NCBI GenBank assembly: GCA_965153355.1
Contig: OZ231126.1
Location: 12,834,001-12,898,000 of the forward strand
DNA length: 64,000 nt
Source of the DNA: Flaccisagitta enflata
Taxonomy: Eukaryota
Direction of reading: 5' to 3'
This document shows positions 1-64,000 of the stretch, in pieces (within the stretch, counting starts at the first letter, position 1; the number at the start of each line of letters is the position of its first letter). Position numbers and translations under genes: made by a program. The notes under the pieces are model-generated. The model made no database searches, was not told the DNA's origin, and worked only from the letters and a program-made list of their open reading frames with translations.

Positions 1-84
<84 letters not shown>
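1..84. repeat. (TATC)n microsatellite
   Basis: Directly visible. Confidence 0.97.
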
Positions 85-85
<1 letters not shown>

Positions 86-360
86 GGCCTGAAATGATAC
101 TCTCCACTTAGTCTTCGGATACAATAGATGGGAAAGTGTAGGATCCCTACGTGATTCTTTCGTTTACAAATCATTAGTTGTATCAAAAAACAAGTTTGAT
201 GCGTCGCTGTTGTCTCACAGCAATCCTATAATTTCTCATCTTGCGCGCCATATTGAAGTTGAGTCTGAATAACTCGTTGCTTTTGGTAGTTTGTAGATGA
301 TCGTTGATTTGTATGATTCTGTCTCTTAATTGATGACGAATCAAAAGAAACAAGGCCGTA

Positions 361-934
361 CAGTAGATGTCATCTAGACTTGGAAATACGGGGGAATTCA
401 TTCCAGGTAGACAAATAAACTTAAACGACTGATATTTGGAATATAGACTAGTAAAAGGATGCTTTATTGCCCATGGGTGTTGGTTGCCATGGAAACACAT
501 TTCCATGTATTCACGCTAAAGTATCAATATTTTGAGAAATTTTTTGAGGGACCATTGATTAAAATAAAATTTGCTACAACTTTCCCACAATATGTTCTGT
601 AAGAATATCGCTCGTTGGGCGGTTGCTAGGGGGCATCACAGGGCTGTCACACATAGTTACGCTCCCTAGCAACGGCTAAACGAGCAATATTCTTACGGAA
701 CATATTGTGGGAAAGTTGTAGCAAATTTTATTTTAAACAATGTTCCCTCAAAAAATTTCTCAAAATATTGATACTTTAGCGTGGATACATGGAAATGTGT
801 TTCCATGGCAACCATCACCCATGGGCAATAAAGCATCCTTTTATTGGTCTATGTTTCAAATATCAGTCTCCTAAGTATATTTGTCTTCCTGTAATGAATT
901 CCCCCGTATTTCCAAGTCTAGACGACATTTACTG
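361..934. mobile_element. 574-bp palindromic MITE, Tc1/mariner/pogo type, copy 1
   Basis: CAGTAGATG...CATTTACTG termini, TA on both sides (359-360, 935-936); arms ~274 bp around a 26-bp spacer (635-660); splits the HINE end AAACAAGGCCG-TA-TACACG. Confidence 0.92.
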
Positions 935-1088
935 TATACACGAGCCGAAGTCGCGTGCAGCAACGCAGCAATGCAAAAACTGCCCGTTAAGCCGAAAAAG
1001 CTAACGGAGACCGACGGACGGACCGACCGACCGACCGACGGATATAGCGGGTTGTCTTTCTACCTTTCATATAAAAACCTTCTTGCAG

Positions 1089-1319
1089 GGGACGAAGAGC
1101 ATAAACCAAAAGTCTCTGTTGAAGGATTAGGAAAATTGATTTGGGGCAACACCGGAGCTGTTACCGACGATGAAATCTTTGAAGAAATCCTTGGAGAAAT
1201 AATCAACGACGAAGTCGTCAACAACGACGACGACGACGTCGTTATGGAGACGCCTAACGGGGAAACGACGACGTTTTCGATGGCAACGAACAGCCGACCC
1301 CTCGACGATTTTTCCCAAC
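1089..1319 (+). CDS. Internal coding exon A of an unidentified gene (acidic: GDEEHKPKVSVEGLGKLIWGNTGAVTDDEIFEEILGEIINDEVV...PLDDFSQ)
   Basis: Acceptor ccttcttgcAG ends at 1088; donor C|GTGAGT at 1320; 231 bp, phase 1 at both ends, open frame; joins exon B in frame. Upstream exons not seen. Confidence 0.7.
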
Positions 1320-1334
1320 GTGAGTGTTTGTAGC

Positions 1335-2680
<1,346 letters not shown>

Positions 2681-3220
2681 GCCAGTTTTATTCTCCGGGT
2701 GTGGTTGCTCTCGGTTGGGAGGCAGTGGCCACAGTCCCCAGAGCGTGGGGGGTCACGTGCTAGGGGCCACGTGGCGTGGACACGGAATATGATCTAATGT
2801 CATGCCCACGGTTTTTTTTTGTCACATAGTGTTGGTTGAGAGGAGCAAAGGAAAAAAAAAGAGGAGAGCATGAGAGTAAGAAATAATAGAATTTAAAAAG
2901 ACAGGAAAAAAGGATTAGAATGAAAGAAGCAAAACAAGTGACTCACTTAAAATCTGAGTAAGTTAAGAAAAAACTAAGTAAGATTGAAAGAAAGAAAACA
3001 AGTGACGAGGGGTCACAATATCGTTGCAGACGGGTGGGCAGCGGCATCCAACCCCCATACACACCCCATCCCATCCCCAAAACGTATCTTAATTCTTAAA
3101 TGCTTGTTTTCCCACTTTTCAACTCGATGACCCCAGACAGACGAACCATCGGACCGACGGACGGACGGACAGACAAAGCCTCTCATTGAGTTGCGTGTCA
3201 CACCTAAAAAGAAAGAATAA

Positions 3221-3303
<83 letters not shown>

Positions 3304-3784
3304 GAAGAAAGAAAGAAAGAAAGAATAGATCCTAATTTTCCCCTTACTGGTTTTGAATTTTTGCTCTATCGTTTTGAAAGAATCTACTACTCTCAGTGAT
3401 CATTTCTTGTCCCTATGAATAAGAGGAAGTAATGCCTTTATCATACTAGGTTTTCATTTACTAATAAGATAATTCTTTACTACAAATTATGAATTTTTCT
3501 TTTAAATCATAATCATTAATCTGTATAGTTATAAATAGTCTGCAACCGAAACTTTGCCTTCGTTTGCACTCTGACTTATCTTGTTCTTTTCCTTCTTTAT
3601 CTTCCTCTTTATCTTCTTATTCTTGTCTTTATCTTTATCTCTTTCTTTGTCTTTTTCATCTTCTTCTTCTTCTTCTTCTTCTTCTTCTTCTTCTTCTTCT
3701 TCTTCTTCTTCTTCTTCTTCTTCTTCTTCTTCTTCTTCTTCTTGTTCTTCTTCTTCTTCTTCTTCTTTTTCTTCTCCTTTTTAG

Positions 3785-3883
3785 CCATCATCGACAACAA
3801 GGCGGACGATGAAGCGTCGATTTATTGTTACGATATCGAACCGCTGGACGAAAAGTTGTTGGCTGATTCGGAAGCAAAAGATG
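3785..3883 (+). CDS. Internal coding exon B of the same gene (PIIDNKADDEASIYCYDIEPLDEKLLADSEAKD)
   Basis: Long pyrimidine tract plus tttttAG acceptor (3783-3784); donor G|GTGAGT at 3884; 99 bp, phase 1/1, no stops. Confidence 0.75.
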
Positions 3884-3932
3884 GTGAGTATTTGTAGCAT
3901 ACAACAAAACAACAACAGCAACAACAACAACC

Positions 3933-4035
<103 letters not shown>

Positions 4036-4841
4036 ACAAACAAACAAACAAACAAACAAACAAACAAACAATGCACAACAAACAGTGCACAATAGCTACA
4101 GTGGAACCCCGCAATAACGGATTTCAAGGGACTAGTTGTTTTTTTCCGGTTGTGCCGAATTCCGGTTTTGCCAAATTGACTATTCTTGATCATAAATTAG
4201 CAAAGAATAACTAAAGCTTTGATGCAAGAAGACAGAACACGTCTTGTAACAAAAATATAACGTGAAAAGCGGTAATGAAAACAAATAGGAACAGATAAGT
4301 ATATGGCAAAAAGAATGTCAGAATGACAGACTGGCAGACAGACAGACAGGAAGAAAGGCAATTAGGAAGACAGGAATATTGACATTTGAACGAATCCAAA
4401 TAGACAGATGAAAAGATAATCAGACCAAAAGACATGAAGAGAAAAAAAAAAATAAAAAAAAATTGAGAGACAGACAGACTAAGAAATAAACAAGGTCAGA
4501 TACACGGCGAGACACTCGCGAATGGTTGGGCAGGGGCCGCTTGCAATTCAAAAATATTTGTGACAGACCAACAGATCAACCAACACGGCAAGGTGTAGAG
4601 TCGCGTGTCTGCGTCTAAAAAGAAGCGATAAACCTCGCTTATGTTACAAAACATACAAAGTGTGCGTACCTTGAAGTTGAGACAAATGTTTGCATGCGGG
4701 TTTCCTCTTCATAAAAGATCGAGTAACTTCATTTTTCGGCAATGAAAAAATGAATCTTTGGTAAAGTTATTTTTGTAAGATGCAAGATATTTATTGTTGG
4801 AGATGGATAAAGTAAATGATCAGTCATACATCAGGTAAAGA

Positions 4842-4925
<84 letters not shown>

Positions 4926-6014
4926 TGATGGCAACAATTTCACCACTAGCTTCGCGGCGATCGCCATCAATGGATGCCGATTTTCCGTTATTGGCCTAGG
5001 GATTACTGGCCTTCGGACCGCTCAGATCATGCGGATTAGACGAACTTTTTGATACAGGCGAAGCCGGTTCTAGCGGGATTTTTATACAAAGAAATAAAAG
5101 AGAAAATGCAGGGACCAATGAAAACTTTCCACTATTGCTGGGTTTCCGTTACTCTTGGGTTCGTTATTGCAAAATTTAACTGTATCAAAATTTTCTTTAG
5201 CTCGTTGTCGTAACTCAGTCCCACCGGTACTTTCCCCAGAAGCGTGTTATTCTCATGTGAAAGAGTTGAAGCAATCACAATTTTCAAGCCTGCTTTTCTC
5301 ATTTCTCAACAGAGAATCCGAATTGTCCAGAATGCCCCAGATTAACAGCAAGGCTTAAAATGGAGGAAAGCAAAAACGAGGCTCTCCGAAAAGATCTGAC
5401 GTTTTATAAACGCGAAGCCGCTGGACATCGATCTAAGATGTCCAAGGTGGGAGCCTCATGACATGATGATAATTATGATGACAGTCACGACTGACGGTCA
5501 AAGCGATGACGACGGTTTGGACAGTTGATGGCAAGTAAACGGTGATGACAATGACAGTGGTGACAATGACGGTTTCAGTGACGATGACGACATTGTGAGC
5601 CTACGCCCTTTGTTTTTTAGCTATCTTAAGAGATTCTGCAAGTCTGTGCGCTGACTCTTTTATCTGGCTGGCGGCGGAGACATTGACGATGACTGTGAAG
5701 ATCATGAGGATGATGACAACACTGACAGTGGCGCTTATGACGATGACAATGGTTTAAACAATTACAGTTACGGTGATGACGATGATTATGACAATGATGA
5801 TGACATTGGCAGTGATGATGACGACATTGAGGACGGTGACGGTGACGATCATGACTATGATGAAGACGACAATCCGGCCCCCCATTTGTTTTCATGAAAG
5901 TTGTCAGTCAGCGTAGTCAGAAGTTATTTTATTTCATAAGAGACTACTATAAAAGAGACATGAGCCTGAGATTTGCCAGAATTCAAAGCAGAAAATATTT
6001 CTGTTTTTTGTATT

Positions 6015-6184
6015 AAACAAGGCCGGATACACGGCAGGACAGTCGCGGACGGTTTGGCAGGGGGCGCTAATGCAAAAACTGCTCGCAATTTAAAAAGGTT
6101 ACGGGACGGACCGACGGACCGACCGACCTACCGACCTACCGACCGACACGGCAAGGTGTAGAGTCGCGTGTCCGCGACTAAAAA
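6015..6184 (-). mobile_element. DINE-1/HINE-like element, family A (representative; others near 4487, 7478, 9443, 9920, 11556, 34723, 41525/45186, 48260)
   Basis: Read on the minus strand: T-run, AGTCGCG..CGCGACT hairpin, (GTCY/GGTC)n microsatellite, subterminal inverted copy of the hairpin arm, GCCG-TGTATC-CGGC stem-loop, CTTGTTT end; no TSD. This is the known layout of Helentron-associated non-autonomous elements. Confidence 0.8.
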
Positions 6185-6438
6185 CATCATATGAAAGTTG
6201 GCTTCCATTACATACGCATACATACCTAAAATATGGTTTTTTTGAAACACTATCAAAATTCCTTAGGTATATAGTTACTTTTTACTAAATGCGTCATATT
6301 TCTTCTATTAAAAACAAAAATAAGATTTTAAGTGTATTTTAGAAATATGAAAAATATTTTAGGGGAAGGGTACTGTTAGAGCTGTCGGAATTTTTTTTTT
6401 CTAATATAGTAATTCATTTATTCAAAATATTCATTCAC

Positions 6439-6543
6439 ACAACAACAACAAGACAACAACAACAACAACACTACCACCACCACCGTTACCACCACTACCA
6501 CCACCAACAACAACAACAACAAATACAACAACAACAACAACAA

Positions 6544-6635
<92 letters not shown>

Positions 6636-6637
6636 TT

Positions 6638-6722
<85 letters not shown>

Positions 6723-6724
6723 GC

Positions 6725-6762
<38 letters not shown>

Positions 6763-6763
6763 C
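6439..6763. repeat. (CAA)n microsatellite
   Basis: Directly visible. Confidence 0.95.
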
Positions 6764-7153
6764 GTACTCCACCACTGATGACATCAACTGTAAGAAAAAC
6801 TGTAACAAGAAATATGCTACACTGTGCCCAGATGAGAAACACTGACGTTTTTCAATCATCTGCTAACTATGCGATTTGAGCAATTACTGACCAAAATCTT
6901 ATATGAAAATGTTTATAAAAGCAGTGTAATGACAAGCATAGACAGACAGAAAATCAAGGCAGGTTACACGGCAATCCAGTCGCGGACAGTTGGGCAGGAG
7001 CAGCAGTGCTAAAACCGTTCGGAATTCAACAAGTGACGCGGGGTCACAAGATCGTTGCGGACGGGTGGGCATGGGCGATCAGCCCCCATCCACACTCAAA
7101 TATTCACAAAAAGTCTCAAAAACGCCTATTTTTTTTTCAATTTCCATTCGATC

Positions 7154-7190
<37 letters not shown>

Positions 7191-7300
7191 AGAGACAGAC
7201 ACACAGACAGACAGGCACACACACAGTGGCGGTCAGACTGAGCTCTAGTTTTGAGTCAAACCATGTGGCGTGCTCACTCTGCATGAGCACGGAATCATGG

Positions 7301-7399
<99 letters not shown>

Positions 7400-7977
7400 T
7401 ATCGTCGCTAATCCGCAACAAAAAAGACGAGAAGACAATGAAAGGAAATGAAAATGGAAAAGAAGGAGGAGATAAAAAAAAAGGGTGGATATACGGCAGG
7501 ACAGTCGCGGACGGTTGGGCAGGAGCAGTGATGTAAAAACCGCTCGGAATTCAGAAATCCGACAGACGGACGGACGGACGGATGGACGGACGGACCAACC
7601 GACCGACCGACCGACCGACCGACCGACCGACAGACATGGCAAGGTGTAGAGTTGTGAAGAAGAGGAAAAAAAAGAAAAAGAAGAAGAAGAAGAAGAAGAA
7701 GAAGGAGAAGGAGAAGAAGAAGAAGAAGAAGAAGAAGAAGAAGAAGAAGAAGAAGACCATGATTCTCTCGAATATGTCAAAAAGTCGAAGACTGACTTTT
7801 TTCCCGATTACCGTAATCTTCTTTTTTGGATTTTCTATAAATTGAAAAATATAAGAAAAATTTAAGGAAACTTGAGCCTCAAAACAGCTGAAAATTTAGG
7901 AGAACCCAGGCTGAGTTAAAAAATGTTGTCTCTTATAAAATAAAAAAAATTGTTGTCATAATGGTCATTTTGATGAT

Positions 7978-8042
<65 letters not shown>

Positions 8043-8131
8043 CTGTCTGTCTGTCAGTCTGATGATGATGAATTGATCAAAAAAACCTTTTGCATTTTGA
8101 CACACCCGACTCTCTCATGCACCTTTTTCAG

Positions 8132-8425
8132 CCATTGAAGCGTTTGTGGTTTGTCGCGCAAAGAAGCAGCAGAAGCGAAAACCCGTCAGATTGCGGCGCC
8201 TTTTTTCACCCGACGGACAAGTTCAAGATTGTCATGAACGATTCGGTTTTCCAGCAGCACCACTTGCCTCAAGGGCAAACTCTGTCCAAGTACAAGGATA
8301 CGGTGAATCGGGAAAGGTTGCTGGCGACCTCAGATGTCGAACCTCGGCATCTTATCGCTCGCAGTAAAGAACCGCATTTTTCACATTTTACTTTTTGCTC
8401 GGATTTTCACCTCCTTTTCCCATAA
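8132..8425 (+). CDS. Probable terminal exon C encoding a ubiquitin-like/UBX-like domain; apparent +1 frameshift at 8201-8206
   Basis: Acceptor acctttttcAG ends at 8131. Phase-1 frame reads AIEAFVVCRAKKQQKRKPVRLRRLF; removing one T continues HPTDKFKIVMNDSVFQQHHLPQGQTLSKYKDTVNRERLLATSDVEPRHLIAR, which by eye parallels ubiquitin EPSDTIENVK...GIPPDQ...RTLSDYNI and the UBX RLxRRFxxSD pattern. 3' end uncertain (stop 8423-8425 in the shifted frame, 8365-8367 in the unshifted frame). Confidence 0.5.
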   Translation, partial: PLKRLWFVAQRSSRSENPSDCGAFFHPTDKFKIVMNDSVFQQHHLPQGQTLSKYKDTVNRERLLATSDVEPRHLIARSKEPHFSHFTFCSDFHLLFP

Positions 8426-8774
8426 ACGGGCTTGATTTGACTCTTGAGAGGACGTTACGGAATGACTGATAAATGGATGCACCGCTAGACAGAAGGACAG
8501 ATTAATTGATAGGCATGGACTAATTTGTGGAGAAATAAGGATAACTAATGCAATGATAAAATTCGTAACTTGGGTTGTTGTCAAAACAAAATTAAAATGT
8601 TTTTTTTTGGTATTAATCATCTGTTTTCATTCGGAGGCAATCTTATAAATTTCTATCAGAAGAGTTATGATATTAGTTACGATTCTCAGAGTTAAGATTT
8701 ACCCTCGATCGATCGATCGATCGATTGATCGGTCTCGGAGAATCCTTAATCTCATGTCATTACTGATTTCGCGA

Positions 8775-8850
<76 letters not shown>

Positions 8851-8856
8851 GGTGTT

Positions 8857-8908
<52 letters not shown>

Positions 8909-8912
8909 CGTC

Positions 8913-8988
<76 letters not shown>

Positions 8989-9021
8989 TTGTTGTGGTTG
9001 TGGTTGTGGTTGTGATTGTGG

Positions 9022-9085
<64 letters not shown>

Positions 9086-9350
9086 CTTTGTAATGTTGTT
9101 GTTCATTGCCCTTCTCGATGATGACCGTGCAATCAGCTGACATGGCAATTCGGGTTGTCATGACATCCCCATCCCTCTCCTCCTCCTCCTCCTCCTCCTC
9201 CTCCACCACCACCACCACCACCACCACCACCACCACCACCACCAGCCATACCCCCAACGCCATCGCTACCGCCGCCACCCCCACAACCACCACCACCACC
9301 ATCCCTACCACCCCCACCACCATCATCCCTACCACCCCCACCACCACCGC
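8775..9350. repeat. (GTT)n followed by (TCC)n/(ACC)n tracts
   Basis: Directly visible. Confidence 0.93.
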
Positions 9351-11095
9351 TCCATAAAACGTGTCATTGTCATTGACAAATGTTTTCTTTCTTGTCCATT
9401 TTTCATCGATTGCTTACAAATCAATTCTTACTCAACCACTTGCAAACAAGGCCAACACCTTACAGTCGCGTGCGGTTGTTAAGACCATAAGACCAAAAAA
9501 CCAAAAGACTAAATGTAAATTCACTTAAAATGACTTTAAATAACTTGAAACAATTTGAAATAATTTAAAATGATGTAAAACGACAAGAATAAGCTAAGCG
9601 TGATAGACAGACAGACAGATGGACCGACAGACAGACAGACGGACAGAGTGGGTTGTAAAGTCGCGTGTACGCGACTAAAAAATGAATGAAGAAGCTGCGA
9701 AGACTCAATTCCTGATTTGAAACAACATCACAACGACTTTTATTCAATGACAAACTGATTTCGTTGGTACTGTTTTGGTCGCATCAACGTGGCCGGTTGG
9801 TCGGTTTGTCAGTCATTATGTCAGACTGTCCACCACTTGTAGGATTAGGATTAGGATAAGCTAATGTTCTATCGTTCAGATATCGCTCCATAAAATGCGG
9901 GAATCTTCAGAGTAAACTGAAAACAAGGCTGTATACACGGCTACCCCAGTAGCTTGCGGGTGGGCAGGAGCGGTGATGGAGACAGGCATAGGTGTATTTG
10001 GGCAAGACCAGTAGACTAAAAAGCTCAAAAACGCCGAAAGAAATAAAAAGGGGAGCGACCGACCAACCAACCTACCAACCAACCGACCGACCGACCAACC
10101 GACATTGCGGGCTGTAGCGGGCACGCGACTAAAAACAATTTCACGAATATTGTTTTTTTACCGTTTAAAGTTTCTTTTAGTTTCTATAGATATCGCTTTA
10201 GCACTTGTCTCCGCTTTTTGTAATGTGCGATAAAACTCATGTGCATATAGCTGTTGTGGCTATGACGGGGTAATTGTCCTAATTTATGATATGACGGTAA
10301 TTTCAAGAAAGATCGTTGCTTGTCAAAGGTGTCAGGTGAGTGCTTAGGTTCTTGTTCGGAAATATTTACCCATAATGCGTTGTGTAAGCCTACTTTTATG
10401 ACATGTTAAGTCGGCACTGCTTAATTTTCGAAAGTTTGATAATATCCACTGGAACTCCATGAACCACTAATTTGGCAAGTAAATAAAAAAAAAAAATTTG
10501 GCAAATACGTAGAGAAAATAAGGCCAAGAGATGTCCAACAGATGCGTCCTCTTTTGACGAGACGTTTAGGAGCCATGAGAGAAAAAAGATAGAGAAGAGG
10601 CAAAAAAGATAGAAAAGAGGCAAAACGACAAAAAAGACAAAAAAGACAAAAGTGACAAAAGAGACAAAAGAGACAAAAGGGACATAAGAAATAAAAGAAA
10701 CATGAAGAGACATAAAGAGAAATGAAGGGAAAATCGTAAAAATCGTGTTTTGAAAATTTCTTGTGACGGACGTAGGTAGGCAGGTAGGTAGGGACACACC
10801 CTCTCATAGAGATGCGAGGACGCATCTGAAAAAAGAAAGAAAAAGAATACGTAGTACGTAGTACGTGTTACAGCCGGATGGTGGATCACTTTGACTTGCC
10901 AGAGGGGATAGTTTCCGGGTGTAACACATTACACTCATCGTCGCCTATGACGAGGGAGAGGCTATGGGCACTTATGTTCGACCCTCATCGTCGGACCACA
11001 TCACTCCACGCAACTGTGAGCGTCAGATGATTGCACGCCTAGGCCACGCAGTGAGCGTCAGGTCGAAGACGCGCCGAAAGTATCATCTTGAGGGA

Positions 11096-11140
<45 letters not shown>

Positions 11141-11909
11141 TCTCTCTCTCATTGCCCTTCTTCCTGATAGTCACAAAACATCTCCGTTCCTCAGTTCTCC
11201 CTGACTGTTCGTATTGTTTACGTTACTTCCATCCTGCTCGCGTCATTTTAGGGCGGTGATTTGTCGAGAAAGGGGGATGGGCGGTCAAGGGCGGTGATTT
11301 GTCGAGAACGGGGGCCAGTGCGCGTCACTTAGAGGGGACTTTGTCACATCTACGTCAACATTCAATAACGACACGATTGACGTCACGTCAAACAGCGCCA
11401 TCTCTTAACAGATGTCGTCTCCTTGTAAGCGACGACATGCGGAATGCCATCTACGCCGTGGAAGTCACTGGCGTATTGTGGACAATTAACGACATGCGCG
11501 TTTCTTTTAAAAACATTCTGAGAATTCAATTACGGTCGAGAAGACGAAAAGAAATAACAAGGCCGGATATACGGCTACCCCAGTCGCGTGCGGGTGGGCA
11601 GGGGCTGTATTTGAGGTCATTTGATCATTTGGGCCGGAGCAGTGAGGCAAGAGACCGCAAAAAAAAGTGAAGTGTGACAGACGGGCGGACTAACGGACGG
11701 ACGGACGGACCGACGGACCGACAAAGCGGGTTGAAGAGTCGCGTCGCACGCGACTAAAAATGTGTTTCACTCCATCTGAATATGCTTGTATTGATGCTAC
11801 ATTGATTTTTGTCGATGTTTTCGTCATGGGATTTTTAATAGAACTTTGTTATGTCAATGTCAATGTCAATGTCGCGTCATTTCCCGTTTGTCTACATCTC
11901 TCTTCCTCC

Positions 11910-12447
<538 letters not shown>

Positions 12448-12896
12448 TACTCCTTTCTCCCCCTCTTCTTTCATTCATTCATTCATAGCTCCCCTTCCTC
12501 TACCATAAGCACGCTCATCTAATAAAGAGCAGACTTCAAGTCTGTGTGCGTCTGCATCCTCTACAAACGCCGTTGACGTCAATTACGTCATTTCGACGAC
12601 CATTACATCACAGTCGTTGAGTCGCGTTGACACGCGTCGACTCGCTGGGGGGGGGGGGGATGATGGCCACTGGGAGGGGGGGGGTTCGATGGGACGTCAA
12701 GACTACATGACGGAATCATCCTAAGTCCATACCCGAAACCTGAAATTGTCATCATCCAAAGTTCAAGACGGTAGCAGTCTCAATTTCGCGACAAATTGTC
12801 ATGTCACGGTCAAACCTAAATCATACCACAAGCACGCATTGTCTGGTCATCCTTGTTCTCCTGCGCAGAAATCATCTCCGTCGTTTCCGTGAACGA

Positions 12897-13290
<394 letters not shown>

Positions 13291-15523
13291 GTTGTTACCG
13301 TCACCTTTGTCATAAATGATGATGGTCAATATGGTGATGACTGATCATCCTAATTGGTTTGCGCAATGTGAACCAAATGATAGCGTCTAGCGTCAATAAC
13401 TTGAATAGTACCACCGATGTGTGGTCAAAGAGTTATGCGGTTATCCAACTCTTATGTAGGCATGTGAGTAACTGATTGGTGAATCAACTCGCTCATATCA
13501 ACTTAAGTAATTGACCAACTCAAACTGAACTGACCAAATCATCGACAAAATGATGATTCAATCGTTGTCCTCGAATCTCATTGATTATGGGTTTCATTGC
13601 AGTTTTAATGCATCCATCTTCCCCTCGCGCGGTCATGGCCATCGTCTTAGTCGTCGTCGACGTCGTCATCGTCGTCATCACCGGCATCGTCATCGTCGTC
13701 ATCAACATTGTCGTCTTAGTTAATGTCAACATCATCGTTACAGTCAATTGAGGATTGACCTTGGTCGGGCTGACCAACTGATCACTTTCTTTTGCAAACA
13801 GGATAAGAATGAAGGCGAGGGGATGAGGATGGGGACGGATTGTGGATGAGGATGAATTGAGGATGAGAATGAGGAAGTGAAGGCATGAGGATGGGATGAG
13901 GGTAAGGACAAAATGAGGATGAGAACGAGTAGGTGAATATGGTCATGGAAGTCGAAAGTATGAGGACAAGGATGAAATAACGATCAGGACGGGCTGAGGA
14001 ACGGATGGGGGGGGGTAATCGACGAAGCACTTAAGGTAACAGTTGATGGAAATGAGGAGGAATAGGAGACAGGGAAAAGGGTGAGGAAGGAAGGCTAGGA
14101 CGGGAAGTTGTAGGAAAAACTGTACTTACAGAAGGGGTGGCGGAGGCTGCGGGAAGATGATAATAAGAATGAGCCTGAACGCTGTAATATGTAAATGAAG
14201 TTTAGAAACTTAATTGACAGAGTGAGCGTGGAACCAAGAGAAGCAGTAATTTTTGAGGAATAGCTTGGATCATGGAGTGTGAGGATGAACAAAATGTCGT
14301 CCATGCTCTTTGTCTCACGCTCAGTTGAGCAGAATCAGAATTGAGAAGGATGTGAAAAAAACGACAGAAAAATTTCGTTTGGTTTCATTTGCGTCTAAAT
14401 GATCATCTTACTGTTAGCGTGCTAATCCACCAAGCCCGCTCTTAATCTCTTTGTCTCTAACCCTGTCCCTCTGATTAACTCATGTTTTCCTATCGATCCG
14501 CAGGTTAATCTCTCTGTCTCTTGTCTGTCTGTCAGTCGATCTGCCGGTCTCTATGTCCATGTCTGTCTGTCTATCTGCCTTTCTCACTCTCTCTCTCTCT
14601 CTCTCTCTTTTTTTTTTTCTCTCTCTCTCTCAGTTACCCTTTCATAATTCCATCCCGGTACACAAACATATATCTATTGTCATTCCGCCAGTTGTAACAA
14701 CAGAGTGTAATGCGATCCAATAAACAAAAGAGTAGAAGCGCAAATCTCATTGGCCTTGACAGAGCCTCGATCGGGTCTTCCGCTTTTTGTCTTTTGATCA
14801 TCCATCTAATCGAGTTGAACCGGTGTCGCGACCTCGCGGCAACAATAAACCCAAAACCAAAAGAACACTTTATTAGCAAAGTCAATAAGAAAGAGCAACT
14901 CTTTTTTTTTTGGGGGGGGGGGGGATATTGACAATCGGTGGGCGCAAAGAACGAGCCGAGGTACAGCTGGATTTTGTTAGTTATCTGCTAATGCATAGAC
15001 AAACCTTGTTTCACTAAGGCTTGGCCGGCTGGTTGTCTGCTTCAAAACGGCGGTGGGAGACTGGTGAAAAAAAGAATAAGACAAACCTCTTCAAGCAAAG
15101 ACTAGGCAAAGATGTGTCCTCACTGTGTCATTTCGTTAAGTGAACTGCGCGCTGGGTGTGTGCGATATCGAGGGGGGAGGTGGAGGGACAGGCAGAATCT
15201 CAGAACAAATTCATCATCGTTTGATCGGGTCTGGGATCTTGCCACGGTCGAAAAGTACCGAGAAATGCGTGTTCTGCACAGGCGCAACGGATGGACGGAT
15301 TGACCGACGGACAGACAGACTGACGGACCGACAGCTTTTACGAAGGCGATATCATTGACAGCAACGACGACAACGATAAAGACATAGACGATAAAGACGC
15401 AGACGGTAATGATAATAACAACAACAACATGAAAATGACAACAACAACACTAAAATGAGATCGATGACGAAATCCGCTACGTCACATAATCAAAAACAAC
15501 AACGACGGGGTTCATCGGATGGG

Positions 15524-15587
<64 letters not shown>

Positions 15588-16020
15588 TCCCTGCGATTAT
15601 CGACACCTGAAACAACAGAATGAACAACAGGAGAACAACAAAAAGAACAACAGAAAGAAGGGTAACAACAAAAACATGGAGATTGAAATTCGGCATCTTT
15701 GAGAAGCTTAAAGACGCGATCGTCGCAGAGGGAGGTCGACAGTATTAAAGAAAGTGGCAGGGAAGGAAGAGAGGGAAAGAGGGAAGAAAGGCAGGAGGGG
15801 AGGAAGGAAGGAAGGATGAAAGGAAGGGAGGGAGGAAAGAAGGAGGGAAGAAAGGGGGAAGGGAGGTCGACAGTAATAAAGGAAGCGATTGGGAAGGAAG
15901 AGAGGGAAAGATGGAAGGAAGCCAGGAGGAGAGGAAGGAAGGAAGGAAGGATGAAAGGAAGGGAGGAAGGAAAGAAGGACAAAGGTAGGTCGACATTATT
16001 AAAGGAAGCGATTGAGAAGG

Positions 16021-16677
16021 AAACCAGTCGCCCAAGGGCAATATGTGGTCAGCGATACCCGTCGGCCGTTGCCCTGCTTCATATGTTGGTGATTGTAGGT
16101 GATGGGTAGCAGGGCAGCGGCCCCGAAGGGAACGATGTCCTGTAGAATACAGGGGGACTTTTGTTCGTTCGTCCGTTTGTCTGTGTGGGCCGATGTCCTG
16201 TAGGACACAGGGGGGAATTTCCATACGTCCTGAGGGGGAATATAGCAGGCCTAAGAGGTAATTGAGGCGGGGTTTGAGGTCTGGGGGGAAGATTTATGCC
16301 TGAAGATTAGAATTGAGGTCTGGGGGCAGGCTTTAGGCCTTGGGGGCAGATTCGAGGCCTGGAGGGCTGATCTCAGGCCTAGAATGCTGATTTGAGGTCT
16401 GGAGAGTGGATTTGAGGCCTTGAGAGCTGATTTGAGGCCTTGAGAGCTGATTTGAGGCCTGGACAGCTGATTTGAGGCCCGGAGAGCTGATTTGAGGCCT
16501 GGAGAGCTAATTTGAGGGCTTAGAGGGCCTAAATCAGGCCTGGGAGTGAGGATATGAGGCCTCGATGGCCATCCGGGGGGGGACGGACGGACGGAAGGAC
16601 GGACGGAAGGACGGACGTATGGAAATTCCCCCCTGTGTCCTACAGGACATCGGCCCTTTGGGGCCGCTTCCCAAAAA
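16021..16677. mobile_element. HINE-like family D element with GAGAGCTGATTTGAGGCCTG minisatellite
   Basis: GGGCAGCGGCCCCGAAGGG...TGTCCTGTAG / CTACAGGACATCGGCCCTTTGGGGCCGC inverted pair; (GACG)n tract; A-run end. Confidence 0.72.
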
Positions 16678-17269
16678 GGAAGAGAGGAAGAAGAGAAGAA
16701 TGGGAGGAACAAAGGAATAGAAGGGAGGAAGGAAGGAAGGGAGAAGAAAGGAAGGAAGGAAGGAGGGAAGGAAGAAAGAAAGGAAGGAGAAAAAAATGGA
16801 AGGAAGAAAAGTAGGAGGTCCGAAAGGAAGGAGGGAAGGAAGGAAGGATTTTAAGAAGGCAGTTTTGGTTCTGGGAGATATGAAAGGAAGAAACAAAAAT
16901 AAAGAAAGGTAGAAAGAAAGACAAAATGAGTAAGAGAGAGAGAGAAAGAAGGAAAGAAAGAAGATAGAAACAGGTAAGAACAACAGTGAGTGAGAAAAAA
17001 ACCGAGAAAGTACTGTGGAAGAAGAAAAAGATGGGCTTTGTGTCAAATGAAGGAGTCGTTGATAACAAATGATTATGGAGCAGTTGACTTGTGTTGAAAA
17101 CACGCTTAGAAATGAGCATAATTATGGAAAATAAAAACTTGAAACAAAAGGGAAAAAATGGACGTCAGAAATAAGAAATAAAGCTGAATGACTAATAGTG
17201 AAAGAGAGAGAGAGAGAGACGGACAGAAACAGACAAACACAGATAGACACTGGCAGACGCAGAGAGACA

Positions 17270-17740
17270 CAGGCAGACGCAGAGAGACACAGAGACACAG
17301 ACAGACACAGACAGACACTTACAGACACAGACAGACAAAGATAGACAAAGACAGAGACAGTCAGAGACAGACACAGACAGACACAGACAGACACAGACAG
17401 ACACAGACAGACACAGACAGACACAGACAGACACAAACAGACACAGACAGACACACACAGACACAGACAGACACAGACAGACGCATACAGACACAGACAG
17501 ACACAGACAGACACAGACAGACACAGACAGACACAGACAGACACAGACAGACACAGACAGACACAGACAGACACAGACAGACACAGACAGACACAGACAG
17601 ACACAGACAGGCACAGACAGACACAGACAGACACACACAGACACACACAGACACAGACAGGCACAGACAGACACAGACAGACACAGACAGACACAGACAG
17701 ACACAGACAGACACAGACAGACACAGACAGACACAGACAG
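17270..17740. repeat. 10-bp (ACACAGACAG)n tandem array
   Basis: Directly visible. Confidence 0.95.
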
Positions 17741-19433
17741 AGTAAGAGAAAGCGGGAATACCGTTCTTCACGTGTGACAACATCTGCCTGTGTCGTCCCT
17801 CTTGCTTTAATACCATTATTTCTCCCGCTTCTCAACGGGATTCTGTATGATCAGTCAAATTGTATTGTTCTTTCATTCCGCTTCTGTATCGCTTTCTGTC
17901 CTTCTGCCTGTTTCTTCATCTATCTCTCTCTCCCTGTCTGTTCTATTTCTCTCTGCTTGCGTCATTTCCCTCTATTTAGGCCGGTGTTGACCACCTGGTA
18001 ATGACAATAGAGGCTACTTCTCTTGATACTCGACACGCAACTTAATAGTTGCCACTTTCCTGACGTTATTCATCCTTGCGTCCAGTTTTTTTTTTTTTTT
18101 TTTTTTTTTGTTTTTTGTTGCTCTGACGGTATCATTTTTTTCTTCTCTCTTTTTTATCAATAAAATAGGTCTTAACTGAGTTTTGCTTACATTTTCTTAT
18201 AAACCCTATCACATCCATTTTCCCTTTTCTGGGTTGATTCCCTGCCCCCCTCCCTGTTTCTTTTCGACAGAAGGTGACAAAGATTTTTAGACAGTAAATT
18301 GGCAATAACTCCCTGCTCCACCAGATGTGACGGGATCGACTTAGTGTATCCCGAACAGTATACGGTATCTCTGATGACCCGAGCGTCGGTTTGCGCTCTG
18401 TATCTCTCTCTCTCTCTCTCTCTCTCTCTCGAAAAAGTTTAAGAAATCTTAAAATGTGTTGAAAAAGAGATTTAACAAAAGAATTGAATTGTCAATCATT
18501 TTGTAAAAATGTAGCAACACGGAACGAAAACAGTCTTGACTATGGATTTTCCGTCAGATACAGAAAGATACATGCAGGGCCTTGCAATTAGCGGGTGCGT
18601 AACCCCAGCTGACATTGGAGTGTGACTCTTACTTCTTCACAGTGTTACCCCTGCCCTAACTGGTTTCGACCCCTGCCTTGTCTGTTCCCACCTCCTAGAG
18701 AGGCGCCCTTTACCGAACCTCGTTCTCAACTAATTATCTCCTCCCTCACATCGCACGACGCTGTATGCGCCCTGTGACACTTACGTTTATCCTTCATGTC
18801 CTTATTTCATCACCGGGGGAAACCTTTGTCTATCTTTTCTGTCGAACGTCATTGTCTTTTCACCTCTGTCCCTTCTGTCTTTATTGTATTAGTCAGAACT
18901 CTGTAACTTGGTCTTACAAATGCAGTCCATTTCTTGATTGACTTAATTGATACTTTTCTCTGTGACGTTTTATGGTCATTGTCATTTTGTCAGTCTGTAG
19001 CCTCGTCCCTCCGCCGCGTCACTTCCTCGAAAAATTGATTCGACGTCAATGACGAAATTCATTACGCATTTATGATTCGTCAGGGTCAGTAAGACGTCGT
19101 CAATGCAAGTTAGATGTCGTTCAGGTCAGTATGACGTCGTTAGGGTCGACTGGAAGTCTTCAGAGTAAATTGGCAGTCGTCCAGGTCAGTATGACGTCGT
19201 TAGGGTCAGTTGGACATCGTCGGGGAATCAGAGTAAGTTGCGAGTATCCGATTGAGCCCTGGCTGGAGATCGGGCCGAGAGTGTCAGTCTTGCAGGATGA
19301 CAAGTGTAGTTGGGTTTGTCTAAGGTAAATCTTGTGGAGGCAAGTTTTTGCATTTTGGACGGAACCAGAAGATGTCAATTTCTTCGTTTTCCTTCCTTTG
19401 AGGCGTGAAATGTATTGAGTGACGTCATTGAGA

Positions 19434-19535
<102 letters not shown>

Positions 19536-20438
19536 AATTGCCCCAGAACAAAGTTTACAGACGGAAAGACGGGGTGATTAAGGGCTGGTTTTTTTTTATG
19601 TCTGGACGGTGAATTTCCATGATTCGGGATTGGATTCATCCAATCGTCGCTTCGAAAGTCTGATGTTAGTCACATGCACACCTCCTCAACTTGTCTATTG
19701 GTGATCAAATCCATTTTCTCCTTGGCTCTTCTACCTGGTAATCTGATTAAAACATCTTCAAGCAAACCCTTCCTCGTTTCTTCTTCATCTTACGCTGTTT
19801 TTGCTATGACTTACGGATGAACTAAATTGTCTGCAAATATCGTATAACCTCTAGCAAATAAAAGGTAACTTACAAAATCATCGGAGAAAGATGCGCATGC
19901 CCTGTTAATGGCATAATTGCAATCGAGCAAAAACTAAAACCGAATTGAATAGGCATTTTGATGCACACCATCTGGAATGGCGGATCGCAAGTACGGAAGC
20001 ACAGTTTGTGAAAAAAAAAACCTTTAAAACATTTTCCCATCACTTAAACAGCGATCAACGACAAAGCAACGATTCAAATCGATTGAAACACTGCGATTAT
20101 TACGCTCATGCCAGAGCCAATCTGATAGGACACATCCAGACCTAAAGTAATTCGCCTGTCTGATGCCGGAAAAAATCCATCATATTTCTTGATTTATGGC
20201 TATTTTGAATTTTCTCTTCATGTGAACAAACGCGTGCGCAAAAGCAGTGACATAAAAGTTTCAGTCATCTCTGCATTTCTTTTCTTCATTGCATACTTAT
20301 ATATTCATTTGTAGTTCTAGTTGAAATCTTGTTCACTATCTTTACTTTATCAACCTCTTTTAACAGCAAACCACATTCATGTGTGAATAGTCAAGTGAAA
20401 CTAGATCGTAATCGGAGGCTATTGATGAGACGCTCGAA

Positions 20439-22121
20439 ATGTCATTGAAAACATCAGCAGACCAGGAAGATGAAGGTATGAAACTCGTTGCTACTACTGA
20501 AGAGAAAATGTACAATTGTGACCGGTGCGATTACAAGACAAACGAGCCAAATGAACTTGAAGCACATGTTAAATCTTCTCATCGGGCGGAGATGGATATA
20601 ACTATGAAATATCAATGCTCACTCTGTGACAAATCGTTCAAGGCCAACGCAACCTTAAAAAGACACTGTGTGAAATGGCACTCTGGCGCCAAATTTGAAT
20701 GCGATGCTTGCGGGAAATTATTGATGACAGAACGAACTCTTCAAAACCACATCGAAAGTCATCACACGGATTTATCAGAAAGACCATTTCATCATTGTGA
20801 AATGTGCGGCTACAAAACGAGGAGGGAAACAAATTTACGTAAACATATATCAAAACGCCATCGAGAACAACCTCGACAATTTAGTTGCGACCAGTGTGAT
20901 TTTCAAACTAAAACAAGGCATGGCCTTACGTTGCATTGGGATCGAATGCATTCAGATGAAAGAAACTTTGAATGTACTATTTGCCAGAAGGCGTTTAAAA
21001 GCAGCAGTGCATTGAGCCTCCATTCTAATTTCCATAAGAAAGAAGCGGGAAAAAGTCACAAATGCGAAATATGCGAGTTTGCCGCCGGAAGCGCAGTGGA
21101 GATTAGGGTTCATAAGAAAACACATCACTCAGAGAAATCCTATGTTTGCGATGTGTGCGGCAAAAAAGAAAAATGCGCGGAGTATTTGCGCTTGCATCGA
21201 AACCGCGTGCATTTTCCCCCAAACAAAAAATTCCAATGCGAGTTATGTCCTTACCAGGCAAAGACAAGTACTCTTCTGAAGACTCACTTGGCAACTCATT
21301 CTGATGATAGACCTTTCAAATGTGATGTTTGTGATTACAGTTGTAAAAGTCGCAGCGGTTTATATGGCCATCATCGAAACATTCATGATGCTTTTCGCGT
21401 AAAATGTGATGTTTGTAACAAAGAATACAAAAACAAGGCTGTTTTGCGCTTGCATAAAGCAGAAAAACATGTCGATCTGACTAACATACCAGACCTCCAG
21501 TGTGAATTTTGCAGCTACCGAACGAAACACAAGAGCAGATTTAAAACCCATAGGAAATCAATGCATTTGGAAATTAAGTGGCACAGTTGCGATATTTGTG
21601 AATTTCGATCTAAAACTAAGGCGGGCTTGGAAAGTCACATAATCTACCACCATACAGAAGAACGCAATTTCAAATGCCCTATCTGCGCAAAATCATTCAA
21701 AACAAAGCGTGATCTTGACGATCACCATTCGAGACACACTGACGAGATCGGCGTGAGCCTGCCGGAACTCAAGTGCGAGTTTTGTGACTTCACCACAAAA
21801 GTTAGGCGGAATCTTCGAACCCATACAAGAAGAGCTCATTTCACAACCAAAAATAAAAGTTGTGGCCAATGCGATTTCAAAGCAAAAACAAATGCCGAAA
21901 TTAGAGATCACTTCGAACGTCACCATTCGGACACACGAAAATTAATGTACGAATGCACAATTTGCTCAAAGAAATTCAAGATGTTATCGTGTCTGGAATC
22001 TCATCAAGTAACCCACGGCATACGTGATGTGGAATTTCGTTGTCCGACTTGTGATTTTGTCACCTACTCAAAATACAATTTAACAAGGCATATGAAAAGG
22101 CGTCATTCAATAAAGAAGTAA
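20439..22121 (+). CDS. Poly-C2H2 zinc-finger protein, 560 aa, 18 fingers, single coding exon
   Basis: Uninterrupted ORF with 18 CxxC-x12-H-x3/4-H motifs and some TGEKP-like linkers (HSEKSY, HSDDRPF, HTEERNF); in-frame stop about 10 codons upstream of the ATG; AATAAA near 22289. Confidence 0.95.
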   Translation: MSLKTSADQEDEGMKLVATTEEKMYNCDRCDYKTNEPNELEAHVKSSHRAEMDITMKYQCSLCDKSFKANATLKRHCVKWHSGAKFECDACGKLLMTERTLQNHIESHHTDLSERPFHHCEMCGYKTRRETNLRKHISKRHREQPRQFSCDQCDFQTKTRHGLTLHWDRMHSDERNFECTICQKAFKSSSALSLHSNFHKKEAGKSHKCEICEFAAGSAVEIRVHKKTHHSEKSYVCDVCGKKEKCAEYLRLHRNRVHFPPNKKFQCELCPYQAKTSTLLKTHLATHSDDRPFKCDVCDYSCKSRSGLYGHHRNIHDAFRVKCDVCNKEYKNKAVLRLHKAEKHVDLTNIPDLQCEFCSYRTKHKSRFKTHRKSMHLEIKWHSCDICEFRSKTKAGLESHIIYHHTEERNFKCPICAKSFKTKRDLDDHHSRHTDEIGVSLPELKCEFCDFTTKVRRNLRTHTRRAHFTTKNKSCGQCDFKAKTNAEIRDHFERHHSDTRKLMYECTICSKKFKMLSCLESHQVTHGIRDVEFRCPTCDFVTYSKYNLTRHMKRRHSIKK

Positions 22122-23565
22122 TGAAAACATCAATCAGATCGTTTCGAAATTGAAAATAATGATGTTCCAGAGGCTCACAAACGATAGTTTGATAAATTCC
22201 CAATCAAGGAATTTGAGACACGGAATTCCACATGACAGGATATACGAAATCCAAGGGACCAACAAATTTCTTCATTGCCAACATATCAAATAAAAGAAAT
22301 TCATTGAAGGGCCTTAATATCTACATCTGTATATCTTTACACGCAAAACTTCGCTACAGTCGTTTTCGTTAGAACGTAATTTTATTTTATGGACAAGTCA
22401 CGTCATTTGTTTAGTTATCATCTTGACGGCTTCCTTTTTCTCTTTGCTTCATTCTTTTTTCTCTTTGAACAGCAGCATCACTCAACCCCAGTGACGCGAG
22501 CGCAAGGAGGCCGTCAGAAAGAGGGCTGTTTCCTTCTTCACCACTTCAACAAAGTACAATTAAACCCCGCAATAATGGATGTCAAGGGACCAGTACATGT
22601 TATCCACTTCTCATCATTGCCATCATAAAAAAAACTGTTGGGGGACATCTTTGAAGTATACTGGCCATATTTCTCCCAACGTGATGCAGTTTCTCCCGAT
22701 GCATTTTTCATTGTAGTAAAATTAGCTATCTCTGGAAATAATCGATCATTTTGGGACCTCTTTTTATTGACGCTTTTCATTTATGAATTGTATTCGCATC
22801 AGACCTATTTATTCAGAAAAAGAAAATGGGATTTATTGGGAGGACCAAAAGGATTGTCATCAAAGATTGTCATCAAACTACTGAAAGAACTGAATCTGAT
22901 TTTGTGTCTGCTTTTTTATCTCGGCTTTTCTCATGTTTTCAGTTTGCATGAGACCCTTTTGACTTGACTTGGCCGAGTTTTATTTTAACAAGGTCTAAAA
23001 TAACAATCATGACGATTTCTCTGTTTTGCTTCTGTGTCTTTTCTTCTGTTTCTGGCAAAACAATTTGGAATGATTATTTCTGATCGATGCTCGTCAGATG
23101 TGACGGGTCGTAGGAAAATGGTTATGGAAATGTTTGAATTTTTTTTCTTCTATACTTTGTAAAGAATATTATTTTTTTTTTTTTTTAAACGATTGTTTTT
23201 GTACTTTGTAAAGAATATCATCTTTTTTCATTGAAAACAATTAGTTACCCCCCTCAATACCGGATCTAAGAGCTATGGAAATCTGTCTATGACAGACAGA
23301 CAGACATAAGTATATAAAGTATTTTGGTATCTTGACATCCGTTATCGCGAGTTTAGCTGTATAGACTTTGAAAGAGTGCTGCTACTCAACCAATTGTATT
23401 GGTCCTATTTCTACCAATAAAGGCGGCTAATCGCCGACCGGAAAAAAGTCGTAAATGGAAGTCTCTTTTTTCAGTGCTTGTTCTTTTGTGTGTGCATTTC
23501 ATGATGTCTGGTTGATTGTCTGTTTTTGTTATTCAATCTGTGCGTTTTTTCCTTTTGATCTTTTT

Positions 23566-23758
<193 letters not shown>

Positions 23759-23786
23759 CCCCTCTCTCTCCTCTCTCTCTCTCCTC

Positions 23787-23817
<31 letters not shown>

Positions 23818-23848
23818 CAAGCAGAATAAAATATCAATGCTAGCGTCA

Positions 23849-24180
23849 TAAAGGTCAGGGTCAATTTGCGTAACATGTTTACTCTTCCCTATTGTTACAT
23901 AAGACCGAAAAAATGGGATCAATGAAAAATATCAATTTTCGCGAAAATGCGAAAAAATAAAAAAAGATTCAAAAATTCATAACTTCTAAACTATTGATCG
24001 TAGAGACTTCTGGTTGGCGCCATTTGAAAGAGAAAAATAAGCTCTTTCTTAGCTGTGAGTATCAAAAACTGCACAACTTTCTAAAATTGCCGAAAATGGA
24101 AAACTTTATTTCTCCCCTACGTTTCAAAAAGTCGAATTACGTAATTCGACTTTTTTCCAATAAATTGATCTGACTGTTTA
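23849..24180. mobile_element. Degraded TIR element (related fragment at ~49320-49540)
   Basis: TAAAGGTCAGGGTCAATTT versus AAATTGATCTGACTGTTTA; internal palindrome AAAAGTCGAATTACGTAATTCGACTTTT; CCATTTGAAAGAGAAAAA and AAAAAGTCGAA shared with 49366-49523. Confidence 0.5.
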
Positions 24181-24638
24181 ATCACATGACTAATCATTGA
24201 TAGATACAAAAAAAATGTTTTTCTTGATCCTAAACTTGGAATTTTATAAAAACATGTACTTGACATATCATTCTAATATAAAGCAAATGAGAATTTCCGC
24301 TAATCAACCACATATATGGACCATTTTTACTTCCAACAAACTCCGCGGGTGCGACCGCCTCATTCAAGTAACGATCAAAGAAAAACTTACACAATCGATC
24401 TTCCATCATGTTGTTATTGTTTTAATCCTCGAGGATTTAGACAAATCTTGTTTATGTTCCTCGTTCTTTGTAACTCGGTTCTCTCTTTCGGTTCATCTGC
24501 TTAAACATACTATTCCATTTCGTTCGCTTTTGAACTTACCTGCTCAACATTGTTCTTCGTTCTGATCTCCTGCCTCCAAGTTTGTTTTTCTTTCCAAATT
24601 ATATCATTAAAACCCACTAAGACCGGAATAAATGAAAG

Positions 24639-24718
<80 letters not shown>

Positions 24719-25216
24719 AAAGAAAGCAAAAAAGGGGGATGAAGTCAAGTGAAAAATATTCCACACACAAACACAGCTGAACACATTTTCAATTCAGGCT
24801 TTGAAAGGGGATATATTCTCTTTATTCTAATGCGGCATATCCTACTATCTTGGCAATAAATTAAAGGGCTGTGGGACCAAATAGGGACTAGGCGGAGAAA
24901 GGGAAATTGATCTTTTTTTTTTTGCTGAATGATATACTTGCCGGATGGGTTTTGGGTGGGGTTTACGTTAGGGTTAGGGGTTGGTTAAGTGATAGTGGTG
25001 GGTTTACGGTTAGGGGTAAGATCTGAGGTTGTGTTAGTATCAGGGGGCGGGGTTAGGGTTAGGGTAGAGTTGAGGATGAGGATGCAGTTCAGGAATAATG
25101 AAAAAACAAGTGCATAACCATGAATTATCAACTTATACCCAAAACAGTTACAATCTTAAAACATTTTAAACAGAGCTTGAAATGATAAGATTCTTCAACA
25201 AACGTAGAAGAGAATA

Positions 25217-25760
25217 CCGGGTGGACATAAAAAAGGTAGCTCTGTATCTAGATAAAAAAAAAAACTGTTTTTAATGACTTATTATATGAATATTTGAAAT
25301 AGTGAATCCCTGAATTTGTACATATGATTAAAATATATAAATTTAAATCATGTATGATAAACCAAAAGGATTTTTTCTGTCTATTATTGCCTATCTATAA
25401 CTTAAAGTGATAATTGATTATTATTAGTGTTTTGGGTGTGCAATAGGTTTTTTATTCAAGAAGTTTCGGTTTTTATACTTTCTTAAGAGCCACTTTTATT
25501 GAACTACCTTCATTCAAAAGTCGATTCTGTTAAAATCAATGATTTCTAGTCAAATTTAAGCAAAATTCTTTATGTGGTCCATAATTCAATTCAGTTTTTG
25601 TTAAATAAAATGGAAAATATTGATCCTCATGAAAAATGTTCATAATGGAACATGTAGGCGACAATCATATCTAGGTAGCTAAAAAAAATTTTATTACTTA
25701 AGAGAAATTTTAAAAGTATTATGAAAAAAATCAAAAGCTACTTTTTTAAAGACCACCCGT
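25217..25760. mobile_element. Degraded mariner-type MITE
   Basis: TA-CCGGGTGGACATAAAAAAGGTAGCT versus AGCTACTTTTTTAAAGACCACCCGT-TA imperfect TIRs. Confidence 0.7.
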
Positions 25761-27121
25761 TATGAAATTCTAAAATAAATCTTTCTTGACCGCATGTGGA
25801 CACACATCCATACATAATTGGTTAATTTCTGCCACTTATTTCTTCTCCAGACAGAATACTGTCCCCTGCTTATTACAGAAAAAAGTTGATCTTTTTGGCA
25901 AAGATAGTATTTCAGAACCCATTGCCCTCACAGAAAATGATTTCTTTCTGAACATTCTGAAAGCTAAACATTGTAATTGAAACAGAACTTGTTCAATTCC
26001 TTTCTTATTTTTCCGTTTGAAATAACTGAAAAAGTCAATTTTAGTTTGTCTGATAGTAAATCACCCCCTCCCCTTCAGTGTTTCCATTTGATATTACGCA
26101 TATCGTAGGAAGAATCGATCCGTGTTTATTTTACAGTCATTAATTTCTGACAGATTTTATTCTTTTGACTGATGTTCTCCGACAATTCGCCAACCTTTCT
26201 TCCATTTGTAATACTGCTTAATCTTCTTTTACCATTTCTTTCTCTTCATCTTTTTCTTCTTTTCCTTTTCGGACAGCGGCTCTGGGGGGACTGATTACCT
26301 ATTATTTCATACAGGATAGTTTTTTTGTTTTTCTATTTCTCTGTCTCCCCTCCCCCTAAGCTAGCCAAGGCCTAAAGTCAGCCCCTCTAAAACTCAAATC
26401 AACCCTCTCGGGTCTCAAATCAGCCTTCTCAGGCCTCGAGTCAATCCTTTCAGACATCTAATAAGCCCATTCAGGCCTCAAATCAGCCTTTCCAGACCTC
26501 AAAACAGCCCCTTTCTTTTTCTTTGAATATTCTTTATCTTTTAATTGACCTTACTCTCCTCATTTCACTTCTTTCTTCTCTTCATCATCAAAATTAACAT
26601 CATCATCACCATCGTTTTCTTCTAAATATTTTACTTCTTCCTTATCATCATCATCATCATCATCATGATAATCATCACCATCACTATCATCATTATCATC
26701 ATCATCGCCATCATCTTCTCCTCCTTATCCTCCATAAGCGGCTCCGTCAGCATATAATACATTTGGGGATGTGCACCCGGAGACGACTGGATATAAAAGA
26801 TGATTAACTCAACTTTTATTTCATTGCCACAACGTAATTCAGTCCCAATGAACAATGGCTCAACACAGAAATCAGTTACTCAAATGACTTCTAGAAACTG
26901 AATTGTATAAAATACTCAAAAGGCACGTTCTCCTGAAAATAAAAATCCTTGTAAAAACAAACTTTTACACGTTCCCATAACTATCTTGATATCTATCCTG
27001 ATATCTATCCTTCCCCTCATGTATCCTGTTAGCCGATGCCTCTCTTTTTTTCTTTTTTTTTTTTGACTTTGTCATTTTTTAATCATCTATCGGGAATGAA
27101 TGTGGTTTGGTCACGTTCAGT

Positions 27122-27221
<100 letters not shown>

Positions 27222-28205
27222 AGGATAGAGACAGAGACAGAGACCAAAATAAAGAAAGAACGATAGAGGGATAGAACTGTAGAAAGATAGAAAATTCGAA
27301 AAGTAGGGCTGAAAGAGAGAATGAAAGAATGAAAGAATGAAAGAATGAAAGAAAGATATTGGAGTGTTTTGTTAGAAAGATATCGAGAAAAACAGGAAAG
27401 AAAAAACAGAAACAAGGTCGAAGATAGATAGAAAGACAGAAGAGAAAGATAGAAGAAAATAAAAGTCGTTCTGAGGGAGGAGCCAAAAATCAGAGTCTTA
27501 AGTAATGAAAAAAAAATGCCATGAAAAACGAAGAAGAAAATAAAACCCCAAAAAACAAAACTGATCTCTTTTTTTCTTTGTAAATGAAACACTTCAAATG
27601 TATGAGAAAAAAGGTAATAGAGGAGGACAAAATTGAGTCGTAAATAGTATTTTAGTACAAGCATAAATGATAGATGTATATTTGTATTGCTTTTTTTCTT
27701 TTGTGACAAAGGTAATCTATTTTATGACAGGTTTAAAGAGGAAATGAGACGAATTTATCTAATACGCAATTCTCAAAAAAGTCTCTGACATAAAAGCTCA
27801 TGCTGCTTTCGGTCTCTCAGTATCACACTGAGCCATAAAAGTGGGAACGAGACTGAGAAAGAGACAGAGACAGAGACAGTGACAGAGACAGAGACAGAGA
27901 CAGAGACAGTGACGGAGACAGAGACAGAGACAGAGACAGAGACAGAGACAGAGACAGAGACAGAGACAGAGACAGAGACAGAGTCAGAAACAGAGCTACA
28001 TACAGACACAAAGACAGAGGCGGAGATAGCGAGACAGAAAGTCAGATAGTTAAAGAGACTGAAACACTGAGAGTGTGAGACCTGTTTGTAGGAAAAATCA
28101 CAATTGGTTAACAACATCAATTAATTTCAGGCTTGTCAGTGCCTACGGTTTTACTCTTATTATGCATGTAGAGGCGCAGCAGGGAAGCGAGTGTGTCTGT
28201 GTGTA

Positions 28206-28299
<94 letters not shown>

Positions 28300-28301
28300 A
28301 A

Positions 28302-28354
<53 letters not shown>

Positions 28355-28358
28355 ACGA

Positions 28359-28389
<31 letters not shown>

Positions 28390-28591
28390 GCTAGACCCGA
28401 TTTGGGCCATTTTGCTTGAATATGGGCCATACAGTTGGGATTTGGTCCCCAAAAGGGACAAAGCCCTGAAAATGGTTCGCAAAATCGAGTTATCATGTTT
28501 GTTGAAAATTGTCATGATGTAAAAAATCATTAAAAGACAGTAGTTGATTGTTCGGGTACTGCCGACGACATCCAACGATTTACGACTCATT

Positions 28592-29351
28592 GTTTTTCAG
28601 TCGCGGACACGCGACTCTATACTTTGCCGTATTGGTCCGTCCGTCCGTCCGTCCATCCGTCCGTCCGTCCATCCGCCCGTCCATTACATTTTTTGTCGCG
28701 TGCTACGCGACTCTACACCCCGCTAGGTCGGTCGGTCGGTCGGTCGGTCGGTCGGTCGGTCGGTCGGTCGGTCGGTCGGTCGGTCGGTCGGTCGGTCGGT
28801 CGGTCGGTCGGTCGGTCGGTCGGTCGGTCGGTCGGTCGGTCGGTCGGTCGGTCGGTCGGTCGGTCGGTCGGTCGGTCGGTCGGTCGGTCGGTCGGTCGGT
28901 CGGTCGGTCGGTCGGTCGGTCGGTCGGTCGGTCGGTCGGTCGGTCGGTCGGTCGGTCGGTCGGTCGGTCGGTCGGTCGGTCGGTCGGTCGGTCGGTCGCC
29001 CTCCTTACTTTTTTCGGCGTTTTTGAGCGTACGGCTCCTGCCCAGATGCCCTAGTGACCTTCTCCTGCACTGCTCCTGCCCACCCGCACGCGACTAAGGT
29101 AGCGGTGTATCCGGCCTTGTTTGATTGCGAGCGGTTTTCGCATTACTGCTCCTGCCGCGACTAGATTGCCGTCTATTCGACCTTGTTTTTAGTTGCGGAC
29201 ACGCAACTCTATAAGAGCCTTTGTCCGTCTGTCGGTCCGTCCGTCGGTCCGTCTGTCGGTCCGTGCACACGAGTTGAAAAGTGTGAAAACGCGCATTTCC
29301 GCCCCTGCCCACCCGTCCGCAACTGGTATGGCCGTGTGTCCGGCCTTGTTT
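28592..29351 (+). mobile_element. Cluster of three HINE-like elements (28689-29122 nested inside another; third at 29186-29351)
   Basis: Repeated TTTT-AGTCGCG/AGTTGCG hairpin starts and GCCGTGTATCCGGCCTTGTTT-type ends; the inner copy has a pure (GGTC)n tract at 28726-28998. Confidence 0.8.
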
Positions 29352-29495
29352 ATGCATTAACTGAGATAGTACATCAAAGCTCTCAGTAAAGGAGACATAT
29401 TTATGTACGGAGGCAGTCAAGGAGAAAAACTAGCAGTGGGATCCCTGTGATCTCACTGGGGAGTTTTCTGCCCTCGACATGGTTGTTAAGTTGTT

Positions 29496-29551
<56 letters not shown>

Positions 29552-30579
29552 AGCCGTCGTCGTCGTCATTTTCGTCGTCGTCTTCTACTTTGTCATCATG
29601 TACTCCCCCCCGAAGCAGCAAATCTTGATTCATAGCCGTCAAATTCATACATTCGTTAAAAAAGAAAGTATGACGTCAACGTTATGACGTCACGTTGACT
29701 GTGAGAAGGGAAACGATGACGAAACAAGGCCAAGTCTTGGCCAATATGTGCGCCTCACTGTTTTTGATGAATCCATCTACGGATTGATGAATGAATTGAT
29801 TAATGAATAAATGACTGAATGCAAATGAAAGTAAGAAGGCGGGTGAGGTTACAGATGTGACAAAAGACGCGGTTTTTCGCGGTTTTAACGTTTACGTGAC
29901 GGACCAACGGACCACCAACCGACCGACCAACAGACAGACATAACCTCTTATAGATGTGCGAGGACGCAGAAAAAAGATGACGTCTAAAGATGACGAAAAC
30001 ATTAATATCTGTTGGGGAAAGAAACTAACAACTACTAGGGAAAGATTTTCATTAATCAATCGTGTATAACAAGTGAAAGATATCGTAAATGAAAGATTCA
30101 ATAGCACAGAATAGTTGTTCCTCTAACTAGTTTCTCTGAGCGCTCTTAAACTTGAAAATCTTTATTGTAATCTAACTTCTAACAGGTGACCCGGCGCTAC
30201 AATATCATCGCGGAGAAGTGGATAGGAGCGTACAACCCCTTCTCCCCCCCCCACAAAACACAGACACAAACGCAATCACAACTACTGCATCTAAATTGCG
30301 CGCTTTCACACTTTTTGGACTCATGGACGGAAAGTTGAATGGAAAGATGGTTAGATGGATGGACGTATGGATGGATGTACTAATAGATAGATGAATAGAC
30401 GGACCGATGGGACCAAAATCACCTCCTTTTACTGCAAATTACACAAGAACAAAATGCTGACAAAAATAAAAAAGTTGGCAATTGTCCATTGAATCGCGCG
30501 ATCGAGATATTTCTCTTAATTCTGATTTGCTCCGCGGTATGACATGATAAGACATGTTCTTGTCCCTGCTTGTCGTTAC

Positions 30580-31507
30580 CAGGCCTGAGCTATATAGCAT
30601 TTTTGTCAACTATACAATACCAATACAATACTTTCAAGTATTGGGACAATACAATACAATACCAATACAATACAATATCCATTAAAATTGTATATAATAT
30701 ATTATCATAGTATACAATACAATATATATATGATTTTTATAGTTTTAATACTAGGTAATAAGTAGTAATTATATATAAAACTAATTATAGTTAGATGATA
30801 TACTAATAATTTGAAAAAAATATAATAATTTTAATCATCATTTGAATATTTGTTATATGAAAAATTTTCATATTTTTTTTTCATTTTGATAACAGTTATA
30901 TTTCATTTTTTTTAGTATTTTTTTCTTTTTTTTTACACTTATCTATTTGTTTCTTTTATTGTCAAGATTTGATTCTCTTTTTTTTATTTTTTTTTTATTT
31001 GTTTGTTTACATTTTTCCACATTTTTCCCTGTCTCTTTCTCTCTCTTTCCTGTAGATTCTTTATTTTCTTCCTCTTCCTCCTTTTTATCCTTCCAGCTTC
31101 TGACCACTGATTATTTCTTTCATAGATTTTTTTTCTTCCTCTTCTTCTTCTTTGTCTATATTCCAAACTTACCTAATCTGTCATAAGTTTTTCTTCCTCT
31201 TCCTCTTCCTCTTTTCATTCCTCACCCACTTTTACTTTTAGCAAATCCTCCTCTTTTCTTTTGATCTCTCACTTTCTCCACTTCTTTTATTCTCCCTCAG
31301 ACCTAGGAATGCTTTTCTTCTTCCTCCTCATCTCCTTCAGTCTTTCTCTCATATATTTCACTTTCCTCAGATCAGCTTTTTCGTAATATTTTATAGTATT
31401 GTATTGTATAGGAAAAATAACAAAATAAATTATATGTATTGGGAAAACCCAATACACAAGAATATTGTAAACCCAATACCAATACCCAATACAATCGCTC
31501 AGGCCTA
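30580..31507. mobile_element. 928-bp non-autonomous hAT-type element
   Basis: TIR CAGGCCTGAGC / GCTCAGGCCTA; 8-bp TSD GTCGTTAC at 30572-30579 and 31508-31515; clustered subterminal CAATAC repeats at both ends. Confidence 0.88.
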
Positions 31508-32588
31508 GTCGTTACATGTGCCGACAAAACCAGATATGATTCAACAAGCTCCTCACATTTCCATTTACATTTCCACACATGTCGCCACTTTTCCTTACAT
31601 GTTCCGACATATCCGGTAATAATTCAACATGTTCCTCGAAGTCTGTTCTTCTAATTACATGCGCCTACATCTCCTCACATGTCCCTGCCTGTGCCTGCAT
31701 TATTGTCACTTGTGTCAGGGAGCAAATGAATAGGTTTTTATGACGTCATTGCAAAGAAATCCCAGTGAGTATTCAGTTTTCTTAGATTTTGAAAACTTAT
31801 TTCCTGGCACATTTAAAGACAAATCCTAATAGGATGAATCATCTTGCAATGCACGGAGGGACATGTATGGTTAAATCGTCGCATTTTCGTCCGACGATTT
31901 AGTTTAAATTTGCCCTACCGAAGGACATTAAAACATGGCATAAACAAGTATGGCAATTCGTATGACAAGTGGAACAAAATTCCCCACTGTTCCCAAACTG
32001 TTATAAATGGAAGAGGGTCTAGTGAACCCTCGCTGACTTGTTGATACGCCTAGTTCTCCATAAAAATATCTAAAAAAACACTAGTTTTCAACCCAACCCA
32101 AAAGCAGACTGGGCATGTGATTGTTACCTTTTAACTAAAATCTAACAAATAACGTTTGTATGACTTTACACAAAACTTCCTCCTCAAGTGTCAAAGTAAC
32201 AATATACGTCATCAAACCACGCCAAGTTGACAATCGTCGTATTTGTTGTCATGTTGAGTGTCAAATTGACAATCATTTTTCCGAATGATTGTTGGTCTTG
32301 CGGCGCGATTTCAGCGTGAGGCCAAACCAACGAATCAATCAATGAAAGTGACTAAAAGGAGAGAAAAAGAAAAAGAAAAAGAATTACTGCTGAGAGACAA
32401 AAGTGAGATTTACGCCATTTGTGACAATTTTGAGAAGGAATGACTCAAGAATCAAGACACTAAAATGAGGAACAAGAAAGATTATTTACTAGTTACTAGT
32501 TACTAGTTTACTGTTTAGTATTCATCGGTCGATTCACAACAAGATAGTTGCTTTGATTCTGTGTGTACCGTCAAGCTAATGTTGATTG

Positions 32589-32735
<147 letters not shown>

Positions 32736-33130
32736 GACACACAGAAAGCCAGACAGGCATGCAAACATAAAGAAAGAGAGTAGATAAGAACAAAAATGTT
32801 TAGTGTAGTAAACAGTAAGTGACGAAACATGTGTAAAGAAGCGAGCCGCTGGGAGAGTCTTAAAAGGGGTATTACCCTGCACCTTTCAATGATTTTGAAA
32901 AAAGTTGATCTTTAGAATTTTTTTTTCTTGAGCTTAAGTGGAAAGGCATAAACGATTTCTAACAAAAGGAACCACAAGACATCTACTCCCTTCCTCAATA
33001 TTTCATCAGTTTTTAATGTTTAAGCATATAGTTTACTTATAATTCAGCATCAGAGACTGTTATGATGAAAAAATCTTATCAAGAAGAAGTGGCGGCATCT
33101 TAATTCCAGTATGCAACAGTATAATTTCTA

Positions 33131-33609
33131 TTTTTAGTCGCGTGCTACGCGACTCTATACCCCGCTTTGTCCGTCCGTCCGTCGGTCGGTTGGTCGGTTT
33201 GTCGGTTGGTCGGTTGGTCGGTTGGTCGGTTGGTCGGTTGGTCGGTTGGTCGGTCGGTCGGTCGGTCGGTTGGTCGGTCCCCATTTTACTTTTTTTATGT
33301 TTTTGCGGTCTTTGGCCTCACTGCTCCTTGCCAAATGCTTTAGTAACTCAAATACTGCCCCTGCCCACCCGCACGCAACTGAGGTAGCCGTGTATCCGGC
33401 CTTGTTTTGTTTCTACAGGAGGTGAAAATTTGTCTAATTGCATTTTTTGTGGACACGCAACTCTATAAGAGGCTTTGTCCGTCCGTTGGTCCGTTGGTCC
33501 GTTGGTCCGTCCGTCATGGTGATCGAGTTTGAAAGTGTGAAAACGCGCATTTCCGCTGCCATGCCCACCCGTCCGCAACTGGTATTGGCCGTGTATCCGG
33601 CCTTGTTTT
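33131..33609 (+). mobile_element. Two adjacent HINE-like elements (33131-33408, 33443-33609)
   Basis: Same termini and internal (GGTY)n/(GTCC)n tracts as family A. Confidence 0.8.
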
Positions 33610-33720
33610 CTTTATTTCAAAGCAGGTAGAATCTCAAGTCTGTAAAAGGAGTTAATTTAACGACTTACAAATGACATGTTTTTGTAAAGAACGATAAAAA
33701 AATTGTATCTCTATGTCATT

Positions 33721-33817
<97 letters not shown>

Positions 33818-34959
33818 GAGTCATCACCAGCATGGACCCAACAAGAGCCAAGTGGGAGGAGAAGGTGAGGGAGTAAGAGGAGAATGAGGAGGAGGAGGAG
33901 GAGAATGAAGAGCAAGAGAAGCAAAGGTGGGATTCGATGTTTCTTGGATGTTGTTGAAGAAGTTACGAGAGTCGATCTTGGGGAAAGTTGATCACGTGAT
34001 TTTCTCGGGTGAGTTCAGGGAAAGAAGGGAGCTTCACAGTCAACCACATCTTTTACGCAATTAGGGTTGCCAATGAGCTTCAAAGTAAACCACATCTTTG
34101 ATGCAATTACGGTTGCTAGAGACCCCAAAATTTCAGCATATCCAATGAATGTGATTGGAGGAATCTGATATCCCAAGCTTCATCAAATTCACATGTCCAG
34201 ATGATTTGACAGAGCCATGTCTACTGAAGTGAGTTTAGGGATGGATGGCAGCCCATCAGTTCATCGCATTCACATGAATCTAGGGAGGTAGAAGTAACTC
34301 CTATTTTCACCACCTCCAATTCGTTGGTTGCTAAGAGTGATGTTTCATCGTTGGGATGAGGTAGACTAGATATTCCATTCCTCACTAAATGATCACTGAG
34401 CTTTCCAAAAAAAGGTTGTGATACTCTCATATTGCTAGTATATTTAACTACCATTTAGTGAGAAATTTCCAATCTTTTTCTTGAGAGATTTTGATTTTTT
34501 TTCTCAAATATACTGTGAGAGCAATCAAAAAGATGTTGTCGGTGGTTCACTCCCTCGTAAACACCAAAACTTTTTTAAAGGTGTAAATGCCATTTGACTT
34601 TACTCAAGATTTATTTCTGAGAAAGGTCTTTACATTTAACAGATCATTGGAAGAAAACAAGAGTGGCAATGGCAGGAGGAGGTTGAGATGGGGGGGGGGG
34701 GGTGGGGAAGAGGAAGGAGAAGAACAAGGCCGGATACACGGCTACCCCAGTCGCGTGCGGGTGGGCAGGGGCTGTATTTGTGGTCTTTCAATCATTTGGG
34801 CAGGTGCAGTGAGGCCAAAGACCGCAAAAAAACAAAAAAAGTAAAGCGTGACGGACGAACCAACGGACGGACCAACGGACGGAGGGACAGACCGACGGAC
34901 CGACAAACCGGGTTGTAGAGTCGCGTAGCACGCGACTAAAAAGAAGAAGAAGAAGAAAA

Positions 34960-36010
34960 ATAGTCGCAAAAGCGTAAGATGGTCAGCGGTACCCGTTGCC
35001 CCTATGTGAGTGTATGTGGGTGTGAGGTGGTTAGAGGGGCAGCGGCCCCGAAGGGGCCGATGACCTATGCTGTTTTTATTTGAGCCTCAAGGCTGGAATT
35101 ATGGCCTCAAGGCTGGAATTGGGGCCTTGAGGCTTGGATTTGAGCCTTGAAGCTGGAATTATGACCTCGAGGCTGGAATTATGGCCTCGAGGCTCGGATT
35201 GGGGCTTTGAGGTTTGGATTTGAGCCTTGAGGCTGGGATGTGAGCCTCAAGGCTGGGATTTCAGCCTCGAGGCTGGGATTTCAGCCACAAGGCTGAGATT
35301 TGGGCCTCAAGGTTAGAATTTGAATCTCTGGGGTGGAACATGAGCCTCACAGCTACTACTCGACTCAATAAAAAAGCCGCACTTTTAAATAGCAAATTGT
35401 CATACTAAATTTCAAAAAAACTAATTAAAATTTTAGACCATTAGAAAGCTCTTGAAAAGATCTTTCATTCGGAGCCAATCTGGTATTGCTATCTTTTTTC
35501 GTTTAGAAATGGCATTAGTTTGAGTAAAAATGTTGCCTATTTTAGTTCCGCAATCCTTATGAAAAAAGTGCATTTTACAAAAATAGTGCTTATCTTTGCA
35601 GAGCTCTAGCTCCTAAACCGTTTGAGATACAGATCTGGGATTGGTCTAGAATGAAAGAAAATTCAAAAATCTTTCAAATGACTTTAACAAAAAAAATTTT
35701 GAATAATTTTTTTTTCTTAGACATCAACTCAAAACAGGGTGCGGCTTTTTTTTTGAGTCGAGTAGTAGAATTTGGGCCTCAGGGCTAGATTTTGTGCCTC
35801 TGGGGTAGAATTTGGGCCTCAAGGCTAGAATTTGGGCCTCAAGGTTAGAATTTGGATCTCTGGGGTGGAATATGGGCATCACGACCATAATTTGGGCCGC
35901 AAAGCTGGGGGGGGGTTACGGACGGAGGAGAAGGAGAAGAAGATGAAGGAGAAATTTCTGCATATGTGAAAGCATAGGTCATCGGCCCCTTTGGGGCCGC
36001 TGCCCAAAAA
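34960..36010. mobile_element. HINE-like family D element with central 20-21-bp minisatellite and a nested MITE
   Basis: Asymmetric inverted repeats GGGCAGCGGCCCCGAAGGGGCCGATGACCTATGCT (35037-35071) / AGCATAGGTCATCGGCCCCTTTGGGGCCGCTGCCC (35971-36005); GAGCCTCAAGGCTGGAATTT-type tandem units. Confidence 0.75.
35356..35765. mobile_element. 410-bp MITE with ~27-bp TIRs and TA TSD
   Basis: CTACTCGACTCAATAAAAAAGCCGCAC / GTGCGGCTTTTTTTTTGAGTCGAGTAG; TA at 35354-35355 and 35766-35767; removing it restores the host minisatellite unit GC-TA-GAATTTGGGCCTC. Confidence 0.88.
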
Positions 36011-36017
36011 GGATACG

Positions 36018-36289
36018 AAGAAGGAAAAGAAGAAGAAAGAGAAGAAGAAGAAGAAGAAGAAGAAGAAGAAGAAGAAGAAGAAGAAGAAGAAGAAGAAGAA
36101 GAAGAAGAAGAAGAAGAAGAAGAAGAAGAAGAAGAAGAAGAAGAAGAAGAAGAAGAAGAAGAAGAAGAAGAAGAAGAAGAAGAAAAAGAAGAAGAAGAAG
36201 AAGAAGAAGGAGAAGGAGAAGTAGAAGGAGAAGAGGAAGTAGAGGGAGGAGTAGAAGGAGAAGAGGAGGAGGGAGAAGAAGAGCAGGGA

Positions 36290-36324
<35 letters not shown>

Positions 36325-36508
36325 AGAAGAAGAAGAAGAAGAAGAAGAAGAAGAAGAAGAAGAAGAAGAAGAAGAAGAAGGTGAAAAAGTAGAAGAAGAA
36401 GAAGAAGAGGTAGAAAAAGAAAGAATAGAAGAAGAAGAAGAAGAAAAAGAAGAAGAAGAAGAAGAAGGAGAGGAAGAAGAAGAAGAAGAAGAAGAAGAAG
36501 AAGAAGAA

Positions 36509-36540
<32 letters not shown>

Positions 36541-36600
36541 AGAAGAAGAAAAAGAAGAAGGAGGAGGAGCAGAGGGAGGATGAGGAGGAGGAAGAGGAAG
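36018..36600. repeat. (GAA)n microsatellite
   Basis: Directly visible. Confidence 0.95.
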
Positions 36601-37661
36601 AAGAAGAGAGGGTTGGAAGGCATTTGGATGGGTGGTGAAGGGAATTTGATGGGTGGTCGGATGTTTAGCATTTCAAATGATCTCTTCTTTTAAGCAGTCA
36701 ACAATTTCCCCCTTTTTTGTGGTCGACTCCTAACAGGTCGAGTTGTCTGTGGGAACACTAATAGCATTAGTAACACATAATCAATGGCATTAGTAATACA
36801 TTTGTTATCGCAAAAAAGCTATGGACATATCTGGGAATGGCTGACTGAGGCCAAGTGGAGAATGTAAACCCGATATTGCATTGGAAATTCCAATTTTGAA
36901 TGGAATTGAAAGAAATGAACGTTCCTTTGTTTTGCTAACGCATTTCTTAATGCTCATATCATTCATTCTTTCAATCATTCCTTCATTCAGTTACTTCGAT
37001 AAGACAGCTTCACGAAAAGGCATGATTTGTTCCAGTCCCTTGTCGTGCGCTTTAGTGAAGTGCAACTGTACCTTTTTCTCTTCCTTCTTATCCTTCTGCC
37101 TTCCTTCCTTACCTTCTTCCTTTCTTCTTTTCTTTCTCTTTTACTTCTTTGCTTCCTTTGTTCTTTTCTCTTGTATTTTATCGGCGTGTTTGAAGTTCTT
37201 TTTCTGCCGCCTTTGACATGTCTTACGCGTCATTTCCAAGCAGTTTTTCGCCTTTTTAAAACGCCTTCTTTAAGTTCTTTTTAAACCTTTTTCCTGCCTT
37301 TATTAATATGATTTTATCCGATCCCGTTGACATTGAGCTTGTAATTTCCAGGTAATATTCTTTGTAACACAAAAAACTGGCGAGAGAAAGACTGACAGAC
37401 TGGCAGTCTGATTGATGGAAAATGAAAAAAAGAAAATATGACACGGTCTTCGGAAATTCGCGATTTTCACTGCCGCAGCCAATTTTTCACTCAATAGAAA
37501 AATCGATCAAACACTTCCACTGAAGGGTCCAGAGTATGTGGATGTGTACACTCACTAAGAATTTGCATGGAAATCTCGTAGGGATGACTTAAACAATGTG
37601 AAATGTATCAATAAATTACGAAAAAATCAGACATTTTCTGGAGAAAATTTTCTTTTATCAC

Positions 37662-37829
37662 TAGATGAGACCTCACGGAAAACTCTTGATTTGCATAGAA
37701 AATGACAAATTCAAAAAACTAAGAACATGGCCCTCGTCCAAAGACCCGTAGGAAGGAAGCCATGTTCTTGGAAATGCAAAAAAGTTCGTCTTGAAGCAGA
37801 TTAAGAGTTTTCCGTGGGACCCTCTTTAG
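37662..37829. mobile_element. Degraded palindromic MITE-like element
   Basis: CACGGAAAACTCTTGATTTGC / GCAGATTAAGAGTTTTCCGTG and inner AAGAACATGGC / GCCATGTTCTT. Confidence 0.55.
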
Positions 37830-38894
37830 AATTTTATCACTCAGTTTTCAGTAGAACCATTTCCTAATCCATTACTATTCACTACTTTTATTGTTGATCT
37901 AAGATATTTTTCCCGCGAACGAGGGTGGAAAAAGTGAATTGATGTAGTTTTTGTTCCAAATCAGCACAGGGAAGCAATATTGTAAATAGAAACTCCACAA
38001 GTAGTATGTTAAATACACTGGCAAGAAAATCGCGTACTCAAAAGAAGCGTGTCATATGTGAGTGTTTGTATGAGAAAGAAATTCCGAGAGTGAGAATGGG
38101 AGAGATTTTTTTTTCTGCCCACCATTATCCTCTTAAATTACAACAATCATAAAAAAAGGGGGGAAAAAGAAGCACACATACACAAACACGCACTCAAAGT
38201 CAAAACGTTTGACTTTTTTGGTTCTTCGCCCACATGATTGAATCATTGAATCATCAATTGTTTTGTTCTGTACTAGAAAGCAGGAGGCGTCATATCAAAC
38301 TATCGTTTTCATGCATCTATACATTATTCTAATCATTCACTTTATTAACACAGTGATACCTCCGCTATAACGGAACCAAGATTAAAGGAAATCAGCCTGC
38401 ATGCGACACACCCCGCTTTGTTGTCGGTCGCTCGGTCGCTCGGTCTGTCACAATTCTACTGTTTTATCAATCGCATTTCTTAGAGTCATTTTAGGTCATT
38501 TAAGAGTATACTAAGTCAGTCTAAGTTATTCTAAGTCATCCTAAATATAAGTCTCGCACGCGACTTACAGATGATGACCTTGTTATTTATAGTTGCCGAC
38601 TCGCAACTCTATATGAGGTTTTGTCTGTCAGTCTGTTGGTAATGCTTAAGTTGTTATCGTTTTTAGGGGTGGAGGTTGTATTCCCTATTCACCAACCCAC
38701 GAAAATAGAGTAGCCTTTGGTTACTTATTGTTTCTTAGAATCAAATTAGCAATTACAAAAATCCACCTATAACAGATGAAATTTGTTGGTTCTTACTTCT
38801 TAGACATCCGCTTTTGCGGGGTTCCATTGTACCCGTATTTTAGTAGCATTTCTATAACTGGCTGTGTCCGTTGGTTGGTCTATCTGTCTGTCCA

Positions 38895-38928
<34 letters not shown>

Positions 38929-39363
38929 CACCTGGCGCACGTACTTGGCCTTGTTTCTTCAGTTCTTTGTTTGTACCAGTACCAACCTAAACCAATTTTG
39001 GAGTGGATAATAAGCCGATTACAAATGACTTTATACAAAATGGTTAACTCATTGGTTAACAAATCGTTTCACGGCGTTAAGACTATTGTACTAGGGAAGT
39101 GAATCAGATTTTTTGTAGGTAAGGAGAGAGAGAGTTAGAAACTTATTACTCGAGTAAGGAGTTTGGCTCATTGGCTGTATGGGAACAAACAAGAATCTAT
39201 ATGAGTCTTTAGATCACATGAAATTTCATCCAGGTTCAATTACAGGTGCTTTTTGGTCGTCATATTGGTTCTGTCATAAGTCATGAGTCATACTGTTTGC
39301 CTATCCATCTGTCGCCTATTAATTGAAGCGCTTTTTTCCTCGTTATTGCCATTTTTTCTTATA

Positions 39364-39592
39364 CCATCTAGCTCATAAATATACGGACACTTGAAAAAAA
39401 ACATCAATTTTGAAAAGGTGCTGCGTTTAAACAATTTAAGTTGCTGACACCAGATTAGGCCTATTTCGAAAAGTTGTCTAAAAACTTTCAAATGCGACCA
39501 ATCTGGGGTCATCAGCTTAATTTGCTTAAGCGCAGCACCTTTCTAAAGTTGATAATTATTTGCAGGTGTTCGTATATTCATGAGCTAGATAG
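39364..39592. mobile_element. ~229-bp degraded palindromic MITE, TA flanks
   Basis: CCATCTAGCTCATAAATATACGGACAC versus GTGTTCGTATATTCATGAGCTAGATAG; inner arms AAAGGTGCTGCG / CGCAGCACCTTT. Confidence 0.75.
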
Positions 39593-40199
39593 TATTTCTA
39601 CCCCTGCCAAATGACAAATTCAATGTCTGCTTTCGTATGCAATCAGGATAGACTGGTATTTTTAAAGTTGGGGCGTAACGACAGATAGGACAGAAAAATG
39701 GGACAGAAGATTGAAACAGAAGAATGGGACAAATAGATGGGACAAAATAATAGAACTCTGACTTTCTCAAGAATAAACCGTTTGGAATTACAAACACAAA
39801 TTGTAATATTCCAAATTTGCAGACGTCGTAATTGCATTAGTTGTATTGACAGCATTAACGGCATTAACGGCATTAACAGCTGCACATAACACCGTCGCCT
39901 CTTATGTTTAACTTTGAAGGCAAAAAAAGGCAAAAAGTCCCGCCTAATATAAGAGGAAGCAAGTTGTGTATGTAAGCTTTAAATTAATTTGACTTTATCA
40001 GTCGACAAACATGAAAGGGGATTACTCTCTTTTCTCTTTCATCTGTCTATGATCCTCCGTCTTCGTCTGTCCATCTGCTTCACTGTCTTTCTCTTTGACT
40101 ATCGATTTTTGTTGACTGTTATCCACTATAATTTATGTAATTGCATCCATCGGTGAGCATATACATCATGTGTGTGTTTCTTACTGTCTGTTTGTCTGA

Positions 40200-40246
<47 letters not shown>

Positions 40247-40276
40247 ATGTCGGTCTGTCTGTCTGTAAGTCTGTCC

Positions 40277-40388
<112 letters not shown>

Positions 40389-40980
40389 CCTGGTTCTTCT
40401 TTGAAATTGTAGAGACCACCCGACGACAAGAGAGAATGTGTTCAGTAATTTGATAGAATTTCATCTTCTTTCTAACTTAGTGTGAACATCCTCTGGATAC
40501 AGATCCTTTTTCCGTTTCTTTTTCTTTTCTCCCACTCTTTTCTTTTCTTCTCCCTTTTTCTTCTTCTTTGCCATTATTTTGTTATTCCGACCAGATAATC
40601 CGATTTCCATTTTGCAGTTTTCTCAATTTCTTTCTCTCTCCCTCCTCAAATGTCGAATCTGTAGAACAAGGCAGAAAAATAAGAAAAACATTGTATATAC
40701 TGGTTGTTGTTTTTCTTGTTGGTTTTTTCGACAGTATCTCTCTGTCGATTTTTCTATCTACTTGTCTATCCTATCCATCTATCTATCTTTCTGTCCTTTC
40801 ATCCATGAATATCCTATCTCTTCATCCACCTCTCCATCTATTATCTATTATTTATCATGTATTATCTATTATCTATTATCTATTCATCTATCTTTCATTT
40901 TATCTATCTATCATTCTATCAATCAAACTATTGATATCCATATACAGCCATTTATCTATCTATCATTCCTAGATACACTC

Positions 40981-41042
<62 letters not shown>

Positions 41043-41619
41043 AATATATCTATTTTTCTATCTCTCTCTATCTATCTATCTATCTTTCTATCTAATTTGG
41101 AAAAAAGTTTCAAAGATTCTTCGAATTTTTGAGACCTGCAGAGAAAAACGGTTTTCCCCTTGTTTTTTTAGGCGTTTTAGCAAGTTGATGTATTGATGCA
41201 AGTTGATGCATTCTCTATGATTAATAGTTTTTTAGCTATAATTTTTTTTCTTTTTGGTTCTTTTGCGTTTTCCCTGGAAATGAGATATTGAGTTAGTTGA
41301 AGTCCATTCAAACTTTGAATTGTCCCAGCTGTAAACTGTGCATGCTAGCAAAATAAGAAGTGCATTATAGAATTTGAGAAAGTTGCAGGCTTGGCCAAAA
41401 ACTTGTCAAAAACTGGCCAAGATTTATGAAATGCAATATTTGACTGATTTGACAGAGCTTGCCTGGTTATTTGGTGAAACTTTGCTGAATCAAAATATCA
41501 GAAATCAAAGTGAGAGGAAAAACAAAACAAGGCCGGATGCAAGGCAATCCAGTCGCAGACGGTTGGGCAGGAGCAGTAATGTGAAAACCACTTGGAATTG
41601 AAAAATGTGACCTACCTAC

Positions 41620-44600
41620 TAGATAGCAGACTCTGCCCCAAATTCAATCTGACAACCCCAGCCCGATGGTTTTTGCATTCCATATAGTCAAATAGAGGGC
41701 CCAGTGCCAATGAAGGGGTTTTTGAATGGATTTTGCAACCAGCTCTTTTCAAATTTTGATGCGCATAAAGTGGTGGCTGTAGTACAAATCTTGTTTTTAG
41801 GTCATTTCAATCTCAAAATTGGGTCACTTGGCCTGAGAAAAAAGACCCAAAATCCATGAGATTATAAAACTAGAGCCCAAGAGCTAACCAGTGGTGCAAT
41901 CCGCATGTTTCTATCTTCATTTGTTAAGATTTGAGAGCATTTCAAAGACGAGGCTCATGGAGGTAAAATTGCAGCCTCAATTTCAATGGCAATTTTGACA
42001 TTTTTCACAGATTTCAACATATTTTGGCTTTGGATAGACCAATTTGCATGAAATTGGTGACCAAATTAAAGAGTTTTTCCTGCTCTAGCTGATGGTAAAT
42101 GAATTTTTGATCGATATGACCACAAATTTTTTTTATTGACTGTAGAAGCAGGTTTAAAAAAGTCAATTTTTTTGGAAAATTTGTTAACTTTGGACAAAAA
42201 ATTCACCCACCTCTAATTTGAAAAATGACCTAAAATCCATGAGCAAAATAAACTACTGCTCAAGTGCTAACTAGTGGTGCAATCGGCATGTAGCTAAGCT
42301 GTGGCATTTAGATTTTACGGAACTTCAAAGATCAAAGGTTAAGTCAAAATGGCGATTTTTGGTTATTTTGGCCATTTTGGCCTCAAAATCGGGCACCTTT
42401 GGTTTGGAAATCAAAATAAAAATCCATGAGATTATAAAACTAGAGCTCAAGAGCTAACCAGTGGTGCAATCCGCATGTTTCTATCTTCATTTGTTAAGAT
42501 TTGAGAGCATTTCAAAGATGAGGCTCATGGAGGTAAAATTGCAGCCTCAATTTCAGTGGCAATTTTGACATTTTTCACAGATTTCAACATATTTTGGCTT
42601 TGGATAGACCAATTTGCATGAAATTGGTGATCAAATTAAAGAGTTTTTCCTGCTCTAGCTGATGGTAAATGAATTTTTGATCGATATGACTCCAAATTTT
42701 TTTTATTGACTGTAGAAGCAGGTGTAAAAAAGTCAATTTTTTTGGAAAATTTGTCAACTTTGGACAAAAAATTCACCCGCCTCTGATTTGAAAAATGACC
42801 TAAAATCCATGAGCAAAATAAACTACTGCTCAAGTGCTAACTAGTGGTTCAATCGGCATGTAGCTAAGCTGTGGCATTTAGATTTTACGGAACTTCAAAG
42901 ATCAAAGGTTAAGTCAAAATGGCGATTTTTGGTTATTTTGGCCTTTTTGGCCTCAAAATCGGGCACCTTTGGCTTGGAAATCAAAATAAAAATCCATGAG
43001 ATTATAAAACTAGAGCTCAAGAGCTAACCAGTGGTGTAATCCGCATGTTTCTATCTTCATTTGTTAAGATTTGAGAGCATTTCAAAGATGAGGCTCATGG
43101 AGGAAAAATTGCAGCCTCAATTTCAGTGGTTGTTTTTTGATCAATTTAGATGAAATTTGTGAGGAAATGAAAGATTTTTTTCTGCTCTTTAAAATGCCGC
43201 CAAGCGCAATTTGCTAACTTGATTCGTTTAGACGCAGTAGGCTTTCAAATTGAGGGGTTATTTGCGGGTTTTTTATCTTATTTTCTCAAAATAACAAAAA
43301 ATCGCCATTTTGGCTTAACCTTTGATCTTTGAAGTACTGTAAAATCTAAATACCACAGCTTAGCTACTCGCCGATTGCACCACTAGTTAGCACTTGAGCA
43401 CTAGTTTATTTTGCTCATGGATTTTAGGTCATTTTTCAAATTAGAGGCGGTTGAATTTTTTGTCCAAAGTTGACAAATTTTCCAAAAAAATTGATTTTTT
43501 TACACCTGCTTCTACAGTCAATAAAAAGAATTTAGGGTCATGTCGATCAAAAATTCATTTATCATCAGCTAGAGCAGGAAAAACTCTTTAATTTGGTCAC
43601 CAATTTCATGCAAATTGGTCTATCCAAAGCCAAAATATATTGAAATCTGTGAAAAATGTCAAAATTGCCACTGAAATTGAGGCTGCAATTTTTCCTCCAT
43701 GAGCCTCATCTTTGAAATGCTCTCAAATCTTAACAAATGAAGATAGAAACATGCGGATTACACAACTGGTTAGCTCTTGAGCTCTAGTTTTATAATCTCA
43801 TGGATTTTTATTTTGATTTCCAAGCCAAAGGTGCCCGATTTTGAGGCCAAAAAGGCCAAAATAACCAAAAATCGCCATTTTGACTTAACCTTTGATCTTT
43901 GAAGTTCCGTAAAATCTAAATGCCACAGCTTAGCTACATGCCGATTGAACCACTAGTTAGCACTTGAGCAGTAGTTTATTTTGCTCATGGATTTTAGGTC
44001 ATTTTTCAAATAAGAGGCGGGTGAATTTTTTGTCCAAAGTTGACAAATTTTCCAAAAAAATTGACTTTTTTACACCTGCTTCTACAGTCAATAAAAAAAA
44101 TTTGGGGTCATATCGATCAAAAATTCATTTACCATCAGCTAGAGCAGGAAAAACTCTTTAATTTGGTCACCAATTTCATGCAAATTGGTCTATCCAAAGC
44201 CAAAATATGTTGAAATCTGTGAAAAATGTCAAAATTGCCACTGAAATTGAGGCTGCAATTTTACCTCCATAAGCCTCATCTTTGAAATGCTCTCAAATCT
44301 TAACAAATGAAGATAGAAACATGCAGATTGCACCACTGGTTAGCTCTTGAGCTCTAGTTTTATAATCTCATGGATTTTTATTTTGATTTCCAAGCCAAAG
44401 GTGCCCGATTTTGAGGCCAAAATGGCCAAAATAACCAAAAATCGCCATTTTGACTTAACCTTTCATCTTTGAAGTTCCGTAAAATCTAAATGCCACAGCT
44501 TAGCTACATGCCAATTGCACCACTAGTTAGCACTTGAGCAGTAGTTTATTTTGCTCATGGATTTTAGGTCATTTTTCAAATTAGAGGCGGGTGAATTTTT

Positions 44601-45177
44601 TGTCCAAAGTTAACAAATTTTCCAAAAAAATTGACTTTTTTACACCTGCTTCTACAGTCAATAAAAAAAATTTGGGGTCATATCGATCAAAAATTCATTT
44701 ACCATCAGCTAGAGCAGGAAAAACTCTTTAATTTGGTCACCAATTTCATGCAAATTGGTCTATCCAAAGCCAAAATATGTTGAAATCTGTGAAAAATGTC
44801 AAAATTGCCACTGAAATTGAGGCTGCAATTTTACCTCCATGAGCCTCATCTTTGAAATGCTCTCAAATCTTAACAAATGAAGATAGAAACATGCGGATTG
44901 CACCACTGGTTAGCTCTTGGGCTCTAGTTTTATAATCTCATGGATTTTGGGTCTTTTTTCTCAGGCCAAGTGACCCAATTTTGAGATTGAAATGACCTAA
45001 AAACAAGATTTGTACTACAGCCACCACTTTATGCGCATCAAAATTTGAAAAGAGCTGGTTGCAAAATCCATTCAAAAACCCCTTCATTGGCCCTGGGCCC
45101 TCTATTTGACTATATGGAATGCAAAAACCATCGGGATGGGGTTGTCAGATTGAATTTGGGGCAGAGTCTGCTATCTA
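41620..45177. mobile_element. 3,558-bp non-autonomous foldback element with 1,510-bp inverted arms and 8-bp TSD (hAT-like ends)
   Basis: TAGATAGCAGACTCTGCCCC...GGGGCAGAGTCTGCTATCTA termini; CTACCTAC at 41612-41619 and 45178-45185; arms 41620-43129 and 43668-45177; 570-bp tandem units (starts 41851, 42421, 42991; mirrored ends near 43806, 44376, 44946); no long ORF. Confidence 0.93.
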
Positions 45178-45702
45178 CTACCTACCGACCGACCAACCAA
45201 CCTACCAACCGACCGACCAACTTACCGACCAACCGACACGGCAAGTTGTAGTCGCGTGTTTGCGACTAAAAAGGGACTCAACAAAGAGTAGACCCAGGTT
45301 TACGACTTTTTTTCCATTTGCGATATCCGCCTTTATTCGTACAGTAATGTATATAGATAGTATCTTTATACATTACTGTACATATTCATCAATCAAGCTA
45401 CTGAATTAATAATCATGTCTGTCCAGCCTCGTTAATACATTACATCAACACAAAAAAAGCCTTTAGAGCGTTCTGACATATAGTCAAGTGTGGTACCATT
45501 TATTTCAATACTTTTTTTCTCAATCAATCAATATCTTTTTTTAATTCTGTCTTCTTTTTAATACTTTTTTTGTGCTCAAGTTCTCCACGCTGGTTGTTTT
45601 TGTCGGTCTAAAACAACCTTTTTTTTGTTTATCTCCAGTCTGTCTGTCTATCTGTATGCACATTTATCTCTCTCCCTCTCTCTCTATCTTCCTCTCTCTC
45701 TC

Positions 45703-45794
<92 letters not shown>

Positions 45795-46001
45795 CCATTT
45801 TTTTCCTCTCTCGTTCATTCACACAGTGAAGTGTTCCGCTATAATTTCTGCCAACGGCGGCTCCTTTGAGCTATTCACTTAATGTTTTTCTTGTATAATA
45901 ATTGATAAAGATAAATAAAATAGGGCGTATTAACAGCTTTCGTTTACATGATTCTCTTAATACTTCCTTTATTTGTGGGCTAACTCGAGACAGAAAAAAA
46001 T

Positions 46002-46130
<129 letters not shown>

Positions 46131-46815
46131 GAAAGAGAGTGAATGAAAGGGTCGACAAGTAAATTTCTTGAGTTTTCACTTTAGGGTCAACACAAGTCTT
46201 GAGTTGTTTCAGACTTGAATCAAATAACAAATAAGTTTTTTTTTCCAAATTCAAAATCAGGAAGAAAAAAGAAAGAGTTTCCGGGCTTGTTTTTCAATCT
46301 ATTCTAGAAAGCAATGATCAATGCAAGGACATTACAATAGTATTTAGTCAACGTGACGATTACTCATTCGTTTTTTGTCGAATTGCATGTGCACAACAGG
46401 TAGTTTGTTGCACCATGTGTCACTGAATCTCTTGCATTTCTAAATACCAAAACAGAATGCATTCATTTGCCATTTGCTATTTGTCAATCCAGCTGCAAAC
46501 AGATAAAAAAGAAATCTCATGTAACTAACGACTTTTTTCCTGTTTAAAGGAGAAACAAGAATGATTGTATCAAGGGTTTTCATAACATGAGCCAAATCTA
46601 TTAAAGCGTTGTATCAAAAAACCTGTAAATCTCCGTTTTGTTATATTTTTACTCGACAAAAGAAAATTGATTTTAGAATCGACTTAAAAAGTTTCGTTCA
46701 CGTTCGAATCAAGAGACTTCAGACTAAAGACTTTTTCACCTGCTTGGGACCTGGAATGTGTTGGAAAAATACTTTGAAGGCTCATAATCATTCATTCATC
46801 CGTTTATTCACAATA

Positions 46816-46989
46816 CAGTGGAGCACCGCTAGAGCGCACCCGCTAACAAGGCATGCCCGACTATAAGACATCTAACTTTCAGTCCCTTGAGAGATTTTGT
46901 AGTTATTTCTATATTGGCAATAAGGCAGCTTCATTATAAGGCATTATCTGGCCCAGTCCCTTGGCATGCGCTCTAGTGAAGCTCAACTG
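46816..46989. mobile_element. Short pogo/Tigger-like MITE (relatives near 4097, 5110-5185, 22555, 38350 and 50155-50333)
   Basis: TA-CAGTGGAGCACCGCTAGAGCGCA versus TGCGCTCTAGTGAAGCTCAACTG-TA. Confidence 0.7.
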
Positions 46990-47246
46990 TATGTATTTTC
47001 CTTCACATACATCAAAAGCCTCATTCAGCGTGAATTTGCCGATCAATCTCAGTACGAACATTCCTTTGAACAAAACTTGATTCTTTTAAATCAGTCTTAG
47101 TATGAACCTTACAACTCAACTTGATGATGATCTCGATAAAGGCACAAATTAAAAGAAAACCAAAATTCAAATTGAATAGAAATTCACCCCAGCCTTTCTT
47201 ACTTTGGTGCGTGCCGACACAACTGGAAAATGAAAATAGAAACGAG

Positions 47247-47716
<470 letters not shown>

Positions 47717-48123
47717 AGAGGAGAGAGCTCATCAAGCATTCAACATGGTTTCCTTATCATTTTCCTTTAAACTTGGTCACAATTCAAATTTCCTTACAAA
47801 TAGATATGAAATATGGCCACGGTAAATTCTGATTAACCAGGTAATAAAGTTGTTTTTGGAAATTTCCCACAATAAATTCTTACAATGAATGTCTCTGCAC
47901 AGGTGCAAGGTCTCAAATTTCGTGTCATCAAAGCCAACTTTAACCTCACTTGTTTTCTAATCAAATTTGGTTTTACAATAGTCCTGCACCTGGCAAATTC
48001 ATTGAACAGAATAATTCAAAATCAGTACCATAACTTTCTACTTCAGGATATCACTTAGGACGCTGTCACTAATTCAATGCTTATCTGATACATAAGATTG
48101 CAGAGAGAATGAGAGAGAGAGAA

Positions 48124-48220
<97 letters not shown>

Positions 48221-49562
48221 TCAACTGCGTGCGCTTTCAACTACGTGCGCTTTCAACTGCGTGCTACGCGACTGTAACCCTGCTCTGTCTGTCCGTCCAT
48301 CCATCGGTCGGTTGGTCCGTCACACTTTACTTTTTTTATTTTTGTGGTCTATGACCTCACTGCTCCTGCCCAAATACTCTAGTGACCTAGAATACAACCC
48401 CTGTCCACCCGCACGCGACTGGGGTAGCCGTGTATCCAGCCTTGTTCCACCTTATTTTGCTCTTACTCAAGTATTGGCTTTTTTTGCTCATGAGCTCATT
48501 TGCATTTTGCAGCAAATTTGTATTCTTCTTCTCCGCGTCAATTTCTAGTTAGAACTTTTGTTTCCTATGTATTTCTGTGCATGATGACGTCATCCCACTG
48601 TCATGAAACTTTCATGTTTCTGAAAATGACAATAACAACACATGCCCTCTACCAATAAAGACGAATCTTGTTGTAGGAAAAAAGTTGTAAATGCTGAAAT
48701 ACAGAAAGAGAGAGAGAGAGTGAGAGAGAGAGAGAGAGAGAGAGGGAGAGGAAAGAGAAAAAATATTAGTAAAAAATTGCATTGTCCACAATTTTCTCAT
48801 TTTTTACCAAGATTTTGTCAGAATTTAACAATATATTATCTAGGCATGCCTGCAGCTTGTATGAAAAGTGAAAAAATATCCCTCACTATAACCAAACTGA
48901 AATAAATGGGAGAGGGCCTTGTGAGCCCTCACTGACTAGTTAATACGCGCACCACTCCTAGTTTTCCATAAAACAGAATCTGAAAAACATTCCTTCTCAA
49001 TCTAACCCAAAAGCAAACAACTTACCAAAAGTAGTAAGGGCAATGATTGATACTTTTTTAACCAAAATTCAACAAATCACCTATTAAGAAACCATACCCT
49101 TAGAGGATAGAATCGAGGTCAAGCTTAATGCGACCGCCGGACATTCCAATCCAAGGTACTGAGTAGTGTGAAAAGTGAAACAATATCCCTCACTATATCC
49201 CTCACTATAAACCAACTGGCCAACTCGATCTATTGCCAGCATGAACAACTTTCCCCTAGGATGAACTTAATTTTATTCAATATCTCAAACATGAAAAAAA
49301 AGAAAAAAAAAGAAGATTGTTAAAATCACTCAAAAACTACTGATCGCACAGAGTTCTGCCTGGCACCATTTGAAAGAGAAAAAAAATCAATTTTCATATA
49401 GCTATCAATTTCATGTGTAGTCCCATTTGGCCCCTAAAAAAATCACCAACTTTCACAAACACCTTACCTTACCTTACCAGAAAAATAGAAAATTGGATTT
49501 CTCTGCAGATCTAAAAAAGTCGAAGGATTACGTTACTAAATCTAGCCTCAAACACACATATA

Positions 49563-50110
49563 CAGTCTGCGGACAAAACACAATAGGTATATATATCACT
49601 CCATTGGTTTTGATCCAACCCACTGATGTTGAACAGAAGGCTGTAAACAACAACTGGTTGTTGAAATTACAGCTGGCTGTTAAGCTACAAAGTTGGCAAA
49701 AATCCAACTTTCACCAAATAGAATAAGACCTGCAGATTCATAATCCTGATGAAATTCTGAGAAATTTGATATGTCACAACATATACTTTTATATGAAAAT
49801 AAAATTTTTTTATCAATGTTTAATTATAGTTTTTTATCAATGTTTAGTTATAATGCAATGTTAAAAAAAAATATTTCTTTTAAAAAGTGTTAAGTGTGAC
49901 ATATCAAACTTCTCAGAATCTCATCAGGATGATGAATCTGCAGGTTTCATTCTATTTAGTGAAAGTTGGATTTTTGCCAACTTTGTAACTTAACAGCCGG
50001 CTGTAATTTCAACAACCAGTTGTTGTTTTCAGCATTCTGTTCAACATCAGTGGGTTGGATCGAAACCAACGGAGTGATATATATACCTATTGTGTTTTGT
50101 CCGCTGACTG
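49563..50110. mobile_element. 548-bp palindromic Tc1-type MITE
   Basis: CAGTCTGCGGACAAAACAC / GTGTTTTGTCCGCTGACTG; ~215-bp arms, AT-rich spacer, TA flanks. Confidence 0.9.
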
Positions 50111-51207
50111 TATATGCATATTAAAGCAGAAAAGACCGCAAAAGAATGATGCTACAGTTACATCCCGCTCTAATGGATTTCAGTGAACTGAAAATTTTTT
50201 ATTGGTTTATGGTAGAATTCTGTTTTAGCCAATAGAGGACATAGAACAGAATAGGTTCAAGAGTCCAATTATTGATATCTGTTTTTGGTGGAATTCCGTT
50301 GAAAGCGGGTCAGTTGGAGCGGGGTTTAATTCCTATTTCATTGTCATAAGTTTTGGCGGTATAAACCTCACAGTTATGTCATCTTATATTTCATGAAAAT
50401 CCAACACGTATGCGCGTAACCATGCCTTTGCATAGATCTAGACATGCGAGCGCAGTCGCAAATGAATGGAAACGAACTACTAACTTGCATATTGCAGAAC
50501 ATAAAGGGCAACTATTGTCGGTCAAGGAATTTAAGTGAGAAGAAATTATTTTGTAAGGGCGCTATTTGCTGTACATTCTTGTGGTCATATACAAAAACAA
50601 GCGGCATTCTTTTGGCACTTTCAAATTGGTTATTAGACGAGCGAATTTTCATCATCTCCACGATCATAGCACAGCTCGTCCGAGACCCCGAGTCGGTTGA
50701 GGCAAAATTAGTGTTAAAAGCCCGTTGCACTAACAGTGGACTGGCGAAGACCGACAGAAGCAACTAGCAAATCAGTAACCGGGTAAACACAATTAGTAAG
50801 TCAATACGCGGAGGTGGAAGTAGCGGAAATCCATCTTAAACGGGCAAAAATCTTCACTTCCTCCATGTCACTTTCCCGCTGTCTTATAATGTCAAAAAAT
50901 ACATTTGGATGAGTCTCCATTGTTGTCCAAAGTAGTAAATCTGAAACAAAACGTGAGACATACTAATTTTCACTCCTCCCATTTGGACCACCGCCTCAGT
51001 TTCATTCGTATCCTCCCTCCTCCTCCTCCTCTTTCCTCTCCTTTACCACTTCCTCCTCCTTTTGGGGAGCGTCCCCAGAGGGGCAGATGACCTATGATTC
51101 CTCACAGGGTGATTTTCTCCAGTTTCCGTCCCCCTCCCCCCAGCCTCAAATCAGGCTCCCAGAACCCAAATCAAGCCACTCAGACGCCTAATCAGTCCTT
51201 TCAGATA

Positions 51208-51781
51208 CAGTAGATGTCGTCTAGACTTGGAAATACGGGGGAATTCATTACAGGAAGACAGATGAACCTAAGAGACTGATATTTGGAATATAAACTAATA
51301 AAAGGATGCTTTGTTGCCCATGGGTGTTGGTTGCCATGGAAACACATTTCCATGCATTTACGCTAAAGTATCAATATTTTTAGAAATTTTTTTAGGGAAC
51401 ATTGTTTAAAATAAAATTTGCTACAATTTTCTCACAGTATGTTCTGTAGGAATATCTGTTGTTTGGCGGTTGCTAGGGAGCATCACAGGGCTGTCACACA
51501 TAGTTACGCTCCCTAGCAACGGCTAAACGAGCGATATTCTTACAGAACATACTGTGGGAAAGTTGTAGCAAATTTTAATTTGAACAATGTTCCCTCAAAA
51601 AATTTCTTAAGATATTGATACTTTAGCGTGAATACATGGAAATGTGTTTCCATGGCAACCAACACCCATGGGCAATAAAGCATTCTTTTATTAGACTATA
51701 TTCAAAATATCAATCTCTTAAGTATATTTGTCTTCCTGCAATGAATTCCCCCGTATTTCCAAGTCTAGACGACATCTACTG
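51208..51781. mobile_element. 574-bp palindromic MITE, copy 2
   Basis: Same termini, length and spacer as 361-934; TA at 51206-51207 and 51782-51783; inserted in a minisatellite array. Confidence 0.92.
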
Positions 51782-52163
51782 TACCAAATCAAGTCCCTCA
51801 GACCCCGGATCAGGCTTCTTAGACCCCATATCAGGCCTCTTGTACCGCAAATCAGGCCTGTCAGACCCTATTTCAAGCCCCTGAGACCCCAAATGAGCCT
51901 TCCCAGATATCATATCAGACCTCTCAGATATAACTCGTGCCTTTCAGACCCCAAATTAGGTCTATCAGATCCCAAATTTGGCTTGTCAGACCTCAATTTA
52001 GGCCTCTCACACCCCAAATAAGGCCTCCCAGAACACAAATAAGGTCCCCTGGATTGAGGGCTGGGAGGGCATGTTTTAGGCCTTGATGGCAAATGGGGGG
52101 ACAGAAGGACGAATGGACGGACGGAAGGACGGACATCTGGATATTCCCACCTGTCTTCTACTG

Positions 52164-52272
52164 GAGGATATTCATGATAGGTACTTGAGTAAGTCTTAAG
52201 TAAGTCGCAAGTAAAAATTTCATACTTGAGACTTACTTAAGACTTACTCAAGTACCTATCGTGAATATCCTC
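52164..52272. mobile_element. 109-bp hairpin MITE (PIF/Harbinger-like, CWG flanks)
   Basis: GAGGATATTCATGATAGGTACTTGAGTAAGTCTTAAGTAAGTC pairs with GACTTACTTAAGACTTACTCAAGTACCTATCGTGAATATCCTC; flanked by CTG and CAG; interrupts the CTACAGGACATCGG motif that is intact at 16640 and 52787. Confidence 0.75.
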
Positions 52273-53254
52273 CAGGACATCGGCCCTTTGAAGCCACTGC
52301 CCAACAAGTCATCCAAGGATCGCACATGGTCAGCGGTACCCGATGCCCTGCTTGGAGTGATTAGCTGAAGAAGTGGAGTGAGAGCAGGGCAGCGGCCCCA
52401 AAGGACACAGGGGTGAATTTCCATACGTCCAAAGAGGGCATATTTGGGGTAATTTTCCGTGATATTCATTGGGAATTTTGGCCTGAAAGACTGGATTTAG
52501 GGTCCAAGAGGCTGGATTCGAGGCCCAAGAGGCTGGATTTGAGGCCTGAGAGGCTGGTTTTGAGGCTCAAGAGGCTGGATTTGAGGCCTGAGAGGCTGGA
52601 TTTGAGGCCTGAGAGGCTGGATTTGAGGCATGAGAGGCCAGATTTGAGGCCTTAGACGCCAGATCTGAGGCCTGAGAGGCTGGATTTGAGGCCTGAAAGG
52701 CTTGAGAAGCTTCGGAGGGGGGGGACGTACGTACGGACGGACGGACGGACGGACGGACGGATGTATGGAAATTCACCCCTGTGTCCTACAGGACATCGGC
52801 CCTTTGAAGCCACTGCCCAAAAAGCATTGCTCAATACTCGCTAAGCAATGCTTAAGCAATGCTCGTGAACATCCTTAAGGCCTCCCGCACCCCATTTCCA
52901 GCCTCTCAAACTCAACTGAGGTCTCCCAGACCCTAAATCAGCCCCCATAGGTCTCCCAGACCTAAAATCAGGCCTTCCAGACCCAAATTTACGCCTCTCA
53001 GAAAATGGCCCTGTGTGGAATTGTAGGTCATCTGCCCCTCTGGGGCCGCTGCCCCTCTCATCATCAAATCCCTAAATTATCTAACTTAAGGGCATTGGAT
53101 ACTGCTGACCATGTAAAGCTTTCGCTACTATTCTACTTTTGGGCAGCGGCTCCAGAGGGGTCGATGACCTATGCTTTCACACTTATGGGGAATTTTCTCC
53201 TTCTTCTCCTCCTTCTTGGCCCCCCCCCTACTTGTCAAATTCTAACAAATATTT

Positions 53255-54071
53255 CACGGCGTCCAGGAACAACCTATAGGTCGAAAAAAATGGTCAAGAC
53301 TCCTGACCTGGGAAAAAGTTTTTTTTTGATGCATTTGCTATCAATTTATGGTAAAAATTAAAAAATTGGCTTGGAAATATAAGATTCAAAGCTTAAAGAT
53401 AGCAAAAATGAAGCATCTTTATACATTTTTTTTATCAGAAATTAGAATTATAGCTTCAAGCTGTTTAAAGAATATCTGAAAAGTGTGGCAATAGTTGCTG
53501 TAATAATGCTTTTGCCTATTTGGTAAGTTTAGAGGGTTATTTTATAAAAAAATAGAATCAAAAAAACTATTTCAAACTATCAAATTGATTTTTTTCAGCT
53601 TATTTTCATAATTACTTCTTTAAAATTCTTGAAGACTATGAAAAGTGTATAAATATTGTTGAAATACACATGCTGGAATATAATCCAGCTAGTTTAAAGA
53701 AATATTTGATAGATTAGAGCTTAGAAATAGCAAGAAAATAACAAAAAACATTCATTTTACAACAGTTTTTGGCATTTCTTTTATTTGATTATTGGAAAAT
53801 CACTCTAAACAAACTGAAGTAGGTAAAAGCATTAGTGTAACCATTGTAGCCAAACTTTTCATACATTTCTACATACTTTTAGAAGCCATGAATACAATTT
53901 TTAATCTGAAATATGCTTAGAAATGCCTTTTTTGGCTATTATTTCTAAGCAGAATTTTTTTTTTACCATTAAAAAAAAAAAAATTTGTAGCTAATGCTCA
54001 GAAAAGACATTTCCCTAGGTCAGGAGTCTTGACCATTTTTTTAGACCTATGGTCTGTTCCTGGACGCCGTG
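53255..54071. mobile_element. ~817-bp non-autonomous element with CACGG...CCGTG termini (Chapaev/Transib-like ends)
   Basis: ~58-bp TIR CACGGCGTCCAGGAAC...GACTCCTGACCT; AT-rich interior; flanks ATTT/AAAT are not a direct TSD, so the superfamily is uncertain. Confidence 0.75.
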
Positions 54072-55093
54072 AAATTCTTCCAAATTTTGCTAATTTCTGG
54101 CAAATTTTGCCAAATTTTGTTAAATTCTGCCAAATTCAGCCAAATTCTTTCAAAATCTGCCAAATTCTGCCAAATTCTGCCAATTTCTGCCAATTTCTGC
54201 CAATTCCCCCCCCCCCAGCTTCAGGGTGGAGGAGGAGGAGGAGAAAATTCCTCATATGTGTGAAAGCATAGGTCATTGACCCCTTTGGGGCCGCTGCCCT
54301 GCACATAAACTCGATCTTAATCACAAACTACTATTATTTCACTAGGATGACTCACAATACATAGTTTATAATTGCCACGGTTTCTGTGACATGGCACATG
54401 TGGGTTGTAAGGGTTTACCATGCCAATACAAAAAAAATCCGCATTTTGGGGCAGGGGCCCCAAAGGGGATGAAGTCGTGTGGAACACAGGGGGACTTTCG
54501 TCCGTTCATCCCCTCTCGTGCACGAAATCTGCCCTCTCAGGCCTGAAATATGCCCTCACAGATTCGAGGCCATAGCTAAAATTCTACGTATTCCAAATCA
54601 ATTTCGATTTTGGGAAATTAAGGGCAATTTTCCATGAAGCTATCTTGAACCTTCCCTTGCCTATCATAGTGTAATTCCTATCAGGTCATTTCCTTACAAT
54701 TCTGATTACTTGTCTACTAAAACCCTGGCATTGATTTTGGCGTCCGAGGAACAACGTGAATCATGTTTCACCTGTAATCGGACTGGGTTACCATGCACCA
54801 GCAGCCCATTACCTTTCACTGGGCCTTTCCTTTCCACCTCTCCCACCTCTTGATTCACCCTCACATCCTCACCACCGCCTTTTCCTGGGCCACCCACTTT
54901 GAAAAAGGTCGCCCGCACAAACATAAAATCACTTTCAATTCAAATCCAACAAACGCAGATTGAAAATTTGTTAGGCAATGAAATTATTTAGGATAAAATT
55001 ATGCCGCCTCAGGAGCGCAACGGGTGCCCAGAATGTCTAAAGTGTTAGACCAACGTCGCGTGCGTCGGCAATCTCAGAAAAAATTGAGAGAGT

Positions 55094-55139
<46 letters not shown>

Positions 55140-55387
55140 GTCAGACAGTCAGACAGTCAGACAGTCAGACAGTCAGACAGACAGACAGACAGACAGACAG
55201 ACTAAAATCTTTTAAAAGGCCTTTGAATTAGCTATCTACTCTTACGTTCAGAAAGAAAAAAAAAACGCGGCAAAAGTCTGCAAAACAACATCGTGACGGA
55301 CAACCCAATGGACAGACCGAAGGATCGTCGGACCGACAGACTGAAAAGTGGCTTATAGAGTCGCGAAGCATGCGACCTAAATACAAA

Positions 55388-55473
<86 letters not shown>

Positions 55474-56175
55474 AACAGACAGACATGAAGAGAGAGATAG
55501 AAAGATAGAAACACACTGAGACTGAGAGACAAAGACGGTGACAGAGAAAGAGAAACAGAGACAGTTAAAGAGATAGAGAGACAGATAGTGAAAGAAGCCG
55601 AGTATAAAGAGAAAATTCGTCCTCACACAGGATGATCGTAAACTTCAAATATGTGTGAGAAAAGGTATTGTTTAATCATAAGAAGAAGTAAGAGTGAGAG
55701 GGGCCAATATGATGACACATACACAAACAAAGATGCAGGGATCGAAAAATAGTATTGTTTAATTATGCAAAGGTTGATTTCTTAGAAGTGAGAGTCAAAG
55801 GGACAGTGACAGTCGAAGTGAGAGTCTTAGAGGCAAGAGCCGTATTAGAGTGATACAAAGGCGAATTCAAACACAGACAAAGACACAGACGCAGCTACAT
55901 GCACAGACACAGACACAGACACAGCAAAAAGTTTTGAACAATCATTTCAAGTTTGATGACAAACGTGGGAATTACAACATGACAACATTGGTCATTCCAA
56001 GTTGCTTTGAATTTGATTAGTTAACTTTTGAACAGTCTTGTGATAATTTCTGAAGAGGGAATATTTCTTAAGAAATTTAAAGGCTTGTTATGATGGGTCA
56101 GAGCTCCAAGGCTCTTGTCCTTATTCTAGATATTGTAGAGTAGTAATGTTGTCCAACTTTCATACTACCATGGTT

Positions 56176-57042
56176 AATAGTCGCAAAAGCGTTAGATAGT
56201 AAGCGGTACCCGTTACCCCTGTAAGTGTGTGGATGTGTGATGGTGAGAGGGGTAGCGGCCCCAAAGGGGCCAATGACCTATGCTGTTTTTATTGTTTGAT
56301 ATTGTTTAATATTATTTTTCTTTTGCAAAAGATGCCCCTTAGTTTGTGAATATGAGAATGAAGTGGTGTTCTTATATAGTTAGTTTGTTGGATGGTTGGC
56401 AATTAGCCAAGTGACGGGTCTCAAGGCTGCAATTTGGGCCTATAGGTTAAGATTTGGGCCTTGGAGGCCGCAATTTGACCTTGGAGGCAGGAATTGGGGC
56501 CATGTGGCCGGATATTTAGCCTCAAGGCTGGATTCTGGGCTGTGAGGCTCGATTCTGAGCCTTGAGGCTGGATTTCAAGCTTTGAGGCTGAAATTTGAGG
56601 CTCGAAGCTGGAATATGAGCCTCACGGTTGGAATTTGAGCCTTGAGGCTGGAATTTGAGCCTCGAGGCTGGAATTTGAGCCTCGAGGCTGGATTTTTTGG
56701 CTTAAACGATAGACTTGAGAGTCAAGGGGGTAGATAGAGAAGCAGGAGAAGAGGAAGAAGTGGAGAAGCTGGAAAGGCTGGATTCTGGGCTTCAAGGCTC
56801 AATTTTGAGCCTTGAGGCTGGAATTTGAGCCTCAAGGCTTGAATTTGAGCCTTGAAGCTGGAATTTGAGCTTCAAAGCTGGAATATGAGCCTCGAGGCCG
56901 ACAATTGAGCCTCTAGGCTATATTTTGGGCTTTAAGGCTGGTCGAGGGGGTGGACGGAGAAGGAGGAGGAGAAGGAGAAGGAGGAGAATTTTCTCCTGTG
57001 TGAAAGCATAGGTCATCGGCCCCTTCGGAGCCGCTGCCCAAA
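56176..57042. mobile_element. HINE-like family D element, sister of 34960-36010
   Basis: Same AATAGTCGCAAAAGCGT start, AGCGGTACCCGTT, inverted pair and 20-bp GAGGCTGGAATTTGAGCCTC array. Confidence 0.75.
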
Positions 57043-57851
57043 TACCGGAGTAGAAGCAGTGGCAGCGGCAGCGGCAGTGGCAGTGGCAGCCTGAAAATCT
57101 CTTAATTCTGCATAAAAAAGATGGAGGCCGGAAGTCATTTACAACCATTTAAAACCATGTAATAAACTCTCTGACTCTTCTGACCTGCCTCCGTACAAAC
57201 CGATAGATTGAACAGGCGACTGAGGATGTCGTCACAGAATACCAATGAATAACTAAAACTGTATGACAATGTGGAATAAAGCTAATTCATGACAAGCTAA
57301 TTCATGATAAAGCTAATTCATGACAAACGCAAGGAGAAACGAAGGATCGTAAGATACTGAACAAGGCCAAAGAGGCCAATAAGGTGTGACGTGTTGATCG
57401 TCGAACGAATGCGTTACAGACCAACAGACAGACCGACCGACCAACGGACACAGCCAGTTATAGAGGTGCTTTGTCGCACCTAAAAAACGAGGTTTCTGAT
57501 AAGTTTGGGAAAAAACGAAAGCGCAGAAAGGGGGTCTTGGGACTAATCACATCCTGGCCACCCTTTCCAAATCCTTCCCTACCGCAACCCCCGCGTTCGC
57601 CTCCCCCCCCCCCATCCCGCATTTCATTAGTAAGTTATGTATGACGACTGCAGAAGCACAAGGGAGAAAGGCAACTACCGGAGAAAACAAAGAGATCTCG
57701 TAATATCTTTGTAAAAAAGTAGGCAAGAAAAAAGAGAGAGTGGAATATAAAGCCTTCAACATAAAAAGCAGAATGAGAGAAACGATTTTGTAGACTAAAA
57801 CATGCATAATGTATTAAGGAGGCGTTATTAAGAAGAAAGTAAGAAAGAGGT

Positions 57852-58950
<1,099 letters not shown>

Positions 58951-59730
58951 GAGAAACCGATGAAAGATGGACCGATAACGGGGAAGTTGGAGACAAAGCC
59001 CAAAAAGAAGAATCGAGTTATGTGTGGGAATGAGAGTAAAACGCCACAAGTTTTCTCTTTGTGTTTCTTTCTCACCCTTATTCCGTCTGTTAACATCTGT
59101 CTATCTATCAGATTGTCTGTTTGTCTTTCTGTCTGTCTGACGGTCTATCTGTCTTCCAGTTTGTATCCCTGTTTGTCTGTCTGTCTGTGTCCGTCTGTCT
59201 GTGTCTGTCTGTCTGTGTCTGTCTGTCTGTGTCTGTCTGTCTATCTGTCTGTCTGTCTGTCTGTCTGTCTCTGTGTCCGATTTCTACATCTCTATCATTT
59301 AAAGAGCTTTCATGAAAACAAATCATTTCACTACAATATAAACCGAGATGCCACGGCTAAAGAATGACATACTTATTTCAATGCAGACAAAAGTTTTTAT
59401 TCAATTTCAAGTTAATGATTCAAGAAATAAATTCGATGGAAAGTGGGAACACATCATTTTTGCTGTTGCAATCAGGATTAACATTTCCGTGAAGAAACTT
59501 GTTAAGTCACAGTGCAAACGAGTACGCAATTTGACAAGTCAAAACGATTTATATGATATTTTTTATCTTATCTATTCAAAGAATTTTTATGTAGATAAAG
59601 GATTTGTGGTTGGTAATCATCCATTTTTTGCATAGAAAAACGTTTTTCTGTACCATATGCTTAGGAAATGTGAGAAAAAAGCATGCGAAATTAATGGATT
59701 TTCAACAAAAATTGATTCTTGTGCATTGAC

Positions 59731-59886
59731 ATGTCTCGCGTAAAAAACCGAATCTGTCTCTGAATTCAAAATTTTGCATTTTGAAAAACATGGCATCAGT
59801 CTAAACACTTCTAAGAAACAGGCCATGTGTTTAGAAATGCAAAATTTTGCATTCAGAGACAGATTCGGTTTTTTACGTGGCAACAT
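59731..59886. mobile_element. ~156-bp palindromic MITE-like element
   Basis: CGTAAAAAACCGAATCTGTCTCTGAAT...CATGGC pairs with GCCATG...ATTCAGAGACAGATTCGGTTTTTTACG; TSD not resolved. Confidence 0.65.
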
Positions 59887-60865
59887 CTAATGTTTTCCGT
59901 GCAATTTTTTTCCAAGAATTCTGTTGTTTCACTGAGTATGCTGCGACTTTACCGATGCGAGATCAATATCATTGGTCAGTTAACCGGTTTTTGATTAATT
60001 TAGGGAGTATAAAGCATGCATAACATTTCAGTTTTTGCCACATTTCCGCTGCATAGCAGCGTATTCTATCACAGTACAGAACGATTTGTCAAATTTGGCG
60101 CTGTTCTGCACCACGACTTAAACAAAATTCATTTTCACACAAAAAGAGGTACAAATTATTGCCTACGACTGACGCATGCACAAATGGTTGAAGGAAACAT
60201 GATATAGATTCAATAACGGAAATGTCGAAATAAAAACGAACTTCACATATAAGATGGGAATTAGGGAAGGTCATGACAAAATATTTTTACTAAAACATAA
60301 TCATGGCATTATGTCAAAAGATAAGTTGGTCGGCTCGAAGCGCAAATTCATTTTTTATCTATTATCTTTTCTTACATTCGTAACTCATACTGTCACACAA
60401 GTTAAGACTTTTTTGGTGAACCAATTGTACAAACAACATTTTTGATTTTGACTCAGGATGTTTGTTTTTTTTTCCTCAAATTTTTGGTTACATTACACGA
60501 TACATTTTCATGCCATAACAAAGAAATTAAGTTCATCAATCATATAAATAAAATCAGTTTTGGTCATTTTATGGTTTATCAACAAATAAAGATTGTTACA
60601 CATACATGAGGCAAATGATGATGAGCATTGTGACGGTGACAATGGCAAAATATGATATAATTTTGACAATTTGACAAATTTTCAAACATAAATGACGATT
60701 GAAATCAAAGATGAGAGTGACTAGACAATACGGAACGATGAGCGGGTTAGAATTATGAAAAGTACGAGTAGGAGAAGGAAGAGGAAGAGATGAAGATTGT
60801 GGGGAATTGATTCAAGGTATGTCGCCAAATTCACATAGCAAAACACCTGTGCCATACTGAAGCGA

Positions 60866-60968
<103 letters not shown>

Positions 60969-62166
60969 CTTCGCGCTCCCTTATGTACCTATGTGATACT
61001 CTTTCTATCTCCCAATCAAAACATTTTTTCCCATGCCGTGAATTGACGACTTGTGGAGCAATGAAGAGGTTGACACATGGAGAAGGAGGAGGAAGAGAAG
61101 GAGGAGGAGGAGGAAGAAGAGGAGGAGGAGAAAGGGGAGGAGGAGGAGGAAGAGAAGGAGCAATGAAGAGGTTGACACTTGGCCGGGACTCGTGCCAAAT
61201 CAACTCTCAACACTCAAACACTCAATCCAATCGTTTGAGCTGCACAGTGCTCTGGCAATGATGGCACAGTGATCCAGATTCCAAAGTAAGTAAGAAGATC
61301 TTTTGACCTCCTCTACTATACTATTCCTTTGCTTAAATTCTTTTTCATGTAACTCATATGAGTATCTAAAGCACACGCCCTCTCCTGTCAGTAAAATGTT
61401 ACTAGAATTGCACTTATATCCCTTAATCACTGTTACTTAACCATGTTTAAAACATGACCTTTTACAAACAGTTCTGGTTGACTGTGCTATCATAGTTGTC
61501 GACAGATGATGAAAATCCATTGCAAATTTGCAAATCAGCCAACTATTCAATCAGAAGGAGAAGTAGAAGGAGCAGAAGGAGGAGAAGGAGAAGAAGGAGC
61601 AATGACGGTTTATTGGCGCGGCCCAACGTGAAAAAATAAAGAAAGGGGGTGGCTTCATCAAGGAGAGAGGAACGAGGGGTGACCTACCAGGGCTCTAATG
61701 GCTGTGGAGGCTCTAGTGACTTTGATTGCTGTAGTGGCTGTGGTGTCCCTGGTGGCTGTCCCAGTGGAGAAATGAGAAGCGTTGGAGTGAATAGAAAAGT
61801 ATGTAAAGAATGACTTAAGATGGGCTCTAATATTAAAGGAAAAAATGGTTTAGACTTGTGTCTTAGAATCAGAATGAGAGCATGTTTTAGAGCATGTTTC
61901 AGAATTGAATGATTTTGAGAAATGAGAGAAAAAAAAGCAATTTGAGATCCTTTCATGTCCGTTTATACAAAGAAAAGCACCTATAGGAATTTCTCTCTCC
62001 CCCCCCCCCACTAGCTTCAGCCTTTACTTTCTCACTTTCCCATTCTTATCCTTACAAATAGTTAAGATGAAAATATAAACAACAAGAATTTTACAGCTGT
62101 CGGGCAGAGAGTTAAAAAATAATATTCTTAAACACATTCCAATCTATAGAAATTGCTACAATCATT

Positions 62167-63854
62167 TCAACAACCGGGCGAGATAGGTCCGTCTGATTGC
62201 GATGAAACTCCATCTACTGCGGTTGCTGCAGTTGCTGCCGTGACGACCGGCTTGAACGCCGTAAACTTGGAGGCTCCAAGAATAGCACCGGTTGGCGAGG
62301 ACATGCTGGAGCTTAGGGAAGCGGACGAAGGAGAAGTCATTAACAGCGAACTGGTGTTGCTGCCACTGTTGTTGTTACAGTTATTGTTGTTGCCACTGTT
62401 GTTAGTATTTTCGCCGCGTCGCATTTGCGAAAAAGCTCCCGATGCGCCAAATGGATGCTCCAAGGAAGATAAAGAAGAAGAAGAGGATGAGGAAGCGTTG
62501 TAAGTTGACGAGGGAGTTGGGCGGTGGATGACGCCGTCGTTGGATGAGGATCCCGTCGACGAGCCACTCGGCGTCCGCGGATGATGATGTTGATGAGGAT
62601 GCTGCAGCAGTGGATGTTGCGGTAACTGTTGCTGCTGGTGCTGAAGCTGGAGAGGAGATTGTTGCTGTTGTTGCGATTGTTGCGAAAAGTAGTCTGACGA
62701 AGAGGGTGACATTGTCGACGCCGGCGACAGCAGCGGCGAAGATGTCGAAGTTGTTAAAGAGGATTTTAGCGCCGACGCTGAGGAAGAGACGCCGCCGATG
62801 CCGACGCCGCTCTGCAGCCTCGACAACGCCGCCATTTGAGACGCCGCAGCTGCTGCCGCGGCCGCCGCGCTCATCGCCGCTGCCGGATTCCGCGTCGGCG
62901 ACGGGAAATAGACGCCGGAAGCGCCGCCGGGATGATGAGGATGTTGAGCGGATGAAGCGGCGTCATTTAGCGCCACCGTGGAGCCACTTCCGGCGGCAAA
63001 AAGTCTGGAGGAGGCCGTCGATGTCGGAATCGGCTTCGGAAGTCCGTTTGTCTGCACAGCCGCTAAATGTTGCTGTTGCTGTTGTTGTTGTTGTTGCTGT
63101 TGTTGTTGATGTTGTTGTTGCTGTTGAAGCGCAGCAGCTTGCAGATTGGCTGCGTACTGCGACGCCGCTGCCGATGCCGCTGAAGCCTGCTGTTGATGTT
63201 GATGATGGAACACCCCGTCAACCCAATTTCTCAAGTTCGACATCGGCGACGCGAAACCAGCCGATGCCGATGACGCCGCCGCGGCAGCCGCAGCTGCTGC
63301 GGCAGACTGAAGATGATGTTGTTGCTGCTGCTGCTGCTGTTGCTGTTGATGATGTAGCGATTGCTGATGCATTTGCTGTTGAGGAAACCCGTTGCTGCCG
63401 GGAAAGATGCCGCCGCCAGGAAATCTGCCGGGAGATTCGGGCTGCCGCAAGTAAGTATGTTGCTGTTGATGAAGATGATGAGAGGAGGAGGAAGAGGAGG
63501 AAGGAGGAGGAGGAGTGGAGGCGGTGGCGGTGGCGGCCAGACTCCAAATTCTGGGCTTGGAGGAGGAAGAGGAAGAAGCATCTGCGACAGTCGGTGATGA
63601 CAAAGGAGATCGACTGCGCTCCCGGCTGCCGTGAGAAGCCGGAGAGAGACGACCGGAAAGGGCTTTGGAACTGTGGTGGTCGTTGCTGTGGGGATGGTGG
63701 TTTGAGTTGTGGTGGTTAGGATTGTGGGGATGAGAAGAAGGAGGGGGAGGAGGAAGGGCGCCGTGAGGAGGAAGCGCCGGATGATGAGCGTGACGCAGGA
63801 GAGAGGAACGCCGCAGCGACTCGGCGTCATCGTGATCAGTCACAACGTCGATAT
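62167..63854 (-). CDS. Irx: Iroquois-class (TALE) homeobox gene, final coding exon (partial gene; homeodomain lies beyond the window end)
   Basis: 558-aa ORF containing the IRO box KPRIWSLAATATA (63520-63558), LRNWVDGVFH (63205-63234) and FTAFKPV (62245-62265); polyQ/A/S/H tracts; minus-strand acceptor (pyrimidine tract + cctattcAG, AG at 63856-63855), phase 1; stop at 62167-62169. Confidence 0.9.
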
Positions 63855-64000
63855 CTGAATAGGTGGTGGAGGAAGAGGAGGAAGAGGAGGAAGAGGAAGA
63901 GGAGTAAGTGGAGAAAGAAGAGGATGAAGACGAAGGGGATAAGGTGGAGGAAAGGAGGAGAGAGGAAGAAGGAGAATGGTTGTTAAAAAAAAACAGTACA

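What the first reader, a model, noticed from the sequence alone, without database searches (positions are those of the whole stretch)
41620..45177. 3.56-kb non-coding foldback transposon whose 1.5-kb arms are satellite-like arrays
Seen: matched termini (TAGATAGCAG...CTGCTATCTA), an exact 8-bp TSD (CTACCTAC), ~230 bp of unique terminal sequence, then 570-bp tandem units in opposite orientation on each arm (about 2.25 left, 2.9 right) around only ~160 bp of unique centre (43130-43290). Established: an 8-bp TSD with TAG/CAG ends is typical of hAT elements, which normally have short TIRs; kilobase modular TIRs are known from Foldback/Galileo-type elements. Inference: a young (arms nearly identical, TSD intact) hAT-mobilised foldback family that moves a satellite array, could form a large hairpin/cruciform or dsRNA, and lies ~17 kb downstream of an Irx gene.
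Basis: partly seen in the sequence, partly recalled or inferred. Interest (0 to 1): 0.75.

Follow-up and report, generated by a model that had tools for sequence, protein, structure and literature searches.

The report
Foldback transposon nested in another repeat
This is a real 3.56-kb non-coding mobile element whose two 1.5-kb mirror-image arms carry 570-bp tandem repeats, a design already known from Drosophila foldback elements, and its hAT assignment and young age are not established.

Summary
The structure is real. Arms 41620-43129 and 43668-45177 are 1,510 nt each, with 16 mismatches and no indels (98.9%). Each arm has a 176-nt terminal domain followed by 570-bp tandem units: 2.34 on the left and 3.01 on the right. 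A 157-nt middle separates them. No ORF exceeds 68 aa, and Pfam, Rfam and tRNA scans found nothing inside.

The new result is that the two flanks are the halves of one copy of a short dispersed Helentron-type (HINE-like) repeat that carries a tetranucleotide microsatellite. This shows a discrete insertion and argues against an assembly artefact. It also weakens the "8-bp TSD". CTACCTAC lies inside that microsatellite, where 8-nt-left equals 8-nt-right at 352 of 720 positions across 10 copies.

The architecture matches known foldback-like elements such as Tetris and Galileo. The hAT assignment is plausible: the duplicated 8-mer fits the hAT target consensus and the end is TAG. It is unproven, because TAGAT fails YARNG at the fifth base and no transposase is present. 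Mutator cannot be excluded. Copy number, satellite status, age and the Irx link could not be tested. I rate it a new member of a known kind, of modest interest.

The parts
41620..45177 (.). Whole foldback-like element (3,558 bp), non-coding
   Evidence: Self-blast and inverted-repeat search. The longest stop-to-stop ORF fully inside is 68 aa. The 6 ORFs sent to Pfam gave no hit at or near a gathering score; the best was E 0.032. There is no Rfam match inside and no tRNA.
41612..41619 (+). Left copy of flanking 8-mer CTACCTAC (candidate target-site duplication)
   Evidence: It lies at the first two units of the host repeat's tetranucleotide microsatellite, so the duplication length is ambiguous.
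45178..45185 (+). Right copy of flanking 8-mer CTACCTAC
   Evidence: It is followed directly by the rest of the (NNAC)n microsatellite, 45186-45237 (D6, 3).
41620..41795 (+). Left terminal (flanking) domain, 176 nt. It starts with TAGATAGCAG and holds 3 copies of GGWTTTTGMA at 41668, 41717 and 41728.
   Evidence: It has no similarity to the 570-bp unit. The terminal 20-mer is found only at the two ends. All 6 window matches to the 10-mer lie in the two terminal domains, against 1.7 expected in the whole window; the motif was defined post hoc.
45002..45177 (-). Right terminal (flanking) domain, the mirror image of the left one
   Evidence: There are 2 mismatches to the left domain (41661/45136 and 41705/45092).
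41796..43129 (+). Left tandem array: L1 41796-42365, L2 42366-42935, partial L3 42936-43129 (194 nt)
   Evidence: the repeat finder D3 and unit alignment: L1/L2 are 94.4% identical. Each unit is made of 383-nt and 187-nt sub-units that share a 60-nt core at 82% (E 1e-13; D4/D5/D7, 35).
43130..43286 (.). Middle domain, 157 nt. The first ~60 nt are a diverged, internally deleted continuation of unit L3; the rest is unique.
43287..45001 (-). Right tandem array, 3.0 units in inverted orientation: R3 43292-43861, R2 43862-44431, R1 44432-45001. The inner 381 nt (43287-43667) have no partner in the left arm.
   Evidence: the repeat finder D2 and unit alignment. Mirror pairs: L1/R1 98.8%, L2/R2 98.9%. 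Neighbours: R1/R2 95.1%, R2/R3 96.0%.
41524..41619 (+). 5' half of the interrupted host repeat (HINE-like head with sub-terminal inverted-repeat word AGTCGCAGAC)
   Evidence: blastn to at least 10 other copies in the window and alignment of the rejoined flanks with 8 copies.
45178..45272 (+). 3' half of the host repeat: tetranucleotide microsatellite plus a tail with a short palindrome, ending ...GCGACTAAAAA

Best explanation
This is one copy of a non-autonomous, foldback-type class II (terminal-inverted-repeat) transposon. Each arm has a 176-nt terminal domain that presumably carries the transposase recognition sites, including the terminal 20-mer and three sub-terminal GGWTTTTGMA words. Behind it lies an outer domain of 570-bp tandem units. 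A short non-coding middle joins the arms. The copy was inserted by a transposase supplied in trans. That step is inferred, and the enzyme was not found. The target was the first units of the tetranucleotide microsatellite of a pre-existing Helentron-type (HINE-like) short repeat, most simply with an 8-bp duplication of CTACCTAC. The unit number differs between the arms (2.34 versus 3.01). Such differences arise by unequal exchange or slippage within arms. The arms were last identical, by inverted duplication or arm-to-arm conversion, after the units had already diverged. The most likely mobilising superfamily is hAT (about 0.45), then Mutator (about 0.2), then others.
For: SHOWN:
(1) The inverted arms are 1,510 nt with 16 mismatches and 0 indels.
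(2) Units are mirrored in order. L1/R1 are 98.8% and L2/R2 98.9% identical, while neighbouring units are 94.4-96.0%.
(3) Of the 14 arm mismatches inside units, 13 are singletons against all other unit copies: 8 on the left arm and 5 on the right. These are independent point changes after the arms were last identical.
(4) Both ends stop exactly at the same 20-nt word, which is found nowhere else in the window.
(5) With the 3,558 bp and one CTACCTAC removed, the flanks align end to end with other copies of a dispersed repeat (head, microsatellite, palindromic tail). That amounts to a paralogous empty site.
(6) The element has no coding capacity.
(7) The layout of flanking domain, tandem-repeat outer domain and non-coding middle is that described for Tetris (TIRs up to 1,735 bp, 220-bp repeats, TSD 8-10 bp; PMC4079207 passages). 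Galileo is also similar, with ~210-bp tandem repeats in the TIR, different numbers in the two TIRs, and the longest TIRs in non-autonomous copies (PMC3573991 passages).

FOR hAT:
- CTACCTAC fits nTnnnnAn (PMC2803484) and NTRNNYAN (PMC3014272).
- Only one of the four phases of a CTAC run fits, and it is the one observed.
- The end begins with TAG, like hobo-type TIRs listed in PMC3014272.
Against: - There is only one copy in 64 kb, so mobility as a family is not shown.
- The duplication lies in a microsatellite, where an 8/8 match is common without any duplication (352 of 720 positions). The TSD length, and so the superfamily, is not fixed.
- TAGAT fails the fifth position of YARNG.
- hAT TIRs listed in PMC3014272 are 11-16 bp, not 1.5 kb.
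- No transposase domain was found. This covers 65 of the 89 higher-complexity ORFs of 80 aa or more that I sent to Pfam, plus the zinc-finger and Irx-like ORFs scanned separately. 22 of the 89 were not scanned.
- The authors of Tetris assign foldbacks with 8-10-bp TSDs to Mutator.
Confidence: 0.75

Rival explanations
1. The design is the same, but the element is mobilised by a Mutator-like (MULE) transposase, as proposed for Tetris and most foldback elements, and not by hAT.
For: Tetris has the same modular layout with TSDs of 8-10 bp. [quoted passage not shown] Long TIRs are usual in MULEs (PMC3310237, abstract seen in the listing). An 8-bp match is within that range.
Against: The 8-mer fits the hAT target consensus, and the end starts with TAG. 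A 9- or 10-bp duplication is excluded here, because the flanks match for exactly 8 nt. No MULE transposase domain was found in the window.
Confidence: 0.2
2. It is not a transposon. On this reading a palindromic DNA segment was created or captured at a double-strand break in the fragile microsatellite, by fold-back repair or end-joining of extrachromosomal palindromic DNA. The flanking CTACCTAC would simply be microsatellite, with no duplication.
For: The insertion lies in a tetranucleotide microsatellite, where 8/8 flank identity needs no duplication. Only one copy is seen. Arm asymmetry and a short spacer are also seen in repair-generated palindromes; this comes from my own knowledge and was not checked.
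Against: Both ends terminate at exactly the same 20-nt word. The arms contain sequence foreign to the locus rather than inverted copies of the flanks. Sub-terminal short repeats are confined to the terminal domains. The host microsatellite otherwise shows CTAC only singly, so a pre-existing run of four is not the simplest reading.
Confidence: 0.1
3. The 570-bp array is the internal tandem-repeat cargo of the Helentron-type host repeat itself, as in Cg_HINE and pearl elements, and was later rearranged into a palindrome.
For: HINEs often carry short satellite-like arrays between their left and right modules (PMC7492417 passages). The flanks here have the HINE features: a sub-terminal inverted repeat, a microsatellite and a 3' palindrome.
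Against: In Cg_HINEs the array follows the microsatellite and a variable spacer, and all repeats have one orientation. Here the block lies 8 nt into the microsatellite, ahead of the rest of it, and has perfect inverted ends. None of the other copies of the host repeat examined in the window carries any part of it.
Confidence: 0.05
4. It is an assembly or read artefact, that is, a fold-back chimera.
For: Inverted duplications are a known long-read artefact (my own knowledge). Unit counts in near-identical tandem arrays can be mis-assembled.
Against: The block is internal, with both flanks continuing into the two halves of one repeat copy. The arms differ at 16 sites, 13 of 14 in-unit differences being singletons spread over both arms. 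The arms are unequal by 0.66 unit around a 157-nt middle. The window contains no N.
Confidence: 0.04

Closest known systems
Tetris (Drosophila virilis foldback transposon; PMC4079207, passages read)
   Same: It is non-coding. It has long TIRs built of an outer flanking domain plus an array of tandem repeats, and a short variable middle domain. TSDs start at 8 bp. It is presumed to be mobilised in trans. The tandem repeats can seed satellite-like arrays.
   Different: Tetris units are ~220 bp against 570 bp here, and here the unit is itself 383+187 nt with a shared core. I found no sequence relationship by any route available. Tetris TSDs are 8-10 bp and its authors assign it to Mutator, whereas here the flank match is exactly 8 nt and fits the hAT target pattern. 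Whether the 570-bp unit forms arrays elsewhere is unknown.
Galileo, non-autonomous '2T' copies (P superfamily, Drosophila; PMC3573991, passages read)
   Same: It has kilobase TIRs with internal ~210-bp tandem repeats whose number differs between the two TIRs of one copy. The longest TIRs are in copies without a transposase.
   Different: Galileo makes 7-bp duplications. Here the 7 nt next to the two ends are not identical, while the 8 nt are. No THAP or P transposase was seen.
hAT non-autonomous elements (e.g. the hobo-N families of Anolis; PMC3014272, passages read)
   Same: There is a candidate 8-bp duplication that fits NTRNNYAN, and the end begins with TAG. The element is non-coding.
   Different: The hAT TIRs listed there are 11-16 bp, while here the inverted repeat is 1,510 bp. 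The terminal pentamer TAGAT departs from YARNG at position 5.
Cg_HINE / pearl-type Helentron-associated elements (PMC7492417, passages read)
   Same: These relate to the HOST repeat, not the foldback. They share the sub-terminal inverted repeat, a tetranucleotide microsatellite of the GTCY/GTCK type (seen here on the other strand), a 3' palindrome and head-to-tail copies. They are vehicles of satellite-like arrays.
   Different: The 3.56-kb block is not at the HINE array position, is inverted-repeat bounded, and is absent from the other copies examined.
Sea-urchin TU and Drosophila FB elements (classical foldbacks)
   Same: They share the modular long inverted arms with tandem repeats.
   Different: I saw these only as citations in PMC4079207. 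Their TSD lengths and repeat sizes are recalled and were not checked here.

Membership tests
Foldback-like elements (structural class: FB, Tetris, Galileo-2T) | Long terminal inverted repeats that make up most of the element | tested here: met
   The two 1,510-nt arms account for 85% of 3,558 bp and are 98.94% identical.
Foldback-like elements (structural class: FB, Tetris, Galileo-2T) | Modular arms: a terminal flanking domain followed by tandem direct repeats, with a non-coding middle domain | tested here: met
   176-nt flanking domain, 570-bp units (2.34 and 3.01) and a 157-nt middle. No ORF exceeds 68 aa.
Foldback-like elements (structural class: FB, Tetris, Galileo-2T) | Target-site duplication flanking the copy | tested here: inconclusive
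   An exact 8-nt direct repeat is present, but it lies inside a tetranucleotide microsatellite, where such matches occur at 352 of 720 positions.
Foldback-like elements (structural class: FB, Tetris, Galileo-2T) | Dispersed multiple copies with the same ends | not testable with these tools
   There are no further copies in the window. The only DNA collections open to me were bacterial/archaeal genomes and plasmids, and both gave 0 hits.
hAT superfamily (non-autonomous member) | 8-bp target-site duplication | tested here: inconclusive
   The flanks match for exactly 8 nt, but the microsatellite context allows 8, 4 or 0 bp.
hAT superfamily (non-autonomous member) | Terminal motif YARNG (PMC3014272) | tested here: not met
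   Both ends read TAGAT. Positions 1-4 fit and position 5 is T, not G.
hAT superfamily (non-autonomous member) | Target consensus nTnnnnAn / NTRNNYAN | tested here: met
   CTACCTAC fits both. By my own arithmetic, the chance fit to NTRNNYAN is 1/64 in random sequence and 1 in 4 phases within a CTAC run.
hAT superfamily (non-autonomous member) | Autonomous partner with the same ends that encodes a hAT transposase | not testable with these tools
   No transposase domain was found in the window ORFs scanned. The source genome is not available.
Mutator-like foldbacks (Tetris type) | TSD of 8-10 bp (PMC4079207) with long TIRs | tested here: inconclusive
   Long TIRs are met. A duplication of 8 nt is at the lower edge of the range, and 9 or 10 nt is excluded at this copy. 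The length is itself ambiguous.
P superfamily / Galileo | 7-bp TSD (PMC3573991) | tested here: not met
   The 7 nt abutting the two ends are TACCTAC and CTACCTA, which are not identical.
Merlin superfamily | TIRs with a conserved terminal 5'-GG-3' and an 8-9-bp TSD (PMC8101967) | tested here: not met
   The ends begin with TA. The TSD criterion is inconclusive.
HINE (Helentron-associated) internal tandem-repeat array | The array lies after the microsatellite, all repeats have one orientation, and there are no terminal inverted repeats of its own (PMC7492417) | tested here: not met
   The block lies 8 nt into the microsatellite, ahead of the rest of it. Its arms are inverted, and it is absent from the other copies examined.
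HINE (for the interrupted host repeat only) | 5' sub-terminal inverted repeat complementary to a 3' one, a microsatellite in the left module, and a 3' palindrome | tested here: met
   In copy 6015, AGTCGCGGAC is complementary to GTCCGCGACT. There is a tetranucleotide array, and the tail reads AGTCGCG-TGTC-CGCGACT followed by AAAAA. A head-to-tail junction lies near 29150-29215. T-rich insertion sites and the absence of a TSD were not examined.

The most novel reading that the evidence does not exclude
The element may be the first described hAT-superfamily foldback family. hAT elements normally have TIRs of 11-16 bp. This one would have stretched its arms to 1.5 kb by amplifying a composite 570-bp (383+187) unit, so that a hAT transposase spreads a proto-satellite through an invertebrate genome. 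Each copy would be a ready-made 1.5-kb hairpin, and so a possible source of hairpin-derived small RNAs, in this case in the gene desert beside a developmental gene. My three full-text searches for hAT together with foldback, long TIRs or internal tandem repeats returned Galileo, Tetris, MULE and Merlin papers but no hAT example. Repbase and Dfam could not be consulted.
Probability: 0.25. Interest if true: 0.45.

Novelty: new member of a known kind. Interest (0 to 1): 0.27.

Why it matters
If the family has many copies, it would be another documented route by which a DNA transposon carries and seeds tandem repeats. Its long near-perfect palindromes are potential sites of ectopic recombination, replication stalling and hairpin RNA production. 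The nesting result has practical value. It gives a clean paralogous empty site that authenticates the insertion. It also shows why target-site duplications read from a single copy inside a microsatellite should not be used to assign a superfamily. As a single copy with a design already known from Tetris, Galileo and FB, it would not surprise a specialist.

Tried and rejected
- Other copies in the window: blastn of the whole element and of its terminal 20-mer and 12-mer with mismatches found none.
- Copies elsewhere: two exact-word scans of the bacterial/archaeal genome collection, with the terminal 20-mer and a 27-mer from the unit, gave 0 hits. blastn against plasmids gave no match. These collections hold no eukaryotic genomes, so the results say only that this is not bacterial or vector contamination.
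- Coding capacity: the 6 ORFs sent to Pfam (5 inside the element, 1 reaching 8 nt into the left flank) gave nothing near a gathering score.
- RNA genes: Rfam found none inside the element, none in the window at gathering thresholds, and there are no tRNAs. A SINE or tRNA origin of the unit is therefore not supported.
- Transposase nearby: I sent 65 of the 89 higher-complexity ORFs of 80 aa or more to Pfam. The only hits were 'PT repeat', which is the translated microsatellite. The 24 I dropped were alternative frames over the zinc-finger and Irx-like ORFs, or further repeat-derived frames. The zinc-finger and Irx-like ORFs themselves were scanned, so 22 went unscanned.
- Organism: the intronless C2H2 zinc-finger ORF (20412-22121) has a best relative at only 31% identity. 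The Irx-like ORF gave no hit and no Pfam family. The source taxon was not determined; I can only say it is a microsatellite-rich animal genome.
I folded the inner 998 nt with the fold tool instead.
- Considered and rejected: P/Galileo membership (the 7-nt flanks differ), Merlin (the ends are not GG), and HINE cargo (wrong position and orientation).
Full report
OBSERVATION

The two ends carry the same 20-nt word in inverted orientation. That word occurs nowhere else in the 64-kb window, even with 3 mismatches allowed, against 0 expected from 100 shuffles. blastn and the inverted-repeat search give arms of 1,510 nt, at 41620-43129 and 43668-45177. An ungapped comparison shows 16 mismatches (9 transitions, 7 transversions) and no indel, which is 98.94% identity. 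The window contains no N.

ANATOMY

The parts, from left to right, are as follows.
- A 176-nt terminal domain (41620-41795) with no similarity to the repeat unit.
- Units L1 (41796-42365) and L2 (42366-42935), and the first 194 nt of L3 (42936-43129).
- A 157-nt middle (43130-43286).
- Three full units in the opposite orientation: R3 (43292-43861), R2 (43862-44431) and R1 (44432-45001).
- The mirror-image terminal domain (45002-45177).

The left array therefore holds 2.34 units and the right array 3.01. The inner 381 nt of the right array have no partner on the left.

The middle is not wholly unique. Its nt 10-59 match unit positions 242-291 at 82% (E 7e-11) after a 38-nt gap, so it is a decayed continuation of L3. 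The first ~55 nt of L1 and R1 are much more diverged from the later units.

Each 570-bp unit is itself composite. It consists of a 383-nt part and a 187-nt part that share a 60-nt core at 82% identity (E 1e-13; D4/D5/D7, 35). TRF did not report the array because the longest period it takes here is 500.

HISTORY READ FROM THE COPIES

Mirror pairs are much closer than neighbours. L1/R1 are 98.8% and L2/R2 98.9% identical. L1/L2 are 94.4%, R1/R2 95.1% and R2/R3 96.0%. The tandem array had therefore already diversified when the two arms were last identical, whether by inverted duplication or by arm-to-arm conversion.

Of the 14 arm differences that fall within units, 13 are singletons against all other unit copies. 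Eight lie on the left arm and five on the right. That is the pattern of independent point mutation on both arms. It is not the pattern of a collapsed or chimeric assembly.

CODING AND RNA

No stop-to-stop ORF fully inside the element exceeds 68 aa. The six ORFs I sent to Pfam gave nothing near a gathering score, the best being E 0.032. Rfam finds nothing inside the element, and the window has no tRNA. The inner 998 nt fold as single-stranded DNA into one long stem at -348.9 kcal/mol. Twenty shuffles averaged -109.4 +/- 5.2, giving z = -46.

THE SURROUNDINGS CHANGE THE PICTURE

The ~100 nt to the left (41524-41619) and the ~95 nt to the right (45178-45272) are the two halves of one copy of a short dispersed repeat. 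This repeat has at least ten other copies in the window, near 4488, 6015, 6951, 7466, 9909, 28670-29215, 29351, 33412, 33613 and 34709.

These copies share the following parts.
- A head with a 10-nt word (AGTCGCGGAC) that is the reverse complement of a word in the tail.
- A tetranucleotide microsatellite of (NNAC)n / (GACG)n type.
- A tail with a 7+7-nt palindrome, ending in AAAAA.
- At one place, copies that follow each other head to tail.

This is the architecture given for Helentron-associated interspersed elements: a 5' sub-terminal inverted repeat, a microsatellite in the left module, and a 3' sub-terminal repeat with a palindrome (PMC7492417, passages read).

When the 3,558 bp and one CTACCTAC are removed, the rejoined flanks align from head to tail with the other copies. 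This is a paralogous empty site. It shows that the block is a discrete insertion with exact ends. It argues strongly against a read or assembly fold-back artefact, and against a local inverted duplication of flanking DNA.

THE SAME RESULT UNDERMINES THE '8-BP TSD'

CTACCTAC is the first two units of the host microsatellite. The right flank continues CTAC CTAC CGAC CGAC CAAC CAAC and so on. I counted, across the microsatellites of ten copies of this repeat, the positions where the 8 nt on the left equal the 8 nt on the right. The result is 352 of 720. Without the one long pure array it is 94 of 429, and five of the ten arrays have none.

The match could therefore reflect an 8-bp duplication of a (CTAC)2 target, a 4-bp duplication of (CTAC)3, or no duplication of (CTAC)4. 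The 8-bp reading is the simplest, because CTAC otherwise occurs only singly in this array and the neighbouring units come in pairs. It is not proof.

WHICH SUPERFAMILY

The evidence by superfamily is as follows.
- hAT. Its features, as stated in PMC3014272 (passages), are 8-bp TSDs and YARNG ends, with listed TIRs of 11-16 bp. Hermes integrates at nTnnnnAn (PMC2803484), and hobo-type families in PMC3014272 show NTRNNYAN. Here the 8-mer fits both consensuses, in the only one of four microsatellite phases that does. The end starts with TAG. However, TAGAT misses the fifth position of YARNG, and the inverted repeat is a hundred times longer than usual.
- Galileo (P superfamily). It makes 7-bp duplications (PMC3573991). 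The 7 nt next to the two ends differ here.
- Merlin. Its ends are GG (PMC8101967). Here they are TA.
- Mutator. Tetris, the closest structural analogue, has TSDs of 8-10 bp, and its authors assigned it to Mutator (PMC4079207). This cannot be excluded from one copy.

No transposase domain was found in the window. The scan covered 65 of the 89 higher-complexity ORFs of 80 aa or more, and the only hits were the translated microsatellite. The zinc-finger and Irx-like ORFs were scanned separately, which leaves 22 of the 89 unscanned. I put hAT at about 0.45, Mutator at about 0.2 and others lower.

A possible recognition element is the word GGWTTTTGMA. All six matches in the window lie in the two terminal domains, three in each, against 1.7 expected window-wide. 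The motif was defined from these copies, so this is only a lead.

HOW IT MOST LIKELY WORKS

Shown:
- The element is non-coding and bounded by inverted repeats.
- It is inserted exactly into another repeat.
- Its arms consist of a terminal domain plus tandem units.

Inferred:
- A transposase supplied in trans binds the terminal domain and cuts at the 20-nt ends.
- The unit number changes by unequal exchange or slippage within arms, as documented for Galileo, where the two TIRs of one copy can hold different numbers of repeats.
- The arms are kept alike by conversion.

Dating the insertion from arm identity is not valid. The 1.06% difference dates the last homogenisation of the arms and is at most an upper bound on the insertion age.

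COMPARISON WITH WHAT IS KNOWN

The layout of flanking domain, tandem-repeat outer domain and non-coding middle is the definition of foldback-like elements used for Tetris (TIRs up to 1,735 bp, 220-bp repeats). It also applies to Galileo copies that lack a transposase. [quoted passage not shown] This is therefore a new member of a known kind.

My full-text searches that combined hAT with foldback, long TIRs or internal tandem repeats returned no hAT example. Repbase and Dfam were out of reach, and only open-access text was searched. The sea-urchin TU element was seen only as a citation, and what I remember of it was not checked.

WHAT COULD NOT BE TESTED

- Copy number.
- TSDs of other copies.
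- The autonomous partner.
- Satellite arrays of the unit elsewhere.
- Small RNAs.
- Read support.

The available DNA collections hold bacteria, archaea and plasmids, and all three queries were empty.

The source organism was not identified. The best relative of the zinc-finger ORF is 31% identical. The 'Irx' label rests only on a KPRIWSLA motif that I recall as Iro-box-like, in the ORF at 62167-63999(-). That ORF gave no Pfam family and no homologue. Its stop lies 16,990 bp from the element's right end.

VERDICT

I rate it a new member of a known kind, with interest 0.27.

Noticed in passing
window 4488-4622, 6015-6184, 6951-7037, 7466-7649, 9909-10135, 28670-29215(-), 29205-29360(-), 33150-33418(-), 33445-33622(-), 34709-34900, plus the interrupted copy 41524-41619/45178-45272: There is a dense family of short HINE-like (Helentron-associated) repeats, with at least 11 copies in 64 kb. 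Each carries a tetranucleotide (GACC/GACG/NNAC)n microsatellite of very variable length, from about 30 nt to about 300 nt at 28700-29005. These repeats appear to be a major source of the window's tetranucleotide microsatellites.
   Followed up: partly
window ~29100-29215 (- strand): There is a head-to-tail junction of two HINE-like copies: the tail ...CTAAAAA is followed directly by the head CAAGG.... This is as expected for rolling-circle elements inserted in tandem.
   Followed up: no
window 20412-22121 (+): There is an uninterrupted 569-codon ORF encoding a multi-C2H2 zinc-finger protein (Pfam zf-C2H2 E 8e-38, zf-H2C2_2 E 4e-45). Its best database relative is only 31% identical. It appears to be intronless.
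   Followed up: partly
window 62167-63999 (-), open at the window end: There is a long Ser/Gln/Ala/His-rich ORF with a KPRIWSLA motif, which I recall as Iro-box-like.
   Followed up: partly
window 45339-45381: A 21+21-nt near-perfect palindrome (95% complementary, 1-nt loop) lies 160 bp right of the element. Rfam gives only sub-threshold miRNA-like scores for it (mir-506, E 0.32, 22 bits against a gathering score of 84.5).
   Followed up: no
whole window, e.g. 1200-2800, 6400-6850, 8750-9150, 12100-12500, 17200-17800, 23550-23830, 35980-36600, 47200-47720, 57800-59000: The window has an exceptional density of long di-, tri- and tetranucleotide microsatellites: (AAC)n/(CAA)n, (GA)n, (GT)n, (TTTC/TTCC)n-like and (GAA/GAG)n. 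They fill much of the intergenic space.
   Followed up: no
window 875-940 and 51722-51790: The same ~20-codon translated stretch (VYLSSCNEFPRISKSRRHLLY) appears in ORFs at two distant places. This points to another dispersed repeat family.
   Followed up: no
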